IMG/VR virus record: IMGVR_UViG_2721755711_000001
From: a virus
Lineage: Duplodnaviria > Heunggongvirae > Uroviricota > Caudoviricetes
Reading direction: 5' to 3' (one strand)
Length of the DNA stretch: 46,733 bases
How positions within the stretch are numbered: position 1 is the stretch's first letter; each line of letters starts with the position of its first letter. A program made the position numbers and the translations under genes. Shown here one piece after another: positions 1 through 46,733 of this stretch. The notes under the pieces were generated by a model, which had not been told where the DNA came from, ran no database searches, and saw nothing but the letters and a program-made list of their open reading frames with translations.

Positions 1-273
1 ATGTTAATAAATAAAAAACATCCTGACATAAACTTGAAACTTTTATTATTAAGTATTGTTTATCTTATTGCTTGTTGTTGCGTGTTTTTTCTTATCGCCA
101 GTATCGTTATTGACGTAGTTTTTAATGATAAGGTAAATGTAACACGAGAAGTTATTATAGATATCATAGTTGTAAGTACGATAGCTGGTATTGCTGGGAG
201 CGAGGGAGCATGGATCTTTGCCAAGATAGATGAACGAAAGACTCGTAAATCGCAACCTTCTGATCCAGATTAA
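1..273 (+). CDS. Hypothetical small membrane protein; ORF begins at window edge and may be 5'-partial
   Basis: ORF track 1..273; hydrophobic, AT-rich; start at position 1 may be an artefact of the window boundary. Confidence 0.25.
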   Translation: MLINKKHPDINLKLLLLSIVYLIACCCVFFLIASIVIDVVFNDKVNVTREVIIDIIVVSTIAGIAGSEGAWIFAKIDERKTRKSQPSDPD

Positions 274-279
274 ACCTTT

Positions 280-519
280 ATGAATGCTTTACAGAGAGTG
301 GCAGGTGGTGCTGCGCCGTATATTGCTGAAATAATCAAAAATCCCCCGGACTGTGCGGGAAGTGTGGTAGCTCATGCAGTGGTGAATGCCACGCTGGCGG
401 TGGTACAGGGAAATAACGCCCGTGCCAGTGCCGCAGGTGCTGCCACTGGAGACGTGGTGGGGATGATAGCCACAGAGATGTGCGAAATATCCCCTGGCAC
501 TGTTACATGTAAAAGATAA
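280..519 (+). CDS. Gly/Ala-rich protein fragment resembling the pre-toxin region of polymorphic toxins (CdiA/Rhs-type); truncated
   Basis: 79-aa ORF; composition and motifs (GAATGDVVG, AVVNATLAVVQG) recalled from CdiA-like proteins; short, no toxin domain; weak memory-based call. Confidence 0.25.
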   Translation: MNALQRVAGGAAPYIAEIIKNPPDCAGSVVAHAVVNATLAVVQGNNARASAAGAATGDVVGMIATEMCEISPGTVTCKR

Positions 520-1061
520 ATAACGAAGCTACATCCTTCTCTTTATGAACGGCTTTATATTAGTTTTGCTGACAAGATTGAGCTAAATCCGGCCAATGAA
601 GAAGAGCAGGTTATTCTTTAAATGTTTGATAACATGTAACACATTTTGAATATTCGGTCAGTAAGCCTTAAAATTTACCTGGTTATGGGCTAACTGATAT
701 AACAAAGTAAATATTCGATGGGGAATGCCGGGTGCAATGAACAATGCATTAACGTATCGAAATAATGATGCAGGAGCAAACTCAGTCTGGTGAGTATACA
801 TTATGCCATTGATGCAGAGTTTAAAGGAACAGGGCTGGTTCGTTATGGAACAACATTTGTGCCTGAGGAAAGGGAGTGTAGTATCTGAGGCAACAGAAGT
901 TTGTGGGGAGTTCGGTTTATTACCATGCTTGGTTTTTTGTCAGTGTGTTCAAATCGTCAGGTGATCTATTTATAGTTTTTTGATGATGATTTCAAATAAT
1001 GTTTTGTGATGTGTGGTTCTTTTTGATTTTCAGAAATCATTTATTAATGAAGGAGGGTTAA

Positions 1062-1637
1062 ATGAAAAAACTCGTTATAATTTCAGTAATGATATTATCT
1101 GTTATGAGTGGTTCAACACTGGCTGATAATCATACGCTATCGGCTGGTTATGCTCAGAGTAAGGTACAGGACTTTAAGAATATTAAAGGAGTGAATCTGC
1201 AATATCGATATGAGTGGGATTCTCCGGTCAGTGTTGTCGGGAGTTTTTCGTATATGAAAGGTGACTGGGCGGACAGTCATCGCGATGAAGCTGACGATTT
1301 TTACAGACAGCAGGCTGATATTAAATATTATTCATTTCTCGCAGGCCCGGCTTATCGTCTGAATGACTATATCAGTTTTTATGGTTTGGTGGGGATATCT
1401 CATACTAAAGCGAAGGGGGATTATGAGTGGAGAAACAGTGTGGGTGCTGATGAGTCTGATGGATATTTAAGTGAGTCTGTATCCAAAAAATCCACTGATT
1501 TTGCTTATGCAGCTGGTGTTATTATTAATCCGTGGGGCAATATGTCTGTAAATGTTGGGTATGAGGGAACTAAAGCAGATATATATGGAAAACATTCGGT
1601 CAATGGATTTACTGTTGGAGTTGGTTATCGTTTTTAA
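1062..1637 (+). CDS. Ail/Lom/PagC/OmpX-family outer-membrane beta-barrel protein
   Basis: Signal peptide MKKLVIISVMILSVMSGSTLA; alternating aromatic beta-strands; C-terminal GVGYRF typical of this family; GGAG-like RBS upstream. Confidence 0.8.
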   Translation: MKKLVIISVMILSVMSGSTLADNHTLSAGYAQSKVQDFKNIKGVNLQYRYEWDSPVSVVGSFSYMKGDWADSHRDEADDFYRQQADIKYYSFLAGPAYRLNDYISFYGLVGISHTKAKGDYEWRNSVGADESDGYLSESVSKKSTDFAYAAGVIINPWGNMSVNVGYEGTKADIYGKHSVNGFTVGVGYRF

Positions 1638-1733
1638 TCATTAGACGGGACTGGATAATTGCACTTGCGTAGTGAAGTTTACTGAATGTTTGTATTTTAA
1701 TGAAGTATTCGACATATTCCCTTCAGACGGAAT

Positions 1734-2959
<1,226 letters not shown>

Positions 2960-3115
2960 ACAAAATTTACGGTTTTGGTCTTGTGGTTAACTTAAAATCG
3001 TAAGTCTTTTCATTAACCATGTAGGTTTCATCAGGGGAATTCGTGTGAATAACAATTGCTCAGAAACTTATGCAAAAAGTGAACATCCGGTTCAGACTAC
3101 AGAGAGATTATATAG

Positions 3116-5149
3116 ATGCGTATAAAAATTTTATCCATAATGGTCAGTTTATCAGTTCTGTCCTTTGTGCCTTACTTATTAGCGAAAGAGTTATCTTACG
3201 GTCAGCAAAAAATTGTGTTGTCTGATTCTATTACTCCTGGTAATGATTTTTTCCAATATGTGAACCATGACTGGATCAATAAAGTAAAGATTCCAGCAGG
3301 TATGTCTCAAATTGATTCTATCGTGGATTTAGAGTTAGACACTGAAAAGAAAATTAAAACCATTATTGAAGAACTGGAGGCGGTACCCAAAAGTAGCCTG
3401 AGTAATAATCAGAAAAATATTCTGAATTTATATTTCAGTTATATGGATGAGGCCAGTATTGAAAAGGCCGGTTTAATGCCTGTGAAAACAGATTTAATAA
3501 AAATCATGCAAGCAAAAGATCATGAAGATATTAGCCGATTAATGACATTGCCCGGTTATACATCACTAATTGCTTATTGGGTTGGTTTGGATTCAAAATC
3601 ACCGGATACTTATGTTCTGTATCTTGGCCAGGGTGAACTCGGATTACCTGATCGTAATTACTATCTTGATAATACACCACAAATGAGAGAAACCCGTAAA
3701 AATTATATCAGTTATATTGAAACTATTCTGAAATTAACAGGTGAAAAAGACGTTAAAAAAAGATCACAACAGATCTTTGACTTTGAAAAATCTATTGCTG
3801 AAGTCCAGTGGAGCCTTGAAAATTGCCGGGATACCATCAGAAACTACCACCCAATGACTCTCGCGGAAATGAAAAGTTTTACCTCTGGCTTTTCGTGGAA
3901 TAGCTTTATTCAGTACTGGGGATTAACCGACCAACAATTGGCTAAAATAGTGATTGAAAATGATACTGCTGTAGAACAAACGGTACAAATATTCGTTAAA
4001 ACATCTGTTTCTGTTTTAAAAGATTTTCTGATATTTCATTACATCAATAGCCATGCTGTTTATTTGAATAATGCACTATCTGATGCTTATTTTGATTTTT
4101 ACCAGAAAAAACTGAATGGTGTTGAGAAGCAACGTACTCGTCAGGAGCGAGCACTTCAGATTGTCAATTCACTACAGGGTGAACCACTTGGGCAGATCTA
4201 TGTAGAAAAATATTTCTATCCACAATCAAAAGAGAAAATACAGAAATTAATTAGTTATATGTTCGCAGCTTTTAATACGCGTTTGAAAGATAATGACTGG
4301 ATGGATGAAGCTACACGCAAGGAAGCACAGAAGAAACTGGCACAGTTTACAGTTAAAGTCGGTTATCCAGATAAGTGGAATGATTTCAGTACGATCAATT
4401 TGAAACCTGACACATTGATGGATAACTTTAAGCAAGTGGAAGCGTGGACTTGTCGCAACCTCATGAGCAAAATAGGTCAGTCTGTTCGTAAATGGGAATG
4501 GAACATAACGCCACAGACCGTGAATGCCTACTTCGATCCTGTGTTAAATGAAATTGTGTTTCCTGCTGCGATATTACAGGCACCATTCTTCGAGCCTAAT
4601 GTTGATCCTGCATATAACTATGGTGCGATTGGCTCAGTCATTGGTCATGAAATGGGGCATGGTTTTGATGACCAGGGGAGCCTGTATGATGGAACTGGCC
4701 GGTTACGCAACTGGTGGAGTAACAATGCTAAAGAGCATTTTAAAGAAAAAACCGCCAAATTGGTGGAGCAATATAACAACTTTGAGGTCGATGGTCAGAA
4801 CTTAAATGGCGAGTTAACACTCGGTGAAAATATTGGTGATTTAGGTGGTTTAAATATCGCACTTAGTGCCTATAAACGATTCGCCAAAGATAATTACCCG
4901 AATGGTGAGCCCCCCGTTATTGATGGCATGACAGGCTTACAGCGTTTCTTTATTTCATGGGCCAGAACGTGGCAAGAGTTATCAAATAAGGAATCCGTGC
5001 GTAATCAGATCCTGACTGATGAACACTCGCCGAATCAGTTCCGCGCTAATGGGGTTGTTCGAAATATTGATGACTGGTATACAGCTTTTGGCGTGAGTAA
5101 GGGTAATGCTCTTTATCTTGAGCCAGAGAATCGGGTGATGATTTGGTGA
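3116..5149 (+). CDS. Secreted M13-family zinc metallopeptidase (neprilysin/PepO-like)
   Basis: 677 aa; N-terminal signal peptide; HEMGHGFD (HExxH) zinc motif and GENIGDLGG motif typical of M13; gene visibly AT-rich. Confidence 0.85.
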   Translation: MRIKILSIMVSLSVLSFVPYLLAKELSYGQQKIVLSDSITPGNDFFQYVNHDWINKVKIPAGMSQIDSIVDLELDTEKKIKTIIEELEAVPKSSLSNNQKNILNLYFSYMDEASIEKAGLMPVKTDLIKIMQAKDHEDISRLMTLPGYTSLIAYWVGLDSKSPDTYVLYLGQGELGLPDRNYYLDNTPQMRETRKNYISYIETILKLTGEKDVKKRSQQIFDFEKSIAEVQWSLENCRDTIRNYHPMTLAEMKSFTSGFSWNSFIQYWGLTDQQLAKIVIENDTAVEQTVQIFVKTSVSVLKDFLIFHYINSHAVYLNNALSDAYFDFYQKKLNGVEKQRTRQERALQIVNSLQGEPLGQIYVEKYFYPQSKEKIQKLISYMFAAFNTRLKDNDWMDEATRKEAQKKLAQFTVKVGYPDKWNDFSTINLKPDTLMDNFKQVEAWTCRNLMSKIGQSVRKWEWNITPQTVNAYFDPVLNEIVFPAAILQAPFFEPNVDPAYNYGAIGSVIGHEMGHGFDDQGSLYDGTGRLRNWWSNNAKEHFKEKTAKLVEQYNNFEVDGQNLNGELTLGENIGDLGGLNIALSAYKRFAKDNYPNGEPPVIDGMTGLQRFFISWARTWQELSNKESVRNQILTDEHSPNQFRANGVVRNIDDWYTAFGVSKGNALYLEPENRVMIW

Positions 5150-5374
5150 CTCGTCTGGTGACCGCTTTGACGGTCACTTTTAAGAAAAGGAATTTACAGG
5201 AGGGGCCCCTGTTAAGTTGTCAAGCATGTTTATGCCCGCTATGAGCTGAGGAATCTCCAGAAAACGAGACAGGCATAGCGCTATATGAACTACTGAATTT
5301 GTGCCAACAATTCAATGAGATCACTGCTATGTCTGTTCAAAAAGAGCCTGTATTCCGCTCTATTTGTTCACGGT

Positions 5375-5486
5375 AATACGCACGAACTGCCCGTCGACGG
5401 ACTTCGGGGGAAAAACGTGTATTTTTAGTCATCCTGTTTACCTCTTTTTCAGGGAGTTTAGTCTCCAGGATTTTCGGGGCGGTTCA
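5375..5486 (-). mobile_element. IS3-family (IS629/IS1203-like) left-end remnant: terminal repeat plus first ~20 codons of orfA, then truncated
   Basis: Minus strand reads TGAACCGCCCC...AGGTAAACAGGATGACTAAAAATACACGTTTTTCCCCCGAAGTCCGTC; encodes MTKNTRFSPEVR then diverges. Confidence 0.6.
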
Positions 5487-6241
5487 CTGGGCACCAGACC
5501 AACATAAGCCGCGAACTCTCGCCCTGATTTAAACACTGATGCTTTCCCCATGATGGCCAACGCTGCCGTTGCAATAAGTGGACCAACGCCAGGAATATCC
5601 AGCAACCGTCTACAGGTTTCATTCTGTCTCGCCACACTGGTAAGCTGTTTTTCTATATCATCTATCAGTGAGTCCAGTTCATTCAGCCTGTTGTACTGAT
5701 TTTCCAGCACTGTAATGAGATACAGTGGCAGTCTCTCTTTCATCCGCTCCAGTGCTTCAGGGAACTCCCGTTCCATCGCTGCCCGACCTTTGTGGATGGT
5801 TTCACCAAACTCCAGTAACGTCCCGTGCAGGGCATTAATTTGCGCGGTCCGGAACTTCACCAGTTGTCTGCGGGAACGGTGCAGAACCAGTATTGACTGT
5901 TGTTCTTCTGTTTTGACGGCGATTTCTTTACCTGGCTGCTGTACCGCCATCCAGATAGCTCGCGCATCCATCACGTCATTCTTATTGCCCATGACGAATG
6001 CTTTAACGAAGCGAGCCTGCAACAACCGGACTTTGTGTCCCTGCTTTGTTAATTCACGCGCCCAGTGCTGGGAGCCTCCACAAGCTTCCATGCCAATCAG
6101 GCAGGGTTCGCGGTTACTGAAATACGCCAGAAAATCCTGACGACGAACCTGCTTATCCACCACTTCCCCTGTGTGCTCATTGATGAAGTGAACCTGAATG
6201 ACATGTTTTGCGATATCAACGCCAACCGGTGTATATTTCAT
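5487..6241 (-). pseudogene. IS110-family transposase, 3'-truncated by the IS3-family insertion
   Basis: N-terminal DEDD-type domain and central IPGVGPLIATAALAIMG...AYVGLVP motif; reading frame runs into the IS3-family terminal repeat directly after GLVP, so the C-terminal catalytic region is missing. Confidence 0.75.
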
Positions 6242-6410
6242 TTGTGGAGTCTCCAGTCTGAGGGAGCTTTATGCATCCCGTATTGGGCACTATGATGCCG
6301 GAAATCTGCGAGGCTCCACACTTTTCCTGCCAACCCCGGCTTCATACTCAAATAGTTGGGATGCGTTCATTACATTCTCCCTTAGCCCGGCGGCCTGCCG
6401 GGCATATAAG

Positions 6411-7238
6411 TTATTTAATCTGGATAAATGGTGTATTGGCACCACTGGTCATGTATTGCGGCAGTGTACCGTTCCACTTGTTGATGGCTTCCAGCTCCAT
6501 GACGCCTGGGTTCTGGCGCAGAGCTTCGCCGCGTAAACGAATGGCATCGGCTTCTGCCTGGGCTTTTGTTCGAATGGCATCAGCCTGTCCGGCAGCTTCC
6601 GCACGTAGCATGTTGGCCTCCGCTTCACGTTGCTTGACTTCCTGTTCGCGCTGCAGGGTTTTCTGGTTTGCCGTGACTTTGGCGTTAATGCTGTCGATAA
6701 CGGTTGGAGGGTATTCCGGTTTACCTACATAAGAGAGGCTCATTACCTGAATGCCGATGGGTGTCATCTCTTCCTGAATGTCTTTAAGTGCGGCATCCAG
6801 TAGTTCAGACTTGCCGCCGTCGATAAATTTGTCAGTGGTCATTTTGCTGGCCAGCCGATTGAGTGCGTCGGCAATTTTCTGGCGCAGGTCAGTGTCGGTA
6901 ATGTCATCCACGCCTTTGCGGTAGGTCTGAAACACCGTGGTAACTTTGGATGGATCAACTTTGTAGGCCACACCGATGTGATAGCCGATGGTTGTACCGT
7001 CACTCATCTGGAAACTGAACGGTTCATCGTAGGTCTTCATTTGTTTGAAGGTGGGGAAGATATAAACTTCAGTATTCCAGCCAGTCCAGTAGCGACCAAC
7101 ACCGACCACCTCACCGACGCCTTTGTCGTCGCCCAGTTTATTTACCTTGATGCCAACATTACCTGGTTCAACGCGATCGCAACCGACAAGGCCAATTGTC
7201 GGCAGAACAATGGCTAAAGCAAAAATAATTTTTTTCAT
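6411..7238 (-). CDS. SPFH/band-7 (prohibitin/stomatin-like) lipoprotein with coiled-coil C-terminus
   Basis: Lipobox LVGC after signal peptide; SPFH-like core; Ala/Glu/Gln-rich C-terminal coiled coil. Confidence 0.75.
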   Translation of the reverse strand: MKKIIFALAIVLPTIGLVGCDRVEPGNVGIKVNKLGDDKGVGEVVGVGRYWTGWNTEVYIFPTFKQMKTYDEPFSFQMSDGTTIGYHIGVAYKVDPSKVTTVFQTYRKGVDDITDTDLRQKIADALNRLASKMTTDKFIDGGKSELLDAALKDIQEEMTPIGIQVMSLSYVGKPEYPPTVIDSINAKVTANQKTLQREQEVKQREAEANMLRAEAAGQADAIRTKAQAEADAIRLRGEALRQNPGVMELEAINKWNGTLPQYMTSGANTPFIQIK

Positions 7239-7423
7239 CTTTTATCCTTAGTGAAAGAAAGACCCTTGTAAATGGCATAAATGCAGGGCGGGGTCAGAAA
7301 CGCCAGTGCAAAGCCGGAAATGACTGCTACCGTATCCTTCATGGATATAAGGAACGGGACGAGTAGTCCGTAAATGCATGCGATAATTGCCAGTAAAATT
7401 ACTATTCTGAAATACAATCTCAT
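7235..7423 (-). CDS. Small two-helix membrane protein, overlaps SPFH gene start by 4 bp
   Basis: 62 aa, two hydrophobic segments; stop overlaps downstream start (ATGA). Confidence 0.45.
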   Translation of the reverse strand: MRLYFRIVILLAIIACIYGLLVPFLISMKDTVAVISGFALAFLTPPCIYAIYKGLSFTKDKR

Positions 7424-7600
7424 TGGTTTGTTGCATCCCGATATTTTTAACTGACTGACAGCGCAATAAAGAGAATAATGATTTCTGTTAGTGTCAGTAC
7501 TGTGGCAAGGATTAAAAACAGTTTTACTCTGCTTAATTCACGGTTGCTTTTCATATAAACGGTTAGTAAAAAAACGGAAGAATTATATTCTTCTTAATAT

Positions 7601-8182
7601 TTAATGTGTCACTGGCGCTTCTGGCATACCATGAGTATTCAGATCGTGAATCATTTCATCCAGAAGGAGTTCAAGCCCTTCGCGCCCCATAGCAGAGACA
7701 ATGAAACCATTATCAGGATCTGCGATGAGCATTTTTTGATAGAGAAACAGAACTCGCCCCATGCCTTCAGCTTCACCATATTTTTCAATAAATCCCCATT
7801 CGACATGGTTTTGCAGGGCAATGCGAAGTGGTCCTGGGTATATACTCATGCAACCATGCTTCCCCTTATAAATAACTGCGCGATCTGTAGTTCCGTTATC
7901 GTTAGGGATATCAATGGTACCGTTCTTGTTTTCCTCTTCACTGATAAACGTTGCCACATACAGCCAGCGCCATTGAGCAACCTTCATATCGACTGAAAAT
8001 CTTCCCAGGAATCCGGCATCATCGGCTTCAGCAATACATTGCATGATTCTTAAGCCGTGCCAGTATGGATTGTCGTATTCACCATCATTAAGCCGCTGTA
8101 CGGCCTCAACATAATCAATGGTTGTATTGCCAATTTTTATGCCATGTGGCGTAACTTCTGGTCGGAACTCTGAATGATTCAT
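7601..8182 (-). CDS. Hypothetical protein, unknown function
   Basis: ORF 7601..8239; preferred start is the ATG of MNHSEF at 8182, preceded by GGAG; no recognisable motif. Confidence 0.5.
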   Translation of the reverse strand: MNHSEFRPEVTPHGIKIGNTTIDYVEAVQRLNDGEYDNPYWHGLRIMQCIAEADDAGFLGRFSVDMKVAQWRWLYVATFISEEENKNGTIDIPNDNGTTDRAVIYKGKHGCMSIYPGPLRIALQNHVEWGFIEKYGEAEGMGRVLFLYQKMLIADPDNGFIVSAMGREGLELLLDEMIHDLNTHGMPEAPVTH

Positions 8183-8566
8183 AATGTTTGCTCCTTTGCT
8201 GGTGGAATAATCGTGTAGCCAGCTCTTTTTGCCATCCACAGAAATGTATCCATGCAGCCAACGAATTCATTATCCAACAGATGTTTTGAGTAAATTACTT
8301 CACCATTTTCAATGGTTAGCAACACTCTTACTTTTTATGTGTTATGTTCTGTTGTTTTTCTTTCATTTATTTATCTCCCATATGCTTTGCGCAAATACAG
8401 GTTGGCTATATGAAGATAAGAATCTCCATGTTGTGCAATGAGGCAGGCAGTTTTATACGATGCCTTATTTTTCAGGAAAGTCATAACATAATCTCCTGCG
8501 AATAAAGGTTGCAACAATCCCCGGCGATAAAACCGTAATATATTATTCGAAGATGACTTGTTTTAT

Positions 8567-8932
8567 TTAACTGGATAGTTCTTTTTCAGCTGCTGCTTCA
8601 GCATAGCAACGTGCAAATTCAAGAACTTCATCACCTGTTCTTTTTATTGCGTCATTGTCTGACATTTGTAATACGACAACTGCGCATAATAAATCATGGA
8701 TATTGTTTGCAAAGGAATCCGGTGCCAGACAGAGACCCTCATAATTATTTCGTTGTAAGTTAGCTTCCGTCATTGGCTCCGAAGTGCCGGTGAGCCGGTT
8801 TTTGACAATCACGCGGTCTCGAATCACTATATCGGCAACATCTATTGCTTTTATAACCCCCGGGAGAAATTCCTGGTTTGTATAATCAAACTCATCAACA
8901 CAGAGAACGGTTATGTTTTCGAACTTTTTCAT
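8567..8932 (-). CDS. Hypothetical protein, second gene of a coupled two-gene operon downstream of cI
   Basis: ATG at 8932 overlaps the stop of the upstream gene (ATGA); track start 8938 is an alternative TTG; no recognised domain. Confidence 0.5.
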   Translation of the reverse strand: MKKFENITVLCVDEFDYTNQEFLPGVIKAIDVADIVIRDRVIVKNRLTGTSEPMTEANLQRNNYEGLCLAPDSFANNIHDLLCAVVVLQMSDNDAIKRTGDEVLEFARCYAEAAAEKELSS

Positions 8933-9390
8933 GCGCAAGTATCTCCAGCTGTTGGTTTACCGGTTAACAGCCACATCGGATCGCACCCAAGAACATTTGC
9001 CAGCGGGATAAGCATACTGATGGTTGGTTCATACTTTCCGCTTTCCCACTGGATGATGATTTCTTCATCGAGATCGAGCAGCCTGGCGAGTTCGGCGGTT
9101 GTTAAGCCGCAGGATTCGCGTTGGGTGCGAAGGTTAACCAGCCAGCTTTTAGGGAAGGATTGTTTTTGTTGTGCAGGAGAAGCCGCAGATAGAGCATATT
9201 CATGGATAAATTCCATTACCTCAATGCCCAGTTCCTTTGAGCGAGCACAATCCAGAAGATGGAATGTGCGTACAGCACTTAGCAAATTTGCAATATTTAA
9301 TGCAAAGGAATCAAGTTCTAAGCCCTTAAGCGTAACACAGCCGCAGTTGATAAAATTAGTTGTTTCTGGAGTTGCGTTTAGTGTCTTCAT
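8929..9390 (-). CDS. Two-domain protein: unknown N-terminal domain plus C-terminal XRE/Cro-type helix-turn-helix
   Basis: C-terminal LTTAELARLLDLDEEIIIQWESGKYEPTISMLIPLANVLGCDPMWLLTG is a classic XRE-type HTH. Confidence 0.6.
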   Translation of the reverse strand: MKTLNATPETTNFINCGCVTLKGLELDSFALNIANLLSAVRTFHLLDCARSKELGIEVMEFIHEYALSAASPAQQKQSFPKSWLVNLRTQRESCGLTTAELARLLDLDEEIIIQWESGKYEPTISMLIPLANVLGCDPMWLLTGKPTAGDTCA

Positions 9391-9437
9391 ATATCCACCA
9401 ACAATTTTAAATTGAACTAAATCAAGTTATAATTGAT

Positions 9438-9472
9438 GGTGCGATATTATGCTTTGAGAAATAGGCTGTCAA
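9438..9472 (-). promoter_or_regulatory. Sigma70-type promoter for the 9390->8567 operon
   Basis: Minus strand reads TTGACA - 17 bp - TAATAT, upstream of the 9390 start and downstream of the cI terminator. Confidence 0.45.
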
Positions 9473-9502
9473 GAAAAAATTGACATCGTGTGTTTTAGGC
9501 AG

Positions 9503-9528
9503 AAAAAAACGGGCAAAGCCCGTTAAAA
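9503..9528 (-). terminator. Intrinsic terminator after cI
   Basis: Minus strand AACGGGCTTTGCCCGTTTTTTT just 3' of the cI stop codon. Confidence 0.55.
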
Positions 9529-9535
9529 TCAAAGA

Positions 9536-10225
9536 CTAACCAAATCTGTTTATATTGAATGGTACTGATGAGATCACTTTAGACTGGATATAAAGCAGAG
9601 CTAACCCCTCTTTTTCGATGCTCCATGGTTGATAATTGGGGTTATCAGATAACACCATGATTTTGCTTCCAATTTTTTGAAGTCTTTTCACGTAGCATTC
9701 TCCATCAAAACAAAATGCATAAATGCCATCGCCATCAAAATAAGTTACTGTCTTATCAAGAAAAAGAAGGTCGCCAGGTGAGATTGTGGGAGCCATACTG
9801 TCTCCTCTGGCGTTGCCTATTTCTATATTTTTAAATGCTCGGTTTCCAACAAGACGACGGGCATATTCAGGATCAAGTTCTATTGAGCGTACTACATCTA
9901 TAAAGTCTCCGCGGACATGGGTCCCATTACCGCAACTAAATTCAACGTCAAGTACATTAAACACGACGCTATCTGTTCTTGCCTGATGTTTCTCTTGCGA
10001 AGAGAAGGTTGGTGAGGTGTCTTCACCTAAGAACCAGGATTGTGGATAACCGCTAATCTCTGATAACTGCGCAAGCTTATCGCTCCGTGGAAATGTTTTT
10101 CCTGTGGTCCAGTACTGCACTGATTGCGCACTCACCCCCAGCTTACGGGCCAGCTGAGCCTGAGTCCATCCTTTTGCTTTCAGCATTGCGGCTATTCTAT
10201 TTTCTGTGTTTTTGACGTTCTTCAT
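9536..10225 (-). CDS. cI: Phage CI-type repressor (N-terminal HTH, C-terminal S24 LexA-like peptidase)
   Basis: N-terminal HTH (GWTQAQLARKLGVSAQSVQYW); C-terminal GDSMAPTISPGDLLFLDK S24 motif; divergent from cro-like gene. Confidence 0.85.
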   Translation of the reverse strand: MKNVKNTENRIAAMLKAKGWTQAQLARKLGVSAQSVQYWTTGKTFPRSDKLAQLSEISGYPQSWFLGEDTSPTFSSQEKHQARTDSVVFNVLDVEFSCGNGTHVRGDFIDVVRSIELDPEYARRLVGNRAFKNIEIGNARGDSMAPTISPGDLLFLDKTVTYFDGDGIYAFCFDGECYVKRLQKIGSKIMVLSDNPNYQPWSIEKEGLALLYIQSKVISSVPFNINRFG

Positions 10226-10358
10226 GACCAGGTCCCGTGGGTTTCTTTACAAGGGTAAATCTTTACTTGATTTTAGTGTATTCGATCCTTTTGCAACTTG
10301 CATGTTAATTTAAACTTGATGTATTCTTGATTCATTAAGTTTATCTTGGTGATTTGTT
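10226..10358. promoter_or_regulatory. cI-cro divergent intergenic region (operator/promoter region)
   Basis: AT-rich, with repeated CTTTAC/ACTTGA motifs and inverted repeat TAAACTT...AAGTTTA between the divergent genes. Confidence 0.45.
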
Positions 10359-10631
10359 ATGAAAGGAAATGATTACGACGAACTTCGTGCATTAATTGCG
10401 CAAAATGCCATAGCGCGAAATCTTGGTGTGACACCGCAAGCGGTGAATCAGTGGTTTTCAAAAAGCACAATTCCTGCTCGTTTCGTTTTACGGGTATGTG
10501 AGGTGGTTGCATGGAAGGTTACGCCTCATGGCTTAAGGCCAGATCTTTACCCTCACCCTGAAGATGGAATTCCTGATTCGTTACGCAAAACATCAAATCC
10601 AAGCTTAGCGCACACGGGGGAGGGGAGGTAA
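10359..10631 (+). CDS. Cro-like DNA-binding protein (YdaS/DUF1019-type HTH)
   Basis: LGVTPQAVNQW HTH core; divergent from cI. Confidence 0.7.
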   Translation: MKGNDYDELRALIAQNAIARNLGVTPQAVNQWFSKSTIPARFVLRVCEVVAWKVTPHGLRPDLYPHPEDGIPDSLRKTSNPSLAHTGEGR

Positions 10632-10752
10632 GGAAGTATGAACGAAGAACGAATCGAATGCATTCTTGAGGCCATATCAGCCCTTACCGACGAAGAGATT
10701 CAGGAGGCAAGGACTGTTGCTGAAAAAACAGCCTTAGCTTTGGGTTTTTCGG

Positions 10753-10980
10753 TTAATCCTGGTTGATGGAGTTATCCAGAACGGCAGCGATGTATTCACA
10801 CATATCCTGTCCTCGCTCCCTCTGCTGTTGCGGCTGACTTTTCAGGTTTTTAATTAACTCCATTCCGGATGCTGCGAGCTTTATTCGCTCTTGGATGGGA
10901 AGGGACGACAGCAATAAACCAAGTAATGCCTCAAGGCCGTCTAGCTTGGTTTCAACGCTGAATTTAGTTGTATCAGTCAT
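10753..10980 (-). CDS. Hypothetical protein
   Basis: ORF only. Confidence 0.3.
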   Translation of the reverse strand: MTDTTKFSVETKLDGLEALLGLLLSSLPIQERIKLAASGMELIKNLKSQPQQQRERGQDMCEYIAAVLDNSINQD

Positions 10981-11068
10981 AGGTAATTTCCTTACTGGTT
11001 GTGTGAGAACTCCAGTATACCACCGAGCCTGAAGTGGTTAAAAGACAGGCAAATTGAAGAGGCTAACC

Positions 11069-11389
11069 ATGACTCCAGAAGAATTTATCTGCAAACACAT
11101 AACGGAAAAGCTGGTGGCGGAGGGCTTCCCTGAAATTGTTGCCAGGGGGGGGCATGCCGGGGACTGGATTACTACCGCCGTAGCTCGCAGGCCAGCCGCA
11201 AAGGAGCGATGTTTAATGATTGCTTGTTTCGTGCGCGGCAATGGGCACTTGGTCAGACAAATGTTACTGAGCGAAAGGAAAAGAAAAAGCCGGGCCGGAT
11301 TAAGGTGGGCCAGCCCGGCCTGTCCTGACTTACCTTTGGAATCAACCTTCAAGGAGCTGTTCCATGATAAACGCCCGATTAATCACTGA
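11069..11389 (+). CDS. Hypothetical protein (weak)
   Basis: ATG at 11069 preceded by GAAGAGG; sequence includes a GC-rich hairpin, so coding status is uncertain. Confidence 0.25.
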   Translation: MTPEEFICKHITEKLVAEGFPEIVARGGHAGDWITTAVARRPAAKERCLMIACFVRGNGHLVRQMLLSERKRKSRAGLRWASPACPDLPLESTFKELFHDKRPINH

Positions 11390-11464
11390 TCCTGACCGCC
11401 AACCGGAGGGCATTAATCACCAGACTGGAAAAGGCCTCAATCATCTGACTAAAGGACATTGATC

Positions 11465-11776
11465 ATGCTTAACATTAGCAGCACTCAAAAATTAGTCAAC
11501 CCTTCAGATCCTGTTGGACAAATTCCGGTCGAACAGTGGTACAGAAGAACGTACGTGGTTTCAGAGTACGCCCGCACTTATACCGAGACAATTATCGGAA
11601 AGGCCAAATGCCCCTGTTCCGCAGCTGTGAATGGTGCGATGGCAATACGTAACGCCAATCCTTCGGTTTTATCCATCCGTTTTATAAGTATTGAGCAGCT
11701 TTCTCCTGAAGAAGGAGAGGCCAGCGAGCGCGCCCTTGACGCCTGGTTTGAGAAACATCCTGAGGAGATTGAATGA
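11465..11776 (+). CDS. Hypothetical phage protein
   Basis: ATG at 11465 with AAAGGA RBS; stop overlaps next gene start. Confidence 0.4.
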   Translation: MLNISSTQKLVNPSDPVGQIPVEQWYRRTYVVSEYARTYTETIIGKAKCPCSAAVNGAMAIRNANPSVLSIRFISIEQLSPEEGEASERALDAWFEKHPEEIE

Positions 11777-12483
11777 TGAACACCGCAATTTTTAACGACA
11801 AAGTATCCATGACCAGCGTTGAAATCGCAGAGCTGGTTGGAAGTCAACACGGCAATGTCAGAATATCAATAGAGCGTCTGGCAAAACGCGGGGTGATTCA
11901 ACTTCCTGCAATGCAAAAAGTTGAGAACGAACAATCATTTAGCCAAAACAAATTCACAAACGCATATATTTTCGAAGGCGAACAAGGCAAACGCGACAGC
12001 ATCATTGTCGTCGCACAACTTTGCCCGGAATTCACTGCCCGCCTGGTAGATCGTTGGCGCGAACTGGAAGAGCAGGTGCGCAAATCAATGAGCGAAATCG
12101 AAATGGTTGCCGCGATGGCTCTTGAAGCAGTTCGTCAGCAAAAACGCCTCGACAAGATGGAAGAAAAAGTTAGCCACGTTGCCGAAACTGTCGAACAAAT
12201 CAAAAGAGGCACCATACGCGATGGTTATGCAGGATACCGTCAGCTGGTGGCGAAAACAGGTATGTCAGATGCGAAATGCCGCAATCTGGTGAACGCATAT
12301 CAGATCCCTACCGACACCCATGAATTTATGACGCCGGACGGATTATTGTCTCGTCGCGCGATTGTTGCAGTAGAACCCTTCATGTTTGCTTTTCATCGCA
12401 TGATGAGTGAAGCAGAACCACGAGGTACTCGCTGGTATCACCCGAAAATGGGCCTGTTTCAGGCGCTGGGCTGGCAGGTGTAA
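11773..12483 (+). CDS. Phage antirepressor/regulatory protein (AntA/KilA-N-like N-terminal domain)
   Basis: N-terminal SVEIAELVGSQHGNVRISIERL resembles the AntA/Rha DNA-binding region. Confidence 0.5.
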   Translation: MMNTAIFNDKVSMTSVEIAELVGSQHGNVRISIERLAKRGVIQLPAMQKVENEQSFSQNKFTNAYIFEGEQGKRDSIIVVAQLCPEFTARLVDRWRELEEQVRKSMSEIEMVAAMALEAVRQQKRLDKMEEKVSHVAETVEQIKRGTIRDGYAGYRQLVAKTGMSDAKCRNLVNAYQIPTDTHEFMTPDGLLSRRAIVAVEPFMFAFHRMMSEAEPRGTRWYHPKMGLFQALGWQV

Positions 12484-12697
12484 TTATGCTCACAGGTAAC
12501 ACATGCAAGTACTCAATCGCTGGTTCCGCGATGGCAGAGGGCGTCGCGTCCACGTTATACGCTGGGAGTCTGAAACACAGCGGGTCATTTACCTGCGTGA
12601 TGGTTATTCGCATGAATGCTTCAGTCCGTTGTGGTTGTTTCGTCGTGATTTTGTGGAGTGTGAAGCGCCGCCAGAGTGACGGCGTAATGGTGGAAAC

Positions 12698-13006
12698 TTA
12701 CACGAAGCGGATCTGGAGTTTTTTTCCTGTTGCGCGGGCAAATTTTTTCAGTGTGGAAAATGATGGTCCACTGACACCTGACGCCAGATTACTTTCCATT
12801 CTGCTGATGACAGTTGCTTTGGTTCCCATACGCTCAGCGATCTCAGCCTGGGTTAAACCAGCTTCTTTACGTGCTGCCAGCATTTCATCAAGCAACGCAA
12901 ATTCGTCGGCGATGGCGTCGTATTCTGCTTTAAAAGCTGGATCCTCCATCCATTTATCAGCCATTTCATCATGTGTAATGGTTGGCGGATTACGTTTACC
13001 AGTCAT
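12698..13006 (-). CDS. higA: HigA-type antitoxin (XRE HTH)
   Basis: AGLTQAEIAERMGTKATVISRMES HTH; overlaps upstream toxin gene; toxin-first order typical of higBA. Confidence 0.8.
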   Translation of the reverse strand: MTGKRNPPTITHDEMADKWMEDPAFKAEYDAIADEFALLDEMLAARKEAGLTQAEIAERMGTKATVISRMESNLASGVSGPSFSTLKKFARATGKKLQIRFV

Positions 13007-13325
13007 GCTTTACCTCCTTCATTCTGGTTTCAGCTTTTTGGCGTTCGGCTGGTGGGGTTTTCTGGGTCTTCTTGATGAAACTATGCAGCATGATGATGCG
13101 TTTTCCTGCCAGGGTGCAGTAAAAGACGCGTGCGATGCCATCACTACCTTTAATCCGAAGCTCGAAAAGCCCGTTACCGAAAGCACTGGTATGAGGTTCT
13201 CCGAGATTGCTGCCGTATATCTTCATGCGTTCAACAAGATGCTGGTATCGGGCACGCATACTCAATGGAAGCTGGTCGACCTCCAGCCTGACCTCTTCAC
13301 TGTAGTATTCGATAGTGTAGTTCAT
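12996..13325 (-). CDS. higB: HigB/RelE-family toxin (Gp49-like killer protein)
   Basis: 109 aa; RelE/ParE-superfamily-like sequence; immediately upstream of and overlapping the XRE antitoxin. Confidence 0.75.
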   Translation of the reverse strand: MNYTIEYYSEEVRLEVDQLPLSMRARYQHLVERMKIYGSNLGEPHTSAFGNGLFELRIKGSDGIARVFYCTLAGKRIIMLHSFIKKTQKTPPAERQKAETRMKEVKHDW

Positions 13326-13439
13326 GAGTTAAAACATAACAAAATGGTTATGTTTGTACAATGTGTTGATTCCTCAATTCCGGTGTATTTTTCTGCTCAG
13401 CAAAATTATGCAAAGATGAGGGCTGCTATCGATGAAAAA
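13326..13439 (-). promoter_or_regulatory. higBA promoter/operator region with palindrome
   Basis: AACATAAC-N7-GTTATGTT inverted repeat directly upstream of higB. Confidence 0.4.
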
Positions 13440-13802
13440 TTAGCTAATCAGTTCTTTTATCCTATTTTTGATAGATTTCTCCTCATTTTTGAATCTTTTT
13501 TTGAGTTCATTAAGTTCATTATCAAGCTCAAGGTATTTTGCCTGAATACCTCGTTCTGCAATCAGATTTGTGGCATTAATGGCTTCTTGATAATCAACGT
13601 CATCTTTGTCAATGAGCTTTCCATATTTTCCAGTGATTATTGCTGCTCTATGCTTGCATATATTTCCGAAGTCAGCAGCGATACACGAACAATCTATTTT
13701 CAGTTTACCTTTGTAATCTTTGACGGTCACTTGGTGGTACGTGATCCCGTCACTACTTTTGACGAAAATTTCATAAATCATACTGAAATTTGTCCTTTTC
13801 AC
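13440..13802 (-). CDS. SWIM-type zinc-finger protein with coiled-coil tail; AT-rich moron
   Basis: CSCIAADFGNICKH fits SWIM CxCx(n)CxH; Lys/Glu-rich C-terminus; markedly AT-rich compared with flanking phage genes. Confidence 0.5.
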   Translation of the reverse strand: MKRTNFSMIYEIFVKSSDGITYHQVTVKDYKGKLKIDCSCIAADFGNICKHRAAIITGKYGKLIDKDDVDYQEAINATNLIAERGIQAKYLELDNELNELKKRFKNEEKSIKNRIKELIS

Positions 13803-14117
13803 AGTGCGTTAGGATTGTGCCCTCATCTTAAGGATATTATTGATCATGCAGATTTTCTGGGCTATGCTAAAAAAGCCCCTTATAAAACGGGGGCCGGGAT
13901 TGGAACCCCAGAATTGCATACGGCGATATTTGACGCGCCAGCGTCTTTTTTATCGTCCACGTTCACGCACGCCAGAATTATGGTGGGCTGGGCAGGGGAG
14001 CCGAAAGGCTCGCCGGTTTCCGTATGCGCCGGTAGTTCCAACCCTGTTCAGTCCGCCACCAGCGAGCTTGGAACCTCCGGTGGTGGAAGTTATCCATTGC
14101 ATACGGAGGCTGCCATC

Positions 14118-14681
14118 ATGGCTACGATCCCAACCCTCACTCAACCTGAAATTGCCATCGTTGATGGTCAGGTTGTTACATCTTCTTTGGCTGTTGCTGA
14201 CTTCTTCTCTAAACGTCATGACGATGTTCTGAAAAAGATCCGCATTTTGGATTGTTCTCCAGAGTTTTGTGCCCGCAATTTTGCGGAGACATCAATTTTG
14301 GTACACCAGCCCAACGGCGGTACTCGCAAACTTCCTTGCTACCACATCACCCGCGACGGCTTCGCGTTCCTGGCAATGGGCTTCACGGGCAAACGTGCAG
14401 CCAGGTTCAAAGAGGCATACATCAACGCCTTTAACCTGATGGAGAAGAGTTTATCAGGTGCCGATGCGTCTGATATGTCAGCTGTCGCACGAAACGCCAG
14501 AGGCGTATACCTGCATTTGCGTGAAATCCATCAAATCTGGACAAGCCAGCTTTATCCAATGCTTAAGGCCGTTGAATCTCCGCTGGCTAGCAAACTGTAC
14601 GACCGTGTTGGTGATGCTGTTTTTGGGGCCGCACTTGTTGACTCCAGACTTAATGGTTCTGACAAGGAGGCGCACCCATGA
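14118..14681 (+). CDS. Phage regulatory protein Rha-family
   Basis: ATG at 14118 with GGAGG RBS; Rha-like features (SSLAVADFFSKRHDDVLKKIR, YHITRDGFAFLAMGFTG); real gene is the 3' part of a spurious 731-aa ORF. Confidence 0.65.
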   Translation: MATIPTLTQPEIAIVDGQVVTSSLAVADFFSKRHDDVLKKIRILDCSPEFCARNFAETSILVHQPNGGTRKLPCYHITRDGFAFLAMGFTGKRAARFKEAYINAFNLMEKSLSGADASDMSAVARNARGVYLHLREIHQIWTSQLYPMLKAVESPLASKLYDRVGDAVFGAALVDSRLNGSDKEAHP

Positions 14682-14902
14682 TTCGCCGCGTCGTTAATTC
14701 CCTGTATCACCGATACAACCGTTGCCCCCGTGTGGGGCAGTGGTTCACCACCAGCAACGGTCACGTTCTGCGGGTTTGCCTGGTCAATACAGAAAGCCAG
14801 AAGGTTGTGTGTGAATTACTGGGGCGTAACTACACCATCAGTTACCCACTGGCGGTGTTTCAGTCCGGAAAAATGTTTAAACGCCTGGGAGGTGCCGTGT
14901 GA
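14678..14902 (+). CDS. Small phage protein, unknown function
   Basis: Coupled to flanking genes through overlapping stop/start codons. Confidence 0.45.
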   Translation: MIRRVVNSLYHRYNRCPRVGQWFTTSNGHVLRVCLVNTESQKVVCELLGRNYTISYPLAVFQSGKMFKRLGGAV

Positions 14903-15876
14903 GCCGGTTAATTAAATTGCTTGATCGCCCGATTGCTTACAATCCGGCTTTTGCAAAGCTGAAAGCAGGAAAAGTGCGATCGGGGCCGGTTGCGGCTGTT
15001 TTTCTTTCACAGCTTGTCTATTGGCATAACCGTATGGATGGTGGCTGGATGTATAAAACCCAGTCCGATATTTCAGCAGAGACAGCATTAACCCGCGATG
15101 AGCAGGAAACTGCGCGTAAGCGCCTTGTTGCGCTTGGTGTTCTGGAAGAAAAGCTACGTGGTATTCCTGCCATTATGCATTACCGGATTAATACTGAACG
15201 GCTTGAAGCACTGCTGATTGAACAGGTAAAACCTGATACGAAGGCTGACAGCAACGAGTCCAGCGCCGCAAATATCAAGAATGTGGGAACGCCGCAATCT
15301 GAAGCAGGGCAATACCGCGAACAAGTTTGTGGAAACCCCGCAAACTGTGGTGTGGAAACACCGCAAACAGTGATGCGGGATCACCGCAAACCGTCATGTG
15401 GAAACCCCGCAAACATTCATACAGGAGATTACACAGAGAATACTCATGAGATTACTCATGAGACTAAAAACACTATTGGCGCATCCGCTGACGCGTCTGC
15501 ACCAGCGCGTTCTGCCCGACAAGAATATTCACCGGAATTTGAACAGGCCTGGCAGGAATACCCCAAACGTGCTGGTGGTAATTCCAAGTCGGCAGCCTTC
15601 AAAGCCTGGAAAGCCCGAATCAGGGAAGGTGTGACACCCGAAACCATGCTTGATGGCGTGAGGCGTTATGCCGCCTGGGTACGTGCCACAGGAAATACCG
15701 GCACACAATTCGTGAAGCAGACCGCGACGTTTTTTGGACCCGATCGTCACTTCGAAGATTTCTGGCAACAGCCAGCCGCTCCCGGAGGTGGGCGACAGCG
15801 ACAGATAGATATCCTGTCTGGTCTTGGTGCCATGTCTGACGAATTCGGTAAATCCAGTGACAACTTAACATTCTGA
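14899..15876 (+). CDS. Phage replication initiator (lambda O-like), origin embedded in coding sequence
   Basis: Position directly upstream of DnaC- and DnaB-like genes; contains four iterons; GTG start overlapping previous stop. Confidence 0.65.
   Translation: MSRLIKLLDRPIAYNPAFAKLKAGKVRSGPVAAVFLSQLVYWHNRMDGGWMYKTQSDISAETALTRDEQETARKRLVALGVLEEKLRGIPAIMHYRINTERLEALLIEQVKPDTKADSNESSAANIKNVGTPQSEAGQYREQVCGNPANCGVETPQTVMRDHRKPSCGNPANIHTGDYTENTHEITHETKNTIGASADASAPARSARQEYSPEFEQAWQEYPKRAGGNSKSAAFKAWKARIREGVTPETMLDGVRRYAAWVRATGNTGTQFVKQTATFFGPDRHFEDFWQQPAAPGGGRQRQIDILSGLGAMSDEFGKSSDNLTF
15328..15414 (+). repeat. Replication-origin iterons: four direct repeats (TGTGGAAACCCCGCAAAC-like) at 23-bp spacing inside the O-like gene
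   Basis: Repeats begin at about 15328, 15351, 15374 and 15397, followed by an AT-richer stretch with repeated AATACTCATGAGA. Confidence 0.65.
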
Positions 15877-15877
15877 G

Positions 15878-16765
15878 GTGACAGCGATGATGACGTTTAA
15901 CCTGCGTGAACAACAAACAAGACTACAGGCGCGGATGGATGAGTTACGGTCTGAGATGGCGTTTGCGGAGACTGGGGAAAAACCGTGGCCTTATCGTTCC
16001 TGCCGGATGCGTGAAGGTCGCGGATATTGCGAAAAACATGGCGAATATCACACGCATATTCTGGTGTGGGGGGATCGTAATGGCGAGGACAGAGAGAAAA
16101 TTTCACACTGCCCTCACTGCCTGAGTGCTGAAATCAACGATGTGATTATGGAGTTGTCGTCCTTGAAGGCGGAAGAACTGACTGATAACGCCGGAATTGC
16201 ACTGCGTTTTCGTGACTGTGAGTTTGAAAACTATCAGGAGATTAATCCTGACGCAGCCAGAAATCTTGCTGCCTGTCGTCGCTATGCCGAAAACTGGGCG
16301 GATGTTCTGGAGAACGGCACAAATCTCGTGCTGACTGGCAGTTGTGGCACCGGGAAAAATCACCTGGCGGTTGCGATGGCAAAATATGTCATCCGCAACT
16401 ATCTCGCCAGTGTTGAGATCACCGACGTGATGCGCCTGACCCGGGCTGTGAAAAACTGCTGGCGGAATGACAGCGAAAAAACTGCGGATGAGGTGATTGA
16501 GCATTATGCATCACTGGATCTGCTGATTATCGACGAAGTGGGTGTCCAGTTTGGTAGCGCGGCGGAAATGGCCATTCTTCAGGAAATTATCAATGCCCGG
16601 TACGAAAGTATTCTGCCAACCATCCTGATCAGCAATCTTTCACCGAAGGCGTTGTGGGCATACATCAGTCCACGTATTGCTGACAGGGTTACGGATGGTG
16701 GCCGTAACCTGTTGTCCTTCAACTGGCCCAGCTACCGGGCACATACCGGAGGTGTGGCAGCATGA
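15878..16765 (+). CDS. DnaC/IstB-like AAA+ helicase loader (phage P-analogue)
   Basis: Walker A GSCGTGKNHLAVAMA, Walker B LLIIDEVG; Cys/His-rich N-terminus. Confidence 0.8.
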   Translation: MTAMMTFNLREQQTRLQARMDELRSEMAFAETGEKPWPYRSCRMREGRGYCEKHGEYHTHILVWGDRNGEDREKISHCPHCLSAEINDVIMELSSLKAEELTDNAGIALRFRDCEFENYQEINPDAARNLAACRRYAENWADVLENGTNLVLTGSCGTGKNHLAVAMAKYVIRNYLASVEITDVMRLTRAVKNCWRNDSEKTADEVIEHYASLDLLIIDEVGVQFGSAAEMAILQEIINARYESILPTILISNLSPKALWAYISPRIADRVTDGGRNLLSFNWPSYRAHTGGVAA

Positions 16766-18162
16766 TCAGCCAGAACAGTCCGGTCTGGCGTAACGATGAT
16801 CTGGAAGGTGCTGTTATTGGCGCATTCTTTTTGCGTGGGGCAGATCCGGAAGTGATGGATATTCTGGCCACACTACCGGCGGACGTTTTTTCTGTACGAC
16901 CGTACCGGGATATCTACACAGGCATCTGCAGACAGGCCCGTGTGTCCGGCGTGATTGATCCTGTGCTGTTGTGCAATGAGATGCCGGAACTTGCTCCGGT
17001 GATTACTGATACCGGGCGTAAAACCTGGGTGAAGTCATCTCTGGAACACTATGTTGCAGCACTGCGACGCAATGCCGCACTGCGTGATGCAGAAAAAACA
17101 CTGGCCGAAGCATTGCAGAAATTACGTGATGCGCATACCTGTGAAGCAGCTGAAGATGCCCTGAAGGATGCTCAAAACATGATGGTCTCATTGTCGACCG
17201 AAAAGGGCATTATTCAGCCTGTACACATTGATGATGTACTTCCGGAGGTGGTTGACCGTGTTGAATGCCGGAATCAGGGGCTGGAGAAATCCAGGACGTT
17301 GATGACCGGTATTGATGAGCTGGACGCAAAAACAGGAGGCATGGAGCCCGGCGACCTGATATTCATCGCGGCGCGCCCTTCGATGGGGAAAACAGAACTG
17401 GCGCTGGATATCATCGACAAAGTGACTGAACAGGGGCGCGGTGTTCTTCTGTTCACAATGGAAATGGCGAACATTCAGATCGGTGAACGCATGGTGTCTG
17501 CTGCCGGAGGAATGCCTGTATCGCGCCTGAAATCTGTCTCTAACTTTGGTGACGAAGACTGGGCGCGTTTCATTAAGGGTGTGGAGCTGATGACCGGACG
17601 CAATATCTGGATGGTGGACCAGGCGAACCTGACCATTGACGAGATATGCGTAACAACGAAACACCATTTGATTAAACATCCGGAAACGGCACTGGTGGTG
17701 GTTGATTATCTCGGGCTGATAAAAACCCGAACCACGGGGCGTCATGACCTTGCCGTGGGTGAAATCTCAAAGGGGCTTAAAGGCCTGGCAAAATCCGGTG
17801 GTTTTCCGTTGATTGCGCTGAGTCAGCTCTCCCGCGGTGTGGAGTCCAGACCAAATAAACGTCCCATGAACTCAGACCTGAAAAATTCCGGAGAAATAGA
17901 GGCGGATGCTGACATCATTCTGATGCTTTACAGGGATGAAGTGTACAACCCGGATACGCAGGCCAGAGGCATCGCAGAAATCAATATCACGAAACAACGT
18001 AACGGTTCTCTGGGGACGATTTACCGGCGTTTTTATAACGGACATTTTCTGCCCGTAGACCAGGAAAGCGCACAGATTCTTTCCACCCCAATGCAGCAGC
18101 CCCAGCCGCGCAGATACAGCAATAAGCGAACCGACAGCAGTAAGATGGAGCGTTTCTTTTGA
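16762..18162 (+). CDS. Replicative DNA helicase, DnaB-like
   Basis: RecA-fold motifs ARPSMGKTELALD and VVVDYLGL; DnaB-like architecture. Confidence 0.85.
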   Translation: MISQNSPVWRNDDLEGAVIGAFFLRGADPEVMDILATLPADVFSVRPYRDIYTGICRQARVSGVIDPVLLCNEMPELAPVITDTGRKTWVKSSLEHYVAALRRNAALRDAEKTLAEALQKLRDAHTCEAAEDALKDAQNMMVSLSTEKGIIQPVHIDDVLPEVVDRVECRNQGLEKSRTLMTGIDELDAKTGGMEPGDLIFIAARPSMGKTELALDIIDKVTEQGRGVLLFTMEMANIQIGERMVSAAGGMPVSRLKSVSNFGDEDWARFIKGVELMTGRNIWMVDQANLTIDEICVTTKHHLIKHPETALVVVDYLGLIKTRTTGRHDLAVGEISKGLKGLAKSGGFPLIALSQLSRGVESRPNKRPMNSDLKNSGEIEADADIILMLYRDEVYNPDTQARGIAEINITKQRNGSLGTIYRRFYNGHFLPVDQESAQILSTPMQQPQPRRYSNKRTDSSKMERFF

Positions 18163-18416
18163 ACAACCAGACCATGACTTTTACGCCTGAACAATTACGT
18201 AAACAGGCACAGGAAATGTTACGACAGGCGGAACAACTGGAAAAGACAGGCGTAACAAAAGATGCCATTCGTAAGGATATGGTGCCAGCGCTCAGGGAAC
18301 TGATGCAGGCGAAACACCGCGCACAAAAAGCAGTGGATGAGCTGGTGGATTGTGTGGCAGAGCTGGAAACCAAAGTTGGAAAGTTTGAAAAACTGGTGCA
18401 GGAGGTACTGCGCTGA
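18159..18416 (+). CDS. Small coiled-coil phage protein
   Basis: ORF coupled to neighbours. Confidence 0.4.
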
Positions 18417-18799
18417 TGCGTGATATTCAGATGGTTCTTGAGCGTTGGGGAGCGTGGGCGGCTAATAATCATGAAGATGTGACCTGGTCGTCCGTTGCCG
18501 CCGGTTTTAAGGGATTAATTCCTTCAAAAGTAAGATCTCGTCCGCAATGCTGTGACGATGACGCGATGATCATTTGTGGATGTATGGCCTGTCTGAAAAA
18601 GAGCAACAATGGCTTACATGATTTGCTGGTGGATTATTATGTTGGTGGGATGACGTTTATGATGCTGGCGCGGAAGCATAATTGCTCTGATGGGTATATC
18701 GGGAAAAGGTTACAGAAAGCAGAGGGAATAATCGAAGGTATGTTAATGGCATTAGACATTTGCTTAGAGATGGATATTGATGTTACTAAGCTTAATTAA
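18416..18799 (+). CDS. Late-gene antiterminator Q (QuuD/phage 82-type)
   Basis: 127 aa; Cys-rich zinc-binding region ([15 protein letters not shown]); closely resembles DLP12 QuuD as recalled. Confidence 0.7.
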
Positions 18800-18979
18800 T
18801 ACGATTATTTTTTAATAAAAAATGGGGCGTAAAAACACCCCCAAGATAAAGGGTAATATATAACAGAAAGTTTAGATAGTAAGAAGCAGGGCTCTAATGC
18901 TTCTTAAAGAAGTGGCTTGAGGGAGCCACTTATATGCTGAGAAGATAAAACCTTCTCAGCATATCCTTTATTAACCAGA

Positions 18980-20086
18980 TTAGAACTGGTATACCATACC
19001 TACAGCAACGATATCGTCAGTGTTTACACCAAGAGCTTTAGTAAAGTCATTTTTGTCAAGCAGGTTGATTTTGTAATCAACGAATGTAGACATATTTTTG
19101 TTGAAATAATAAGTTGCGCCAACATCAACATATTTGACTAAATCTTGGTCACCAAAAATGCCAAGATCTTTACCTTTTGATTGCAGATAAGCAACAGACG
19201 GACGCAGACCGAAATCGAACTGATATTGTGCAACAGCTTCGAAGTTTTGTGCTTTATTAGCCACAAAGTAATCTGCGAATTTAGTCATATTCTGGGTTTC
19301 TGAATAGGTTGTTGCCAGATAAACGTTGTTTGCGTCGTATTTCAGACCTGCAGCCCAGACTTCTGCATTTTCGCCGGAAGCAAATACTCCTGGGAGAAGT
19401 TTACCCAATTTGACTTGAGTGTCGGTACGATCAGATTTCGCATACGTTGCACCAATGCCGAAACCTTCGTATTCATAGGTCGCAGAGAAACCAAAACCAT
19501 CGCCATTGCCTTTGGTGTAGTTATCTAAGCTACTACGATCATGATTATTCTTACCCTGGTACTGTGCAGCAAAATTCAGACCATCAACCAGACCAAAGAA
19601 GTCGTTGTTACGATAAGTTGCAACACCAGTGGTGCGACCAGTCATGAATACATCTGTTTGGGTCCAGGTATCTCCACCGAATTCTGGCAGAACGTCAGTC
19701 CATGCACCGATATCGTATGCTACACCGTAGTTACGACCGTAATCGACGGAGCCGTAGTCACCGAATTTAAGCCCTGCAAATGCAAGACGGGTTTTATCTT
19801 TGGCTGCTCCCTGTTCTTCAGTACGGTTTCCTTTGAATTCATATTCCCACTGACCGAAACCAGTCAGTTGATCGTTGATCTGAGTTTCGCCTTTGAAACC
19901 CAGACGAGCATAAGTTGTGTCGCCATCATTTGCATCGTTAGAGGAGAAGTAGTGCTTAGCATTAACTTTTCCGTACAGATCCAACTTGTTGCTGTCTTTA
20001 TTATAAATCTCTGCTGCCTGAGCAGACATCGCCATCAGTACTGATGCAGCCACAGCAGAAATTGCCACCGTTAATTTTTTCATCAC
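18980..20086 (-). CDS. General porin, OmpC/OmpF/NmpC family (prophage-borne)
   Basis: Signal peptide ending AQA; conserved porin motifs ([23 protein letters not shown]) and C-terminal MVYQF. Confidence 0.85.
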
Positions 20087-20593
20087 GAACCCTTTTTTTT
20101 GAACTATTTTTAAAAAATGATGTCACTGCGCGATAAATATTCATCTAATCAATGTGGTTATTTCAAGAGGCAAGTTTAATTTAGTGATTGATAATATGAT
20201 CAAGATCTCATTTATGCGCGTTGGTGTAATTTGTCGATATTTTTGTGTAATGCGGAATTTAATTAATGAAATACATTATTTACTCATTTTTCATTGAAAA
20301 ATAACAATGATGTATTTGATGTAATATGTGTTATTCGTATGTTTTGTTTTGTTATATGGCATTAACATTTGAGTGGCGTATTTGTGGTTTACGTACGTAA
20401 AAATTCAATTATGATGTTAAGAGTGGTTGCTTCGACTCCTTCCTTAAACCCGCCGTTTGGCGGGTTTTTTGTGCCCGAAAAACGACACGGGACGTTAAAT
20501 GCGCTGGTGGTTGCGAATACCGGTCTTTCAGCTTGCTGGCTTTTTCGACAAGAGTTATTGGTATGTCACGTTAACCGGGAAAGGGAAAAAGGC

Positions 20594-20791
20594 ATGCTAA
20601 AACAGCAGGATATGACCGAAACTGCCAGAGTGGTATTTAATGAATTAAGCGTCACCGAACCGGCGACCGTCGGGGAAATTGCGCAGAATACTTACCTTTC
20701 ACGCGAACGCTGCCAGTTAATACTGACCCAGCTTGTTATGGCGGGTCTGGCAGATTATCAGTTCGGTTGTTACAGACGCCTTCCGCAGTGA
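20594..20791 (+). CDS. Small hypothetical protein upstream of methyltransferase
   Basis: ATG at 20594 with purine-rich upstream; 65 aa. Confidence 0.35.
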   Translation: MLKQQDMTETARVVFNELSVTEPATVGEIAQNTYLSRERCQLILTQLVMAGLADYQFGCYRRLPQ

Positions 20792-20941
20792 AGGCTTTTT
20801 AATTTGTGGTAATGGGCGGCTGGTGGGTGTTAGCGGCACCTGCCAGCCATCTGCTCATGCGTTGGGATCACAAGCAAACCTCAGGCCCATCTGCTTTGCG
20901 CAAAAGCGGTATGAGCCTATCAGAGAAGTGCTTACTGATCT

Positions 20942-21988
20942 ATGGCCAATACTGTAAAAATATCCAGTTGTGAGTTAATCAACGCTGATTGCCTGGAATT
21001 TATCCGGACCTTACCGGAAAACTCCGTCGATCTGATAGTCACAGACCCGCCATACTTTAAAGTGAAGCCTGAGGGCTGGGATAACCAGTGGAAGGGCGAT
21101 GATGATTACCTGCAATGGCTGGACCAGTGTCTGGCGCAGTTCTGGCGGGTACTGAAGCCTGCCGGAAGTCTTTACCTGTTCTGTGGTCATCGACTGGCAT
21201 CTGACACCGAACTCATGATGCGTGAACGTTTTAATGTGTTGAACCACATTATCTGGGCGAAGCCGTCCGGACGCTGGAACGGGTGCAATAAGGAAAGTTT
21301 ACGGGCATATTTCCCGGCAACAGAGCGCATTCTGTTTGCTGAACATTATCAGGGGTCATACCAGCTCAAAAGTGACGGTTATGCAGCAAAAGGGCGCGAG
21401 CTTAAGCAGCACGTAATGGCCCCGCTGATTGCTTACTTTCGTGATGCGCGTGAATCACTGGGGATAACGTCAAAACAGATAGCTGAAGCCACCGGAAAGA
21501 AAAACATGGCTTCGCACTGGTTTGGTACCAGTCAGTGGCAGTTACCGAATGAGGCCGATTACAGTAAACTGCAGGCGCTGTTTGCACGTGTGGCGGCAGA
21601 AAAACACCAGCGCGGTGAACTGGAGCAGCCACACCACCAGCTGGTCAGCACATACAGCGAACTGAACCGGCAATATGCCAGCCTGCTGGAGGAATACAAA
21701 TCACTGCGGCGTTATTTTTCCGTATCGGCTGTTGTTCCTTATACGGATGTCTGGACGCACAAGCCCGTGCAGTATTATCCGGGTAAACATCCCTGTGAAA
21801 AACCGGCGGATATGTTGCGTCAGATAATTACTGCCAGCAGCCGTCCTGGCGATTTGGTCGCAGATTTTTTTATGGGGTCGGGGTCGACAATAAAAGCGGC
21901 ACTGTCGCTGGGACGCAGGGCGATTGGCGTGGAACTGGAAGAGGAACGTTTTAATCAGACGGTCAGAGAAATAACGAAAGATTTTTAA
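20942..21988 (+). CDS. DNA methyltransferase, amino-MTase (N6-adenine or N4-cytosine), no adjacent restriction enzyme gene
   Basis: DPPY catalytic motif near N-terminus and FFMGSGST AdoMet-binding motif near C-terminus. Confidence 0.8.
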   Translation: MANTVKISSCELINADCLEFIRTLPENSVDLIVTDPPYFKVKPEGWDNQWKGDDDYLQWLDQCLAQFWRVLKPAGSLYLFCGHRLASDTELMMRERFNVLNHIIWAKPSGRWNGCNKESLRAYFPATERILFAEHYQGSYQLKSDGYAAKGRELKQHVMAPLIAYFRDARESLGITSKQIAEATGKKNMASHWFGTSQWQLPNEADYSKLQALFARVAAEKHQRGELEQPHHQLVSTYSELNRQYASLLEEYKSLRRYFSVSAVVPYTDVWTHKPVQYYPGKHPCEKPADMLRQIITASSRPGDLVADFFMGSGSTIKAALSLGRRAIGVELEEERFNQTVREITKDF

Positions 21989-22206
21989 TTCAGTGATGAT
22001 ATACGTTGTATATTTCTGATACAGATGTATACACATATTTAAAACTGAACACCAAATATATTTTTGATGTCTGAAAAACTGTCGTTAGTATTCTGACTGG
22101 TCCGGAAGGTGGTTGTCTTTATGTTCACAGGGGTGTTGCTTGCCACCGGAAAGACCAGTGCTGGCTTTCCTGGTAATTCGTGTGATTCCGGAAGCCAGCA
22201 CAGTAT

Positions 22207-22281
22207 GCGGGTATCGTATAATGGCTATTACCTCAGCTTTCCAGGCTGATGATGCGGGTTCGATTCCCGCCACCCGCTCTC
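22207..22281 (+). tRNA. tRNA-Gly (anticodon UCC), left-arm copy, slightly degenerate
   Basis: Cloverleaf readable by eye: acceptor GCGGGTA, T-arm GCGGG-TTCGATT-CCCGC, anticodon loop TTTCCAG; A7-C66 mismatch; 3' end reads CTC, not CCA. Confidence 0.55.
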
Positions 22282-23166
22282 CAGTAAAACTGATGAGTCA
22301 TAGCTTTATTATCAGCACTGGCGAATTTTCGTGAAGAATCTGGTTGCGGACACTTTATTTTCTTCATTCTGTAATGCCTGGCCGGTTACAGTTTCAGTGC
22401 TGTGTTTTTTACATTGTTAATGGTATGCGTTATCAGAATGAGTCGTCGCCTGTACCGGGGCCTACGATTCGTCAGAATTGCGGTTGCAGGTTGACGACTC
22501 ATTCTGATACCGATAATTCGATACAAGTAATCCTGCTTAACTCTTACATGATGAATGCGTTAGCCCGTCTCCTGACGGGCATTTTTTTATCCATACACAG
22601 GGTTCGTACCGGCGGACCTTTTTCACATCTGTGTCCTGTACACACCACATCAGAAAACACCAGATAACACCACACAAAAGGTATCTGCGGGTGCCTTTGA
22701 CGGGGTGTTTTTTTTAAAAAAACACCCCATCAAAGGCACCCGCAGATGCCTTTTGTGTGGTGTTATCTGGTGTTTTCTGGTGTGGTGTGTGCAGGACACA
22801 GATGTGAAAAAGGTCCGCTGGTACGAACCCTGTATATGGATAAAAAAATGCCCGTCAGGAGACGGGCCAGAGCATTCATCGTGTAGTAATAGAATTATAT
22901 TTATATATGGTCGCCACCAGAATGAGTCGTCAACCTACAAAGCCACCCTGGCTTACTGTACGTGTGCGCATGGAACAGGTAACGACTCATTCTGCTAACG
23001 ACGTTTACAAGTAATAATCACATACCATTATGTAATACAAAAAAAGCAGCACTGAAACTGTAACCGTTCAGATATTACAGCATGAAGAAAAACAATAGTA
23101 CCTACAAAGCTGTTCTCCGCGAAAATTCGCCAGTGCTGATAAAGCTATGCCTCGTTTGTTTTACAA

Positions 23167-23241
<75 letters not shown>

Positions 23242-23244
23242 ATA

Positions 23245-23320
<76 letters not shown>

Positions 23321-23935
23321 GTTGGTTCCTCGGGAGTGAGATGAGATGCCCCGATACATAATGTATCATTCCCTCGGAACCACAAAAATAATACTAATAA
23401 ATAATCAGGATGCAATATTTACCAACTATGTAATTGTAAATTTGTTTGAATAAAAAATTACTAAACACGCCATATCGCCCCTCTAAAAAAGGGGGTCGTA
23501 ATAATATAAGTGATACTAAGCATCACATTACTAAATACATTGTATTAAGCTGGCGACCCGATGCGTAATCCCTTGATATTAAAAACTCCAAACAAAATCA
23601 GAATGCCATCTGAATACACAAAAAGCTGGCTTCACACCACCCTGTATGTGAACGCAGAACTCATCACCCCACGCGCTTTCGCAGCCAGTACACAACCTGT
23701 GTCAAACGCTGGCAGATGAACAATGAAACTGCCAGCACGGTCACCTATCTTAGTTCGCGTCTCGTATTCTGCTTGATAATAAGTTTCCCGTTCTTCTCTT
23801 ATTGTGCATTTTTCAGTTTATCTGTCAGTAGCATTTTGACATACCAATAATTCCTGTCGAGAAAATCAGTGAGCTAAAAAACCGTATTCACAGCCTCGGG
23901 CACGTTTAACGTACCGCACCACTTTTCGGGCGTAA

Positions 23936-23964
23936 AAAAACCCACATTAAGCGGGTTTTCAGGT
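23936..23964 (-). terminator. Intrinsic terminator just downstream of the Q-like gene (tR'-like position)
   Basis: Minus strand AACCCGC-TTAAT-GTGGGTT followed by a T-run. Confidence 0.4.
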
Positions 23965-24039
23965 GTCCATGTCTGCTATACGCCTCGTGATACAGCTTTA
24001 CGAAGCGTACCAAAATTGAAGCAGTTTGTACGTAAAAAA

Positions 24040-24495
24040 TCAAGCCATTTTTTGAGCAAATGATTCTCGCATGGGAATGTATAGCGCATACTCAGCAACA
24101 GCCAACCAATTAGCAATTCGCTTTTCGCATGTGCTAAAACACCACTCTGGGTGTGCATCATTTAGCAATTCAGCCATTTTTCGCTTAGTCATCCCCCGCC
24201 CCTCATAGCGTTGCCGGAGAATACAAATCAATCCCGGATGATCCGCCATAACTTCGCCAATAACTCTGTCGATTATTAATGCCTCTGAATCGGCACAATG
24301 TGCCAGCCAGCTCTTTTGCTTGCCGTTAATCATATCCCGCAAAAAAGCCTCAAGTTCAGGCTTGTCCAGACCTGCTTTTTTCATCCTCCGGAGCACCTCG
24401 TTAATTGCCGTTTTTGTCAGCTTTTTAGAGGTCAACATCTGGTTAAACATATTCCCTGTCTTACCGCCACCAATATACGACCAGCGCCCCCACAT
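24040..24495 (-). CDS. Putative late antiterminator Q-like protein, called by position
   Basis: Lies between the ybcO-like gene and the tR'-like terminator/tRNAs; start at ATG 24495 chosen to avoid overlap with ybcO-like gene; family assignment uncertain. Confidence 0.4.
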   Translation of the reverse strand: MWGRWSYIGGGKTGNMFNQMLTSKKLTKTAINEVLRRMKKAGLDKPELEAFLRDMINGKQKSWLAHCADSEALIIDRVIGEVMADHPGLICILRQRYEGRGMTKRKMAELLNDAHPEWCFSTCEKRIANWLAVAEYALYIPMRESFAQKMA

Positions 24496-24578
24496 ACGCA
24501 GTTTTCCCTGAAACCAGACACTTTCCAGCGTAGTGAGACGAAGGTGTTCTCCGCTTTTTCCTGTATTCGTTGGGTAAA

Positions 24579-24869
24579 TCACAAATATCCCTCCTTTCTC
24601 CAGATTTCTTGTGTGCGAAAAACACCTTCTGCATGCATCAGGCGCAATTCTTCTTTGGTGTAATCGATGGTTTTTACTCTCCCGTCGATTAAATCGTGGC
24701 ACGAGCTACAGGCAATCGCCGCCTGCATATCGTGTGGTTTTGTCGCTGTTCCACACGTCCCCGCCAGCCTGTAATGTGCCAGCACAGACGTTCCGGGATT
24801 GTGATTGCAGTAGCCAGGAATTCTGACCTGGCACATCTGGCCCCGCGCCGCTTTACGCAAATTCACCAT
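24579..24869 (-). CDS. YbcO-like DUF1364 phage protein (Cys-rich, putative nuclease)
   Basis: LRKAARGQMCQVRIPGYCN...SVLAH...GTCGT...KP...AIACSSCHD resembles DLP12 YbcO as recalled. Confidence 0.65.
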   Translation of the reverse strand: MVNLRKAARGQMCQVRIPGYCNHNPGTSVLAHYRLAGTCGTATKPHDMQAAIACSSCHDLIDGRVKTIDYTKEELRLMHAEGVFRTQEIWRKEGYL

Positions 24870-25480
24870 TACGCAAACTCCAGCAGCTGCGCGGCCACAT
24901 TTTCGACTTGTTCCGGAGAGGAAAATTTACGGAACAGGATCCAGTTCCACAGCACATTCAGTACAGATTTATAAACCTGCTGAAACTCGGTTTCGTCCAT
25001 ATTCGCAAACGCGATTGATTTCGCCCTGCGCCCACGGCTACCATCCGGATAAAAATGCTCGGTGTAAAATCCGGCCTGAATGATTACCCACTCGCGGAAA
25101 GCGTCAAATGACTTAAGCAATGCCGTATCCCGGGTTCTGCGTGTCGCAACTGTATTCAGATATTGCTCTGCGGCTTCGCTCAGAGCTGGCGTATGTTCCC
25201 GGCCTACTGATTCACACAGGTAATCAACGAATCCTGATACCATTTCTCGTTCTCGAGGTGTGATCGCCCCACCGATCGGAGTCCAGTAATCGAATCCCAG
25301 TTGCAGGAGTTTGAAAAAACGCTTGTGGAATGCGTAGTTACGCACACGCTTAAAGTCTGCGTGTATCCACTCACCTATTTTGATTTGATACAGAAAATCG
25401 CAACTCTCCGGCGTCGCCGGGAGAAGTAATCCGGAAGAGGTTTGTTTGACCAGTTGTATATGCGCCATTGCTTTCTCCAA
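24869..25480 (-). CDS. YbcN-like DUF1367 phage protein
   Basis: MAHIQLVKQTSSGLLLPATPESCDFLYQIKIGEWIHADF resembles DLP12 YbcN as recalled. Confidence 0.6.
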   Translation of the reverse strand: MEKAMAHIQLVKQTSSGLLLPATPESCDFLYQIKIGEWIHADFKRVRNYAFHKRFFKLLQLGFDYWTPIGGAITPREREMVSGFVDYLCESVGREHTPALSEAAEQYLNTVATRRTRDTALLKSFDAFREWVIIQAGFYTEHFYPDGSRGRRAKSIAFANMDETEFQQVYKSVLNVLWNWILFRKFSSPEQVENVAAQLLEFA

Positions 25481-25527
25481 TAGCGCTGTAGGTTGCCAGG
25501 TGTTCAGGCTGGCTTACGAATTATAAC

Positions 25528-25701
25528 TCATTCCCAAACTACCTTGAAACCGAGCCTTTCCAGGTATTCAATGAATGCCTCGATAGATAAAATTACATGA
25601 TCATCAGGAATTAACGTTGCGTAGATAACTTCCCCATTCTCAACGCGCACAGCATAGAGGCCATTTTCACTAAAAATTTCACGCAATTCTTCGATTTTCA
25701 T
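25528..25701 (-). CDS. Small hypothetical protein
   Basis: ATG of MKIEELREIF chosen within ORF 25528..25770. Confidence 0.35.
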   Translation of the reverse strand: MKIEELREIFSENGLYAVRVENGEVIYATLIPDDHVILSIEAFIEYLERLGFKVVWE

Positions 25702-25954
25702 CAGCAGAATCCTTCTGGATAAATAACTTTCCCCTGTTTGGGGGCCATCCCTCTTCTCCCTGCGCGCCAATCAAGTAATGAGATTCTATTTCCCCCGTAA
25801 TTAGCCTCAAGAACAACAAATCACAAAAACACAAAAAGCCTGTTTGATTAAAAATAATCGTAACAAAAAACCCGTCGAAGCGGGTTAAGTACGGGGGCGT
25901 TGAAGATGCCTGACACATCAGAGGAGGCGGGAGATTTCTCTCCCGCCAGGTCTC

Positions 25955-26092
25955 TTACTCCTCAGGTTCGTAAGCTGTAAAGACAGCGACCTCCGTCTGA
26001 CCGATTCGGATTTGTACCTCACAGAGGTCTTTCCTCGTTACCAGTGTCGTCACTATGACGGTTAAACAGATGACGATCAGGACGATTAACAT
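25955..26092 (-). CDS. hok: Hok/Gef-family type I toxin (small membrane peptide)
   Basis: 45-aa ORF MLIVLIVICLTVIVTTLVTRKDLCEVQIRIGQTEVAVFTAYEPEE matches the Hok/RelF family as recalled; overlapping mok-like frame upstream; GC hairpin and T-run terminator downstream; below the ORF-track cutoff. Confidence 0.65.
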   Translation of the reverse strand: MLIVLIVICLTVIVTTLVTRKDLCEVQIRIGQTEVAVFTAYEPEE

Positions 26093-26550
26093 CACCTTTT
26101 GCTACTTTATAGCCTGCTATGCCTTTCATGCATTCTTGGCTATACTAACCTTATACCTACAACACGAGAGACGCAGAAATGACCGTTCATGGCATATCAA
26201 CAGGCAGTATCGTTCACTTACGTGAAAAAGATGGAGAATGGCTCGTAGTGCACATTCTTAATGACGACATTGTATATGTCCTCAAAAATGCAGATTCAGG
26301 TGAAGAAATAAAAGTCACTCTTCAAGACATCAATACACCCAATAAATAATCCCTCCACAATCCCACGGGGGGGTATTGTTCTTCTTATCATCACAACCGC
26401 ATCACACCACCAATTGCTCATTGCTGACAACACCCCAGCCATGCTACTCCTAAACGGTTTTATAGTGCTATAGCCCCGGATGTCTGTTGTCGTCAACAGA
26501 CATAACAAGCTAAAATAACAACATTCCCCAACAACGAAGGACTTAATACC

Positions 26551-26838
26551 ATGGCTCAGGTCTATTTTGATACTCTGAAATTCGTTGAAACCCTAGAAGC
26601 CGCCGGAATGCCTGCAGCACAAGCTCGCGCCATATCTGCTGCAGTAAAGGATTCTCACGAAGCGGCAGAAGTCGCTACAAAGCGCGACCTGAACGATGTT
26701 AAAACTGAACTAAAAAATGACATTGCTGCCATTGATGCAAAAATTGATAAACTCACCCTGCAACTGACTGTCAGATTTGGCGGGATGCTCGTCGTTGCTG
26801 TTGGCGCACTGGCAGCCATCATGAAGCTACCTCTTTAA
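26551..26838 (+). CDS. DUF1640-like coiled-coil protein with C-terminal transmembrane anchor
   Basis: MAQVYFDTLKFVETLEAAGMPAAQA N-terminus and hydrophobic C-terminus. Confidence 0.45.
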   Translation: MAQVYFDTLKFVETLEAAGMPAAQARAISAAVKDSHEAAEVATKRDLNDVKTELKNDIAAIDAKIDKLTLQLTVRFGGMLVVAVGALAAIMKLPL

Positions 26839-26946
26839 AAAACCAGCCCTAATGGGCTGGCTTTTGTTATCCCCAGCAGAAAATCGAATACACCACCAGC
26901 GCCACCGCCATCGCAATTCCTGCCGTTGTGAATGCTTCAGGCCAGG

Positions 26947-27309
26947 TCATCGTAAAACATCCTCCACGCTTGTCAGTCCGTTTCGCTCCAGGTAGTCCAT
27001 CGCCTTATCCGGCAGTTTGCAGTCCGGCTTCGCTTTCCTCAGTTGCCAGGCTAACTGCTTTACCTGCATAGTTAACTCGTCGACCAGACGCTGATACCCC
27101 ACTGGTTTGTATTCATAAAATTTACCAACTGGCGCTGCTGCCAGCGATTGCAGTGCAATTTCCAGAACAGCAATATCCATCTTATATGCGCGAATGAGGT
27201 CATGGTCGATTGTGCCTGGTATGCACAGTCTCTGTGATTCAATAGCCTCCTCTGCGTGGGCTATTAACTGCTCTTTGGTAAACCGTTCTTCTTTGGTCAA
27301 AGTCGCCAT
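26947..27309 (-). CDS. Hypothetical protein
   Basis: ORF directly abutting the upstream gene. Confidence 0.4.
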
Positions 27310-27564
27310 TTACTCTTCCACTTCGTCTTTTATTTCGTAAATTGAGTAATTGCAGTGATTAAAGAAAACATCAATTGCCTCGTTTTCTATTTCCTCAGGA
27401 GTCGCATCATCATCCACTTCAAATACATCTTCACGCACGTTACCAACAATCCTCGTTTCGATAACTATTTTGAATTTTCGCATTGTCTTACCGCCCTTTC
27501 GGGCGGCCTCCTGATGTTTTGAGGGTGCAGAAATCCCTCCGGTTAAGGATTTAATAAAAATCAC
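27310..27564 (-). CDS. Hypothetical small acidic protein
   Basis: ORF; likely true start at the MRKFK ATG. Confidence 0.35.
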   Translation of the reverse strand: MIFIKSLTGGISAPSKHQEAARKGGKTMRKFKIVIETRIVGNVREDVFEVDDDATPEEIENEAIDVFFNHCNYSIYEIKDEVEE

Positions 27565-27609
27565 TTCTGATTTAAATTTCAGTGTCTTATTGTCAGTTTG
27601 TTTATCGCT

Positions 27610-27948
27610 TTATGCCTGAACCTTATTTCTCATCCATACACAAACCGGGCCGTCTTCCGTGTCATGAATGGAGCCAATAAACCACCCATCACCCTCTGGT
27701 CGTTCCGGCTCCCATGCGGAAATATCAGGACCATCCGCATCCGGATTAAAATCATCTTCATCCATTGCGCGAATGGTCCACTGAAGATTATTCGCCTTCA
27801 TCCAGGCATTAAATTCTTCCGTCGAAATATACTCCCGGCCATCACAAAATTTTTCATATTCAGGATGTATCCAGCAGCCATATGCATCACGTTCTACCGG
27901 CATTTCTTTGATTTCGTTCATAACATTAACTCCATTAAAATAATGCAA
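27610..27948 (-). CDS. Hypothetical protein
   Basis: ORF; Trp/Asp-rich. Confidence 0.4.
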
Positions 27949-28061
27949 AACAAATTAACCACACCACTACAACCGATGCTATTAACACCCTGATTGCAAA
28001 CAGTGGACTGATATGTCGAAAAGGATTTTCCCAGATAATAAAAGCCGCTGCCAGAAACATA

Positions 28062-28400
28062 CTCCACCGCTTCTTTGAGGATCTCAACTTCCATGTTTTT
28101 TTTACCCAGCAAGCGCTGTAACTCTTTTATTTGTTTTATAGCGGCAGCCAGTTCTGAGGCAGGAACGACATCCTCTCCGGCAGCAACAGCAGTGAGACCT
28201 CCTTCCAGATATTGTTTTTTCCACTTAAACAACAGGCTGGGCTGAATACCATGCAAACGCGCCACATGGGACACCGTCATACCGGGTTCCATTGTCTGCT
28301 GAATAATGGCGATTTTTTCCTGAGGAGTTTTACGTTTACGAAGCTCCTGCCCCTGCAAAATTCCAGTCATCTCAAAATTAGAACTAGTGTTAGACATATA
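28062..28400 (-). mobile_element. IS3-family (IS2-group-like) orfA remnant; no orfB follows
   Basis: [25 protein letters not shown]...[18 protein letters not shown] resembles IS2 InsC; reading frame leaves the IS sequence after KEAVEY. Confidence 0.6.
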
Positions 28401-28742
28401 TCCAAGCCTATCTCTTATTTTAAGATACATCCACTGTCTGGCGTTTCAAGGGGCCGATTCAATTCTTTGCGCTACCACAGTTTTTTATGTAAGTATGGAT
28501 GAAGGGAAAAGAAAGGAAAAACATTTTGTTTTTTGTGATTGTTGTTACATAATAAATAAAAAACAATTGATTATATTGCTGTATTGTGCTGTAAATAAGT
28601 GCTTCACTTTGTCTGGTACTGATTTATTCCCGGGGGTGGAGGGGCATGGCAGATGAAGGGAGGGATGAATCGGGACTTTTTGTTTAATTCGTTGACAGCA
28701 ACAGTCATAAGAGAAAGCAACAATTCACATATGGAGCAGTTT

Positions 28743-29438
28743 ATGAAAACTATCTTCATAGCAGAGCCTGTCGTGACGGCGGGTAACAGTAACAGGCTGA
28801 TTGCGGTGGAAATTCTGAGCCGATTTTATTCTGTTAATGGAAAACAACTTCCTACCGTGAAAACGCTGAATATGTTTACAGCAGAGATGAAAATTGATTT
28901 GCTGGAATTACAGATAAGAAAAATAATAAGTAAAGCTTCTTTTTTTAGCAAGCATAATATACTGTGTTCTCTTAACGTCGATTATGATACATGTCAGTAT
29001 ATATACAGAAATAAAAACATTCAGGATATAATAAAGTCATATGATTTTATTGTTCTTGAGATTTCTGAAACATATCCGGTCATAAAGGCTGATGATGCAA
29101 TAATTCCTTTTCTCATTAATTTGTCAGAACATATCTGGCTGGATGATTTAGGGAGTGGTAACAGTACAATACATACATTGATAAGAAATAAATTCCAGGC
29201 AGTGAAACTTGACAAAAGTTTTTTTCAAAAACACAGTATGAAACCGCATTTTTCTGCATTAATAGACAATATAAAAAGATTTTGCCCTCTGGTTATTGCC
29301 GAGGGTGTTGAAAATAAGGATTATCTGCATGCTGCTTCAGGAACTGGTTTATGGGGGGTTCAGGGATATTATTTTCCATCAGTACAGCTTGAGGATATTC
29401 ATCAGATAAAGTTGGATTTTTCTGAGATCATCAGCTGA
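28743..29438 (+). CDS. Degenerate EAL-domain protein, YdiV-like (probably catalytically inactive)
   Basis: EAL-domain landmarks present but altered (EISE for EAL, DDLGSGNST, VIAEGVE, QGYYF); AT-rich; start at ATG 28743 with GGAG RBS. Confidence 0.65.
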   Translation: MKTIFIAEPVVTAGNSNRLIAVEILSRFYSVNGKQLPTVKTLNMFTAEMKIDLLELQIRKIISKASFFSKHNILCSLNVDYDTCQYIYRNKNIQDIIKSYDFIVLEISETYPVIKADDAIIPFLINLSEHIWLDDLGSGNSTIHTLIRNKFQAVKLDKSFFQKHSMKPHFSALIDNIKRFCPLVIAEGVENKDYLHAASGTGLWGVQGYYFPSVQLEDIHQIKLDFSEIIS

Positions 29439-30582
29439 TGAGTCTGTCATACTCTTTCTTCCCTGACATATCTGGGCAGTGTTTAAGCATAATAGTCATA
29501 AGAAAACTGGTTATTATATTTTCCGAGGTGGAATTCAGAACAGGTTTCCCTTTTCGAGCTCAAGCTGTTAATTCTTTGGGAAGAGCTCCGGATGCGTAAC
29601 GTATTTCCAGCTCTCCCGTAAAATACCATCCTAGTAACATAGTAAAGGTTCAGACAAATCACATCTGTGTATTGATGAGCACAACATTTACCATAGAAGG
29701 CCAGCATTACATTGACAAACGTCAGTGGTCTGTTCTGTGGATCCTGGTTCCGGGCATATCCAAATACCTGACGGAAATATTTTTCCTGTGGTCGGGTTAA
29801 TCTGTTAGTACCAGTGATATATAAGACGGTCAAAGATCGTGGTGTTGACACGACATTAGATTATCAGGCAGTTCACAATTTCATGGAACCATGTAAATGG
29901 ATTGTCACGCTATCGGGTCAGGAAGGGCAGGAACAATTAGTATCTGTACAGTAATTACAAAAGTGTCTTCATGCCGACTAAAAAGTTTCCTTTCTTTTTC
30001 CATGCAATTAGCGTGATGTTTACATGAAAAAGTGTTGGTAATTAATGAATAAGTATTTTCAGGATAATCAGTATCTCTGAAACGAAATTCACCTGTTTAC
30101 ATGTGAACAAAAAAGCAACTCATAATATTACTGTCTTTTGTTTTTCCATTTTTTGATATACTTGTTTTTGATTTTTGTCTAATTTTTGCTTTTTTGTTTG
30201 TACGGTTAAAAATGCTGCTTAATGCAAATTAAACGATCTTTTTATTTGTTATTTTGCTGCCTATTGGAGTTATTTTTTGTGTTTTTTGTGCTTTTTGGTT
30301 TGTTTGTCTTTATTGTGTCGTTTTTGCAGATAAAAAGATCGTTTTTTGTTATTTACTGGGATAAAGTATCTATATATCCTGTGTGCGAATTTTATTCTTT
30401 CTCTGTTTTATGGTTAAGGAGAAGATGTGCAAAAAAAGTAAAAGAGAAGGATGTTTTAATACCAGGAAAGGTATTTGAGTTTGTTTTTCCGTTGTTAATG
30501 GAGTTGTCTTCGGTTCGTAGTGAGAGGGTTATTTATGCGCTCAGGGATTTTCTGGTCTGGGGATATACAAGGTGTGAAAGGT

Positions 30583-31635
30583 ATGTGGTGTGAGAAAATA
30601 ATTTATCTTTTTGTTTTTATATCAGGTTGTTCATTTGCATATGAACCTTGTCGTGATATGCAAATATTGTGGCAGTTAGATGGTAACAATGTTACTATTC
30701 CGGATGTAACAATTTCCTCAGGAAACACAGCAAGTTATTTTGATATTGTATTGCCCGGTCTGGCACCAAGAACGTCTGCAGTTGTTAGCTGGGTCCAGCG
30801 TCATAATGTGCCTGTTAGCTCGCCGGTTAAGATTCTTTCGGGTAAAGGCTCAAAGAGTCAGGCAACATGGATTGCGATGCCAGTTGATAGTAATAACATA
30901 CGATTGGGTAATGGTCTGAAAGGGAGTATTCAGATTATTTCCGGGGGGTATAATAAACGTGGTATTTATAATGGTTATCAGACTTACGTTGGTGTTTATG
31001 ATAACTATGATTGGTATGACAGACCATTCCCAGAAGGAGAAATTGTCCCGGGATACAGATATCCTCTGGTATATAACAACTTTCAGAGTACCAAATTGAG
31101 GGTAACGATAGAGAGGGGCAGTGCTTTAGCCGGAATATATGATTTAAACATTCCGCTAAAAATAGGATCTGAGGAATGGTATAAGGGGGAAAAATATTGT
31201 TCTGATGGTGGGGGTGTTGAGTCTGCAGTAGTTAATATGGAGAACAGATATGCCCCTGTAAGAGTGAATGTTCTGGCATCCTGTAATATAGCAGGGAATA
31301 AAGATATATCAATAAATCATAATGCAATAACATCAGCCCAGGCTCGTGATGGACACTTTGCTAAGGCCGGATTAGTGATTAATTGCAGTTCACCAACCAG
31401 AGTAGATATAACCATTAAAGGTAGTAATCTAATATCAGGGGAAGGGGGGAATGTAACTCGATGTGGAGATAATGGAAAGTGCACATTGACTGTTGATGGT
31501 GCGAAGGAATTTTCGGGGGTTATCAGTGGAAGTAGAACATTTGATATAACGTCACAATATAGGGTTATAGATACAAACAGAATTGATGCTGGATCGTTTT
31601 CTGGCAGTGCGATAGCTACCGTATTGATGCAGTAA
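30583..31635 (+). CDS. Putative surface lipoprotein, Gly/Asn/Ser-rich, unknown function
   Basis: Signal peptide with lipobox FISGC; start at MWCEK within ORF 30520..31635; AT-rich. Confidence 0.45.
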   Translation: MWCEKIIYLFVFISGCSFAYEPCRDMQILWQLDGNNVTIPDVTISSGNTASYFDIVLPGLAPRTSAVVSWVQRHNVPVSSPVKILSGKGSKSQATWIAMPVDSNNIRLGNGLKGSIQIISGGYNKRGIYNGYQTYVGVYDNYDWYDRPFPEGEIVPGYRYPLVYNNFQSTKLRVTIERGSALAGIYDLNIPLKIGSEEWYKGEKYCSDGGGVESAVVNMENRYAPVRVNVLASCNIAGNKDISINHNAITSAQARDGHFAKAGLVINCSSPTRVDITIKGSNLISGEGGNVTRCGDNGKCTLTVDGAKEFSGVISGSRTFDITSQYRVIDTNRIDAGSFSGSAIATVLMQ

Positions 31636-31809
31636 TCACATCTTTCATTAGCTTGTCCTTTGTTAGTTGTTATCATGTTAATGATGTGATTTGTCGAAAG
31701 TTTTGACGATAATTAATTCTTTTTCTTCTCTGAATCTGTAGGGGGATGTATGATAGTTCTTACTATTGTAAAAATACTCCTCCTAGAGATTATATGGTTG
31801 GTATTACGC

Positions 31810-31959
31810 TGGATTTGCCCCTATATTTCCAGACATCTGTTATCACTTAACCCATTACAGGTTCGCTGTCGTAGATATTCCCGTGGCGAGCGATAATCCA
31901 GCGCACTATGCGGATGCCATTCGTTATAATGCTCGAACGCCTCTGCAAGGTTCTTTACT
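31810..31959 (-). mobile_element. IS2 right-end remnant (orfB 3' end plus terminal repeat)
   Basis: Minus strand encodes ...[30 protein letters not shown] and ends in the IS2 terminal repeat (TGGATTTGCCCCTATATTTCCAGACATCTGTTATCACTTAACCCATTACA on plus), as recalled. Confidence 0.7.
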
Positions 31960-32980
31960 TGTGTGATTCATAGACATCGTTTCACTATAATGCCTTACTA
32001 TGAACAGGGAAATTCAGCAGCGGCTACAGTGGGTAAAACTCTATGAAACGTCTGGTGACGCGGGGTTCGTATGCCGTCGCTGCGGTATTTCCCGCCCCAC
32101 ATTGCGTAAATGGTGGCGCAGATATCTGGCTCAGGGCATCGCTGGTCTGGAAAGCCACAGCCGTCGCCCTAAGCGTTCGCCATCAACGAAAACCGGCACT
32201 TGCGAAGTCGCTCTGATTCTGGAGTTACGTTCCCAGCGAAATCTGGGTGCAAGACGGATTCAAAGCGAGTTAAAACGACTTCATTCAATCTCACTTGCAA
32301 TGGCAACAATCCACAAAGTTCTTTGCCAGAATCAGGTTAAACCTGTTGTTAAACTCCGGCGTAAAGCTGATTTCATTCGCTACGAACGCCCTGTTCCCGG
32401 TGATTGGGTTCAGATGGATACCTGTAAAATTGGCCCCGGCTTATATCAGTACACATCTGTTGATGATTGCACTCGCTACAGAGTTCTGAGGCTCTATTCC
32501 CGTCGCACGACTACAAACACACTGGATTTCATTGATTGTTTTATTGAAGAAATGCCGTTCCCGATTCAGCGCTTTCAGACAGACCGGGGAAGAGAGTTTT
32601 TTGCCGTTAAGGTGCAGGAAAGACTGAAAGAATACGGCATCAAGTTTCGTCCAAATAAACCAGCATCACCCCATCTTAATGGCAAAGTTGAACGCTCCCA
32701 AAAGACAGACAAAGCTGAGTTTTACGCTACCGTAGATATCGCTACTGATAACTTGGAGGAGCGACTGGCAGAATGGCAGCATTACTATAACTGGGAACGT
32801 CCTCATTGCGCTCACAACGGTAAAACGCCGATGGAGCGCTACTTTGAACTTGCTGAGAAAACGCCATACTCGGATGCCGTTCACGCAAGCTATCAGCCCA
32901 ATGAGGAGCATATTCAGGAACAGAATTACAAGCTTGAACTTGAGCTGAGGAAATTGAAACGATGTCTATGAATCACACAC
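31960..32980 (+). mobile_element. IS481-family insertion sequence, apparently intact, inserted into the IS2 remnant
   Basis: Terminal inverted repeats TGTGTGATTCATAGACATCGTTTC (31960-31983) and GAAACGATGTCTATGAATCACACA (32956-32979) flank one transposase ORF. Confidence 0.7.
32000..32971 (+). CDS. IS481-family DDE transposase (N-terminal HTH plus integrase core)
   Basis: 323 aa; HTH (CGISRPTLRKWWRRY) and rve-type core; ORF ends inside the right inverted repeat. Confidence 0.75.
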   Translation: MNREIQQRLQWVKLYETSGDAGFVCRRCGISRPTLRKWWRRYLAQGIAGLESHSRRPKRSPSTKTGTCEVALILELRSQRNLGARRIQSELKRLHSISLAMATIHKVLCQNQVKPVVKLRRKADFIRYERPVPGDWVQMDTCKIGPGLYQYTSVDDCTRYRVLRLYSRRTTTNTLDFIDCFIEEMPFPIQRFQTDRGREFFAVKVQERLKEYGIKFRPNKPASPHLNGKVERSQKTDKAEFYATVDIATDNLEERLAEWQHYYNWERPHCAHNGKTPMERYFELAEKTPYSDAVHASYQPNEEHIQEQNYKLELELRKLKRCL

Positions 32981-33144
32981 ATAAATACTATTTTGATGAA
33001 AATTATTATATGTCACCTCGGATTTTAATCAGGCGCCCAGATTAAATCAAGTATTGAGCGCCTGATTATGTTTATTCGTTAATATCTGTCATTGATTGTC
33101 TTATTATCAGCTACCCCGTATTAATCAGAGTTTTCATTTATTTT

Positions 33145-33303
33145 TTATGCATAATCAGATGCCGCCTCATCATTATCCTCAGTATTATCATAGCCGAAAA
33201 CTTCCCCCGGGCACGGGCGTTCACGATAATAGTCATCGTCATAGTTTTCATCGTCAGATAATGATATGTCGTATTCTGAATATGATTCACTACAATTATA
33301 CAT
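33145..33303 (-). CDS. Possible small, highly acidic Asp/Glu/Tyr-rich protein
   Basis: 52-codon ORF read by eye; below ORF-track cutoff; no RBS verified. Confidence 0.25.
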   Translation of the reverse strand: MYNCSESYSEYDISLSDDENYDDDYYRERPCPGEVFGYDNTEDNDEAASDYA

Positions 33304-33633
33304 AAAATCATCTCCTCTGGGATGGTTACAATAATTAGTGAGTTTATTCGAAAAAATAATGAGCGCCAGACCAATCCACCCGACTTTTGATTATAATCAT
33401 GAAGATACCTGTCTCAGTACAAATAGAATCAAACTCAATGCAGCATGATTCACCTTTATATTCTCTCAGGGAAACCCAATACCACTACTCAACTATTAAG
33501 AACAAAATTCTGGAGGTATGATTATCAGAAGATACCTGCATCCTAAATAATTTCAGACAGATATTATCGTTGTGAATCCCCCGCCACTTTTCCAGTGCGC
33601 GGGGTTTTGTCTTTTTTCACCGGGAATACATAT

Positions 33634-34506
33634 ATGAATCCGTCTGATGCCATTGAGGCAATTGAAAAACCGCTCTCCTCCTTGCCTTACTCACTTTCCC
33701 GTCACATCCTGGAACATCTGCGCAAACTCACCAGCCACGAACCCGTGATTGGCATTATGGGAAAAAGCGGGGCCGGTAAATCCTCACTCTGTAATGCACT
33801 GTTTCAGGGGGAGGTCACCCCGGTCAGTGATGTTCACGCCGGCACCCGGGAAGTGCGGCGCTTCCGTCTGAGTGGCCATGGTCACAGCATGGTTATCACT
33901 GACCTGCCCGGGGTGGGCGAGAGCCGTGACAGGGATGCAGAGTATGAAGCCCTGTACCGTGACATTCTGCTTGGACTGGACCTGGTGCTCTGGCTGATTA
34001 AAGCCGATGACCGTGCCCTGTCTGTGGATGAGTATTTCTGGCGACACATACTGCACCGGGGACATCAGCAGGTGCTGTTTGTGGTGACGCAGGCCGACAA
34101 AACGGAGCCCTGCCATGAATGGGATATGGCCGGCATTCAGCCTTCTCCCGCACAGGCACAGAACATTCGCGAAAAAACGGAGGCGGTATTCCGTCTGTTC
34201 CGGCCCGTACATCCGGTTGTTGCCGTATCGGCCCGCACCGGCTGGGAACTGGATACGCTGGTCAGTGCGCTCATGACAGCGCTTCCCGACCATGCCGCCA
34301 GTCCCCTGATGACCCGCCTGCAGGACGAGCTGCGCACGGAATCTGTCCGGTCTCAGGCCCGTGAACAGTTTACCGGTGCGGTGGACCGGATATTTGACAC
34401 GGCGGAGAGCGTCTGTATTGCCTCTGTTGCACGCACGGTTCTGCGGGCCGTCCGTGACTCGGTGGTCTCTGTTGCCCGCGCTGTATGGAACTGGATTTTC
34501 TTCTGA
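33634..34506 (+). CDS. yeeP: YeeP/YkfA/YfjP-family GTPase (island-associated)
   Basis: P-loop GIMGKSGAGKSS; start at the MNPSD ATG within ORF 33595..34506; appears full length. Confidence 0.8.
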   Translation: MNPSDAIEAIEKPLSSLPYSLSRHILEHLRKLTSHEPVIGIMGKSGAGKSSLCNALFQGEVTPVSDVHAGTREVRRFRLSGHGHSMVITDLPGVGESRDRDAEYEALYRDILLGLDLVLWLIKADDRALSVDEYFWRHILHRGHQQVLFVVTQADKTEPCHEWDMAGIQPSPAQAQNIREKTEAVFRLFRPVHPVVAVSARTGWELDTLVSALMTALPDHAASPLMTRLQDELRTESVRSQAREQFTGAVDRIFDTAESVCIASVARTVLRAVRDSVVSVARAVWNWIFF

Positions 34507-34599
34507 ACAGTCTGCCAGGGGAAATGCCTGATTACATTGCGTTAACCAACTGAAAACATGATACAAACACCTCATGCCCCTCCTGTTTCTCTTGCGTGA

Positions 34600-34680
34600 C
34601 TGCTCCGCTGTTAATAGAATAAAACGATCGATAAAACAGGTATCGATCGTTGGTATCGATCGTTTATGGTGGTTAATGGC
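34600..34680 (+). promoter_or_regulatory. Ag43 phase-variation switch: three Dam GATC sites (expected OxyR-binding region)
   Basis: GATC at 34626, 34645 and 34658 in AACGATCGATAAAACAGGTATCGATCGTTGGTATCGATCG, upstream of the Ag43 start. Confidence 0.7.
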
Positions 34681-34875
34681 CTGCGAAAAGGCAGCTGAAT
34701 CTCTTCATCATGCAGAACGGAATTGCACACAACGGACTGAAACTTCTCTGCCTGATGAAGGGTGAGAGCGTTTACGCCCGGGGCGTATCGCTCTGCCCGA
34801 TAACTCTGTTTTGTACCTGCCGGTATCCACTTTTGTGGATACCGGCTTTTTTTATTCACCCTCTGTAAGGAAAAG

Positions 34876-37728
34876 TTGATGAAACGACATCTGAACACCA
34901 GCTACAGGCTGGTATGGAATCACATTACGGGCACCCTGGTGGTGGCTTCCGAACTGGCCCGCTCACGGGGAAAACGCACCGGTGTGGCAGTTGCTCTGTC
35001 TCTTGCTACTGTCACGTCAGTCCCGGCACTGGCTGCTGACACGGTTGTACAGGCGGGAGAAACCGTGAGCGGCGGAACACTGGAAAATCATGACAACCAG
35101 ATTGTCTTCGGTACGGCCAACGGAATGACCATCAGTACCGGGCTGGAACTGGGGCCGGACAGTGAAGAAAACACCGGTGGGCAATGGATACAGAATGGCG
35201 GGATAGCCGGAAACACCACTGTCACCACAAATGGTCGTCAGGTCGTGCTGGAGGGGGGAACAGCCAGTGATACGGTTATTCGTGACGGCGGGGGACAGAG
35301 CCTGAATGGGCTGGCGGTGAACACCACGCTGAATAACAGAGGCGAGCAGTGGGTTCATGAGGGCGGGGTTGCCACCGGTACAATTATCAACCGCGACGGT
35401 TACCAGAGCGTTAAAAGTGGCGGGCTGGCAACAGGAACCATCATCAACACCGGCGCAGAAGGCGGCCCGGATTCTGACAACTCGTACACGGGTCAGAAGG
35501 TCCAGGGAACAGCAGAATCCACCACCATCAACAAAAATGGACGGCAGATTATCTTATTTTCCGGGATAGCCCGTGACACTCTCATTTACGCAGGTGGTGA
35601 CCAGTCGGTACACGGAAGGGCCCTGAATACCACACTGAATGGCGGTTACCAGTATGTGCACAAGGACGGACTTGCGCTGAACACGGTAATTAACGAGGGG
35701 GGCTGGCAGGTTGTTAAGGCAGGTGGTGCTGTCGGTAACACCACCATAAATCAGAACGGTGAACTGAGGGTACATGCCGGCGGGGAAGCCACTGCAGTCA
35801 CCCAGAACACGGGCGGTGCACTGGTTACCAGTACTGCTGCAACTGTCACCGGCACAAACCGCCTGGGGCATTTCTCCGTGGGAAATGGCATGGCAGATAA
35901 CGTCGTTCTGGAAAATGGCGGTCGCCTGGATGTACTGGAAGGCCATTCAGCGCAGAAAACACGGGTGGATGACGGCGGAACCCTGGCAGTGTCTGCCGGT
36001 GGTAAGGCAACAGATGTCACCATGACATCCGGTGGTGCCCTGATAGCAGACAGTGGTGCCACTGTTGAGGGGACCAATGCCAGCGGTAAGTTCAGTATTG
36101 ATGGCATATCCGGTCAGGCCAGCGGCCTGCTGCTGGAAAATGGCGGCAGCTTTACGGTTAATGCCGGGGGACAGGCTGGCAACACCACTGTCGGACATCG
36201 TGGAACACTGACGCTGGCTGCCGGGGGAAGTCTGAGTGGCAGAACACAGCTCAGTAAAGGCGCCAGTATGGTACTGAATGGTGATGTGGTCAGTACCGGC
36301 GATATTGTTAACGCAGGAGAGATTCACTTTGATAATCAGACGACACAGGAAGCCGCGCTGAGCCGTGCTGTTGCAAAAGGCGACTCCCCGGTAACGTTCC
36401 ATAAACTGACCACCAGTAACCTCACCGGCCAGGGCGGCACCATCAATATGCGTGTCAGCCTTGATGGCAGCAATGCCTCTGACCAGCTGGTGATTAATGG
36501 TGGTCAGGCAACCGGCAAAACCTGGCTTGCGTTTACAAATGTCGGAAACAGTAACCTCGGGGTGGCAACCACCGGACAGGGTATCCGGGTTGTGGATGCA
36601 CAGAATGGTGCAACCACAGAAGAAGGTGCGTTTGCCCTGAGTCGTCCGCTTCAGGCCGGCGCCTTTAACTACACCCTGAACCGTGACAACGATGAAGACT
36701 GGTACCTGCGCAGTGAAAATGCTTATCGTGCTGAAGTCCCCCTGTATGCCTCCATGCTGACACAGGCAATGGACTATGACCGGATTCTGGCAGGCTCCCG
36801 CAGCCATCAGACCGGTGTAAATGGTGAAAACAACAGCGTCCGTTTCAGCATTCAGGGCGGTCATCTCGGGCACGATAACAACGGTGGTATTGCCCGTGGG
36901 GCCACGCCGGAAAGCAGCGGCAGCTATGGCCTCGTCCGTCTGGAGGGTGACCTGCTGAGAACAGAGGTTGCCGGTATGTCACTGACGACAGGAGTGTATG
37001 GTGCTGCAGGCCATTCTTCCGTTGATGTTAAGGATGATGACGGCTCCCGTGCCGGCACGGTCCGGGATGATGCCGGCAGTCTGGGCGGATACCTGAATCT
37101 GGCACACACGTCCTCCGGCCTGTGGGCTGACATTGTGGCCCAGGGAACCCGCCACAGCATGAAAGCGTCATCGGACAATAACGACTTCCGCGCCCGGGGC
37201 TGGGGCTGGCTGGGCTCACTGGAAACCGGTCTGCCCTTCAGTATCACTGACAATCTGATGCTGGAGCCACAACTGCAGTACACCTGGCAGGGAGTCTCCC
37301 TGGATGACGGCCAGGATAACGCCGGTTATGTGAAGTTCGGGCATGGCAGTGCACAACATATGCGTGCCGGTTTCCGTCTGGGCAGCCACAACGATATGAC
37401 CTTTGGCGAAGGCACCTCATCCCGTGCCCCCCTGCGTGACAGTGCAAAACACAGTGTGAGTGAATTACCGGTGAACTGGTGGGTACAGCCTTCTGTTATC
37501 CGCACCTTCAGCTCCCGGGGAGACATGAGCATGGGTACAGCCGCAGCCGGCAGTAACATGACGTTCTCACCGTCACAGAATGGTACGTCACTGGACCTGC
37601 AGGCCGGACTGGAAGCCCGTGTCCGGGAAAACATCACCCTGGGCGTTCAGGCTGGTTATGTCCACAGCGTCAGCGGCAGCAGCGCTGAAGGCTATAACGG
37701 TCAGGCCACGCTGAATGTGACCTTCTGA
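34876..37728 (+). CDS. flu: Antigen 43-family self-associating autotransporter adhesin
   Basis: 950 aa; extended signal peptide MKRHLNTSYRLVWNHITGTLVVASELARS; repetitive Gly/Thr/Asn passenger; C-terminal beta-barrel ending NVTF. Confidence 0.9.
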   Translation: MMKRHLNTSYRLVWNHITGTLVVASELARSRGKRTGVAVALSLATVTSVPALAADTVVQAGETVSGGTLENHDNQIVFGTANGMTISTGLELGPDSEENTGGQWIQNGGIAGNTTVTTNGRQVVLEGGTASDTVIRDGGGQSLNGLAVNTTLNNRGEQWVHEGGVATGTIINRDGYQSVKSGGLATGTIINTGAEGGPDSDNSYTGQKVQGTAESTTINKNGRQIILFSGIARDTLIYAGGDQSVHGRALNTTLNGGYQYVHKDGLALNTVINEGGWQVVKAGGAVGNTTINQNGELRVHAGGEATAVTQNTGGALVTSTAATVTGTNRLGHFSVGNGMADNVVLENGGRLDVLEGHSAQKTRVDDGGTLAVSAGGKATDVTMTSGGALIADSGATVEGTNASGKFSIDGISGQASGLLLENGGSFTVNAGGQAGNTTVGHRGTLTLAAGGSLSGRTQLSKGASMVLNGDVVSTGDIVNAGEIHFDNQTTQEAALSRAVAKGDSPVTFHKLTTSNLTGQGGTINMRVSLDGSNASDQLVINGGQATGKTWLAFTNVGNSNLGVATTGQGIRVVDAQNGATTEEGAFALSRPLQAGAFNYTLNRDNDEDWYLRSENAYRAEVPLYASMLTQAMDYDRILAGSRSHQTGVNGENNSVRFSIQGGHLGHDNNGGIARGATPESSGSYGLVRLEGDLLRTEVAGMSLTTGVYGAAGHSSVDVKDDDGSRAGTVRDDAGSLGGYLNLAHTSSGLWADIVAQGTRHSMKASSDNNDFRARGWGWLGSLETGLPFSITDNLMLEPQLQYTWQGVSLDDGQDNAGYVKFGHGSAQHMRAGFRLGSHNDMTFGEGTSSRAPLRDSAKHSVSELPVNWWVQPSVIRTFSSRGDMSMGTAAAGSNMTFSPSQNGTSLDLQAGLEARVRENITLGVQAGYVHSVSGSSAEGYNGQATLNVTF

Positions 37729-37842
37729 CAGAACCATCGCCTCTCTGTGGTCCCGGTCATCATGATCGGGACCCGGACCGGCGCAACGGATATTCAACGC
37801 CACATTCGCTGGCATTAACAATAACATGATATTCATCACGGA

Positions 37843-40365
37843 GTGACTATGTTACAGATAGTCGGCGCGCTGATCCTGCTGATCGCAGGATTTGCCATTC
37901 TTCGCCTTTTGTTCAGAGCATTAATCAGCACGGCTTCTGCGCTGGCAGGGCTCATATTGCTGTGTCTGTTCGGCCCGGCCTTACTGGCTGGCTATATCAC
38001 CGAACGCATAACCCGGTTGTTCCATATTCGCTGGCTGGCAGGCGTATTTCTGACGATTGCCGGAATGATCATCAGCTTCATGTGGGGACTTGATGGTAAA
38101 CATATTGCGCTGGAGGCTCACACCTTTGACTCCGTGAAATTTATTCTGACCACCGCTCTCGCCGGTGGTCTGCTGGCTGTTCCCCTGCAGATCAAAAACA
38201 TTCAGCAGAACGGGATCACACCAGAAGATATCAGCAAGGAAATTAACGGATATTACTGCTGTTTTTATACTGCCTTTTTCCTTATGGCGTGTTCTGCATG
38301 CGCACCATTGATCGCGTTACAGTACGATATTTCACCGTCACTGATGTGGTGGGGCGGGTTGTTGTACTGGCTGGCTGCATTAGTGACGCTGCTATGGGCG
38401 GCCAGCCAAATCCAGGCGCTGAAAAAACTGACCTGTGCCATCAGCCAGACACTGGAAGAACAACCGGTGCTCAACAGTAAATCGTGGCTGACCAGTTTGC
38501 AAAACGATTACAGCCTTCCTGACTCACTGACGGAGCGCATCTGGCTGACGCTCATTTCTCAACGGATTTCCCGGGGAGAGCTGAGGGAATTTGAACTGGC
38601 AGACGGAAACTGGTTACTGAACAATGCCTGGTATGAAAGAAACATGGCAGGGTTTAACGAACAGTTGAAAGAGAACCTGTCATTCACACCTGATGAACTG
38701 AAAACGCTCTTCCGGAACCGCCTGAATTTATCACCGGAAGCGAATGACGATTTTCTCGATCGTTGCCTGGACGGCGGTGACTGGTATCCCTTTTCAGAAG
38801 GTCGCCGTTTTGTATCATTCCATCACGTGGATGAGCTTCGTATCTGTGCCTCCTGCGGGCTGACAGAAGTACATCATGCCCCGGAAAATCATAAGCCGGA
38901 TCCGGAATGGTACTGCTCCTCTCTTTGTCGTGAAACAGAAACACTGTGTCAGGAAATTTATGAACGCCCTTACAACAGCTTTATTTCCGATGCAACGGCG
39001 AATGGTCTGATTCTCATGAAACTGCCGGAAACCTGGAGTACAAATGAGAAAATGTTTGCTTCCGGAGGGCAGGGACATGGGTTTGCCGCTGAACGGGGAA
39101 ACCATATTGTCGACAGAGTCCGTCTGAAAAACGCACGGATCCTCGGTGATAATAATGCCAGAAATGGAGCAGACAGACTGGTCAGCGGAACAGAAATCCA
39201 GACGAAATATTGTTCAACTGCAGCCCGTAGCGTTGGTGCGGCATTCGACGGACAAAACGGACAGTATCGTTACATGGGAAATAATGGCCCCATGCAACTG
39301 GAAGTCCCCCGTGATCAGTATGCCGGCGCTGTTGAAACCATGAGGAATAAGATCCGCGAAGGTAAAGTACCCGGTGTAACCGATCCCGCAGAAGCGTCCC
39401 GGCTGATTCGTCGGGGACATCTGACTTATACTCAGGCCCGTAATATCACCCGGTTCGGGACCATCGAATCGGTCACTTATGATATTGCCGAGGGTTCGGT
39501 TGTCAGTCTGGCGGCCGGAGGGATCAGTTTTGCCCTGACGGCATCGGTCTTCTGGCTCAGCACCGGCGATCGCGATGCTGCCCTGCAGACAGCTGCTGTC
39601 CAGGCAGGAAAAACCTTCACCCGCACACTGGCTGTCTACGTCACAACCCAGCAACTTCACCGGCTAAGTGTTGTTCAGGGTATGCTGAAGCACATTGATT
39701 TTTCGACGGCCAGTCCGACTGTCCGACTGGCTCTTCAGAAGGGGACCGGTACAGGAAATATCAGTGCCCTGAACAAAGTGATGAAGGGTACGCTGGTGAC
39801 ATCTCTGGCACTGGTAGCTGTCACAACCGGCCCTGACATGATCAAAATGTTGCGGGGACGGATCTCCGGTACGCAGTTCATCAGGAATCTTGCCGTGGCA
39901 TCTTCCGGTGTGGCAGGTGGAGCTGTCGGGTCAGTGGCGGGCGGGATACTGTTCAGTCCACTGGGACCATTTGGTGCACTGACAGGGCGTGTGGTTGGCG
40001 GTGTTCTGGGGGGAATGATTGCCTCCGCTGTATCAGGAAAAATTGCCGGAGCGCTGGTTGAAGAAGATCGCGTCAAAATTCTGGCAATGATTCAGGAACA
40101 GGTGACATGGCTTGCCGGCAGTTTCCTGCTGACCGAACATGAAACAGAAAATCTGAACGCGAATCTGGCCCGTGTTATCGATCAGAATGCTCTGGAGATC
40201 ATTTTCGCCGCCGGTATACAACAACGGGCCGCGACCAATATGTTAATCAAACCACTGGTGGTCAGTATCATCAGGCAACGCCCCGTCATGGAATATGATG
40301 CATCCCATCTCGGCAATATGGTTAACCGGCTGGAAGAAGCATTACCCCCGGAGTTACCGGCATAA
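37843..40365 (+). CDS. yeeR: YeeR-family inner-membrane protein (long form)
   Basis: 840 aa; several N-terminal transmembrane segments; Gly-rich hydrophobic C-terminal region; position directly after flu. Confidence 0.7.
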   Translation: MTMLQIVGALILLIAGFAILRLLFRALISTASALAGLILLCLFGPALLAGYITERITRLFHIRWLAGVFLTIAGMIISFMWGLDGKHIALEAHTFDSVKFILTTALAGGLLAVPLQIKNIQQNGITPEDISKEINGYYCCFYTAFFLMACSACAPLIALQYDISPSLMWWGGLLYWLAALVTLLWAASQIQALKKLTCAISQTLEEQPVLNSKSWLTSLQNDYSLPDSLTERIWLTLISQRISRGELREFELADGNWLLNNAWYERNMAGFNEQLKENLSFTPDELKTLFRNRLNLSPEANDDFLDRCLDGGDWYPFSEGRRFVSFHHVDELRICASCGLTEVHHAPENHKPDPEWYCSSLCRETETLCQEIYERPYNSFISDATANGLILMKLPETWSTNEKMFASGGQGHGFAAERGNHIVDRVRLKNARILGDNNARNGADRLVSGTEIQTKYCSTAARSVGAAFDGQNGQYRYMGNNGPMQLEVPRDQYAGAVETMRNKIREGKVPGVTDPAEASRLIRRGHLTYTQARNITRFGTIESVTYDIAEGSVVSLAAGGISFALTASVFWLSTGDRDAALQTAAVQAGKTFTRTLAVYVTTQQLHRLSVVQGMLKHIDFSTASPTVRLALQKGTGTGNISALNKVMKGTLVTSLALVAVTTGPDMIKMLRGRISGTQFIRNLAVASSGVAGGAVGSVAGGILFSPLGPFGALTGRVVGGVLGGMIASAVSGKIAGALVEEDRVKILAMIQEQVTWLAGSFLLTEHETENLNANLARVIDQNALEIIFAAGIQQRAATNMLIKPLVVSIIRQRPVMEYDASHLGNMVNRLEEALPPELPA

Positions 40366-40440
40366 CGAGTATTCTGCACCTTTTACGTTTTATCACCTGA
40401 TTTGTCAGTGTCATCGTCATGACTCAGAGAGGTAAATACC

Positions 40441-40896
40441 ATGATTCACCTGTTCAAAACCTGCATGATTACCGCCTTCATTCTGGGGTTAACGTGGTCT
40501 GCCCCACTCCGGGCACAGGATCAACGTTACATCAGTATACGCAATACAGATACGATATGGCTCCCGGGAAATATTTGTGCTTACCAGTTCCGGCTGGATA
40601 ATGGCGGAAACGATGAAGGATTTGGCCCCCTCACCATCACTCTGCAACTCAAAGACAAATATGGTCATACGCTGGTGACCAGAAAAATGGAAACGGAAGC
40701 TTTTGGTGACAGTAATGCCACGCGAACCACAGACGCATTTCTGGAAACGGAGTGCGTGGAAAATGTCGCCACAACCGAAATCATTAAAGCAACTGAAGAA
40801 AGTAACGGCCATCGTGTCAGTCTGCCGTTATCGGCTTTCGATCCCCTGGACTACCATCCACTGCTAATTACCGTCTCCGGAAAAAACGTTAACTGA
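40441..40896 (+). CDS. Secreted/periplasmic hypothetical protein
   Basis: Signal peptide ending LRA-QDQ. Confidence 0.5.
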   Translation: MIHLFKTCMITAFILGLTWSAPLRAQDQRYISIRNTDTIWLPGNICAYQFRLDNGGNDEGFGPLTITLQLKDKYGHTLVTRKMETEAFGDSNATRTTDAFLETECVENVATTEIIKATEESNGHRVSLPLSAFDPLDYHPLLITVSGKNVN

Positions 40897-41179
40897 TCCC
40901 TGAAGTCAGTTTCATGCTTCAGCCTCTGTCGCAACGCGTGGCAGAGGCTTTTTATTTATCAGGAGAAAACAGATATGCCGGGTTACACAGAGTATGTCCT
41001 GGCTGAAGGATCTTTCTCATACGGGCAGGCGGTTGCTGTCATAACAGCTTAATGCGTGGCCCGCCCGTGAAGGGTACCTCAGACAATAAACATCATTCAT
41101 TTCATCCATCAGGCCGCGTCTTCTCCGGGAGATGCGGCTTTTTCATTTATACCGCTTAATCATTCATAAGGAGCAGATA

Positions 41180-41998
41180 ATGCGATTAGCAAGTCGTTTT
41201 GGTTATGCGAACCAGATACGCCGTGACCGTCCGCTGACACATGAAGAGCTGATGCACTATGTACCCGGTATTTTTGGGGAAGACCGGCATACCTCCCGCA
41301 GTGAACGCTATACGTATATCCCCACCATCACCGTGCTGGAAAGTCTGCAGCGGGAGGGCTTTCAGCCCTTCTTCGCCTGTCAGACCCGCGTACGTGACCC
41401 GGGCCGCCGGGAATACACCAAACACATGCTGCGTCTGCGGCGGGCCGGAGAGATAAACGGAGAACATGTCCCTGAAATCATTCTGCTCAACTCCCATGAC
41501 GGTACCTCCAGCTACCAGATGCTGCCGGGTTACTTCAGATTCGTCTGCCAGAATGGCTGCGTCTGCGGTCAGTCTCTGGGGGAAGTGCGTGTTCCACACC
41601 GGGGAAATGTGGTGGAGAAAGTTATCGAAGGGGCTTACGAAGTGGTGGGGGTTTTTGACCGGATTGAGGAAAAGCGTGATGCCATGCAGTCGCTGGTCCT
41701 GCCGCCACCGGCATGCCAGGCGCTGGCACAGGCGGCGCTGACTTACCGTTATGGTGACGAACATCAGCCCGTCACCACCGCCGACATTCTGACGCCACGA
41801 CGCCGGGAGGATTACGGTAAGGACCTGTGGAGTGCTTATCAGACCATCCAGGAGAATATGCTGAAAGGCGGGATTTCCGGTCGCAGTGCAAAAGGAAAAC
41901 GTATCCATACCCGGGCCATTCACAGCATTGATACCGATATTAAGCTCAACCGCGCATTGTGGGTAATGGCAGAAACGCTGCTGGAGAGTATGCGCTGA
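41180..41998 (+). CDS. DUF932-family protein (YfjQ/YafZ-like)
   Basis: Start at MRLASRFG preceded by AAGGAG; family recalled from CP4-type islands. Confidence 0.55.
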   Translation: MRLASRFGYANQIRRDRPLTHEELMHYVPGIFGEDRHTSRSERYTYIPTITVLESLQREGFQPFFACQTRVRDPGRREYTKHMLRLRRAGEINGEHVPEIILLNSHDGTSSYQMLPGYFRFVCQNGCVCGQSLGEVRVPHRGNVVEKVIEGAYEVVGVFDRIEEKRDAMQSLVLPPPACQALAQAALTYRYGDEHQPVTTADILTPRRREDYGKDLWSAYQTIQENMLKGGISGRSAKGKRIHTRAIHSIDTDIKLNRALWVMAETLLESMR

Positions 41999-42243
41999 TG
42001 AAACATATCCCTGAAGGCGTGATTCAGGTACCAGAATCACCCGACGCCCCGGAGGCGCTGCCGGGATGTCGTTCCATTTCTGATGATGACCTGTGCGCCT
42101 GGTGTACCCGTCTGCTTTACCGTCCCGGAGAAATCAGTCTGTGCAGACTGAGTACAGGCAATGGCATCTGGCCATCCGTCTGTGACCGGAACGGTTACGC
42201 GTACGGCTGTCCGGAATTTCAGCCGAATATCATTCATCCCTGA
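41998..42243 (+). CDS. Small Cys-rich hypothetical protein
   Basis: ATG overlaps upstream stop (TGATG). Confidence 0.4.
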   Translation: MKHIPEGVIQVPESPDAPEALPGCRSISDDDLCAWCTRLLYRPGEISLCRLSTGNGIWPSVCDRNGYAYGCPEFQPNIIHP

Positions 42244-42337
42244 TATTACCGGGTCTCACGGTCAGTGATGAACGTGATGTAGTCAGCCCCCCGACCTTTA
42301 CTTCCTCGCATTTATTCACACTACAAGGATTTCACTC

Positions 42338-42817
42338 ATGAAAATCGTTTCTCAGAACACAACTGCTCTTTCTTCAGCCACAGCACCAGGGAATGACCAG
42401 CCCCAACTGGTTGCTACTCCCGTCCCTGATGAACAGCGCATCAGCTTCTGGCCGCAGCATTTTGGCCTCATTCCACAGTGGGTGACCCTGGAGCCCCGTA
42501 TCTTCGGCTGGATGGACCGTCTGTGTGAAGACTACTGCGGTGGTATCTGGAATCTGTACACCCTGAACAACGGTGGCGCATTTATGGCCCCTGAACCGGA
42601 TGACGATAATGACGAAACATGGGTACTGTTCAATGCCATGAACGGTAACCGCGCTGAAATGAGCCCGGAAGCCGCCGGCATTGCCGCCTGTCTGATGGCG
42701 TACAGCCATCATGCCTGCCGTACAGAATGTTATGCCATGACGGTCCATTATTACCGGTTGCGGGATTACGCCCTGCAGCATCCGGAATGCAGCGCCATTA
42801 TGCGCATCATCGACTGA
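42338..42817 (+). CDS. Antirestriction protein (KlcA/ArdB-like, YfjX-family)
   Basis: 159 aa; typical island position upstream of the RadC-like gene; family recalled. Confidence 0.65.
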   Translation: MKIVSQNTTALSSATAPGNDQPQLVATPVPDEQRISFWPQHFGLIPQWVTLEPRIFGWMDRLCEDYCGGIWNLYTLNNGGAFMAPEPDDDNDETWVLFNAMNGNRAEMSPEAAGIAACLMAYSHHACRTECYAMTVHYYRLRDYALQHPECSAIMRIID

Positions 42818-42832
42818 ATGGAGGCAGGGACA

Positions 42833-43309
42833 ATGCAGCAGCTTTCCTTTCTGCCCGGAGAGATGACGCCCGGCGAGCGCAGCCTCATTCTGCGGGCCCT
42901 GAAAACCCTGGACCGCCATCTTCATGAACCCGGCGTGGCCTTCACCTCCACCCGTGCGGCACGGGAATGGCTGATTCTGAACATGGCAGGACTGGAGCGT
43001 GAAGAATTCCGGGTGCTGTATCTGAACAACCAGAATCAGTTGATTGCCGGTGAAACCCTCTTCACCGGCACCATTAACCGCACGGAAGTCCATCCCCGGG
43101 AAGTGATTAAACGCGCCCTGTACCACAATGCCGCTGCCGTGGTGCTGGCACACAATCACCCGTCCGGTGAAGTCACACCCAGTAAGGCAGACCGGCTTCT
43201 CACCGAACGTCTGGTACAGGCACTGGCCCTGGTGGATATCCGGGTGCCGGACCATCTGATAATCGGTGGCAGCCAGGTTTTCTCCTTTGCGGAACACGGT
43301 CTGCTTTAA
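42833..43309 (+). CDS. yeeS: RadC-like JAB/MPN-domain protein (YeeS/YkfG-family)
   Basis: HNHPSG JAMM motif; start at MQQLSF preceded by GGAGG. Confidence 0.8.
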   Translation: MQQLSFLPGEMTPGERSLILRALKTLDRHLHEPGVAFTSTRAAREWLILNMAGLEREEFRVLYLNNQNQLIAGETLFTGTINRTEVHPREVIKRALYHNAAAVVLAHNHPSGEVTPSKADRLLTERLVQALALVDIRVPDHLIIGGSQVFSFAEHGLL

Positions 43310-43377
43310 CCTGTCACCGTCACAACCACATCACACCTGTTTTCACTTTTATCTTCTGTCTTCAGAGGTATCACACT

Positions 43378-43599
43378 ATGAAAATTATCCCCCGAGGTGA
43401 AGCCATGCGTATTCACCAACAGCATCCTGCATCCCGTCTTTTTCCGTTCTGTACCGGTAAGTACCGCTGGCACGGCAGTGCTGAAACGTATACCGGTCGT
43501 GAAGTGCAGGATATTCCCGGTGTGCTGGCCGTGTTTGCCGAACGCCGTAAGGACAGTTTTGGCCCGTATGTCCGGCTGATGAGCGTCACCCTGAACTGA
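43378..43599 (+). CDS. yeeT: DUF987 protein (YeeT-family)
   Basis: MKIIPRGEAMRIHQQHPASRLFPFCTGKYRWHGSAE... closely resembles YeeT as recalled. Confidence 0.7.
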   Translation: MKIIPRGEAMRIHQQHPASRLFPFCTGKYRWHGSAETYTGREVQDIPGVLAVFAERRKDSFGPYVRLMSVTLN

Positions 43600-43613
43600 G
43601 TCAGGGCATTCTG

Positions 43614-44258
43614 ATGAGCAGAATTATCACCACCACCGTGTATACGCTGGATGAACTTTCCTCCCCGGCACGGGAAAAAGCCCGCGACTGGTACCGTCAG
43701 CATCATGCTGACAGCAACTGGTATGAAAACGTGTATGAGGACTTCAGGGCGGTCTGTGGCATTTTCGGAATTGACCTCCGCCAGCGCGTTTTCCGGCTCA
43801 GCAGTGGCAGGTTTATGGAAGAGCCGTGCATCTGGTTCAGCGGATTCTGCAGCCAGGGGGACGGAGCCTGTTTTGAAGGGCTCTGGCACTGGCAGCCAGC
43901 GGCACCCCGGAAAATCAGGGAATATGCCCCGCAGGACCGTGAGCTTCATCGTATCGCGGATGCCCTGCAGGTGGTGCAGAAACGTAACTTCTGGCAGTTG
44001 CAGGCTGAAATCAGTCACCGGGGACGTTACTGCCATCCGTACAGCATGGATATCACGGTTACCCGGAACAGTCCGACTGGTCAGGTAACGACAACCGATG
44101 CGGAAGCCGCAGTCAGTGAAGCCCTGCGCAACCAGGCCTTCTGGTTATACAGTCAACTGGAAAACGAGTACGACTGGCTGACCTCAGATGCCGCTGTGGA
44201 TGAGGCCCTTCTCATCAACGAATACACCTTCACCGAAGCCGGTCTGTGCGCCGGCTGA
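43614..44258 (+). CDS. Hypothetical protein between yeeT-like and cbeA-like genes
   Basis: 214-aa ORF filling the gap exactly; protein-like composition; not recognised. Confidence 0.4.
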   Translation: MSRIITTTVYTLDELSSPAREKARDWYRQHHADSNWYENVYEDFRAVCGIFGIDLRQRVFRLSSGRFMEEPCIWFSGFCSQGDGACFEGLWHWQPAAPRKIREYAPQDRELHRIADALQVVQKRNFWQLQAEISHRGRYCHPYSMDITVTRNSPTGQVTTTDAEAAVSEALRNQAFWLYSQLENEYDWLTSDAAVDEALLINEYTFTEAGLCAG

Positions 44259-44307
44259 CCCGTCATCGTTAAACTATCATTCACCGATTTTCTGTGAGGA
44301 CTTTATC

Positions 44308-44682
44308 GTGTCAGACACATTCTCCGGGACAACTCATCCCGATGACAACAACAGCCGCCCCTGGTGGGGACTGCCCTGCACCGTGACACCCTGTTTCGGC
44401 GTCCGTCTGGTGCAGGAGGGCAATCAGTTGCATTACCTTGCCGACCGCGCCGGTATCAGAGGCCGCTTCAGCGACGTAGATGCATACCATCTGGACCAGG
44501 CCTTTCCGCTGCTGATGAAACAACTGGAACTCATGCTCACCAGCGGTGAACTGAATCCCCGCCATCAGCATACCGTCACACTGTATGCGAAAGGACTGAC
44601 CTGCGATGCCGACACCCTCGGCAGTTGTGGTTACGTTTATCTGGCTGTTTATCCGACACCGGCACCCGCAACCACCTCATAA
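44308..44682 (+). CDS. cbeA: CbeA/YeeU-family type IV antitoxin
   Basis: GTG start with AGGA RBS; [22 protein letters not shown]...[11 protein letters not shown] signature. Confidence 0.85.
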
Positions 44683-44728
44683 CCCCGAAGCTCTCACCTT
44701 TAGCACTACCAGTTACAGAGAACTTAAG

Positions 44729-45103
44729 ATGAAAACATTATCCGACACACATGTACGGGAGGTATCTCGCTGCCCGTCTCCCGTCACCATCTGGCAGACA
44801 CTGCTCATCCGACTGCTGGACCAGCATTATGGCCTCACACTGAATGACACACCGTTTGCCGATGAACGTGTGATTGAGCAGCATATTGAGGCAGGCATTT
44901 CACTGTGTGATGCAGTTAATTTTCTCGTGGAAAAATACGCGCTGGTGCGTACCGACCAGCCGGGATTCAGCACCTGTCCCCGCTCTCAGTTAATAAACAG
45001 TATTGATATCCTCCGGGCTCGCCGGGCGACCGGCCTGATGACCCGCGACAATTACAGAACGGTAAATAACATTACCCTGGGTAAGTATCCGGAGGCGAAA
45101 TGA
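44729..45103 (+). CDS. cbtA: CbtA/YeeV-family type IV toxin (cytoskeleton-targeting)
   Basis: [52 protein letters not shown] signature. Confidence 0.85.
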
Positions 45104-45591
45104 TGAAACTGGCCCTGACACTGGAAGCCGACAGCGTTAACGTACAGGCACTGAACATGGGGCGCATTGTCGTTGACGTCGATGGTGTTAATCTCACTGA
45201 ACTGATTAACAAGGTCGCTGAAAACGGTTATTCACTCCGCGTAGTGGATGAATCCGGCCAACAGTCAACCTGCACACCACCACCGTTTACGGCCCTTGCC
45301 GGCATACGCTGCAGTACCGCACATATCACGGAAAAGGACAACGCCTGGCTGTACTCGCTGTCACATCAGACGAATGACTTCGGCGAATCAGAATGGATTC
45401 ATTTTACAGGTTGCGGATATCTGTTACGTATCGATGCGTGGTCGTACCCGGTTCTGCGACTTAAACGCCTGGGCCTGTCAAAAACGTTTCGTCGTCTGAT
45501 CGTCACGCTCATTCGCCGTTATGGCGTCAGTCTCATTCATCTGGATGCCTGCGCTGAATGTCTGCCGGGTCTGCCCACTTTCGACTGGTAA
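45100..45591 (+). CDS. yeeW: YeeW-like protein downstream of cbtA
   Basis: Overlapping start (ATGA); conserved position in CP4-type islands. Confidence 0.55.
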
Positions 45592-45608
45592 TCAGGGAAA
45601 TTCACAAC

Positions 45609-45806
45609 ATGAAATCATTAACGACAGAAACGGCGCTCGATATTCTGATTGCGTGGCTGCAGGACAATATCGACTGCGAATCGGGAATTATCTTTGACAA
45701 CAATGAGGATAAAACGGATTCGGCAGCACTGCTGCCCCGCATTGAACAGGCCAGGGAAGATATCCATACCCTGCGTCAACTGCAGCTTCTGCAACAGAAC
45801 CAGTGA
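45609..45806 (+). CDS. Small hypothetical protein
   Basis: ATG of MKSLTTE within ORF 45558..45806. Confidence 0.35.
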   Translation: MKSLTTETALDILIAWLQDNIDCESGIIFDNNEDKTDSAALLPRIEQAREDIHTLRQLQLLQQNQ

Positions 45807-45890
45807 GTCTTACTCACCAGACTTCATTCCACTGACGCCAGCCTGAGCAGGGCTGGCGTTTTCATTTATCCGCAAAAAGGAATATCGATT

Positions 45891-46733
45891 ATGTCTGATA
45901 TCACAGCCTCTCGTCCGGAAGTTGTCAACGGGCATACGGACGTTATCTGCTCAACCAGTATCCGCCACATTCTGGCTGTACGAAAAAGTACACTGCTGCA
46001 AATCGACACACTTATCCGGCAACTGGCTGAAATCTCAGCAATGACAGAAAGTATTGGCGGTAAAACCGCACTGGACTGGGCGATGAAACAGGATTTTCGC
46101 TGTGGCTGCTGGCTCATGGAGAAACCTGAAACGGCAATGAAAGCCATCACACACAATCTCGATCGTGAAATCTGGCGTGACCTGATGCAACGTTCCGGGA
46201 TGCTTTCCTTAATGGATGCACAGGCCCGTGAGACATGGTACCGGTCACTGGAGTACGATAATTTTCCGGAAATCAGCGAAGCGAACATCCTGAGCACATT
46301 TGAACAACTGCACCAGAATAAGGATGAGGTGTTTGAGCGAGGGGTGATCAACGTCTTCAGAGGGCTGAACTGGAATTACAAAACCAATTGCCCCTGTAAA
46401 TTTGGCAGTAAAATTATCGTCAACAATCTGGTGAGATGGGATCGGTGGGGATTTCATCTTATCACCGGACAACAGGCTGACCGACTCGCCGATCTGGAAA
46501 GAATGTTGCACCTGTTCAGCGGTAAACCAATCCCCGACAACCGGGAAAACATCACTATTCGTCTGGATGATCACATTCAGTCTGTTCAGGGTAAAGAGAG
46601 CTATGAAGATGAGATGTTCAGCATCAGATACTTTAAGAAGGGCTCCGCGCATATCACGTTCAGAAAACCAGAACTGGTTGACAGACTGAATGATATTATC
46701 GCAAAACACTATCCTGATATGCTGGCAGTATAG
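45891..46733 (+). CDS. DUF4942-family protein (island-associated)
   Basis: 280-aa ORF ending with TAG at the window end; family recalled. Confidence 0.55.
   Translation: MSDITASRPEVVNGHTDVICSTSIRHILAVRKSTLLQIDTLIRQLAEISAMTESIGGKTALDWAMKQDFRCGCWLMEKPETAMKAITHNLDREIWRDLMQRSGMLSLMDAQARETWYRSLEYDNFPEISEANILSTFEQLHQNKDEVFERGVINVFRGLNWNYKTNCPCKFGSKIIVNNLVRWDRWGFHLITGQQADRLADLERMLHLFSGKPIPDNRENITIRLDDHIQSVQGKESYEDEMFSIRYFKKGSAHITFRKPELVDRLNDIIAKHYPDMLAV

Follow-up and report, generated by a model that had tools for sequence, protein, structure and literature searches.

A predicted SPFH lipoprotein and a small membrane hairpin protein as a putative two-gene module in the early-left operon of a phiP27-like prophage

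What is a gene for an SPFH/Band-7 lipoprotein doing between an insertion sequence fragment and a prophage repressor, and do the genes beside it belong to the same system? The window analyzed here is a 46,733-nucleotide stretch from a virus of the Caudoviricetes (IMG/VR record IMGVR_UViG_2721755711_000001), and its features in this region are listed in Table 1. A preliminary description treated the SPFH gene, a gene for a small membrane protein, and a third, unrecognized gene as an accessory patch, perhaps with a role in membrane stress or exclusion. The best explanation overall appears to be that positions 6411-7423 hold a two-gene phage membrane module, for which a mechanism and, weakly, a role can be proposed. 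We give this reading as a whole a probability of about 0.5.

Table 1. Features of the prophage region around the SPFH gene.
Feature	Position	Strand	Basis
Truncated IS110-family element	5487..6380	-	100% identity to IS110-family copies in E. coli genomes
SPFH/Band-7 lipoprotein gene, 275 aa	6411..7238	-	ORF; Pfam Band_7; PHROG 200 'lipoprotein' E=1e-114
62-aa two-TM hairpin protein gene	7235..7423	-	ORF; PHROG 1130 'membrane protein' E=8e-24
Candidate single-TM ORF, 35 aa, between the 193-aa and 62-aa genes	7447..7554	-	Sequence
Weak AT-rich hairpin then U7, terminator-like, just 3' of the 193-aa gene	7569..7593	-	Folding
193-aa protein gene, predicted cytoplasmic, early-left operon	7601..8182	-	ORF from ATG; PHROG 1515 E=2e-93
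48-aa ORF, stop overlaps the 193-aa start (ATGA)	8179..8325	-	ORF; PHROG 340 E=1e-19
Opening genes of the leftward operon, span	8567..9390	-	HTH_3 and PHROG
123-aa protein gene	8567-8938	-	PHROG
153-aa HTH protein gene	8929-9390	-	HTH_3 E=1.5e-11
Sigma-70-like promoter TTGACA-17-TAATAT, candidate PL-type early-left	9444..9472	-	Consensus scan, 10/12 matches
Terminator-like hairpin and T-run directly 3' of the cI-like gene	9508..9524	-	Consensus scan
cI-type repressor, HTH and Peptidase_S24	9536..10225	-	Pfam

A phiP27-like lambdoid prophage has its leftward early operon here, and the SPFH, 62-aa, and 193-aa genes lie at the distal end of that operon. All three are intact and on the same strand, as first described, and the region has 94.7% DNA identity to phiP27 L05-L07. 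In intact relatives the gene order is cI - HTH - ... - 193aa - 62aa - SPFH - DUF5406 - xis - int, and the early-left arrangement, from repressor to xis/int, is seen in STEC276, phiP27, Fraca, and ST340. This order places the genes in the prophage's own leftward operon rather than in a patch at its edge. The window has the elements of a PL-type operon, with genes on one strand downstream of a cI-type repressor and a promoter-like site past the repressor terminator. That site is a candidate early-left promoter, and its control by cI is putative. The motif WAACTTGAT (CTTGAT core), considered as an operator common to the putative PL and PR regions, is not significantly enriched (3 matches, 1.3 expected). 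The 153-aa and 123-aa genes at the operon head match PHROG 4836 'CII-like regulator' and PHROG 5451. The hairpin 3' of the 193-aa gene (-4.9 kcal/mol, z = -1.96 by folding) falls below the detection level of the terminator scan, and an Rfam scan of positions 5000-11500 gave no matches at E<=0.1.

An IS110-family element has cut the operon just after the SPFH gene. Prophage homology ends at about position 6365, a few bases into the start of DUF5406, and the adjoining IS110-family fragment occupies the place of the DUF5406/xis/int end of the prophage. Its transposase ORF has a partial Transposase_20 domain. Nested IS remnants had been reported here; IS debris is indeed present, but it is one truncated copy and not clearly nested. 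For annotation, the module belongs to a prophage early operon and not to a defense island. PADLOC-DB 2.0 has no match at E<=0.1 for the SPFH, 62-aa, 193-aa, 123-aa, and 48-aa proteins, and the sole match in the region is the generic HTH of the 153-aa protein, so the locus is not assignable to a known defense system.

In its structure model the SPFH protein combines an SPFH fold with a 65-residue helix, an architecture shared with HflK/C, prohibitin, and QmcA, which form cages. Pfam Band_7 matches residues 22-208 with 108.3 bits (gathering cut-off 23.6, E=6e-31). The N-terminus has a signal peptide and the lipobox LVGC, which fits the pattern [LVI][ASTVI][GAS]C, with Cys20 and with Asp21 at position +2, bearing out the original identification as an SPFH/Band-7 lipoprotein. 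The SPFH domain is followed by the long helix and a C-terminal KWNGxLP...PF tail. The AF2 monomer model (pLDDT 76) has strands at residues 19-94, then helices, and then one long helix at 178-242, which agrees with the coiled-coil tail described earlier; residues 245-275, which include the conserved tail, are disordered (<50). Full-length Foldseek matches to the model are prohibitin, HflK/C, erlin, stomatin, flotillin, and QmcA (E=1e-13 to 1e-7), with prohibitin, HflK/C, and erlin the best at about E=1e-13. The closest solved sequences to the protein alone are HflK and prohibitin-2, and the profile of the phage family matches prohibitin, QmcA, and HflK/C in the PDB. The protein is 98.9% identical to phiP27 L05. 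A 'serine protease' label is carried by SPFH genes such as L05, and it is unsupported here.

The residue after the lipobox cysteine predicts where the protein resides. Cys20 and the C-terminal motif KW[ND]G.LP..PF are invariant in nine divergent phage homologues, and Asp21 is nearly invariant in 20 enterobacterial homologues. Outside the enterics the +2 residue is Ser in Pseudomonas and Stenotrophomonas and Gly in Ccr5; GAP31 has Glu. In E. coli, Asp at +2 is the Lol-avoidance signal, which causes retention in the inner membrane. By this rule the SPFH lipoprotein is predicted to stay in the inner membrane in enterobacteria.

The 62-aa gene encodes a putative partner. Its stop codon overlaps the SPFH start via ATGA, and AAGGA lies 8-9 nt 5' of that start; the two genes are translationally coupled, as had been proposed. 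In the protein, a 5-residue loop joins two hydrophobic segments and both ends carry basic residues, in keeping with the tiny two-helix membrane protein of the preliminary description, and its predicted topology is N-in/C-in. The loop motif P-x-[LM]-[IVF]-S-x-[KRD]-[DS]-[TSY] is common to partners across phages. The earlier view that the partner is not of the NfeD type also holds: the NfeD domain has no match among seven partner homologues, even at E=10, and a protein of only 62 aa is too short to contain it. Pfam has no match for the 62-aa protein. Its family comprises 123 clusters, all unannotated, and none of the 120 family proteins listed has a precomputed Pfam domain. The partner is a family of its own, with neither an NfeD domain nor a Pfam model. 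The gene is uncalled in the phiP27 annotation, and such genes are often missed.

The distribution of the pair shows that it is a conserved phage module of early-gene regions. A two-TM gene and an SPFH gene with an equal start/stop overlap are found in lambdoid, P2-like, N4-like, Seunavirus, Pseudomonas, and Burkholderia phages, and the carriers include both temperate and strictly virulent phages of Proteobacteria. After clustering at 80% identity, 12 of 15 clusters have the two-TM ORF directly against the SPFH start or overlapping it, and this arrangement is seen in P88, KpCHEMY26, ST340-VIM1phi10.1, Fraca, Ostro, and phiE125; in GAP31 the partner is one gene away. The pair lies between cI and int in lambdoid prophages, between cox and a replication gene in P88, and among genes for RNA polymerase and DNA metabolism in KpCHEMY26 and GAP31. 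A locus search using the divergent SPFH alignment found no relatives below 92% identity, and the divergent homologues were taken from individual phage records and three clade-specific scans. SPFH homologues occur in 741 phage records, from phages of bacteria and archaea. In E. coli the pair is present in 387 of 5426 complete genomes; it is accessory and not housekeeping, as was first suspected. Its presence in strictly virulent phages makes a role limited to lysogens unlikely as the whole story.

A mechanism can be proposed from these properties. SPFH proteins such as HflK/C, prohibitin, stomatin, and flotillin are understood to be cages that fence off patches of membrane. The phage SPFH protein would be exported and lipidated and, in enterobacteria, would stay in the inner membrane. 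As HflK/C, QmcA, and prohibitin do, it may form a cup, here on the periplasmic side of the inner membrane, with the 65-residue helix and the conserved C-terminal tail mediating assembly. The hairpin partner would lie within, or nucleate, the membrane patch that the cup fences off, and its conserved 5-residue periplasmic loop is the likely contact point. The module would be made early in lytic development, in this case from the repressor-controlled early-left promoter. Our guess at its role is weakly held. The module may prime the infected cell's inner membrane against a further insult directed there, for which the leading candidate is the entry of a superinfecting phage's genome. An exclusion role is plausible by analogy with known exclusion factors that are early membrane proteins or lipoproteins.

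A broader claim would be that the pair is a widespread, unrecognized phage device, an early periplasm-facing cage that blocks entry of competitor genomes or shields the membrane from abortive-infection effectors. We consider this doubtful. If it is true, viral SPFH proteins would gain their first assigned function, and the cage would be the first of the SPFH type whose client is neither NfeD nor a protease. The literature on phage SPFH proteins consists of annotations and speculation, and no experiment on any family member was found there. The system is compact, with two genes in about 1 kb, and it can be cloned for assays of phage exclusion, FtsH control, and lysis timing. A prophage SPFH protein of Pasteurella multocida is found in outer-membrane vesicles from uninduced cultures (PMC9872710). 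If this protein is homologous, it would point to expression in lysogens and perhaps to another location.

The similarity to HflK/C suggests a different reading, in which the phage protein mimics or modulates HflK/C by forming an SPFH cage around host FtsH, or by competing for it, from the periplasmic side. This would alter the turnover of phage proteins of the CII/CIII/Xis type, membrane proteins, LpxC, and sigma-32 in the infected cell. HflK, prohibitin-2, HflC, and QmcA are among the nearest matches in sequence or structure, and the predicted topology, with an inner-membrane anchor and a periplasmic bulk, is that of HflK/C. Lambda encodes its FtsH inhibitor cIII in the early-left operon, the operon in which the lambdoid module also lies. 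NCBIfam also gives weak matches to hflC and hflK. Their scores, however, are far under the equivalog cut-offs (25.5 vs 134.4 bits for hflC, TIGR01932; 23.4 vs 159.4 for hflK, TIGR01933), membership in either equivalog is rejected, and the phage protein does not have the N-terminal TM helix of HflK/C. The same idea was put forward in the CSP3 genome paper for the SPFH gene of that phage (PMC10269572). Against it, virulent phages, which have no lysogeny decision to take, carry the module too, no FtsH-related gene is linked to it, and the dedicated hairpin suggests that the cage has a client of its own. Action on FtsH is unlikely, but it is the alternative that fares best.

The hairpin, on the other hand, could be a holin- or antiholin-like peptide that is sequestered or timed by the SPFH cage; more broadly, the cage may stabilize the energized membrane until lysis. 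The partner fits a class II holin in its small size, two TM segments, N-in/C-in topology, and charged C-terminus, and SPFH cages that enclose membrane channels exist, such as the stomatin-aquaporin entry among the structure matches. The location does not fit, since the pairs of Proteobacterial phages are in early regions rather than in lysis cassettes. The only holin-family match is to Phage_holin_10, in one of seven partners, and it is insignificant (E=0.058). In Kayvirus an SPFH gene, mbpS, and the holin-like mbpV are found between the endolysin gene and tgl (PMC7150955), but this partner has a single TM segment and is not homologous. Control of lysis or membrane integrity is quite unlikely to be what the module does.

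A third possibility is lysogenic conversion, with the lipoprotein produced in lysogens, reaching vesicles or the cell surface, and acting on an animal host, with TLR1/2 agonism as one example. The relatives of the window are Shiga-toxin prophages. In P. multocida the HflK/C-like prophage protein PM0222 is found in whole cells and vesicles, and its deletion attenuated virulence in mice (PMC9872710), although PM0222 is only putatively related to the phage SPFH family. Environmental phages that are virulent and phages that infect non-pathogens also keep the pair, and in Fraca and ST340 it has no dedicated promoter and overlaps upstream genes. Stimulation of TLR2 is also generic to lipoproteins. 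A surface or virulence role is improbable.

The 193-aa gene travels independently of the pair and is a phage gene in its own right. The preliminary description gave it 194 residues and had it following the pair; the ORF is real, but 194 counts the stop codon, and the gene lies 5' of the pair on their coding strand. Starting at the GTG at 8239 would lengthen the protein to 212 aa, but homologues start at the ATG. The gene is present in 158 of 5426 complete E. coli genomes. It is present at 46 of 80 close SPFH loci and absent at 34, and neither the SPFH gene nor the partner gene is within 5 kb at any of nine distant genome loci with a 193-aa homologue. Stx1a phages have a 193-aa homologue but no SPFH gene. 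A cI-like gene is found 2.5-3.5 kb upstream of the 193-aa homologue in nine of 11 loci compared (seven of the nine genome loci, the window, and STEC276). These findings leave the proposal that the three genes are one bacterial accessory module between IS debris and the prophage very improbable, for although the genes are adjacent, on one strand, beside the IS fragment, and together at just over half of the close loci, all three are in PHROG phage families and their order recurs in intact phiP27-type prophages and in the phage genome itself.

The 193-aa protein was described as unrecognized, and it remains so after domain and structure searches. Its structure model is confident, yet it has no significant structural or profile match to a known fold, suggesting a fold without seen precedent and making the protein a candidate for structural work. 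A precomputed PF17345 tag on two homologues was not reproduced by hmmscan. As a guess from context, the protein is probably a host-takeover or anti-defense factor. Two small ORFs are found nearby. The 48-aa ORF is present at 65 of 80 related loci. Among related IMG/VR loci, 42 have the 35-aa ORF intact and at full length, in 16 alleles, and it is unannotated in relatives; it was rejected as a general partner of the 193-aa gene because the distant 193-aa loci do not have such an ORF.

Comparison with known systems shows which features of the module are shared and which are its own. In phiP27, L05 ('lipoprotein / putative serine protease') and L06 are essentially the same genes, with no difference in sequence class (PHROG 200/1130/1515). 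Possible functional analogues are T4 Imm/Sp, T5 Llp, TP-J34 Ltp, and HK97 gp15, which likewise are small membrane proteins and/or lipoproteins and are early or lysogeny-proximal. They are superinfection-exclusion proteins that act at the envelope and are accessory and patchy in distribution. To our knowledge none of them is an SPFH protein, and no kinship in sequence or fold with the phage module is expected. The MbpV-MbpS pair of the Kayvirus phages (Staphylococcus phage K/812) also has a phage SPFH gene with a small membrane protein gene immediately upstream (PMC7150955). MbpS, however, has about 25% identity and is TM-anchored rather than a lipoprotein, while MbpV is unrelated, with one TM segment and a charged tail, and the pair is next to lysis genes.

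The cellular counterparts are closer in architecture. HflK/HflC of E. coli, the cage around FtsH, likewise has an SPFH domain that leads into a long wall helix, with the bulk in the periplasm and the anchor in the inner membrane, as predicted for the phage protein. It differs in having about 17% identity, an N-terminal TM helix in place of a lipid anchor, a K/C gene pair instead of a single phage-borne gene, and FtsH as its partner instead of the putative 62-aa hairpin partner. QmcA matches the phage SPFH protein in both sequence and structure. It faces the cytoplasm, whereas a periplasmic orientation is predicted for the phage protein. QmcA-YbbJ and other SPFH-NfeD operons (PDB 8z5g) resemble the module in that a scaffold gene adjoins a co-transcribed gene for a small membrane protein, but the partner there is an NfeD/OB-fold protein and here it is a bare two-TM hairpin. 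The SPFH protein of Proteobacterial phages thus appears to be a lipoprotein with a dedicated, co-translated two-helix partner, unlike the NfeD partner of cellular SPFH operons.

The order of genes in related phages and the layout of the window show that the SPFH lipoprotein gene, the 62-aa gene and the 193-aa gene are the distal part of the prophage's own leftward early operon. From about 6365 rightwards the window is 94.7% identical to phage phiP27, in which L05, L06 and L07 are the matching genes. For the same stretch, identity is about 90% with a number of Stx2-converting phages and about 92% with E. coli chromosomal prophages. In the intact Stx2e prophage STEC276, the genes run leftward from a cI-type repressor through an HTH protein, small ORFs, the 193-aa, 62-aa and SPFH genes, DUF5406, DUF4222 and xis to int, which is followed by the chromosomal gene for a DUF72-domain protein adjoining yecN. 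The order in phiP27 is the same. In the window the repressor gene is followed by a terminator-like hairpin and a promoter-like site, and all of the genes from 9390 to 6411 share one strand. The preliminary description had taken the three genes for an accessory patch at the prophage edge, and the order in STEC276 and phiP27 places them within the early operon instead. Farther up the operon, the overlapping genes for a 123-aa protein and a 153-aa HTH protein look like partial paralogues, since a common domain, with reciprocal matches to PHROG 4587 and 5451, is C-terminal in the former and N-terminal in the latter.

Features of the prophage left arm and other parts of the window
Feature	Position	Strand	Remarks
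Ail/Lom-family outer-membrane protein gene	1062-1637	+	left flank
M13-family metallopeptidase gene	3116-5149	+	677 aa, PepO-like; in low-GC block (35-40% GC)
IS110-family fragment	5487-6380		894 bp; identical (100%) to IS110-family copies in other E. coli genomes
GC-rich hairpin	6385-6403	-	7 bp, about -16 kcal/mol, no U tract
SPFH/Band-7 lipoprotein gene	6411-7238	-	ORF, 275 aa
Two-TM protein gene	7235-7423	-	ORF, 62 aa
Unannotated ORF	7447-7554	-	35 aa, single TM segment
193-aa protein gene	7601-8182	-	ORF, counted from ATG
48-aa ORF	8179-8325	-	ORF, directly upstream of 193-aa gene
123-aa protein gene	8567-8938	-	
HTH protein gene	8929-9390	-	153 aa
Promoter-like site	9472-9444		TTGACA-17-TAATAT
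Terminator-like hairpin	9524-9508		after repressor gene
cI-type repressor gene	9536-10225		HTH + Peptidase_S24
Rha-domain protein gene	11773-12483	+	236 aa, before the Ash + Rha gene
Ash + Rha protein gene	12486-14681	+	731 aa
Gram-negative porin gene	18980-20086	-	full length (Porin_1, E=8e-152); right arm

The left end of the operon has been cut by an insertion sequence. Prophage homology ends a few bases into the DUF5406 start codon, where it meets the IS110 fragment, whose transposase ORF is truncated. Loss of xis, int and attL in the IS event has left the SPFH gene as the final intact gene on the left arm. In RefSeq the IS110-family element is assigned to a family of RNA-guided transposases, and its non-coding end gave no Rfam match. 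The GC-rich hairpin lies directly 3' of the SPFH stop codon and is kept in STEC276. All three proteins fall in PHROG phage families (200, 1130 and 1515). Of 5426 complete E. coli genomes, 387 carry the DNA of the pair formed by the 62-aa and SPFH genes, in varying locations that include 27 places on plasmids, and 158 carry the 193-aa gene. These accessory counts, varied positions and plasmid copies rule out core housekeeping genes.

The metallopeptidase gene is directly left of the IS110 fragment, and matches in E. coli genomes pass over most of it. The Ail/Lom region may be a remnant of another mobile element, because the annotation of matching E. coli genomes has a 3'-5' exonuclease gene and a T6SS TssE-like gene there. 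The porin gene is on the strand opposite to its neighbours and looks like a classic lysogenic-conversion porin.

The SPFH gene encodes a lipoprotein and is coupled to a tiny membrane protein. The three minus-strand ORFs, the lipoprotein identity and the coupling all stand as the preliminary description gave them; its interpretation is supported in part. An ATGA holds both the stop of the 62-aa gene and the start of the SPFH gene, and AAGGA is found 8-9 nt 5' of that start. In the 62-aa protein, two hydrophobic segments, the 5-residue loop SMKDT and the basic residues that mark each end predict an N-in/C-in hairpin. The 275-aa SPFH protein has a Pfam Band_7 match (E=6e-31, 108 bits, cut-off 23.6) and begins MKKIIFALAIVLPTIGLVGC-D, a signal peptide with lipobox L-V-G-C followed by Asp. 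In the AF2 model (pLDDT 76) an SPFH alpha/beta domain is followed by a single helix at 178-242; the final 30 residues are disordered in the monomer, yet the family's best-conserved motif, KW[ND]G.LP...PF, lies there. Foldseek with the whole chain finds prohibitin, HflK, HflC, erlin, stomatin, flotillin and QmcA (E=1e-13 to 1e-7), and sequence profiles give the same set. These proteins form membrane rings or cages. Scores of 23-26 bits, where the cut-offs are 134-159, rule out an orthologue of HflK or HflC. Enterobacterial homologues almost always have Asp at +2, which in E. coli is the classical signal for avoiding Lol, suggesting that the mature protein is retained in the inner membrane on its periplasmic side, as HflK/C are. 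Non-enteric homologues have Ser, Gly or Glu at +2, so this applies to the enterobacteria only. No support was found here for the recurrent "serine protease" label on the module genes.

The pair is conserved among phages of Proteobacteria, and SPFH homologues extend further. With the SPFH protein, tblastn finds homologues in 741 phage records, from hosts that include Escherichia, Klebsiella, Erwinia, Pseudomonas, Burkholderia, Caulobacter, Staphylococcus and Enterococcus, and also in haloarchaeal viruses. Where the host is one of the Proteobacteria, the phage homologue is a lipoprotein whose Cys is invariant, and a small two-TM ORF lies directly 5' of it, mostly with a 4-nt overlap. The pair is found between cox and a replication gene in the early operon of P2-like P88, next to RNA-polymerase subunit genes in the N4-like Pylasvirus KpCHEMY26, and between repressor and int in the lambdoid phages Fraca and ST340-VIM1phi10.1. 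It is gp44/gp43 in Burkholderia phiE125, and Pseudomonas phage Ostro has the two-TM ORF directly 5' of SPFH. Across all the loci compared, clustered at 80% identity, 12 of 15 clusters have a two-TM ORF whose end is no more than a few bases from the SPFH start; the three apparent exceptions include KpCHEMY26, which has the partner, and Seunavirus GAP31, where it is one small gene farther upstream. The partner gene appears to be systematically under-annotated, and the 62-aa gene itself is often left out. Stenotrophomonas phage Pokken, which represents one of the 12 clusters, has an unannotated 70-aa two-TM ORF (about 1280-1490, +) that carries the partner-type loop LPYLFSARSY and ends 8 nt inside the SPFH gene.

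The partner is a family separate from NfeD that co-occurs with phage SPFH lipoproteins. Its members share the loop motif P-x-[LM]-[IVF]-S-x-[KRD]-[DS]-[TSY], and a profile built from seven of them picks up 123 protein clusters. The same seven gave no NfeD match, even at a threshold of E=10. Among the 120 clusters listed, all are unnamed except for a single fragment with a wrong label, and a Pfam domain is recorded for none. The preliminary description called the partner unusually small; more precisely, it belongs to a distinct family and is no cut-down NfeD. In the cluster P0062 (347 aa, 8 member sequences, 94-kb contig), a P88-type partner is fused in frame to the SPFH lipoprotein, with loss of the partner stop at the ATGA overlap. 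The fusion is compatible with joint action or physical interaction of the two proteins, and it could equally be a frameshift at the overlap or a sequencing error.

The 193-aa gene is independent of the pair. It is missing from 34 of 80 close SPFH loci, a 77%-identical copy occurs in Stx1a phages without the SPFH gene, and in none of nine genome loci (Rahnella, Yersinia, Citrobacter, Phytobacter, Raoultella, Providencia and others) is an SPFH or partner gene within 5 kb of the homologue. The family is small, with 60 clusters in a word-indexed search and 132 representative clusters in an exhaustive HMM search, and every named member comes from Enterobacterales, as do the nine genome loci. The ATG start is where homologues begin; an alternative GTG at 8239 gives 212 aa. 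An ATGA overlap also joins the gene to the 48-aa ORF. A cI-like gene is found 2.5-3.5 kb upstream on the same strand in 9 of 11 loci (seven of the nine genome loci, the window and STEC276), so the 193-aa gene is a recurrent member of the lambdoid early-left operon. Its product can be called no more than a cytoplasmic early protein; going by context, one guess is that it serves as a host-takeover or anti-defence binder. Relatives of the 236-aa Rha-domain protein are encoded directly downstream of the homologue in three other Enterobacterales loci (L226, L229 and L230) and just upstream in L232. The 35-aa ORF, MKSNRELSRVKLFLILATVLTLTEIIILFIALSVS, sits between the 193-aa and 62-aa genes, is full length and intact in 42 related viral contigs (16 alleles), and its occurrence follows that of the 193-aa gene, not that of the SPFH gene. 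Downstream of distant 193-aa homologues there is no such ORF.

The lipoprotein could oligomerize through its long helix and C-terminal tail to form a cup that sits on the inner membrane from the periplasmic side. The hairpin partner would lie inside the enclosed membrane patch or nucleate it, and its short conserved loop would be the only part able to contact the SPFH domain. In the window prophage, the module would be expressed from the early-left promoter upon derepression. The pair overlaps upstream genes in Fraca and ST340, leaving no space for its own promoter. The window pair may have some independent expression, given that a 177-nt spacer in front of it holds the 35-aa ORF and a weak hairpin with a U7 tract.

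Of four possible roles, the one ranked first is that the module may condition the inner membrane against a second insult, chiefly by excluding superinfecting genomes. Early timing, envelope location, carriage by both virulent and temperate phages and a patchy accessory distribution fit this role. No PADLOC match was found for the module proteins, and the literature found on phage SPFH genes consists of annotations and speculation. Mimicry or modulation of HflK/C, and hence of FtsH, comes second: in its favour are the closest relatives, a predicted topology in common with HflK/C, and the operon position that cIII occupies in lambda. Control of a holin-like peptide or of lysis timing is a less probable third, consistent with the shape of the partner and with an analogous arrangement adjoining lysis genes in Kayvirus (PMC7150955). 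Least probable is a lipoprotein that might act on an animal host, by analogy with the prophage-borne SPFH protein PM0222 of P. multocida, which is present in vesicles and is needed for full virulence (PMC9872710).

Overall the locus is ordinary, part of the early operon of a phiP27-like prophage that an IS has interrupted, and at the level of the window it holds no surprise. As sequences the module genes are already in databases (phiP27 L05 and L06, and PHROG families), uncharacterised. Among described systems, the nearest in kind are SPFH-partner operons like QmcA-YbbJ and the complex of HflK/C with FtsH. The phage module resembles these in its scaffold fold and two-gene logic, but it differs in its lipid anchor, its non-NfeD hairpin partner and its viral origin. 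The hairpin and SPFH lipoprotein appear to be a widespread phage device, a variation on the SPFH-partner theme that offers a clean, testable handle on the function of viral SPFH proteins.

What the first reader, a model, noticed from the sequence alone, without database searches (positions are those of the whole stretch)
8567..9472. Independently promoted two-gene operon in the rexAB-equivalent position downstream of cI
Immediately downstream of the cI terminator lies a near-consensus sigma70 promoter (TTGACA-17-TAATAT on the minus strand). It drives a 153-aa protein with an unknown N-terminal domain and a C-terminal XRE HTH, translationally coupled (ATGA overlap) to a 121-aa protein with no recognisable motif. 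In lambda this slot holds the rexAB exclusion system, and in lambdoid prophages generally it is a hotspot for lysogen-expressed exclusion or toxin-antitoxin modules. The regulator-plus-small-effector layout fits that role, but neither protein is recognisably a known TA or defence family from sequence alone.
Basis: inference. Interest (0 to 1): 0.65.

Follow-up and report, generated by a model that had tools for sequence, protein, structure and literature searches.

The report
Early-left operon with paired hairpin proteins
The promoter and two genes just after the phage repressor gene are real, but the promoter carries the repressor's own binding sites, so this is most likely the switched-off-in-lysogens early operon of a phiP27-like prophage, encoding an uncharacterised DNA-binding regulator and a partner protein that shares its helical-hairpin domain, not a lysogen-expressed defence module.

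Summary

The interpretation does not hold. The promoter is flanked by two operator-like sites of the type found twice in the cI-cro region. In six further immunity types examined, the equivalent promoter carries that phage's own OR-type repeats. It is therefore the PL/OL equivalent (lambda's N slot, not rexAB) and should be repressed in lysogens.

The genes are homologues of phiP27 L10 and L08, common in E. coli and Stx prophages and uncharacterised.

New findings:
- Residues 27-70 of the 153-aa protein and 72-115 of the 121-aa protein are paralogous helical hairpins.
- The HTH is nearly invariant, while the hairpin swaps with immunity type.
- Hairpin-only mini-proteins and fusions of the 121-aa protein's N-domain to the same HTH exist elsewhere.

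Best guess, not tested: an early regulator whose activity is set by hairpin-hairpin association, as in SinR/SinI. It is a new variant of a known kind, of moderate interest.

The parts
9536..10225 (-). cI-like prophage repressor (229 aa, N-terminal HTH plus S24 autopeptidase)
   Evidence: Pfam HTH_3 E 4.9e-9 and Peptidase_S24 E 3.9e-17; phrog_4 transcriptional repressor E 4.8e-54.
10256..10319 (.). OR region with two operator-like sites (10256-10270 and 10305-10319), between cI and the cro-like gene (10359-10631, + strand)
   Evidence: TCAAG-N5-ATT-N-A matches; both sites are kept in the same-immunity loci; the cro-like gene matches phrog_35 at E 8e-20.
9500..9524 (-). Intrinsic-terminator-like hairpin plus T-run ending the cI transcript
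   Evidence: 7-bp stem with 5 G-C pairs, 3-nt loop, tail TTTTTCTGCC. Analogous terminators occur in L079 and L088, but none is evident in phiP27 or the Stx2 phages.
9469..9485 (.). OL2-like operator (GTCAA-N7-TTGAC on the minus strand) overlapping the -35 hexamer
   Evidence: Pattern match at 9469-9483; it reads ATCAA-N7-TTGAC in relatives L001 and L003.
9444..9472 (-). Sigma-70 promoter TTGACA-17-TAATAT, interpreted as the PL equivalent
   Evidence: 10 of 12 matches. It is kept in the four same-immunity relatives read, with TTGACA in three and ATTGACA in the Stx2 phages (L004, L005).
9421..9437 (.). OL1-like operator, a perfect palindrome ATCAA-N7-TTGAT covering about +1 to +17
   Evidence: It is the only zero-mismatch match in the window. 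It shares AAATCAAGT with the OR sites.
9397..9440 (-). 5' UTR stem-loop pairing the 5' end of the transcript with part of the Shine-Dalgarno region
   Evidence: RNA fold of 9385-9440: -11.6 kcal/mol, z = -2.2. The complementary arms CACCATCAAT/ATTGxTGGTG are kept in L074 and L004.
8929..9390 (-). ORF153, the phiP27 L10 homologue. Residues 1-24 are disordered, 26-69 form a helical hairpin (nt 9184-9315), and 82-143 form an XRE HTH (nt 8962-9147)
   Evidence: AF2: helices 26-45 and 49-69 at pLDDT about 73; HTH at pLDDT 85-89; the HTH matches P22 c2, 434 and the SinR N-domain.
8567..8932 (-). ORF121, the phiP27 L08 homologue. Residues 1-47 form a small beta/alpha domain (nt 8792-8932), 48-69 are disordered, and 71-120 form a helical hairpin (nt 8573-8722) paralogous to that of ORF153
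   Evidence: 48% identity, E 4e-8; phrog_5451 and phrog_4587; AF2; dN/dS 0.2-0.6.
8371..8484 (-). Conserved 37-aa ORF (MTFLKNKASYKTACLIAQHGDSYLHIANLYLRKAYGR), the next cistron of the same operon
   Evidence: The alignment of 11 loci shows a conserved reading frame and a Shine-Dalgarno site. A homologue occurs in Enterobacter locus L088.

Best explanation
Window 8567-9472 holds the immunity-controlled early-left promoter (PL/OL equivalent) of a phiP27-like lambdoid prophage and its first two cistrons.

In a lysogen, the cI-like repressor is predicted to occupy the two operator-like sites over the -35 hexamer and the start site, keeping the operon off. On induction or infection it is among the first things made.

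ORF153 is an early XRE-type DNA-binding regulator. Its HTH is nearly invariant across phages of different immunity, so it should recognise a conserved DNA target, which is not identified. Its N-terminal two-helix hairpin is exchanged together with the immunity region.

ORF121 carries a paralogous hairpin behind a small beta/alpha domain.

The most likely mechanism is that the hairpins associate, as the SinR multimerisation domain does with SinI. ORF121, or the hairpin-only mini-proteins that replace it in other phages, would then set the oligomeric state and DNA-binding activity of ORF153, or would bring the beta/alpha domain to it.

Shown here: the anatomy, paralogy, synteny, purifying selection, and the agreement of operator type with immunity type.
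Inferred: repression by cI, early expression, hairpin-hairpin binding, and a regulatory role.

Sub-confidences: PL/OL identity about 0.8; ORF153 as a sequence-specific early regulator about 0.6; hairpin-mediated ORF153-ORF121 association about 0.35.
For: PL/OL identity:
- The motif TCAAG-N5-ATT-N-A occurs 6 times in the window against 0.52 expected. Two sites are in OR and two bracket this promoter, with similar spacing (49 and 47 bp).
- Both pairs are kept in nearly all the cI type i and i'' loci (the Stx2-type i' loci match the strict pattern only at OR). The motif is absent from the 10 loci of other immunity types.
- Other immunity types carry their own OR-type repeats at the equivalent promoter: GTATCA (phiP27 type), AATAGG-TAAA-CCTATT (L079), ATAGAAC/ATAGCA (L080), TATACTTGA/TATCAA (L083), AATAACTTATTGCA (L088) and ATGTAGG/CCTACAT (L087).
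- No other operator cluster exists in the window.
- The gene is always the first or second one after cI.

Regulator:
- HTH_3 E 1.5e-11.
- Foldseek top hits are the P22 c2, 434 repressor/Cro and SinR DNA-binding domains.
- HTH dN/dS is 0.05-0.36.
- 26 invariant columns, all in the HTH, across 30 homologues with different N-domains.

Hairpin association:
- Paralogy at E 4e-8, with reciprocal PHROG cross-hits.
- AF2 predicts two-helix hairpins in both proteins.
- 80 of 83 loci have a family-1 hairpin ORF just downstream of the HTH gene.
- The stop/start overlap ATGA occurs in 31 of 83 loci, and the gap is 1-20 nt in 23 more.
- Stand-alone 60-80-aa hairpin proteins exist.
- The ORF121 N-domain is fused directly to the same tandem HTH in Salmonella proteins P0163 and P0171 and in P0165.
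- SinR/SinI precedent: the heterodimer surface is made of residues conserved between the two proteins (PMC3163267 abstract).
Against: - No expression data and no binding data exist. The operator motif was derived after the fact from the same sites it counts.
- Terminators leak, and phiP27 and the Stx2 relatives have no evident terminator after cI. Low read-through expression in lysogens is therefore not excluded.
- The hairpin type of ORF121 does not covary with that of ORF153. The same L08 is found with L10 proteins carrying family-1 types a, c and d, the unrelated family-2 type b, and an unclassified type g.
- Fused and split forms co-occur in one operon (L087), so they are not simple equivalents.
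- There is no sequence match to the Pfam SinI family.
- Hairpin pLDDT is only about 73-77, and no complex was modelled.
- The DNA target of the HTH was not found.
Confidence: 0.5

Rival explanations
1. Lysis-lysogeny accessory (CII/CIII-like or anti-repressor-like). ORF153 is an early factor whose immunity-linked hairpin contacts a cognate immunity component (cI, Cro or their mRNAs), biasing commitment. ORF121 modulates it.
For: The hairpin type is perfectly linked to the cI type in 85 loci and 7 repressor types, while the rest of the protein assorts freely. It is the first gene after PL. Some depositors label it 'CII-like' or 'putative CII repressor'.
Against: The linkage is fully explained by the lack of any homology for recombination between OL/PL and the conserved HTH. 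The N-domain shows no similarity to cI or Cro. The 'CII' labels are unsupported annotations. An invariant HTH argues for a target outside the variable immunity region.
Confidence: 0.2
2. Anti-defence or host-takeover cassette with a fused autoregulator (Acr-Aca-like logic). The hairpins are the effectors that bind host or rival-phage proteins, and the conserved HTH only throttles the operon.
For: The hairpins are highly diverse, frequently exchanged and often stand-alone small proteins. They sit next to, or are fused to, a conserved HTH at the very start of an early operon with a near-consensus promoter.
Against: The HTH is invariant while the promoter region differs completely between immunity types, so an Aca-like site in the promoter is unlikely. 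There is no match to any known anti-defence protein and no target is known.
Confidence: 0.15
3. One reading: a lysogen-expressed exclusion or toxin-antitoxin module in the rexAB slot, with ORF121 as toxin or effector and ORF153 as HTH antitoxin or regulator.
For: A two-gene, translationally coupled layout with an HTH protein first. The region next to cI is a known hotspot for such cargo (general knowledge). Neither protein is characterised.
Against: The promoter carries OR-type operators and a terminator separates it from cI. No PADLOC family matches beyond generic HTH. ORF121 has no toxin-like fold or family. The second cistron is often only a 63-80-aa hairpin protein, and the ORF121 N-domain also occurs fused to the HTH itself. 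None of this fits a toxin.
Confidence: 0.08

Closest known systems
Lambda OL/PL early-left control region and the N gene slot
   Same: A strong sigma-70 promoter lies immediately beyond the end of the cI transcription unit. It is overlapped by operators of the same type as OR and drives the leftward early operon toward xis and int.
   Different: The first gene is an XRE HTH protein, not an arginine-rich antiterminator. Two operator-like sites were recognised, not three. There are no rex genes between cI and the promoter. Repression was not tested.
Bacillus subtilis SinR/SinI (and SlrR/SlrA) repressor-antagonist pairs
   Same: A phage-repressor-like XRE HTH is joined to a two-helix multimerisation module. 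A small protein encoded next to it carries a homologous two-helix module. Several such proteins can occur in one locus (PMC3163267).
   Different: The domain order is reversed, with the hairpin N-terminal. There is no sequence membership in Pfam SinI. ORF121 has an extra N-terminal domain. The partner's hairpin type does not covary with that of the regulator. The interaction is unproven.
Phage phiP27 genes L10 and L08 (PHROG 4836 and 5451/4587)
   Same: They are direct homologues in the same position after the repressor gene: DNA identity is 85% over L08 and the HTH part of L10, with PHROG E-values of 5.5e-78 and 6e-51.
   Different: phiP27 L10 has an unrelated (family-2) N-terminal hairpin. 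An unannotated 80-aa ORF lies between L10 and L08. None of these genes has been characterised.
Lambda rexAB
   Same: It lies next to cI on the promoter-distal side and is a two-gene unit.
   Different: It is not co-transcribed with cI, there is no RexA or RexB homology, the promoter carries operators, and lysogenic expression is not expected.

Membership tests
Lambda-type OL/PL early-left promoter | Promoter overlapped by operators of the same sequence type as OR of the same phage | tested here: met
   Two TCAAG-N5-ATT-N-A sites lie at the promoter and two in OR; there are 6 in the window against 0.52 expected. The motif is immunity-type specific. Six other immunity types show the same OR-type repeats at the equivalent promoter.
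Lambda-type OL/PL early-left promoter | Repressed by cI in the lysogen and derepressed on induction | not testable with these tools
   This needs a reporter assay, a footprint or RNA-seq.
Lambda RexAB | Co-transcription with cI from PRM | tested here: not met
   A terminator-like hairpin at 9524-9508 lies between cI and the operon, which has its own promoter.
Lambda RexAB | Sequence homology to RexA or RexB | tested here: not met
   PADLOC gave only generic HTH matches for ORF153 (RmrA, HTH_VI, capH, PDC-M64C) and nothing for ORF121. Pfam gave nothing.
Type II toxin-antitoxin module | A recognisable toxin family or fold | tested here: not met
   ORF121 has no Pfam or PADLOC hit at E<=1. The best Foldseek PDB E-value is 1.6, on a low-confidence model.
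Type II toxin-antitoxin module | Obligate pairing of the same two partners | tested here: not met
   The second cistron is variously a 121-aa protein, a 63-80-aa hairpin-only protein or another small helical protein. The ORF121 N-domain also occurs fused to the HTH.
Type II toxin-antitoxin module | Toxicity of one partner, neutralised by the other | not testable with these tools
   This needs expression experiments.
SinR/SinI | XRE-type HTH DNA-binding domain in the regulator | tested here: met
   HTH_3 E 1.5e-11. The SinR N-domain is among the Foldseek hits, with rmsd 1.0-1.1 A.
SinR/SinI | Two-helix multimerisation module shared by homology between the regulator and a small neighbouring protein | tested here: met
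   BLASTP gives 48% identity over 44 aa, E 4e-8. AF2 predicts helical hairpins in both proteins.
SinR/SinI | Sequence membership in Pfam SinI, with the hairpin C-terminal to the HTH | tested here: not met
   There is no SinI hit at E<=1, and the hairpin is N-terminal to the HTH.
SinR/SinI | Physical heterodimer that abolishes DNA binding | not testable with these tools
Acr-Aca type anti-defence operon | The HTH protein binds its own operon's promoter | tested here: inconclusive
   The HTH is invariant, but no motif is conserved in promoters of different immunity types. Binding itself was not tested.
phiP27 L10/L08 (PHROG 4836 and 5451) | Full-length profile match and the same position after the repressor gene | tested here: met
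   E 5.5e-78 over residues 1-152 and E 6.1e-51 over residues 1-120; synteny with phiP27, PhiR49_2 and Stx phages.

The most novel reading that the evidence does not exclude
The hairpins form a combinatorial specificity code on a shared, invariant DNA-binding domain. Each immunity type has a private hairpin on its early regulator. Phages additionally carry hairpin-only or hairpin-fused 'microproteins' of other types. These would act in trans on the regulators of co-resident or superinfecting relatives, as dominant-negative interference or as cross-talk between prophages. This would explain why the partner's hairpin type is usually not the phage's own.
Probability: 0.1. Interest if true: 0.8.

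Novelty: new variant of a known kind. Interest (0 to 1): 0.45.

Why it matters
phiP27-like prophages, including many Stx1- and Stx2-converting phages, lack a lambda N homologue in this slot. What their first early-left gene does is unknown.

The module is widespread. DNA matches occur in 363 of 5426 complete E. coli genomes, and one 230-aa relative was seen on at least 1000 contigs.

If ORF153 is an early regulator tuned by hairpin partners, it is an unstudied control point for induction and for Shiga toxin phage development. It would also be a second, independent example of SinR/SinI-type repressor-antagonist logic, this time inside a phage switch.

The analysis also corrects a positional assumption: 'the gene after cI' is not always lysogen-expressed cargo.

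Tried and rejected
- A matrix of shared 7-9-mers between OL and OR regions of different immunity types was too noisy, because of AT-rich runs, to serve as a test. I used explicit motifs and their type specificity instead.
- The strict palindrome ATCAA-N7-TTGAT with 1 mismatch allowed is not enriched in the window (4 found, 2.97 expected).
- Pfam and PADLOC gave nothing for ORF121 and only generic HTH hits for ORF153.
- Foldseek against PDB found only the HTH for ORF153 and nothing for ORF121.
- An AbrB/MazE-like reading of the ORF121 N-domain was considered from sequence pattern only and dropped for lack of any hit.
- The N-domain of ORF153 shows no similarity to cI or Cro.
- No inverted repeats that could be the HTH target were found in 7230-8600.
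- Rfam found nothing in 7000-11500.
- Literature searches found no functional study of these genes.
- An SOS box near the promoter was looked for by eye and not seen.
- Covariation between the two hairpins was tested and not found.

Full report
**1. What is there**

All features are on the minus strand.

| Feature | Coordinates | Source |
|---|---|---|
| cI-like repressor, 229 aa (HTH_3 plus Peptidase_S24) | 9536-10225 | |
| Terminator-like hairpin AACGGGC-TTT-GCCCGTT plus T-run | 9524-9508 | |
| Promoter TTGACA-17-TAATAT, 10 of 12 matches | 9472-9444 | |
| 153-aa ORF with ATG preceded by GGTGGA | 8929-9390 | |
| 121-aa ORF, start overlapping the previous stop (ATGA) | 8567-8932 | |

- ORF153 has an HTH_3 domain at residues 87-141 (E 1.5e-11).
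- ORF121 has no Pfam or PADLOC match.
- Both are genuine genes. dN/dS is 0.05-0.36 for the HTH segment and 0.2-0.6 for ORF121.

**2. Identity**

The pair is the L10/L08 module of Stx2e phage phiP27.
- It also occurs in PhiR49_2, in many Stx1a-, Stx2a- and Stx2d-converting phages, and in prophages at the yecE/yecN site of E. coli.
- ORF153 matches phrog_4836 (E 5.5e-78) and ORF121 matches phrog_5451 (E 6e-51).
- Depositors' names are 'hypothetical', 'helix-turn-helix domain-containing', 'transcriptional regulator' and, without evidence, 'CII-like' or 'DicA'.
- I found no functional study.

**3. The promoter is the PL/OL equivalent, not a lysogenic promoter**

In this window:
- A perfect palindrome ATCAA-N7-TTGAT lies at 9421-9437, about +1 to +17. 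It is the only perfect copy in the window.
- GTCAA-N7-TTGAC lies at 9469-9485 and overlaps the -35 hexamer.
- Both share the core AAATCAAGT / TCAAG-N5-ATT-N-A with two sites in the cI-cro intergenic region (10256-10270 and 10305-10319).
- That pattern occurs 6 times in the window against 0.52 expected. Four of the six lie in these two control regions, with similar spacing (47 and 49 bp).
- The pattern was derived from these same sites, so the count alone is circular.

Two independent points remove the circularity:
- Both pairs of sites are kept in nearly all the fetched loci with the i and i'' variants of this repressor type. The Stx2-type i' loci keep the OR pair and related sites at the promoter that miss the strict pattern. 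The pattern is absent from the ten loci with other repressor types, even though those share the downstream genes.
- In every other immunity type examined, the promoter in front of the L10 homologue carries repeats of that phage's own OR type:

| Immunity type | Shared OR/OL repeat |
|---|---|
| phiP27 type | CCAAAGTATCA / GTATCA |
| L079 | AATAGG-TAAA-CCTATT, lying between TTGACA and TATTAT |
| L080 | ATAGAAC / ATAGCA |
| L083 | TATACTTGA / TATCAA..TTGA |
| Enterobacter locus L088 | AATAACTTATTGCA |
| L087 | ATGTAGG / CCTACAT |

No other operator cluster exists in the window.

In lambda (established knowledge), rexAB lies between cI and OL/PL and is co-transcribed with cI. Here nothing lies between the cI terminator and the operator-bearing promoter. 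ORF153 therefore occupies the N slot of the leftward early operon, which runs on toward xis and int in intact relatives. The operon is predicted to be silent in a lysogen.

Caveats:
- Binding and expression are untested.
- phiP27 and the Stx2 relatives have no obvious terminator after cI, so read-through from PRM could give some lysogenic expression there.

**4. Anatomy of the two proteins**

AlphaFold2 predictions:
- ORF153: residues 1-24 disordered; helical hairpin (helices 26-45 and 49-69, pLDDT about 73); canonical XRE HTH at 82-143 (pLDDT 85-89). Foldseek finds only the HTH: P22 c2, 434 repressor and Cro, the SinR N-domain, CapH and C-proteins.
- ORF121: small beta/alpha domain at 1-47 (low confidence); disordered linker; helical hairpin (helices 71-89 and 94-120). 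It has no structural match.

The two hairpins are paralogues, with 21 of 44 residues identical (E 4e-8) and reciprocal PHROG cross-hits.

**5. Comparative picture**

I fetched 80 IMG/VR loci, five annotated phage or E. coli records fetched earlier, and further contexts.

(a) The HTH is almost invariant, with 26 invariant columns in 30 diverse homologues.

(b) The N-terminal module falls into at least seven types.
- Types a, c and d are homologous to each other (hhalign probability 95.5%, E 1.6e-8) and form family 1.
- Types b, e and f form an unrelated family 2.
- Type g is unclassified.

(c) N-module type is perfectly linked to repressor type in 85 loci. The C-terminal part and the downstream gene assort freely.
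- The immunity-region boundary therefore lies inside the gene, at the hairpin/HTH junction.
- Lack of homology for recombination between OL/PL and the HTH is a sufficient explanation for the linkage.

(d) The commonest form is 230 aa with two tandem HTHs.
- The 153-aa form here looks like a deletion between the repeats: HTH1 runs up to 'GCDP' and is joined to the 'MWLLTG...' end of HTH2.

(e) A family-1 hairpin ORF lies just downstream in 80 of 83 loci.
- It takes the form of a 121-aa L08, a 63-68-aa hairpin-only protein (Stx phages), or a 63-74-aa d-like protein.
- The stop/start overlap ATGA occurs in 31 of 83 loci, and the gap is 1-20 nt in 23 more.

(f) A profile search of 1.8 billion representative proteins found only 35 clusters.
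- The named ones come from E. coli, Salmonella, Enterobacter, Klebsiella and Citrobacter.

(g) Domain fusions:
- The ORF121 N-domain is fused directly to the same tandem HTH in P0163, P0165 and P0171.
- A family-1 hairpin is fused to two HTHs in P0178.
- One operon (L087) encodes hairpin2-HTH, beta-HTH-HTH, beta-hairpin and a stand-alone hairpin in a row.

**6. Mechanism**

The modules behave as interchangeable protein-interaction units around one DNA-binding domain. The closest precedent is SinR/SinI/SlrR/SlrA. There, a phage-repressor-like HTH carries a two-helix module, and small paralogous two-helix proteins bind it and abolish DNA binding (PMC3163267).

I therefore propose two things:
- ORF153 is an early regulator with a conserved DNA target.
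- ORF121 associates with it through the paralogous hairpins.

The main evidence against is that hairpin types do not covary. The same L08 accompanies L10 proteins with family-1, family-2 and unclassified hairpins. No complex could be modelled, and the DNA target is unknown. Confidence in this step is about 0.35.

Rivals, not mutually exclusive with a regulatory role:
- a lysis-lysogeny accessory contacting a cognate immunity component;
- an Acr-Aca-like early anti-defence cassette;

**7. Verdict**

The rexAB/TA interpretation is largely unsupported. What is really there is the PL-type early-left control region and its first two cistrons, an uncharacterised but widespread Enterobacteriaceae prophage module with SinR/SinI-like architecture. 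It is a new variant of a known kind, of moderate interest.

Noticed in passing
window 8371-8484 (-): A conserved 37-aa ORF (MTFLKNKASYKTACLIAQHGDSYLHIANLYLRKAYGR) with its own Shine-Dalgarno site lies between ORF121 and the next gene. The frame is kept across divergent loci, including an Enterobacter prophage. It is often unannotated.
   Followed up: partly
window 8179-8366 (-): The phiP27 L07 homologue (62 aa in relatives, MKEKQQNITHKKVRVLLTIENG...) is interrupted here by a 1-nt deletion in an A-run, giving MKEKQQNITHKK*. Only a 48-aa GTG-started remainder stays open. This may be a pseudogene or a sequencing error.
   Followed up: partly
window 9397-9440 (-): The 5' UTR of ORF153 can form a stem-loop (-11.6 kcal/mol, z -2.2) that pairs the transcript's 5' end with part of the ribosome-binding site. 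The complementary arms are kept in two diverged relatives.
   Followed up: partly
window 9406-9433 (+): A promoter-like TTTAAA-16-TATAAT on the opposite strand points into the 3' end of cI and overlaps the OL1-like site. The -10 is kept only in the closest relatives, so it is probably a chance AT-rich match.
   Followed up: partly
window 5438-6400: Homology to intact relatives stops near 6365. The DUF5406, DUF4222, xis and int genes are replaced by an IS110-family transposase fragment (5438-6241), an M13 peptidase gene (3116-5149) and a UvrD-like fragment (2174-2959). The prophage has probably lost its integration module.
   Followed up: partly
window 12698-13325 (-): A Gp49/HigB-like toxin gene (12996-13325, Pfam Gp49 E 2e-25) overlaps an HTH antitoxin-like gene (12698-13006). 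Both are on the strand opposite to the early-right operon. This is a better toxin-antitoxin candidate than the finding itself.
   Followed up: partly
window 6411-7423 (-): An SPFH/Band-7 lipoprotein gene (275 aa) overlaps a 62-aa membrane-protein gene (phrog_1130). The pair is conserved at the distal end of the same left operon in all relatives and is annotated 'serine protease' in the Stx phage records.
   Followed up: no
window 10753-10980 (-): A 75-aa ORF lies on the minus strand just after the cro-like gene, in the position of phiP27 L13. It is helical-looking and has no Pfam family and no significant relation to the hairpin families (hhalign E >= 0.016).
   Followed up: partly
window 18980-25480: A porin gene (18980-20086, -) and a DNA methylase gene (20942-21988, +) lie here. 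A Q-like DUF1133 gene (24040-24702) and a DUF1367 gene (24869-25480) are on the minus strand, opposite to what a single collinear lambdoid late region would show. This suggests an inversion or a composite of two prophage remnants.
   Followed up: no
L002 (phiP27) 4201-4443 in the orientation; record about 5336-5578: An unannotated 80-aa ORF (MKNCDAYHICLIGELLD...) is ATGA-coupled to phiP27 L10. The record instead annotates L09 on the opposite strand. The same ORF is present in 9 of the fetched loci.
   Followed up: partly

Follow-up and report, generated by a model that had tools for sequence, protein, structure and literature searches.

SWIM domains have been characterised as modules within large proteins, such as the MuDR/FAR1 transposase relatives, bacterial SNF2 ATPases, MEKK1 and ZSWIM8. 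Among phage morons, lambda rexAB and sieB are expressed in the lysogen, and rexAB occupies the position behind cI in lambda. Gp49-domain toxins are assigned to the HigB family of toxin-antitoxin systems and occur in toxin-first operons (PMC5906591), while paaR2-paaA2-parE2 of the E. coli O157 prophage CP-933P is a three-component toxin-antitoxin system (PMC8630535). The architecture isrK-orf45-anrP is known from Gifsy-1, and a fusion of orf45 to a Rha-like gene has also been noted for S. dysenteriae (PMC4825925).

The window analysed here is the whole stretch of 46,733 nucleotides of a caudoviricete virus (IMG/VR record IMGVR_UViG_2721755711_000001). In the early-right operon of this lambdoid prophage two accessory cassettes are stacked in one variable slot, both opposing the operon: three minus-strand genes (higA, higB and a gene encoding a SWIM zinc-finger protein, here called SWIM) are bordered by a DUF4222 gene on the left and by an IsrK/C4-Rha antirepressor module on the right (Table 1). 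Overall, we favor a reading (with a probability of roughly 0.55) in which the two cassettes are independent, HigBA is autonomous, and SWIM is probably a stoichiometric conversion or regulatory factor expressed in the lysogen. The elements reported in a preliminary description of this DNA were all recovered at their positions. Its placement of the slot between AntA-like and Rha-like genes holds on the right side, where Rha is found; on the left, instead of AntA, we find the DUF4222 gene, preceded by a Rha-N/Ant-like gene (PHROG 63). The DUF4222 gene adjoins the SWIM gene in most lambdoid relatives.

Table 1. Features of the variable slot and its borders, with positions in the window.
Feature	Position	Strand	Matches	Remarks
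Stop-free reading frame, 756 codons stop to stop	12411..14681	+		early-operon strand
DUF4222 early-operon gene, 58 aa	12503..12679	+	Pfam PF13973 E=2.1e-15	left slot border
higA-like HTH-XRE antitoxin, 102 aa	12698..13006	-	Pfam HTH_3 E=2.7e-11	
higB-like toxin (Gp49/RelE-ParE superfamily), 109 aa	12996..13325	-	Pfam PF05973 E=2e-25	
Operator-like palindrome AAACATAAC-N6-GTTATGTTT, perfect 9-nt arms	13332..13355			ends 7 nt before higB ATG
Predicted higBA promoter, TTGTAC-17 nt-TATGTT	13333..13361	-		operator fills spacer and -10 element
SWIM cassette, ~490 bp, low-GC block	13384..13874			indel relative to higBA-only prophages
SWIM zinc-finger gene, 113 aa	13440..13781	-	Pfam SWIM PF04434; PHROG 13130	
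isrK-type sRNA with terminator	13875..13951	+	Rfam RF01394, 57.9 bits (gathering score 50)	divergent from SWIM gene
C4-type antisense RNA element	13976..14063	+	Rfam RF01695, 82.9 bits	
Rha-family (AnrP-like) antirepressor/regulator	14118..14681	+	Pfam Phage_pRha E=3.1e-26; PHROG 821 E=2e-102	right slot border

Across prophages the slot is found empty (Stx1a phages, FRIK1989), with higBA only (E. coli STEC299 and A8), with SWIM only (RM8082, L015 and others) or with both, as in this window. A wider survey of the slot in E. coli returned mostly the isrK/C4 segment, and further antisense cargo was not found. The borders of the SWIM cassette are sharp: homology to loci L010 and L011 stops at 13383 and restarts at 13875-13895. 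The windowed GC profile runs at 0.34-0.38 in the cassette against 0.47-0.53 in its flanks, with values of 0.348 for the SWIM ORF, 0.485 for higB and 0.463 for higA at a window mean of 0.469. The gene had been called strongly AT-rich. It is indeed AT-rich, but moderately so (about 5% of the 342-nt windows reach the AT content of the SWIM ORF), and the deviation is confined to the ORF and its flanks. The low GC is moreover particular to the allele in the window, the relatives having 0.41-0.46. The separate acquisition proposed from this compositional contrast stands for SWIM, given the clean indel of ~490 bp; the contrast itself does not extend to higBA, which is at window-average GC. Comparison of these sequences supports the view that the SWIM gene is a separately acquired moron.

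Judged by its sequence, the first cassette is an autonomous HigBA-type type II toxin-antitoxin pair. As described earlier, the pair lies opposite to the early operon with the toxin first; higB overlaps the following higA by 11 nt. In addition to their Pfam matches, the two proteins match the corresponding chains of the solved S. pneumoniae HigBA complex 6AF3 (E=1.6e-5 for HigB and E=8.6e-5 for HigA). The palindromic operator is also present, although its perfect 9-nt arms are separated by six nucleotides and not by the seven given before. A perfect inverted repeat of this size is found in 0.8% of shuffles of the 114-nt spacer, and in three other higBA loci (L010, L011 and POCJ13) the arms are kept and the spacer is variable. 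Four higBA loci have the motif TTGnnn-17-TATGTT at an identical position, among them POCJ13, whose upstream region is otherwise diverged; the predicted promoter scores below the threshold of a generic promoter scan. In the mechanism we propose, higBA would be driven by this promoter of its own, and the 9-N6-9 palindrome that covers its spacer and -10 element is presumably where HigA or the HigBA complex exerts repression. The higBA transcript would be leaderless or nearly so.

Is SWIM linked to its neighbor? It had been suggested that SWIM regulates the adjacent toxin-antitoxin module, and it might even be a third component of higBA, acting as regulator, chaperone or sensor as in three-gene toxin-antitoxin systems. 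The SWIM gene shares its strand with higB and precedes it by 114 nt, and no recognisable terminator separates them; in this one prophage the two could hence be co-transcribed by read-through. Nonetheless, the co-occurrence of the two cassettes, determined by tblastn across 36 loci, argues against a partnership. HigBA stands beside SWIM only in near-identical copies of one prophage (L002, L003, L013, L025 and L026), and HigB/HigA homologues were absent from all 18 loci with a 45-51%-identical SWIM and from all 11 loci with a 25-41%-identical SWIM, so that 0/29 diverged SWIM loci have higBA. Conversely, E. coli STEC299 and A8 as well as Shigella phage POCJ13 have higBA with the same operator but no SWIM, and the higBA promoter/operator lies inside 58 nt that SWIM-less prophages also have. 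Also the base composition differs between the cassettes (0.35 versus 0.47-0.49). The distribution thus already largely refutes, at the level of sequence, the reading of SWIM as a third component, which we regard as very improbable; a regulatory link to higBA is not supported, and the SWIM protein would be neither a component nor a regulator of higBA, the cassettes being independent. Toxin-antitoxin adjacency is here no sign of partnership, and the slot appears to be filled in a mix-and-match manner.

That the SWIM ORF is a genuine coding gene for a SWIM-type zinc-finger protein is confirmed by profile matches, conservation and a predicted structure. ATG 13781 is likely the preferred start over the alternative GTG at 13802 (ORF 13440-13802, 120 aa), in agreement with NCBI cluster P0001. 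The match to Pfam PF04434 (E=3.6e-6, 26.8-27.0 bits, profile positions 1-34 of 38) exceeds the gathering score of 19.6, and PHROG 13130 is matched at E=3e-12. The CxC...CxH pattern noted before takes the form C-x-C-x8-C-x-H, with C31, C33, C42 and H44 invariant among 50 aligned homologues of 25-50% identity (30 of which match PF04434 at E<=0.01); its assignment as a SWIM zinc finger is hereby borne out. The AF2 model is of high confidence (pLDDT 97.1, pTM 0.83) and predicts a strands-plus-helix fold around the ligands (strands 2-8, 15-23 and 26-31; helices 34-37 and 43-50), followed by a tail of two helices (62-76 and 79-112) with a conserved Lys-rich face. The Lys/Glu-rich tail of the preliminary description is thereby retained: 13 of the last 35 residues are K or E, and the tail is helical in the model. 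The pI of the protein is 8.4.

Since the SWIM ORF is covered on the opposite strand by an ORF of 731 aa (12486-14681), it might be argued that it is a chance or shadow ORF and that the long ORF is the real gene; likewise, in RM8082 a part of the SWIM homologue is covered by Rha genes as extended by PGAP. We consider this extremely improbable. Differences between SWIM relatives at codon positions 1/2/3 (6/6/41, 1/0/12 and 8/2/22) are dominated by position 3, which indicates purifying selection in the SWIM frame. The zinc ligands remain invariant at 25-50% identity and the fold is modelled with high confidence, homologues without an antisense ORF exist (L004, L005, L021 and L022), and the antisense translation, which has a high content of Ser, Leu, Phe and Cys, gives no Pfam match. 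The shadow ORF was consequently rejected on the invariant ligands of the 50 homologues and the position-3 bias.

Of the profile and structure searches proposed earlier, the first yielded the PF04434 match, but a solved structural homologue of the whole fold was not found in the libraries searched. The best structural matches over the core in BFVD are small phage proteins labelled SWIM-type, and these are weak. An NCBI cluster 99% identical to the protein already carries the label 'SWIM zinc finger family protein'. A search of NCBIfam gave nothing specific, and matches from a sequence profile search of PDB were discarded as they were compositional coiled-coil matches only. In PADLOC-DB 2.0 no full-length match to a defence model was found; the sole match (candidate PDC-S62, a model of 566 positions) is an 18-bit, 33-residue local one that covers the SWIM motif only.

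The family to which SWIM belongs is scattered and made up of stand-alone proteins with lengths around 110-120 aa. It comprises 110 cluster representatives at E<=1e-3, nearly all of 107-125 aa with full-length matches, and every SWIM subfamily tested matches PHROG 13130. Members occupy accessory positions of lambdoid, P2-like, Mu-like and P4-like elements as well as some chromosomal sites. The allele in the window was found in 0/5426 complete E. coli genomes, with a 66%-identical relative in 2; neither 50,697 phage records nor 72,556 plasmids gave a tblastn match, and a profile search of a genome collection with a narrow SWIM alignment returned a single locus, in Phytobacter. Contexts vary: in L022 the gene lies 10 nt downstream of, and co-oriented with, a gene for an HTH_3 and Peptidase_S24 (lambda-cI-like) repressor; in L021 it is divergent from sRNA-Xcc1 and an ORF6N antirepressor-like gene; L004 is an apparently chromosomal, non-phage site; and some distant homologues sit between lysis and tail genes. 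In P4-like islands SWIM is located between an AntA-like gene and an Icd-like/primase operon; C4/isrK RNAs were not found beside it there, and the L034-type island is absent from complete E. coli genomes. One subfamily (L004, P0046) has a fused or adjacent partner of 176 aa that is absent from the window. Longer family members showed no informative extra Pfam domain, and the giant matches P0004 and P0005 were discarded as low-complexity eukaryotic repeat proteins. A search of the literature on small phage SWIM proteins found nothing relevant.

SWIM most likely acts stoichiometrically, because it lacks both a catalytic domain and an obligate partner gene. Under the favored reading it would be expressed from the prophage in the lysogen and bind its target, a protein or a nucleic acid, through the zinc-stabilised module; the helical tail would serve for self-association or for a further contact. 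Expression in the lysogen is probable because the gene opposes the lytic operon and the L022 homologue follows a cI-like gene. For the SWIM gene, a consensus scan did not reveal a convincing sigma-70 promoter or terminator (the sole promoter-like match nearby, 13432-13405, falls downstream of it), and lysogenic expression therefore rests on orientation and one homologue. If so expressed, its likeliest role would be superinfection-exclusion or anti-phage conversion, or else modulation of a host or phage regulator. As the PADLOC match is just a local one, a defence role is without backing from a known defence family. Given the very confident predicted fold (a SWIM finger with a helical tail), the lack of a solved structural homologue among the libraries searched and a distribution resembling that of conversion or immunity cargo, PHROG 13130 is a promising family in which to look for a new phage-host interaction factor.

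Small, rare, patchy and non-enzymatic proteins in variable slots show the typical profile of anti-defence genes. SWIM has these properties, is located in a variable accessory slot and has no partner gene, so it might instead protect the phage by inhibiting a host immune system stoichiometrically. This seems unlikely, however, given that the gene is oriented against the early lytic operon, that one homologue is co-oriented directly behind cI and that some family members have apparently chromosomal, non-phage locations (L004). Furthermore, the literature search tied no known anti-defence family to stand-alone SWIM proteins.

The module to the right of the slot is context of the finding and not part of it. 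The isrK-type sRNA carries a terminator-like site at 13932-13945, and its upstream -35/-10 elements are kept in L001 and L015. The C4 element overlaps an orf45-like leader ORF (ATG 13980), which is an in-frame fusion to Rha, and its DNA read in the Rha frame matches Pfam Phage_ASH (E=3.8e-16).

The position of SWIM relative to its right-hand neighbor is nearly constant in lambdoid-type elements. In 17 of the 18 relatives, together with the copies of the window prophage, the gene is immediately upstream of, and divergent from, either isrK-C4-Rha (the window, L001, L015-19 and L027-29) or a RepO-like gene (L006-9, L012, L014, L020 and L030-31), at a distance of 107-336 nt; the exception, L003, is a near-identical copy whose contig ends before the neighbor. 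Such a divergent arrangement with an antirepressor or replication gene fits a regulatory role equally. One could accordingly propose that SWIM regulates nearby early genes by binding DNA, RNA or protein of the IsrK-orf45-Rha or replication module, tuning induction or immunity. The contexts in L021 and in the P4-like islands point the same way, and the isrK -35 region overlaps a conserved AATAAT on the SWIM strand. Still, about 800 of the 5426 E. coli genomes carry isrK-C4 without any SWIM gene, and the module therefore has no need of SWIM. In addition, the right neighbor varies among relatives (Rha or RepO), distant homologues are found elsewhere (behind cI, between lysis and tail genes, or chromosomal) and a pI of 8.4 is no strong signal of nucleic-acid binding. 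On balance we give this proposal little credence, and a conversion or regulatory factor expressed in the lysogen remains the preferred reading.

The stop-free frame of Table 1 deserves separate consideration. Antisense to higA, higB and SWIM, it proceeds across isrK/C4 and enters Rha in frame, while the other two plus-strand frames contain 19 and 33 stops over 12680-14117. TTA, CTA and TCA codons are absent from just 2 of 57 proxy genes, namely higB and SWIM. The antisense frame is also present in L010, L011, lambdoid SWIM relatives and P4-like islands. Chance was rejected as its cause on the codon absence in higB and SWIM, the stops in the other frames and the recurrence in P4-like islands. 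Tentatively, the opposite-strand cassettes might be nested in a translated 'bridge' frame that is kept stop-free by selection with its amino-acid sequence unconstrained, a possibility that we rate as plausible but rather doubtful. Selection against plus-frame stops would explain the lack of TTA, CTA and TCA in higB and SWIM. Ribosomes would cross 0.5-2 kb of antisense cargo (higBA and SWIM, or a small ORF and SWIM in P4-like islands) from the upstream operon gene (DUF4222 or AntA). Entry into the following early gene would occur in frame for orf45-Rha and Icd-like, and elsewhere through overlapping stop and start codons, as in ATTGA where the RepO-like gene of L012 begins and in ATGA behind AntA. 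Translational coupling or Rho protection would in this way be kept for downstream antirepressor or replication genes. If true, phages and satellites would have in the bridge frame a general means of tolerating backwards morons in coupled operons. If translated, the frame would also be informative on how opposite-strand morons are fitted into such operons, and on the relation of the 'Ash' and long 'Rha' annotations to the IsrK/C4 RNAs.

Summarizing the comparison with described systems, the window pair shares with Gp49-type HigBA (S. pneumoniae 6AF3, A. baumannii, M. tuberculosis HigBA2/3) the toxin-first order, the overlapping genes, the PF05973 toxin, the HTH-XRE antitoxin and a palindrome at the promoter. 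It differs in being only distantly similar to the S. pneumoniae pair (E about 1e-5), in being a mobile cassette of lambdoid prophage early and nin regions and in the predicted leaderless transcript. As in paaR2-paaA2-parE2 and related TAC systems, a third small same-strand gene is situated beside a prophage toxin-antitoxin pair, but here it does not co-vary with the pair and lies outside the conserved promoter region. Positions 13875-14681 keep the order of Gifsy-1 IsrK-orf45-AnrP and of P1 immI (c4-icd-ant), i.e. isrK with terminator, C4/orf45-like leader and Rha/antirepressor, although in the window the orf45-like ORF is fused in frame to Rha.

Similar to rexAB/sieB and lom/bor-type morons, SWIM is present or absent between syntenic phages, deviates in composition and opposes the lytic operon, with one relative directly behind cI; it differs from them in having no membrane segments or known exclusion domains. 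With the SWIM domain of PF04434 the window protein shares the CxC-x(n)-CxH signature and strands followed by a helix around the ligands, but in contrast to the characterised SWIM proteins it is a stand-alone protein of 113 aa with a two-helix tail of its own.

The SWIM gene (the minus-strand zinc-finger ORF) and the adjacent higBA pair do not form one system. The comparison covered 36 loci, found by their SWIM homology in genomes, IMG/VR, metagenomes and assemblies. HigB and HigA stand beside SWIM only where the latter is at least 99% identical to that of the window (L002, L003, L013, L025 and L026), and are absent from the 18 loci with a 45-51%-identical SWIM and from the 11 with one of 25-41%. 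Within the 45-51% group, SWIM usually stops 30-60 nt from a convergent DUF4222 gene (loci with a readable downstream flank), and therefore no space is left for a further gene; RM8082-type loci, which have SWIM without higBA, carry no DUF4222 gene downstream of it. Homology of the window to the higBA-only prophages L010 and L011 ends at 13383 and picks up again at 13875-13895, so that the SWIM gene is a discrete cassette of ~490 bp; the higBA promoter and operator fall outside it. Across prophages the slot takes four forms: empty, with higBA alone, with SWIM alone, or with both. The whole interval occurs in none of 5426 complete E. coli genomes and a 66%-identical SWIM relative in just two of these, while tblastn gave no SWIM match in phage and plasmid collections. 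Base composition is consistent with separate elements: GC is 0.348 for the SWIM ORF and 0.342 for the spacer, against 0.485 for higB, 0.463 for higA and 0.469 for the window (SWIM relatives: 0.41-0.46). The compositional contrast noted in the preliminary description thus holds for SWIM and not for higBA. Its moron call is borne out by the discrete cassette, the low GC and the variably filled slot. The SWIM-higBA link it proposed finds no support, given the 29 loci with a 25-51%-identical SWIM and no HigB/HigA, the clean cassette and the GC split; the rival reading of the SWIM protein as a third TA component has to be set beside these same data.

The zinc finger itself was correctly recognised from the start. 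The ORF matches Pfam SWIM (PF04434; E=3.6e-6, 26.8 bits, gathering score 19.6), and C31, C33, C42 and H44 are invariant across a 50-sequence family alignment, in which Y16 and A35 are almost invariant and 30 of the 50 members match the Pfam model individually. The protein also matches PHROG 13130 (3e-12; annotated as unknown function) and is 99% identical to an NCBI cluster of 113 aa named 'SWIM zinc finger family protein'. Based on this length, and on the strong AAGGAG preceding the equivalent start codon in relatives, the start is placed at ATG 13781. Exhaustive phmmer searching of 1.84 billion representatives (E<=1e-3) yielded 110 proteins, nearly all of 107-125 aa and matching end to end; two giant matches were rejected as low-complexity artefacts. 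The AlphaFold2 model built on the 50-sequence alignment (pLDDT 97.1, pTM 0.83) predicts three strands and two short helices round the ligands, followed by helices 62-76 and 79-112. Codon position 3 takes the overwhelming share of substitutions between relatives (e.g. 6/6/41), which places the frame under purifying selection; it is against this pattern that the alternative of a spurious ORF is to be weighed.

The distribution of the family is, judged from the sequences compared, that of accessory cargo that is mobile and lacks an obligate partner. Close relatives are oriented against the early operon, directly upstream of, and in divergent orientation to, isrK-C4-Rha or a RepO-like gene, a position relevant to the rival proposal that the protein regulates the adjacent antirepressor or replication genes. 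Elsewhere the gene follows a lambda-cI-like HTH and S24 repressor gene in the same orientation at 10 nt (L022), lies between the lysis genes and gpD of a P2-like prophage and is followed by a secreted-looking 146-aa ORF (L005), or diverges from sRNA-Xcc1 and an ORF6N gene (L021). P4-like islands (L023, L032-36) also carry integrase, AlpA, AntA, Icd-like and primase-helicase genes; here a small PHROG-949/DUF3950-like ORF always directly precedes SWIM on the same strand, as a two-gene cassette with the small protein first. No such partner accompanies the lambdoid copies. At a chromosomal-looking site (L004) a SWIM homologue adjoins a 176-aa protein, a type that is fused to a SWIM domain in the 268-aa database protein P0046; it may be a partner for one SWIM subfamily, and the window holds no homologue of it.

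Our preferred reading is that the SWIM protein (13 kDa, pI 8.4) would be a zinc-finger binder, made by the prophage and working stoichiometrically, that acts in exclusion or defence or modulates a host or phage regulator. Pfam, NCBIfam and PADLOC recognised no catalytic motif, a generic scan found no promoter for the gene, and PADLOC returned no matching known defence model; an anti-defence protein is one competing suggestion.

Regarding higBA, the toxin is Gp49-like (PF05973, E=2e-25) and the antitoxin HTH_3-like (E=2.7e-11), and they match the two chains, A and B, of the S. pneumoniae HigBA structure 6AF3. Toxins with a Gp49 domain are assigned to the HigB family, and their operons invariably have the toxin first (PMC5906591). 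The pair and its palindrome are present as first described, though with a spacer of N6 instead of N7; the few errors in that otherwise sound observation are minor ones of this kind. Such a palindrome arises in 0.8% of spacer shuffles. The arms, unlike the spacer between them, are kept in E. coli STEC299 and A8 and in Shigella phage POCJ13, in the last of these although the remaining upstream region is unrelated. In 4/4 higBA loci (window, STEC299, A8, POCJ13) a TTGnnn-17-TATGTT promoter-like element, scoring under the threshold of the generic scan, precedes higB; the palindrome occupies its spacer and -10 and ends 7 nt ahead of the ATG. We therefore predict autorepression via the palindrome and a leaderless or near-leaderless mRNA. 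The region's sole scan match is a sigma-70-like TCGATA-16-CATAAT at 13405-13432 (-), aimed at higB from the 3' flank of the SWIM cassette, which could give a second, longer-leader higBA transcript in the window prophage only.

Features of the window and of comparison loci (window coordinates unless a locus is named)
Feature	Coordinates	Strand	Remarks
Rha-N/Ant-like gene	11773-12483	+	left flank; early operon
DUF4222 gene	12503-12679	+	left flank; early operon; 58 aa
higA-like	12698-13006	-	ORF, 102 aa
higB-like	12996-13325	-	ORF, 109 aa; 11-nt overlap with higA
Palindrome AAACATAAC-N6-GTTATGTTT	13332-13355	.	upstream of higB
SWIM ORF	13440-13802	-	full open frame
isrK sRNA	13875-13951	+	Rfam; between SWIM ORF and Rha
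C4-type antisense RNA	13976-14063	+	Rfam; between SWIM ORF and Rha
Rha-family gene	14118-14681	+	right flank; then RepO-, DnaC-, DnaB-like genes
Ail/Lom outer-membrane protein	1062-1637		low GC
M13 peptidase	3116-5149		677 aa; GC 0.38
Porin (Porin_1)	18980-20086	-	full-length Gram-negative; E=8e-152; replication/nin-side region
tRNAs: two Gly-TCC (opposite strands), one Thr-TGT	22207-22279; 23169-23241; 23245-23320	+; -; -	
EAL-domain protein	28653-29438		low GC
PapB-type regulator	30222-30593		low GC
IS (rve) transposase	32000-32971		low GC
IS102 sRNA family match	34624-34860	+	
Small ORF 5' of SWIM, P4-like islands	L023 5761-5964; L032 40-222; L033 4650-4958; L034 4743-4958; L035 774-1079; L036 4650-4958	SWIM strand	PHROG 949; weak DUF3950
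176-aa partner	L004 7474-8004		4-nt overlap with start of distant SWIM homologue
Stop-free frame, L010 (higBA only)	2348-4210	operon strand	620 codons
Stop-free frame, L011 (higBA only)	2512-4296	operon strand	594 codons
Stop-free frame, POCJ13		operon strand	242 codons, just covering higBA
Other stop-free frames	L012 5890-6381; L023 5268-6968; L033 4334-5983; L034 4658-6199; L036 4421-6475	-	

The operon strand of the window holds a plus-strand frame of 756 codons without a stop (12411-14681), which runs antisense to higA, higB and SWIM, crosses the spacers, isrK and C4, and enters Rha in frame; an in-frame ATG lies 8 nt past the DUF4222 stop. The other two frames contain 19 and 33 stops between 12680 and 14117, and base composition alone gives P ~2e-11. 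Chance was excluded as the cause, as was a shadow-ORF artefact. The frame reads higB and SWIM codon-for-codon in antisense; of the window's 57 proxy genes, only these two lack TTA, CTA and TCA codons altogether. Resampling of synonymous codons gave a P(open) of 0.07 for SWIM and 0.047 for higB (0.011 and 0.006 with low-GC codon usage), of 0.59 for higA, and of 0.73, 0.064 and 0.062 for the three spacers. The minus-strand porin gene of the same prophage, a lambdoid porin moron of the classical kind, served as a control and lacks an open antisense frame.

Relatives behave similarly: in the window and listed loci the stop-free frames span 160-756 codons, against 12-40 stops in the other two frames. 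Although sublineages differ at ~40 third codon positions, the aligned antisense frame is free of stops in all 11 distinct lambdoid-type SWIM genes (11/11), and P4-like islands are open for 282-685 codons in a different relative frame (12-40 stops in the others). SWIM-to-Rha spacing is 330, 333 or 336 nt by lineage, in every case a multiple of three. Frame ends often overlap adjoining operon genes (ATGA, ATTGA): in L012 the frame opens 11 nt ahead of the DUF4222 stop and its closing TGA overlaps a RepO-like TTG start (ATTGA), and in L034 and L035 it opens by ATGA overlap with the AntA stop. At L028 5330-5606 (-) and the equivalent L001 region, both RM8082-type, it opens upstream of the SWIM cassette in a likely C-terminal remnant of a second Rha gene (…LYDRINDAAALAGLINSLLNSSAIRGR), which has lost its own stop and runs into the SWIM antisense. 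Ser, Leu, Phe and Cys abound in the antisense translations, which have no Pfam match and are conserved no further than the SWIM frame dictates. We favour, with some reservation, the view that the frame is translated and that the act of translation is itself the purpose, which might keep coupling or avert polarity.

Annotation of the adjoining DNA is conflicting. Window 13863-14150 (+) is claimed both by the Rfam isrK and C4 RNAs and, in the Rha frame, by the Pfam 'Ash protein family' (PF10554, E=3.8e-16). PGAP labels isrK/C4 DNA 'ash family protein' in hundreds of E. coli genomes, or else calls a 300-340-aa 'Rha family phage regulatory protein' that sometimes overlaps SWIM or higB genes. Ash is either a translated leader or a protein family built on RNA genes.

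As described, the SWIM-higBA find is a domain-annotated moron beside a standard TA pair, both of known kinds; what might merit further work is the stop-free operon frame. The small ORF plus SWIM layout of the P4-like islands recalls a TA or regulator-effector pair. In their layout isrK, C4 and Rha correspond to an antirepressor control module of the Gifsy-1 isrK-orf45-anrP / P1 immI type (PMC4825925). Gifsy-1 has an orf45 stop codon that overlaps the start of anrP, whereas the orf45-like ORF of the window (ATG 13980) meets no stop ahead of Rha and is fused to it in frame (13980-14681, +); a similar orf45 fusion is mentioned for S. dysenteriae, and translation that serves translation itself has been shown for orf45-anrP at this same locus (PMC4825925).

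Follow-up and report, generated by a model that had tools for sequence, protein, structure and literature searches.

A long covarying hairpin behind phage tRNA-Gly(UCC) genes in the late leaders of Escherichia coli prophages: a possible RNase III-type processing signal

The window analysed here is the whole 46,733-nt stretch of DNA from a tailed phage (Caudoviricetes; IMG/VR record IMGVR_UViG_2721755711_000001). Between positions 22184 and 23264, it contains an imperfect palindrome with arms of ~530 nt, centred at 22715, and each arm holds one copy of a long hairpin, which we call H. Reading towards the centre, the order within an arm is tRNA-Gly(UCC), a second structured element (U), H, an A/U-rich linker of ~50 nt, a strong intrinsic terminator with a U7 tail (T1), and two further terminator-like hairpins. 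Further out, an ompC-like porin gene and an N6/N4 DNA methylase gene lie to the left of the module, and a DUF1133 (Q-like antiterminator) gene lies to its right. The features of the module are the following.

22207..22279, plus strand: tRNA-Gly(UCC), which heads the left module (tRNA gene calls)
22313..22410, plus strand: element U, left copy (closing stem, three internal hairpins, U-run at 22405-22410)
22428..22512, plus strand: hairpin H, left copy, apical type A (pairing, fold, 105.5 bits with covariance model R1)
22513..22590, plus strand: A/U-rich linker, then intrinsic terminator T1 at 22563-22590 (GCCCGTCTCCTGACGGGC and AT7)
22601..22623, plus strand: terminator-like hairpin T2 (GGTTCG..CGGACC followed by T5)
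22680..22750, no strand: in both arms, the third terminator-like hairpin; T8/A7 run at 22709-22723, junction of the arms
22807-22829, minus strand: mirror copy of T2, a terminator-like hairpin
22840..22909, minus strand: mirror copy of the linker and T1 (T1 stem at 22850-22867)
22910..23002, sense on the minus strand: hairpin H, right copy, apical type B (pairing, fold, 84.6 bits with R1)
23039..23138, minus strand: element U, right copy (inverted-repeat and structure comparison)
23169-23241, minus strand: tRNA-Gly(UCC) of the right module, after tRNA-Thr
23245-23320, minus strand: tRNA-Thr(UGU), which heads the right module (tRNA gene calls)

The left copy of H pairs CAGAATGAGTCGTC at 22434-22447 with its complement at 22493-22506. 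The perfect pairing in fact extends to 16-mers, ATCAGAATGAGTCGTC at 22432-22447 and GACGACTCATTCTGAT at 22493-22508, and so begins 2 nt earlier than the initial annotation of this DNA had placed it; at 95% identity-of-pairing the arms reach 20 nt (22428-22447 with 22493-22512) around a 45-nt spacer. In the right copy, CAGAATGAGTCGT at 22918-22930 pairs with ACGACTCATTCTG at 22982-22994, and the arms reach 21 nt at 86% (22910-22930 with 22982-23002) around a 51-nt spacer. Both copies have a perfect core of 13-16 bp within a stem of 25-27 bp. The 13-mer of the stem occurs at only four sites in the whole window, all of them in the two H copies, and chance alone would give 0.0004 perfect 16-bp inverted repeats with spacers of 30-70 nt in 46.7 kb. 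When folded, both copies gave long hairpins, at -48.5 kcal/mol (z = -6.8) for the sense strand of the left copy and -46.0 kcal/mol (z = -6.2) for that of the right copy, compared with -37.2 kcal/mol for the antisense strand of the latter; 0/200 shuffles did as well in either case. The two long stem-loops proposed earlier are therefore real.

The loops had been described as completely different between the copies. This is not the case: 31 of 53 aligned columns are identical, the outer 7-10 nt on each side are homologous and lengthen the stem, and the divergence is confined to the central ~30 nt. The two loops are diverged homologues rather than unrelated sequences. No T-run follows H in the window, and H is therefore not an intrinsic terminator. 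The sequences flanking H, GCGTT and ACCGA, are not repeats of each other, as a target-site duplication would be.

The two copies mirror each other by construction, since both lie in the arms of one palindrome. They are thus not independent, and their agreement, from which selection on structure had initially been argued, says little about selection; the evidence has to come from relatives elsewhere. Related E. coli prophages have one arm only and no palindrome. At the position of the palindrome centre, they carry a further, fourth terminator, then a ribosome-binding site ahead of a holin-holin-endolysin cassette of the phiP27 type. Given that these one-armed relatives run on into the lysis cassette, H can be placed in the leader of the late genes of lambdoid E. 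coli prophages, within the moron region that separates Q from the lysis genes. The suggestion that the hairpins lie between phage tRNAs and the place of the lysis genes was therefore sound, the relatives carrying holin where the window has its palindrome centre.

The window itself fuses two different prophage late leaders head to head in the T8/A7 run (22709-22723), ~45 nt short of where relatives begin the holin gene. The junction at 22715 was found in none of the 5426 complete E. coli genomes searched. One metagenome has contigs that match each arm at 99.6-100% identity and continue past the centre with no further match to the window; beyond the centre, close relatives and the holin-anchored locus L111, on a right-arm contig, carry holin. 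The junction may reflect two convergent prophages joined by a genuine deletion, or else an error of assembly. IS200 copies occur nearby, placed after T1 or before U, and never at H.

The H family, as assembled from E. coli prophages, IMG/VR contigs and two phage records, comprises 41 distinct variants. Hairpins of the window types (A and B) are present in 24 of the 5426 complete E. coli genomes, in 11 IMG/VR contigs and in a few metagenome contigs, and in none of the INPHARED phage records. A third type, C, is found in 387 of the 5426 genomes and in only two INPHARED phage records. Carriers of the module include RM11911, ETEC1703 and K99B and, for type C, APEC O1. One of the phages with a tRNA-Gly-U-H unit, vB_EcoS-683R6, has a lambda-type S/R lysis cassette, and the LT-IIb prophage record SerU-LTIIb has the unit twice in tandem; H thus accompanies two lysis cassettes, of the phiP27 and the lambda S/R types. 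The wide family was found by running a covariance model of the hairpin on 80 IMG/VR loci that encode the same holin, which brought up additional hairpins, again on the sense strand and in the equivalent position, whose sequences are quite unlike it. A loose degenerate pattern searched against genome contigs gave 69 loci in unrelated phyla, a chance-like outcome with zero enterobacterial matches.

All copies of H share one genomic context, after U and the tRNA in a prophage late leader, and in every relative examined H has the same orientation as the tRNAs, U, terminators and holin. The expectation that the stem would recur in related prophages upstream of the lysis genes was borne out in this way, with the added regularity that it follows tRNA-Gly and U. 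What comes after H is more variable. T1 follows, at 18-92 nt, in 25 of 42 variants; in the other 17, the first 160 nt are free of terminators and a different conserved stretch takes its place. Since U is kept while the downstream neighbour alternates, H is tied to the U/tRNA operon rather than to T1 or any one holin. In BLAST comparisons with distant prophages, the similarity sets in at the foot of H and stops at the T1 T-run, a span of ~165 nt, which indicates that H, linker and T1 move as one mosaic unit. In type C relatives a terminator also comes ~60 nt after H, but its sequence is unrelated. Types A and B share the linker core, GATGAATGC, whereas the linker is not kept between A/B and C. 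The apex differs strongly between types: between A and B its central part has been replaced while the arms are kept, and among type C members it is well conserved.

Support for selection on the paired structure came from these relatives. Among 17 distinct variants from close relatives, 95.5% of stem cells are paired and 5 pairs show double changes, such as A-U to C-G in strain K99B. When the arms alone were aligned for 22 variants of the wide family, compensatory changes were seen at 14 of 23 stem pairs, with 90.5% of cells paired; these counts derive from related sequences in a stem-anchored alignment and so lean towards structure. The covariation score was 0.41, compared with 0.21 in shuffles (0/500 reached 0.41) and 0.04-0.19 in controls in which the pairing partner was slid. 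A 5-bp core, GAAUG/CAUUC, is invariant in the 22 aligned variants; in some others, it is altered with compensation (e.g., GGGAUG/CAUCCC). The claim of selection on structure thus stands on the covariation of the relatives, and not on the mirrored copies of the window.

The strand that folds can also be told. H stems contain 59 G·U pairs versus 7 A·C pairs, and the sense strand folds better than the antisense strand in 39 of 41 variants (mean -41.0 versus -28.2 kcal/mol; mean z over the 41 variants, -6.8). The asymmetry is large in type C, at about -42 kcal/mol for sense and about -18 kcal/mol for antisense, with 5-9 G·U pairs per stem. Similarly, sense-strand scores with model R1 are much higher than antisense ones. 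The excess of G·U over A·C indicates that the structure is selected in a single strand, that of the tRNA and lysis genes, and, with sense-strand terminators flanking H, the simplest reading is that this strand is RNA. Taken together, the compensatory changes, the G·U excess and the sense-strand folding indicate a selected RNA structure, and we consider it highly probable from these sequence comparisons that H is one, as a structured RNA at this site had been among the initial proposals.

Element U, which precedes H, is a cloverleaf-like four-way junction of ~100 nt followed by a U-run, and starts 25-30 nt after tRNA-Gly(UCC). In the left arm of the window its closing stem is formed by CAGCACUG (22313-22320) and CAGUGCUG (22395-22402). 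The closing stem measures 7-8 bp and its sequence, GCACUG/CAGUGC, is invariant, while the internal hairpins covary, with double changes in 8 of 19 consensus pairs (23 variants). Like T1 and T2, U has a G+C-rich stem with a U-run straight after it, the feature of an intrinsic terminator; H has no such run. Among the loci examined, 87 of 88 U copies have a hairpin of at least 18 bp within 150 nt downstream. The start of H lies inside the U-run of U in type C and 14-30 nt later in the window types. U and H are thus a two-part RNA module behind the phage tRNA-Gly(UCC), with H at a fixed position after U. Like H, U is unannotated. ARAGORN and the Rfam tRNA model called only the three true tRNAs in the window and recognised neither element, nor did Y-RNA-like models of Rfam.

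A search of the window and nine relatives against Rfam 15, at the gathering threshold and with E up to 10, returned only tRNAs and sub-threshold matches, so that the covariance-model check proposed at the outset assigned H to no family. The sub-threshold matches (AgvB, STnc100, RprA, RyhB, CyaR, sroB and miRNA precursors) reflect the terminator or a generic hairpin. AgvB/AsxR (RF02702) scored 18.6 and 22.4 bits, compared with a gathering threshold of 56, and matched the linker and T1 (22519-22587 and 22843-22892) rather than H. STnc100 (RF02076) scored 17.8 bits versus 47, with 125 model positions skipped, and 17.3 bits in one relative (locus L143). Small RNAs are known to cluster at the lambdoid moron site downstream of pR' (PMC4104026; bioRxiv 10.64898/2026.05.13.724894), where StxS is a further example (PMC7547250), and the Pas sRNAs hold the equivalent site in other prophages (bioRxiv 10.64898/2026.05.13.724894; PMC8550237). 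When PasA, PasC and PasD2 of E2348/69 were compared using their published coordinates, the best blastn E values were 0.26-4.5, and none of the matches lay on H. A 24-nt stretch at 22143-22166 resembles the PasA terminator (E = 0.4). H resembles the moron-site sRNAs (AgvB, AsxR, PasA/C/D, STnc100 and StxS) in its neighbourhood between Q or moron genes and holin, in the context of short terminator-ended RNAs, and in its mosaic spread among prophages, but has no sequence or model match to them. Moreover, AgvB, AsxR and PasA are transcribed against the late operon, whereas H is co-directional with it.

Other known RNAs offer partial parallels. The 3' external transcribed spacer of the glyW-cysT-leuZ tRNA operon, 3'ETS-leuZ, is reportedly used as a regulatory RNA. 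Like that spacer, U and H come immediately after the final tRNA gene of a small tRNA operon, and an intrinsic terminator closes U; however, they are far larger and strongly structured, H is situated past the terminator, and there is no known sponge target. The Stx phage phi24B encodes 24B_1, an RNA of microRNA size with a hairpin precursor, and the tRNA cluster of T4 also encodes two stable RNAs ("species 1 and 2") of unclear function. These too are long hairpins or stable RNAs of phages, the T4 pair lying beside phage tRNA genes, but their location and sequence differ from those of H. 3'ETSleuZ also appears in the supplement of PMC8550237. No published description of H was found in the literature searched. 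H and U are new, in that they are absent from Rfam 15 and from that literature, while their kind, structured non-coding elements of phage late leaders, is familiar.

Several further identities were considered and rejected. An attenuator, in which the 3' arm of H would pair with the linker or the 5' half of T1, was dismissed when folding without the 5' arm predicted no such antiterminator. A scan of the upstream region identified no promoter for H and no promoter-like site leading into it, and its upstream contexts have no -35/-10 in common, which disfavours expression of H from a promoter of its own. A small peptide starting at the AUG of GAAUG would have no Shine-Dalgarno sequence; its length and sequence vary by type and it has no Pfam match. 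The absence of target-site duplications and the single context show that H is not a MITE, and an IS end is disfavoured on the same grounds, with the IS200 copies near H rather than at it. [quoted passage not shown]

What, then, might H do? We tentatively favour the possibility that it serves as an RNase III-type signal for processing or stability in read-through, Q-antiterminated transcripts. RNase III of E. coli needs ~20 bp of double-stranded RNA, and the stems of the window copies and the 41 variants are 25-30 bp long with at most one bulge or 1x1 loop. In its genomic context, H lies co-oriented between tRNA/U and the terminators and holin, a placement from which we infer that it is transcribed. 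The wide variation of the apex is as expected if only the duplex matters. The same logic is seen in the long stems flanking 16S and 23S rRNA in the antiterminated rrn operons and at sites in the polycistronic RNA of T7, both processed by RNase III. Compared with such stems (the rrn 16S/23S flanks, T7 R1.1-type sites, the lambda N-leader and sib), H is alike in being a near-continuous RNA duplex of more than 20 bp, in its placement between what would be functional units of a transcript made by a terminator-resistant polymerase, and in having a duplex kept by covariation with the enclosed or apical sequence free to vary. It differs in that it has no sequence similarity to them, in that it encloses 25-50 nt only and no mature RNA, and in that its cleavage is a prediction.

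The following sequence of events can be envisaged. In the lysogen, transcripts of the tRNA genes would mostly stop at the U-run of U, and little H would be made. After induction, Q-modified polymerase would pass the terminator of U and the three or four that follow. Within the late read-through RNA, H would then form a duplex of roughly two and a half helical turns, which RNase III would cut. The cut would free the tRNA/U portion with a defined 3' end and give the downstream RNA a new 5' end; in the window, this downstream RNA would be a piece of ~80 nt ending at T1, and in intact phages it would continue into the lysis mRNA. Two observations count against a pure cleavage site: the conserved apex of type C could mean an added function, such as protein binding, and the GAAUG/CAUUC core, present in most H variants, hints at sequence-specific recognition. 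Recognition of such a core is not a known requirement of RNase III.

E. coli prophages have been closely studied, and yet a two-part RNA module with strong covariation has been missed by Rfam 15 and by the literature searched. The site of the module, just upstream of the lysis genes, is where lambdoid phages carry toxins, tRNAs and regulatory sRNAs. Should H prove to be a processing signal, it would illustrate how defined RNA ends are regained by a phage while Q antitermination overrides terminators, and phage tRNA supply and lysis or toxin expression would come under an additional, post-transcriptional level of control. The U-H module is a ready candidate for a new RNA family model.

A less probable explanation is that H forms the 5' domain of an Hfq-type, base-pairing sRNA of ~165 nt, consisting of H, the A/U-rich linker and T1 (22428-22590 and its mirror), which would either have its own promoter or be processed. 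Such an sRNA would account for the sharing of these three parts as one mosaic unit within the BLAST limits, and T1 has the terminator hairpin and the U-tail of at least six residues (here AU7) of that class of sRNA. The type C arrangement, in which H is again followed, after ~60 nt, by a terminator of unrelated sequence, and the linker core common to types A and B point the same way, and the weak Rfam matches (AgvB, STnc100, RprA, RyhB, CyaR and sroB) are all to Hfq-type sRNAs. Published precedent exists as well: this site is where moron sRNAs are found together (PMC4104026; bioRxiv 10.64898/2026.05.13.724894), and PasA reaches its mature form by cleavage of a longer RNA (PMC8550237; bioRxiv 10.64898/2026.05.13.724894). 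However, the 17 of 42 variants without a terminator within 160 nt are difficult to reconcile with an sRNA of this design, H being tied to U instead; the linker differs between A/B and C, no upstream promoter or -35/-10 is conserved, and the Rfam scores are far below the gathering thresholds and mostly terminator-driven. The sRNA and the processing signal are compatible, in that a cut in H could make the 5' end of the sRNA.

It is rather unlikely, in our estimate, that U and H together constitute an unrecognised class of trans-acting phage RNA, in which a tRNA-shaped cloverleaf is fused to a long G·U-rich helix. If so, the RNA could act, for example, as a decoy or sensor for host defence nucleases that target tRNAs or for RNA-processing enzymes, or alternatively as a switch coupling tRNA maturation to the timing of the lysis genes. 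A related idea, which we regard as more doubtful still, is that U and H are a stable protein-binding RNA that would be co-transcribed with the phage tRNAs, excised by tRNA-processing enzymes and used as a decoy or cofactor for a protein of host or phage, e.g., a tRNA-targeting nuclease or a modification enzyme. Such an RNA would fit the linkage of U and H at 87 of 88 U copies, the invariant closing stem and three covarying arms of U, the H core that is invariant in most variants and the apex conserved in type C, as well as the fact that the module travels with tRNA-Gly whatever the lysis cassette; the two stable RNAs of the T4 tRNA cluster provide a parallel. Against it, the H apex is very different between types, no protein partner is indicated, and U and H are both missed by ARAGORN and by the tRNA and Y-RNA-like models of Rfam.

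Action of H as DNA, whether as a hairpin or cruciform for replication priming or recombination or as a mere mosaic boundary, appears very unlikely. Some prophage homologies do break exactly at the base of H, and the apex was swapped between A and B with the arms retained. Furthermore, G·T is the best-tolerated mismatch in DNA, so that the strand asymmetry taken alone is compatible with single-stranded DNA. That G·T-tolerant single-stranded DNA hairpins would give the same asymmetry also counts against the RNA-based interpretation. Nevertheless, H is always co-oriented with the tRNAs, the sense-strand terminators and holin, the type C stem takes in the U-run of the preceding terminator, and its 5-9 G·U pairs would make for a poor DNA form or opposite strand (about -18 versus -42 kcal/mol, with RNA parameters). 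There are no target-site duplications, the context is a single one, and no recombinase or replication gene is associated with H. The recombination site that had been offered as one explanation of the hairpins thus found no support, and the strand asymmetry points to a single-stranded, transcribed form.

That H has no function, being a side effect of the palindrome, the remnant of an ancient inverted duplication or a segment of a coding ORF, is scarcely credible: the window copies do mirror each other only through the larger inverted repeat, and ORFs of 107 and 97 codons do cross the hairpins, but single-copy relatives hold the same hairpin without a palindrome, 41 variants preserve the stem through compensatory changes, and the ORFs (22344-22667 and 22705-22998), suspected at the outset, with support here, of being non-coding, have no Pfam match, are left unannotated by PGAP in most relatives and have their frames broken among variants by indels of 1, 5 and 6 nt.

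The two copies of H, the conserved RNA hairpin (22428-22512, + strand, and 22910-23002, - strand), lie within an imperfect palindrome that spans 22184-23264 of the window and is centred on 22709-22723. Close to its centre, the two palindrome arms are 94% identical; at the tRNA-Gly genes, identity is 86%. At the centre, the late leaders of two distinct prophages meet head to head within a T8/A7 run, and neither lysis nor structural genes lie between the two. This head-to-head junction was absent from all complete E. coli genomes. Contigs L094 and L015/L097, from metagenome sample Ga0233370, each match one of the arms at 99.6-100%; in both cases, the match ends at the palindrome centre and the contig continues beyond it. 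The junction in the window may reflect a genuine rearrangement or, alternatively, a mis-join during assembly.

In each arm, H is followed by three consecutive terminator-like hairpins (T1, T2, and T3) on the sense strand, which occupy 22563-22716 (+) and, as the mirror image, 22716-22867 (-). Those of the + strand are:

22563-22590, + strand, T1, terminator-like hairpin
22601-22623, + strand, T2, terminator-like hairpin
~22680-22716, + strand, T3, terminator-like hairpin

Relatives have a fourth terminator, GGGCCGACAGAGGCCC-T6, immediately 5′ of the ribosome-binding site of the holin gene. The series looks like a multi-terminator barrier that would be passed only by polymerase modified by the late antiterminator, Q.

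T2 and T3 are separated by a conserved C/A-rich tract (…ACACACCACATCAGAAAACACCAGATAACACCACACAAAAGG; window 22626-22680), in which we found no notable complementarity to the R1 region of GcvB. The A/U-rich linker between H and T1, taken together with T1 (22519-22587, + strand, and 22843-22892, - strand), gave weak, sub-threshold matches to AgvB, STnc100, RprA, and RyhB, and its overall architecture is that of the 3′ half of an Hfq-type sRNA. Separately, 24 nt just 5′ of the left tRNA-Gly (22143-22166) resemble the half of PasA that contains its terminator (87.5% identity; E = 0.4, which is not significant alone).

A second element, U, begins 25-30 nt 3′ of tRNA-Gly(UCC) and precedes H in both arms:

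22313-22410, + strand, element U, unannotated four-way junction of ~100 nt
23039-23138, - strand, element U, second copy

Its closing stem (GCACUG/CAGUGC) is invariant, its three hairpins covary, and it has a U-run; 8 of its 19 consensus pairs carry compensatory changes. U occurs in 41 distinct variants. The shape of U is tRNA-like; ARAGORN called no tRNA on it, and Rfam holds no entry for it. Gathering-level Rfam matches elsewhere in the window were:

13875-13951, left prophage, isrK
13976-14063, left prophage, C4 antisense RNA
34624-34860, on the right, IS102 RNA

T1 is missing from 17 H variants (L168 1960-2060 and 16 others, e.g., L119, L147, and L158), where H is followed by a different conserved stretch (…GTTCCTCAGTGCGAGGGTGGTTTAAAGAGTCGGTTTAGCGGGAAACCACAGTATCC…) that may be a third structured element. 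In ETEC4067 (L182 1040-1790), a copy of IS200C lies directly 3′ of the T1 T-run, and a decayed U-H module is present on the 96-kb plasmid pPE041_2 (L088 1955-2470), where an IS200 tnpA lies just upstream of U. Phage SerU-LTIIb (L180, KU052038; 1122-4130) has the tRNA-Gly-U-H-holin1 block in tandem duplicate, upstream of the LT-IIb toxin genes. In an unrelated context, metagenome contig Ga0209491_10048000 (L092 1390-2800), retrieved solely through the shared 12-mer, carries CAGAATGAGTCATTC-type repeats, direct as well as inverted, in dense arrays.

Follow-up and report, generated by a model that had tools for sequence, protein, structure and literature searches.

In the hok/sok system of R1, the Hok toxin is synthesised only if mok is translated as far as the hok SD (PMC9841398), and toxicity is abolished by any of several types of lesion: mutation of the second and third letters of the hok start codon, premature stop codons, and mutations of the start or stop of mok upstream of hok (PMC9841398). 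Genes for Hok are enriched in prophages (bioRxiv 10.1101/2025.08.07.668861), a characterised prophage homologue being the hokW-sokW locus of Sp5 (PMC8621323). Besides intact loci of this hokD/hokW type, E. coli carries a rearranged form, the K-12-type relB-relE-hokD cluster (relF, Qin prophage), in which a gene of hokD type has lost its mok, sok and leader. In this form hokD, complete with its 51 codons, its ATG and its SD (AGGAG), lies downstream of relBE and in the same orientation. Pedersen and Gerdes are said to have concluded in 1999 that a major rearrangement had inactivated hokD, IS elements being the cause in hokA, hokC and hokE.

The locus described here lies in a stretch of 46,733 nucleotides, the IMG/VR virus record IMGVR_UViG_2721755711_000001 (Caudoviricetes), which is called the window in its whole length. 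With the intact hokD/hokW-type loci of Rac, Sp5 (hokW-sokW), C7, M3, CP55 and strain 48 it shares the position in the nin region, the orientation, the 3' hairpins and the terminator and, in the stretch bounded by the hok SD region and the terminator, a nucleotide identity of about 92%. It differs from them in having no promoter, no 157-nt leader/sok region of the RF01794 type and no mok start, and, while their product has 51 aa, it has ATA in place of the start codon and TAG as the third codon, leaving a product, if any, of 45 aa. Compared with hok/sok of R1, a Hok/Gef peptide followed by a 3' fold-back region and a terminator is common to both, whereas the Sok RNA, the mok coupling, the tac/ucb/fbi switch and the locus's own promoter are absent from the window; each class of lesion in the window corresponds to a class that causes loss of toxicity in R1 (PMC9841398). 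The preliminary description of this DNA had presented the region as an unannotated type I locus of hok/sok type. Its Hok peptide and its 3' mRNA features are borne out by our analysis, but mok, leader and Sok are not, and we consider it likely that the locus is a decayed hok relic deprived of leader and antitoxin, not a functioning toxin-antitoxin system.

The residual Hok frame and its 3' region

The elements that survive in the window are the following:
25955..26092, minus strand: residual Hok ORF, 45 codons plus TAA, equivalent to codons 7-51 of a hokD/hokW-type toxin gene, with an internal start at Met7
25926..25947, minus strand: GC hairpin, conserved in the 3' UTR of hok, an inverted repeat with 9/9 positions paired
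25893..25898, minus strand: putative equivalent of the fbi hexamer, GCCCCC (A>C at 25896) where relatives have GCACCC
25863..25886, minus strand: intrinsic terminator of the hok transcript found by terminator scan, stem 25886-25869 followed by a T-run

An ATG at 26092 on the minus strand opens the 45-codon frame, which closes with TAA at 25957-25955 and has the product MLIVLIVICLTVIVTTLVTRKDLCEVQIRIGQTEVAVFTAYEPEE; an alternative GTG at 26095, one codon 5' of this ATG, would give 46 codons. The peptide matches the Pfam family HOK_GEF (PF01848) with 75.8 bits (E 1.9e-21), well above the curated cutoff of 22, over profile positions 2-42 of 42, and PHROG 251 ("MokW-like host killing") with 86.7 bits, its residues 1-44 covering profile positions 7-50 of 50, so that the first six positions of that profile are absent from it. 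The membership of the Hok/Gef family that had been claimed from the letters alone is thus confirmed. Against the Hok subfamily of NCBIfam the peptide scores 43.9 bits, under the cutoff of 73, and it lacks what full members possess, namely a full-length frame beginning with MKQQKA... and an SD ahead of the start codon. At the nucleotide level the identity to the hok genes of Rac and Stx phages is about 92%. Judged by its sequence, the frame is a genuine Hok/Gef homologue that represents the 3' part of a toxin gene. Near the Hok C-terminus, the Tyr codon TAC (25970-25972, minus strand) is retained in its TACG context.

That the locus is unannotated holds for the ORF track of the preliminary description only. 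PGAP has a CDS, WP_072278258.1 ("Hok/Gef family protein"), exactly at the equivalent of 25955-26092 in identical prophages of E. coli, and 332 public contigs encode the exact peptide, which goes by a Hok name there ("type I toxin-antitoxin system Hok family toxin"). The fragment has therefore already been named publicly, and its location and outcome, an inactivated prophage or chromosomal hok, are of a known kind. Some caution in annotation follows, given that a peptide can pass the Pfam and PHROG filters and receive a Hok name while its locus is devoid of the RNA elements of a toxin-antitoxin system: catalogues of Hok based upon peptides only, including those filtering for length (at least 40 aa) and stops, will count such relics as functional systems.

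The 3' UTR retains the hairpins and the terminator that belong to a type I locus, conserved with the relatives. The GC hairpin (GGCGGGAGA/TCTCCCGCC at 25926-25934/25939-25947) shows paired changes among them, and the terminator, also found in the prophage of M3, is co-oriented with the prophage early-right operon; the downstream hairpin and T-run terminator reported earlier are hence real. The fbi and tac roles of the hexamer and of its 5' counterpart would follow from the model of R1 hok (PMC9841398), by analogy. In the relatives the hexamer GCACCC is complementary to GGGTGC at their own 5' end, a partner which does not exist in the window. Folding of the hok remnant is better than that of shuffled sequence (z = -2.5). 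This value, the co-orientation of the terminator stem and a 3' UTR about as conserved as the ORF could be taken to mean that the retained piece matters as a signal in RNA or DNA, the 3' hairpins and terminator serving as a nin-region terminator for late expression dependent on antitermination, with an incidental ORF. We regard this as very improbable for the sequence at hand, since all lambdoid hok loci have this property, for which no ORF is required; moreover, it is compatible with a relic and hardly competes with it.

The same region, made up of two hairpins plus a T-run, gives a sub-threshold match to the isrK model, with 25.2 bits at 25865-25946 (minus strand) in the window and 33.2 bits in Rac (contig L001, 1504-1584, minus strand), the threshold being 50. 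An isrK gene at this position was rejected, the match being sub-threshold and alike in Rac, and the match was taken as structural resemblance. It may reflect just the shared shape of hairpin, spacer and terminator, or isrK-type RNAs may be related to the 3' ends of hok.

The missing 5' block and the lesions around the original start

Five intact loci were used for comparison: that of Rac, with annotated hok and mok (MN652886), those in the prophages of M3, CP55 and strain 48 (contigs L004, L005 and L006, respectively), which carry the full 51-codon hokD, and that of C7, which shares the flanking backbone of the window. The features that emerge in the 5' part of the locus are these:
26119..26131, no strand assigned: rearrangement junction, at which the homology to hok loci ends and about 201 nt of the intact loci have no counterpart
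26102..26110, minus strand: dead original hok start, ATA (26110-26108, formerly ATG), AAG, TAG (26104-26102, formerly CAG)
26019..26129, minus strand: leftover ORF in the mok frame, beginning at a fortuitous ATG of the junction (26129-26127); not a mok gene

Searched with megablast against phage genomes, the window matches hok loci, those of Rac and Stx phages among them, in positions 25862-26118 only, at about 92%. Homology to all five intact loci starts with the terminator and ends at the hok SD region; in M3, CP55 and strain 48 it restarts about 213 nt farther upstream, at a divergent small ORF that is the counterpart of 26179-26349. The BLAST alignment to L004 accordingly falls into two parts, 25867-26118 of the window with 2036-2287 of L004 and 26131-26351 with 2501-2720, and in a multiple alignment 201 columns, situated between the flank of ORF56 and the hok SD, are occupied in the three relatives but empty in the window. 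The exact breakpoint is ambiguous by a few nucleotides, owing to repeated AAGG motifs. In the intact loci the absent block comprises the promoter, the 5' leader with its tac/ucb elements, the start of mok, the sok/sokT region and the greater part of the hok SD. Compared with C7, positions 26119-26860 of the window, which hold ORF56 and a 95-codon DUF1640-like ORF, both on the plus strand, replace the segment of C7 bearing the leader. A distant blastn search with 26119-26560 and a tblastn search with ORF56, both against 50,697 phage records, returned no match that would point to the origin of this upstream segment.

How much of the regulatory RNA could nonetheless be present? The preliminary description expected a Sok RNA from the plus strand around 26090-26180 and a hok leader under the small ORF at 26179-26349, that is, a complete hok/mok/sok locus. 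This is scarcely credible, even if a Hok ORF, an overlapping upstream frame, a 3' hairpin and a terminator are indeed present. The Rfam model for sok (RF01794) has 157 positions on the hok strand, from the 5' end of the mRNA, GGGUGCUUGA, to the AUG of hok, and it recognises four relatives with at least 104 bits (strain 48, 121; M3, 111.5; Rac, 111.1; CP55, 104.6), all inside the block that the window lacks. It finds nothing in the window, either at the gathering score over the 46.7 kb or at E<=10 over a region of 901 nt. With as many as three mismatches allowed, neither the 5' tac motif (GGGTGCTTGAGG / GGGTGCTTGAGGCTATCTG) nor the mok-SD/sokT motif that the relatives have occurs anywhere in the 46.7 kb of the window, and an inverted-repeat search gave nothing that would pair the 3' end (25890-25915) with upstream sequence. 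The tac/ucb/fbi elements for which the leader was to be folded hence find no place here, and the claim of a Sok RNA falls as well. Besides the 201 missing nucleotides, a complete locus is contradicted by the nature of the sequence upstream of 26131, a separate divergent small gene which in intact loci lies beyond the leader, and by the plus strand at 25950-26178, in which the scan detected no promoter-like site.

On the minus strand the situation is similar. The hok promoter of M3 (TAGAAA-17-TAGAAT, L004 2484-2456) lies just 5' of the leader, within the deleted block, and a consensus scan of 26093-26600, of a kind that weak promoters could escape, found no promoter-like site on this strand. 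By eye, a weak promoter-like site can be read at 26282-26254 on the minus strand (AGGACA-17-AAGAAT, 8/12), which would speak against a silent relic.

The remaining 5' end of the gene carries several lesions. Four relatives have ATG AAG CAG CAA AAG GCG ATG TTA here, encoding MKQQKAML, for which the window has ATA AAG TAG CAA AAG GTG ATG TTA; the G>A at 26108 and the C>T at 26104 are specific to the window against four concordant relatives. Their SD, AAGGAG, reads AAGGCA in the window, although a deletion of 5 nt aligns equally well, and by our reading the sole purine-rich stretch near the ATG at 26092, AGGTGAT, overlaps this start codon. Altogether, 15 of 19 substitutions on the lineage of the window, counted on the minus strand of 25865-26118 against four intact hok loci, are GC>AT (C>T or G>A), as is every one of the 10 that fall between 26108 and 25979; this strong bias is consistent with relaxed constraint, small though the numbers are. 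The overlapping mok-like frame noted upstream of hok does exist as an ORF in the mok frame, but it is no mok: its ATG, formed at the junction, has no SD, and the frame ends early at TGA 26021-26019, produced by C>T at 26021 (CGA to TGA). The true mok start, which in Rac precedes the hok ATG by 58 nt, belongs to the block missing from the window. A leader deleted or replaced, together with start-codon and nonsense changes, places the locus among inactivated, relic hok genes as described for hokA-E of E. coli K-12, whose coding and 3' parts persist while rearrangement, insertion or point mutation has disrupted the regulatory elements.

Our preferred reading brings these lesions together. A hokD/hokW-type locus in the nin region of a lambdoid prophage of E. 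coli was reduced to its 3' remnant by a rearrangement that either removed about 201 nt or swapped in the module of ORF56 and the 95-codon ORF. The block lost in this way included the hok promoter, the leader (tac/ucb), the mok start with its SD, the Sok target and the sok gene; in addition, the hok SD is damaged, ATG has changed to ATA and codon 3 to TAG. Codons 7-51, the 3' UTR hairpins and the terminator are the survivors, left with no antisense antitoxin, mok coupling or fold-back switch and with no recognisable promoter or usable RBS. The ORF is therefore most likely silent, neither expressed nor toxic in vivo.

The loss of the leader recalls the K-12-type relB-relE-hokD arrangement. This arrangement is found also in E. 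coli ECDA1023 (contig L018) and Shigella flexneri SFBU0723 (contig L025), both without a tac motif, and there the homology breaks immediately upstream of the hok SD, no more than about 10 nt away from the independent junction of the window. The window thus adds one further example of prophage hok decay and a second independent loss of the leader with its breakpoint just 5' of the hok SD; recurrence of the breakpoint may be connected with the adjacent AAGG repeats. The two cases differ in what remains, for the window copy has lost the SD and start that the relBE-linked gene keeps. They differ also in their context: hokD follows relBE in the same orientation, whereas the copy in the window is preceded by a divergent small gene, and consequently no upstream operon feeds the hok remnant directly.

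Prophage setting and possible expression of the remnant

Around the locus, 2.5 kb of the window show 100% identity with prophages in the chromosomes of E. coli F2_407_2_2 and OkiPb01716. According to the PGAP annotation of these identical prophages, the locus occupies the nin region of a lambdoid prophage, between the replication gene P and the genes for DUF1367, DUF1364 and DUF1133 (Q-like) proteins; these genes, the tRNAs and the holins are all on the minus strand, co-oriented with the Hok ORF. Among 5,426 complete genomes of E. coli, 8 have the junction region, as do 4 contigs of IMG/VR, and an artefact of assembly was rejected on the ground that the junction is the same in all 12. Together with the ATA and TAG codons, the junction occurs in at least two prophage backbones, the type of the window and the YC21/RM type, which are 96.7% identical. 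Pattern searches of IMG/VR for the ATA/TAG allele or for the ORF56 flank of the window type recovered the same four contigs only, and these searches gave no intact ancestor, be it window-type ORF56 joined to a hok leader or the ATA/TAG allele with a leader. As the ATA/TAG allele is seen only with the junction, point lesions and rearrangement invariably go together in the sequences searched. In species-representative genomes there were 15 hits; each has the canonical ATG/CAG allele, and 10 of them have a tac motif about 160 nt upstream.

Some contigs with an E. coli-type hokD are filed under distant names, namely Xanthomonas pisi (L014), a Candidatus Scatousia MAG (L017), a Haemophilus MAG (L019) and a Veillonella parvula MAG (L026); these labels probably result from contamination of assemblies or from mis-binning.

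A few observations speak against the reading of the locus as a relic: the 45-codon ORF is intact in every copy (the 8 complete genomes, the 4 IMG/VR contigs and the 332 contigs with the exact peptide), the whole Pfam domain is kept and the structure of the 3' UTR is preserved. Intactness says little about selection, however, considering that the copies are at least 97% identical, with one amino-acid difference between two sub-variants. The same observations would suit a leaderless toxin that is still active. Since the ORF has the direction of the early-right operon, it would be transcribed by antiterminated read-through on induction, and a Hok of 45 residues starting at Met7 might then be made from N-antiterminated early-right transcripts and, in the absence of Sok, damage the membrane so as to aid lysis or phage release. 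In keeping with this possibility, the ORF points in the direction of P, the Q-like gene and the holin genes, retains the full Hok domain of Pfam, and is carried intact by an allele present in at least two prophage backbones; furthermore, HokW influences the release of Sp5 (PMC8621323), and 42 of 45 diverse Hok coding sequences proved toxic on overexpression (bioRxiv 10.1101/2025.08.07.668861). We nevertheless deem an active toxin unlikely. The original AAGGAG is lost and AGGTGAT, overlapping the ATG, offers no usable SD; the mok coupling is gone; the charged residues of the N-terminus, MKQQK, are missing; and nothing in the sequence would favour efficient initiation at Met7. The upstream ATA and TAG resemble inactivating hits rather than adaptation, and the copies are too alike to reveal purifying selection.

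A more elaborate version of the same idea would see in the remnant a domesticated Hok free of antitoxin. With neither a promoter of its own nor Sok, it would be silent in the lysogen; after induction it would be transcribed by read-through, translated from Met7 and help in the timing of lysis or in phage release. Such a role appears to us decidedly improbable. If it were true, the repeated loss of the leader at almost identical breakpoints, in the window as in relBE-hokD, would represent a route by which hok becomes rewired to new regulatory inputs.

Neighbouring small genes and other elements of the prophage

The segment upstream of the junction carries two ORFs on the plus strand:
26179..26349, plus strand: ORF56, small ORF of 56 codons, divergent from hok and not part of it
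26551..26838, plus strand: DUF1640/CCDC90-like ORF of 95 codons, PGAP CDS, PHROG 17872 with 70.5 bits

The preliminary description regarded the first of these as overlapping the expected hok leader and doubted that it was a gene. On the first point, the window contains no leader with which to overlap, and in the intact loci the homologue of ORF56 adjoins the leader from outside, beyond it and 245-270 nt from the hok start. On the second, homologues with 66-70% amino-acid identity lie divergently upstream of intact hokD in the prophages of M3, CP55 and strain 48, being annotated by PGAP in M3 and CP55, and the frame is open in all four diverged lineages, whose differences include in-frame indels. 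Values of dN/dS are 0.29-0.36 for the window against the others and higher, 0.27-1.03, among the three relatives. The exact protein has been called on 82 contigs, and a search of 5.8 billion proteins placed the family in three clusters, all unnamed; as to function, Pfam, PHROGs and NCBIfam gave nothing significant. With moderate confidence, the pattern of sequence change suggests that ORF56 is probably a real small gene.

Relative to loci of the M3 type, the window has about 517 nt extra after ORF56 (26352-26868), including the DUF1640/CCDC90-like ORF, which also matches the CCDC90-like family of Pfam, below the cutoff (30.7 bits). At 26843-26860, a hairpin accompanied by a T-run on either strand, that of the minus strand being read from the alignment, looks like a bidirectional terminator. 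Upstream of the 95-codon ORF, on the plus strand, lies a perfect 10-nt palindrome (ATGTCTGTTG/CAACAGACAT, 26480-26489/26494-26503, within a feature spanning 26480-26516) that overlaps the -35 of the only promoter-like site preceding this ORF; it may be an operator.

On the other side of the hok remnant, an 80-codon ORF with a TTG start (25528-25770, minus strand) matches PHROG 340 with 67.7 bits, whereas PGAP recognises no more than a partial pseudogene, at the positions that correspond to 25624-25701; beside the hok relic, the nin region may hold a further gene in decay. Three tRNA genes, at 22207-22278 on the plus strand and at 23170-23241 and 23248-23320 on the minus strand, lie between the Q-like gene and the holins; within the stretch covered of an identical genome, PGAP annotates tRNA-Gly and tRNA-Thr on the minus strand. 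Elsewhere in the same prophage, 13875-14063 (plus strand) is an antisense control region of immI/ant type, in which the Hfq-binding RNA isrK (57.9 bits) is directly followed by the C4 antisense RNA (82.9 bits), both above the Rfam gathering scores. A match to the Rfam IS102 RNA, with 65.4 bits against a gathering score of 46, is located at 34624-34860 on the plus strand.

Follow-up and report, generated by a model that had tools for sequence, protein, structure and literature searches.

Two GATC-containing inverted repeats in a 46,733-nt stretch of DNA from a Caudoviricetes record (IMG/VR IMGVR_UViG_2721755711_000001; the whole stretch is called the window below) are very probably the DNA of a Pap-family Dam/Lrp switch, left by an operon that was deleted internally. 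The locus lies on a mosaic island rich in IS elements, where it is what an internal deletion has left of a pap-like operon. The mechanism is known, not new, from the fimbrial operons of E. coli, and the locus is a further example of a Pap-type switch. Judging from the sequence, the chances that phase variation still takes place here come close to even at best. The features of the locus are listed in Table 1.

Table 1. Features of the switch and of the adjacent genes (positions are those of the window)
Feature	Position	Strand	Details and basis
Distal GATC box (GATC-dist / GATC-I equivalent)	30231..30248	.	GATC 30235-30238, within ACGATC; sequence and inverted-repeat search
T/G-rich inter-box spacer	30249..30326	+	Two tandem TTTTTTGTG 9-mers (30273-30281, 30282-30290) and a degenerate third copy (30291-30299)
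Proximal GATC box (GATC-prox / GATC-II equivalent)	30327..30344	.	GATC 30337-30340; GATCGT = minus-strand ACGATC
Putative papBA-type promoter	30352..30380	+	-35-like TTTACT 30352-30357; -10-like TATATC 30373-30378 or TATCCT 30375-30380
Truncated papB/focB-family regulator ORF (pseudogene)	30441..30593	+	tblastn; alignment to the intact RM8082 gene
PapG-like two-domain fimbrial tip-adhesin gene	30583..31635	+	350 aa from ATG 30583; AlphaFold2 and Foldseek
Recombination/deletion junction, papB-lineage DNA to 5' end of PapG-like gene	30586..30591	.	Homology limits

The sequence AAACGATCTTTTTAT lies at 30231-30245 on the plus strand, and its exact reverse complement, ATAAAAAGATCGTTT, lies at 30330-30344, with 84 nt between the exact arms; when one mismatch was allowed, the arms extended to 18 nt (30231-30248 and 30327-30344; 94% complementary, 78 nt apart). 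The pair of exact 15-mers seen in the first-pass annotation is thus real, but its right arm had been placed 1 nt off, at 30331-30345. One GATC in each arm and strong T-richness of the region 30120-30400 had also been noted, and both observations were confirmed (54.8% T and 74% A+T in the region; 53% A+T in the whole window). Intrinsic curvature, which had been thought probable, was not established: the T-tracts were without regular ~10.5 bp phasing (gaps between the tracts, taken as a proxy for curvature: 5, 8, 16, 7, 11, 7, 49, 13, 21, 9, 10, 29 and 21). The GATC-to-GATC distance was 102 bp (30337 - 30235), and no GATC other than these two was present between 29835 and 31166. Both were in the ACGATC context (at 30233 on the plus strand, and as GATCGT at 30337 for the minus strand); ACGATC was reportedly identified by Hernday et al. 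in 2003 as the sequence needed for PapI-dependent Lrp binding.

The signature of the Pap family used here was that of PMC2909390, in which the GATC boxes are "conserved at 102 bp spacing" and to which a PapI-like protein also belongs; the Dam/Lrp mechanism of the family is described in PMC11316696, PMC9820224 and PMC10073500. The core pattern of the boxes is CGATCTTTT / AAAAGATCG, the boxes of the window are ACGATCTTTTTAT / AAAAAGATCGT, and the core in the window was identical to that in pap of CFT073 and in the loci L003, L004, L146 and L039. The same box pair, with 101-103 bp spacing, recurred in eight homologous loci with diverged intervening sequence. In the alignment of these nine switches, the invariant columns were confined to the two boxes: AAAGATCG of the proximal box was invariant in 9/9, and the distal box, which aligned with the distal box of pap CFT073 (TTTAGACGATCTTTTATGC), was kept in eight of the nine (exception: L009, AATC). 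The length of the spacer between the boxes was conserved across the switch families, and its sequence was not. Loci of the same design linked to papB had spacings of 103 bp (L003) and 102 bp (L004, L146, L039 from Edwardsiella, and L105). The proximal flank TTGCAG-N2-3-AAAAGATCGT was common to the window, L146, L009 and L007, and its sharing with the operons that have the adhesin family of the window (see below) supports the descent of switch and adhesin from one operon.

Over 14 assemblies of the locus itself, both boxes, including ACGATC, were intact in all, and the sole box change was 1 nt in the T-run of the distal box; in the four assemblies that have it, the box reads as in canonical pap. 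The spacing was 101 bp in four assemblies, 102 bp in eight, 103 bp in one and 120 bp in one (strain RM8082, in which four copies of the 9-mer give the longer distance). Such drift among strains (101, 102, 103 and 120 bp) is unexpected under strict functional constraint, although the differences of 1 bp may also stem from assembly errors in homopolymer length. A collection-wide scan of contigs with CGATCTTTT-N88-93-AAAAGATCG gave at least 120 matches, mostly chance ones in unrelated phyla (~52 expected), and is uninformative on distribution; the pattern is too unspecific, and TGCAGNNNAAAAGATCGT, or both boxes plus flanks, is more specific. Among the scan matches listed, adjacent PapB or PapI homologues were present only in L039/L049 (Edwardsiella hoshinae), L105 and L143.

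When compared with the papI-papB regulatory region of pap, the P-fimbrial operon of uropathogenic E. coli, in CFT073 (L013; boxes ACGATCTTTTAT / AAAAGATCGT), the window has the same 102-bp spacing, the ATTTAC...ATAAA block 3' of the proximal box and an AT-rich intergenic region, and the equivalent of the PapB start is 116 bp past GATC-prox (109 bp to the papB ATG in pap). Unlike pap, the window is without a divergent papI, its papB-family ORF is truncated and probably without a start, and its downstream operon is cut to a single PapG-like gene; a CRP-site search of the region gave a best match with 3 mismatches (1 in pap), and the sequence outside the boxes was not alignable, the spacer of the window being T/G-rich with 9-mer repeats.

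The complete operons of L146 and of L009/L010 (papB - pilin - usher - chaperone - PapJ - minor pilins - adhesin) resemble the window in the proximal flank TTGCAG(N2-3)AAAAGATCGT, in the T/G-rich spacer, in the spacing (102 bp in L146), in papB lying 111-112 bp past the proximal box (111 bp in L146), and in a terminal gene 58-61% identical to the window adhesin; no papI homologue was detected beside their switch either. However, the window retains only the two ends of such an operon, its papB lineage is nearer at the DNA level to RM8082 and daaA-like genes, and in L009 the distal GATC is lost (AATC). The daa/afa/fae/clp-type locus (L003; boxes ACGATCTTTTTAT / ATAAAGATCG, 103 bp) has a T/G-rich spacer much like that of the window, and no named PapB homologue is closer at the DNA level than its DaaA (80% over 62 nt), but the window has neither the divergent FaeA/PapI gene nor the full set of fimbrial genes of this F1845/K88-type operon (FaeA/PapI <-> DaaA).

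According to the published description, the pix operon (Pix pili), a PapB-family locus related to pap whose regulatory region is truncated, phase-varies with no PapI-type protein in that region (PMC12388093), and it is a precedent for pap-like loci that lack PapI; in this comparison by literature, it differs from the window in being a complete, functional fimbrial operon. In L007/L008, a 102-bp box pair (GCGATCTTTTT / TATAAAAGATCGT) lies directly 5' of a stand-alone PapG-like gene whose product is 73% identical to the window adhesin. L007/L008 differ in that the distal box is GCGATC, not ACGATC, similarity of the intergenic DNA near the distal box is no more than ~75%, no papB remnant was found (tblastn of L007), and the flanking genes are others: the neighbour is an intimin/invasin-like gene, and the adhesin gene is followed by a 322-aa ORF (6758-7723), whereas in the window and L005 it is followed by an IS481-family transposase gene.

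Switches of the agn43/gtr type, governed by Dam and OxyR, have three to four GATCs within one OxyR binding region (up to ~40-115 bp) that overlaps the promoter. This type was rejected for the repeats, which have two GATCs only, 102 bp apart and in the pap-type box context. A Dam/OxyR-like GATC cluster was seen elsewhere in the window, 5' of cah (Ag43/Cah autotransporter) on the same island.

A consensus scan for promoters and terminators (29900-30700) gave no plus-strand sigma-70 promoter 3' of GATC-prox and no terminators, and because of this the promoter was assigned by alignment alone: its ATTTAC...ATAAA block aligned with the equivalent block just 3' of GATC-prox in pap CFT073, L004 and L003. 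The putative promoter would be of the papBA type, and its match is weak.

The papB remnant between the repeats and the adhesin gene had been absent from the first-pass annotation. It matched DaaA of L003 (E = 2e-12), PapB of L004 (E = 1e-13) and the RM8082 homologue (E = 9e-40) in tblastn. It has no proper in-frame start, a 9-bp deletion removes K-E-V, the C-terminal half is lost, and the stop codon is at 30591-30593. At identical loci, RefSeq has a 31-aa "PapB/FocB family" fragment, and Pfam PapB was called on a 70-aa ORF in L015 and others. Since papB is truncated, the positive feedback loop of pap cannot run in cis. No PapI/FaeA homologue was found in the 46.7-kb window by tblastn with three diverse PapI/FaeA proteins (best E = 0.85), nor was one found in L001, L002, L007, L009 or L146; a PapI homologue elsewhere in the carrier genome is possible.

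The gene downstream had been annotated as a putative surface lipoprotein gene. According to the structure model, its product is a PapG/MrpH-like tip adhesin with an N-terminal lectin domain and a C-terminal incomplete-Ig pilin domain. The AlphaFold2 model (pLDDT 83.4) matched full-length PapG in the PDB by Foldseek (6cd2_B, E = 7.7e-17; 7lhg_G, E = 8.2e-16), and also the PapG lectin domain (TM 0.73) and the PapG pilin domain (TM 0.77) separately. Pfam and NCBIfam gave no match on the window protein itself, and the identification was made via the Pfam labels of the homologues (MrpH_C, weak PapG_C), synteny and the structure model. The homologues are the last gene of complete papB-pilin-usher-chaperone operons in six operon contexts, of which L146 has the same switch. 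The lipoprotein assignment is contradicted by the family: the cysteine that gives a lipobox-like ISGC (lipobox pattern [LVI][ASTG][GA]C) was present in only 2/20 homologues, namely P0002 and the window protein, while the remaining 18 have ...SG(D/R/N)VFA↓ (in L007, ...SNYSFA↓), the consensus of the family being a site for signal peptidase I, ...VFA↓Y.PC. The gene is AT-rich, as had been described, only moderately (GC 0.39-0.44). Alternative starts are GTG 30574, ATG 30535 and GTG 30520, and the start codon sits in papB-derived sequence. The ORF was intact in 12 of the 13 other assemblies, and was interrupted by IS2 in strain 52F4; the assemblies are nearly identical, so that these intact ORFs are recent.

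The homology with RM8082 spans 30400-30585, and that with the adhesin lineages (L024, L005 and L009) begins at 30591-30595. The junction is sharp, and the identity of its sequence in 13 assemblies (the window and 12 others) shows a single origin. Usher, chaperone, PapJ and pilin genes were not found in the window (tblastn; hits with E <= 1 were noise only). As neither a PapI nor an intact PapB is encoded in the window, and the genes for usher, chaperone and pilin are missing, the locus was identified as a relic of internal deletion. RM8082 was rejected as the intact parent of the adhesin part, since its 324-aa downstream protein is only marginally similar (E = 0.055). The locus was present in 3/5,426 complete E. 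coli genomes, and megablast of 29900-31700 against the plasmid collection gave no match. The surroundings are IS-rich (IS3, IS481, IS21 and an integrase fragment).

The ancestor was very probably a pap-like chaperone-usher operon of the L146/L009 type, from which an internal deletion took everything between mid-papB and the very start of the terminal gene, including its opening codons, so that the switch and its putative promoter now face a papB fragment fused to the PapG-like gene. By analogy with pap, the distal box may be the centre of the distal, activating putative Lrp site (site 5) and the proximal box that of the proximal, repressing putative Lrp site (site 2) (PMC11316696, PMC9820224). 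In switches of this family, the binding of Lrp is cooperative and is centred on one box or the other. At the proximal box, Lrp overlaps the promoter, represses transcription and keeps Dam off the proximal GATC, with the distal GATC methylated (OFF); at the distal box, in most cases together with a PapI-family protein that recognises ACGATC, it activates the promoter, with the proximal GATC methylated (ON). Each state is heritable through methylation of the unoccupied site.

We infer that Lrp and Dam may still act on the boxes of the window. Since no PapI and no functional PapB is encoded locally, the switch is predicted to be mostly OFF, with Lrp at the proximal box; turning it ON would require that some other fimbrial operon of the genome supplies a PapI-family protein in trans. 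Any adhesin made here would depend on the chaperone and usher of a different system. Methylation-dependent phase variation, as had been proposed at the start, is therefore the right kind of mechanism as far as the box sequence, the 102-bp spacing and the papB position are as in pap, but the PapI/PapB co-regulators are missing and the assignment is one by homology. H-NS silencing, also raised there, is plausible as an added layer, given the 74% A+T here and by analogy with the pap regulatory region, which is an H-NS target (PMC11316696); it leaves the repeats unexplained.

The same DNA may instead be an inactive fossil, with inherited boxes that are silent (e.g. coated by H-NS) and decaying. 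This reading, which we consider unlikely, gives the same identity to the DNA and differs on its present activity only. Much of the locus fits decay: papB is truncated, papI and the usher, chaperone and pilin genes are missing, the surroundings are filled with IS elements and one of them breaks the adhesin gene in 52F4, the locus is rare among complete genomes, the promoter match is weak, the 74% A+T of the region would be prone to H-NS, and the box spacing has drifted, up to 120 bp in RM8082. However, neither box has been lost from any of the 14 assemblies, and the adhesin ORF persists in nearly all of them, although these are nearly identical and so recent. Lrp and Dam are encoded by the host, so that, as inferred from pap, the cis elements should still be bound. 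Moreover, a second lineage, L007/L008, has diverged and yet keeps an intact 102-bp pair directly 5' of an orphan homologue.

Inversion-based phase variation, the other kind that had been suggested, takes the repeats as recombination sites between which a segment of ~84 bp would flip a promoter, as in fimS. A perfect 15-nt (imperfect 18-nt) inverted repeat around a short promoter-proximal segment has the form of such an element, but the proposal is barely credible. It is not supported, because one orientation is shared by all 14 independent assemblies, in which the T-rich strand is the coding strand, as it is in each of the eight homologous switches. In the locus L001, which is 99.6% identical, the annotation within ~9 kb of the site has IS transposases only and neither an invertase nor a tyrosine recombinase. 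In addition, the putative promoter lies outside the segment, 3' of the right arm, their identity as GATC boxes fully accounts for the repeats, and 84 bp is far below the length of known invertible switches, e.g. the 314-bp fimS (PMC9993118).

A hairpin in a transcript (an attenuator, terminator or sRNA) has similarly negligible prospects. The 132-nt stretch folds at -26.7 kcal/mol, with z = -4.5 against shuffles, but such a z-score is a trivial consequence of any 18-nt inverted repeat. The region is 5' of the putative promoter, and neither an Rfam match nor a terminator-like site was found there (Rfam gave only a sub-threshold chance match with CRISPR-DR at 29878-29908). Among the homologues, the arms are kept as sequence (GATC core, fixed 102-bp spacing) with no compensatory change, and the stem stops at the boxes. 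Finally, a chance inverted repeat in a low-complexity stretch, with 55% T and several further short repeats, has virtually no probability, as ~0.14 15-mer matches with up to two mismatches were expected in the whole window against the 2 observed, and it is refuted by the finding of these boxes, equally spaced, beside papB homologues in independent loci that have diverged in other respects.

The textbook GATC-box signature of Pap can thus be recognized from raw sequence, and it persists intact at a degenerate locus where automatic annotation gives a 31-aa "PapB/FocB" fragment and a "hypothetical protein"; the hypothetical or "lipoprotein" gene is re-annotated here as a PapG-like fimbrial adhesin gene. 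It is quite improbable that the deletion created (and in L007/L008 independently re-created) a compact, phase-variable orphan adhesin cassette, in which a Pap-type switch would directly drive a stand-alone PapG-like adhesin, the adhesin would be built into the fimbriae of another chaperone-usher system (adhesin swapping), and switching would be triggered in trans by PapI-family proteins from other operons; if this were true, the receptor specificity of a heterologous pilus would be under epigenetic bet-hedging. If the switch is active, the locus would be a natural test of which parts of the Pap circuit (PapI, PapB and CRP) are dispensable for Lrp/Dam bistability, and of whether the PapI of other operons cross-activates orphan switches.

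The region 30120-30400 is 54.8% T and 74% A+T (whole window, 53% A+T), the T-richness as such having been described in the first-pass annotation, and it contains an inverted repeat whose exact 15-nt arms had been recognized with the right arm placed one base off (corrected in the table). With one mismatch allowed, the arms extend to 18 nt each; by chance, about 0.14 matches to the 15-mer are expected in the whole window. Each arm carries one GATC, as had also been reported, both in the context ACGATC. The two GATCs are exactly 102 bp apart and are the only ones between 29835 and 31166 (>1.3 kb). A second, perfect 13-nt inverted repeat, with 67 nt between its arms, was observed just upstream of the distal box, roughly where the region of the CRP site and PapB site 1 sits in pap. 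A gene for an EAL-domain (c-di-GMP phosphodiesterase-like) protein precedes the switch by about 800 bp on the same strand, and its position is kept in strain RM8082 and in every assembly of the locus reaching that far upstream; the gene is split or shortened in some of them (L016, L023).

Coordinates of the features discussed
Feature	Record	Position	Remark
EAL-domain gene	window	28653-29438	
13-nt inverted repeat	window	30106-30118 and 30186-30198	AACAAAAAAGCAA / TTGCTTTTTTGTT
Distal GATC box	window	30231-30248	GATC at 30235
Left 15-nt arm	window	30231-30245	AAACGATCTTTTTAT
Tandem 9-mers TTTTTTGTG	window	30273-30299	2 units
Tandem 9-mers TTTTTTGTG	L002 (RM8082)	9332-9452	4 units
Proximal GATC box	window	30327-30344	GATC at 30337
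Right 15-nt arm	window	30330-30344	exact reverse complement of left arm
papB leader	window	30416-30478	
papB-family ORF	window	30441-30590	
PapG-like adhesin gene	window	30583-31635 (+)	
Three-GATC cluster	window	34620-34665	GATCs at 34626, 34645, 34658
cah/Ag43-family ATG	window	34880	
GATC-box pair	L007	5093-5195	also in L008
Orphan PapG-like gene	L007	5382-6440	also in L008
FaeA/PapI-family gene and second PapI-like sequence	L005	4566-4781 and 6611-6769	
FaeA/PapI-family gene and second PapI-like sequence	L145	8807-9022 and 10845-11015	
IS2 in PapG-like gene	L006 (52F4)	7109-8337	

In RefSeq, a 31-aa 'PapB/FocB family fimbrial expression regulator' fragment is annotated directly downstream at two near-identical chromosomal loci, those of PapRG-04-4 (99.6% identity) and 52F4 (99.9%), and in RM8082 the intergenic region, common to the window at 94% identity, is followed by a 104-aa PapB/FocB gene. 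These annotations next to the repeats suggested a Dam/Lrp epigenetic switch of the Pap family, and the window was compared directly with the canonical papI-papB region of CFT073. The distal box is TTTAGACGATCTTTTATGC in CFT073 and ATTAAACGATCTTTTTATTTG in the window, the proximal box is GGTTAAAAGATCGTTTAAA and AGATAAAAAGATCGTTTTTTG, respectively, and the GATC spacing is 102 bp in both; the proximal GATC lies 109 bp from the papB ATG in CFT073 and 116 bp from the conserved PapB start-equivalent in the window. The same box design was found in an operon of the daa/fae type whose FaeA/PapI gene is divergent (L003, spacing 103 bp), in an operon on an ECOR29 plasmid (L004, 102 bp), in L146, a complete operon (102 bp, with papB 111 bp downstream), and at a papB-linked locus of Edwardsiella hoshinae (L039, 102 bp). 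When nine regions were aligned, the only invariant columns were C·ATCTTTT and AAAGATCG, and the spacer kept its length and not its sequence, which fits a signature in the DNA that proteins and a methylase recognize. The proximal-box flank TTGCAG-N2-3-AAAAGATCGT is common to the window, L146 and L009, the latter two being operons with the same adhesin family. The window thus adds a new, degenerate member to the Pap family of Dam/Lrp switches, a family long known; judged by box sequence, 102-bp spacing and papB position, all as in pap, the earlier proposal of methylation-dependent phase variation appears essentially right.

The downstream gene had been called a lipoprotein gene. This label is unsupported, since a lipobox-like ISG-C is confined to 2 of the 20 members of the family and the consensus at the signal peptide end is a signal-peptidase-I site (...VFA|Y.PC). 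The product itself matched nothing in Pfam and NCBIfam searches; Pfam matches to MrpH_C ('fimbrial adhesin MrpH C-terminal domain'), and weak ones to PapG_C, were seen in many of its homologues. The AlphaFold2 model, for which 20 homologues were used (pLDDT 83.4), had full-length PapG as its best structure matches (6cd2_B, E = 7.7e-17; 7lhg_G, E = 8.2e-16), with TM of 0.73 against the lectin domain and 0.77 against the pilin domain, followed by LpfD, CupB6 and FimH. In six independent contexts a homologue closes a complete operon with the gene order (papB)–pilin–usher–chaperone–(PapJ)–minor pilins.

The papB-family ORF (tblastn, E = 2e-12 to 9e-40) has a 9-bp deletion relative to RM8082, with loss of K-E-V. 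Its homology to RM8082 stops at ~30585, the stop codon is at 30591-30593, and from 30591-30595 on the DNA homology switches to a family of genes represented in L024, L005 and L009, beginning at their 5' end; the present ATG of the adhesin lies within papB-derived sequence. Most simply, an L146-like operon would have undergone an internal deletion by which the middle of papB was fused to the first codons of the tip-adhesin gene, and the identical junction in 12 other assemblies indicates a single origin. Note that the papB leader appears damaged even ahead of the truncation: a strong SD (AAGGAG) and the ATG at 30425 open a 17-codon ORF out of the papB frame with an A7 run (30431-30437), and the ATG at 30451, equivalent to the L004 PapB start, reads ATG TTT TAA because of two extra T's. 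This damage is common to 14/14 assemblies, including the 'intact' gene of RM8082, and thus the PapB of RM8082 may likewise be without a proper start.

The window contains the cis elements of a Pap-type switch. With the two-state scheme of pap as the model (PMC11316696, PMC9820224, PMC10073500), we infer that Lrp and Dam occupy its boxes as follows. In the OFF state, Lrp around the proximal box and the adjacent promoter would block transcription and shield the proximal GATC from Dam, the distal GATC being methylated; in the ON state, Lrp would shift to the distal box, for which PapI is needed in pap, the proximal GATC would become methylated and transcription would go ahead. The window was found to contain no gene for a PapI/FaeA homologue, an usher, a chaperone, PapJ or a pilin, nor a CRP site comparable to the one in pap, and no papI was found adjoining the switch in L146 and L009 either. 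Because neither PapI nor a functional PapB is encoded locally, the locus is predicted to be predominantly OFF and to turn ON only via a PapI-family protein from another fimbrial operon; a foreign chaperone and usher would be needed for the orphan adhesin. In the related operons L005 and L145, one branch of the adhesin's operon family, a FaeA/PapI gene lies near the 3' end, which is unusual in view of pap, where papI is divergent; it precedes dsbA and the adhesin, and a second PapI-like sequence follows just downstream of the adhesin.

The serious alternative is that the switch is an inert fossil, no longer active. In its favor, the GATC spacing differs among strains, being 101 bp in four assemblies, 102 bp in eight, 103 bp in one and 120 bp in RM8082; T-runs in or beside the boxes that differ by 1 nt give the first three values, and two additional TTTTTTGTG units the last. 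Of the 12 other assemblies with the same junction, 11 keep an intact adhesin ORF, and the 52F4 copy (one of three complete carrier genomes) is broken by IS2, which is consistent with ongoing decay. The adhesin copies are 349-350/350 identical, and this near-identity is uninformative on selection. The locus is rare (3/5,426 complete E. coli genomes) and is surrounded by IS3, IS481 and IS21 elements. Silencing of the AT-rich region by H-NS is plausible as an extra layer, as in pap; it does not account for the repeats. Inversion of the spacer between the repeats, which had also been suggested, is not supported: the spacer has one orientation in 14/14 assemblies and in every homologous switch, the annotation of the 99.6%-identical locus shows no invertase within about 9 kb, and a recombination site does not fit the nine-region conservation pattern. 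An RNA hairpin is likewise not supported, as an RNA helix does not fit that pattern, Rfam gave no match and the fold z-score of -4.5 only restates the repeat.

L007 and L008 have a GATC-box pair, diverged in sequence and spaced at 102 bp, immediately upstream of an orphan gene for a PapG-like adhesin (73% identity to that of the window); no papB remnant was found in the locus, which adjoins a 1081-aa intimin/invasin-like gene. This may be a second example of a switch plus a stand-alone PapG-like adhesin and could point to a recurring, possibly functional cassette, a reading that is unlikely with two lineages only. In E. hoshinae NBRC 105699, at least three loci (L039, L049, L025) have an exact GATC-box pair with pap-like spacing, two of them adjoining PapB or PapI homologues, so that switches of the Pap type seem to exist in multiple copies beyond Escherichia and Salmonella. 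Within the window itself, three GATCs lie within 36 bp (AAAACGATCGATAAAACAGGTATCGATCGTTGGTATCGATCGTTTATGG), ~210 bp upstream of the ATG of a cah/Ag43-family autotransporter gene. This cluster looks like an agn43-type Dam/OxyR phase-variation region; if it is one, the window holds two different Dam-dependent switches ~4.3 kb apart.
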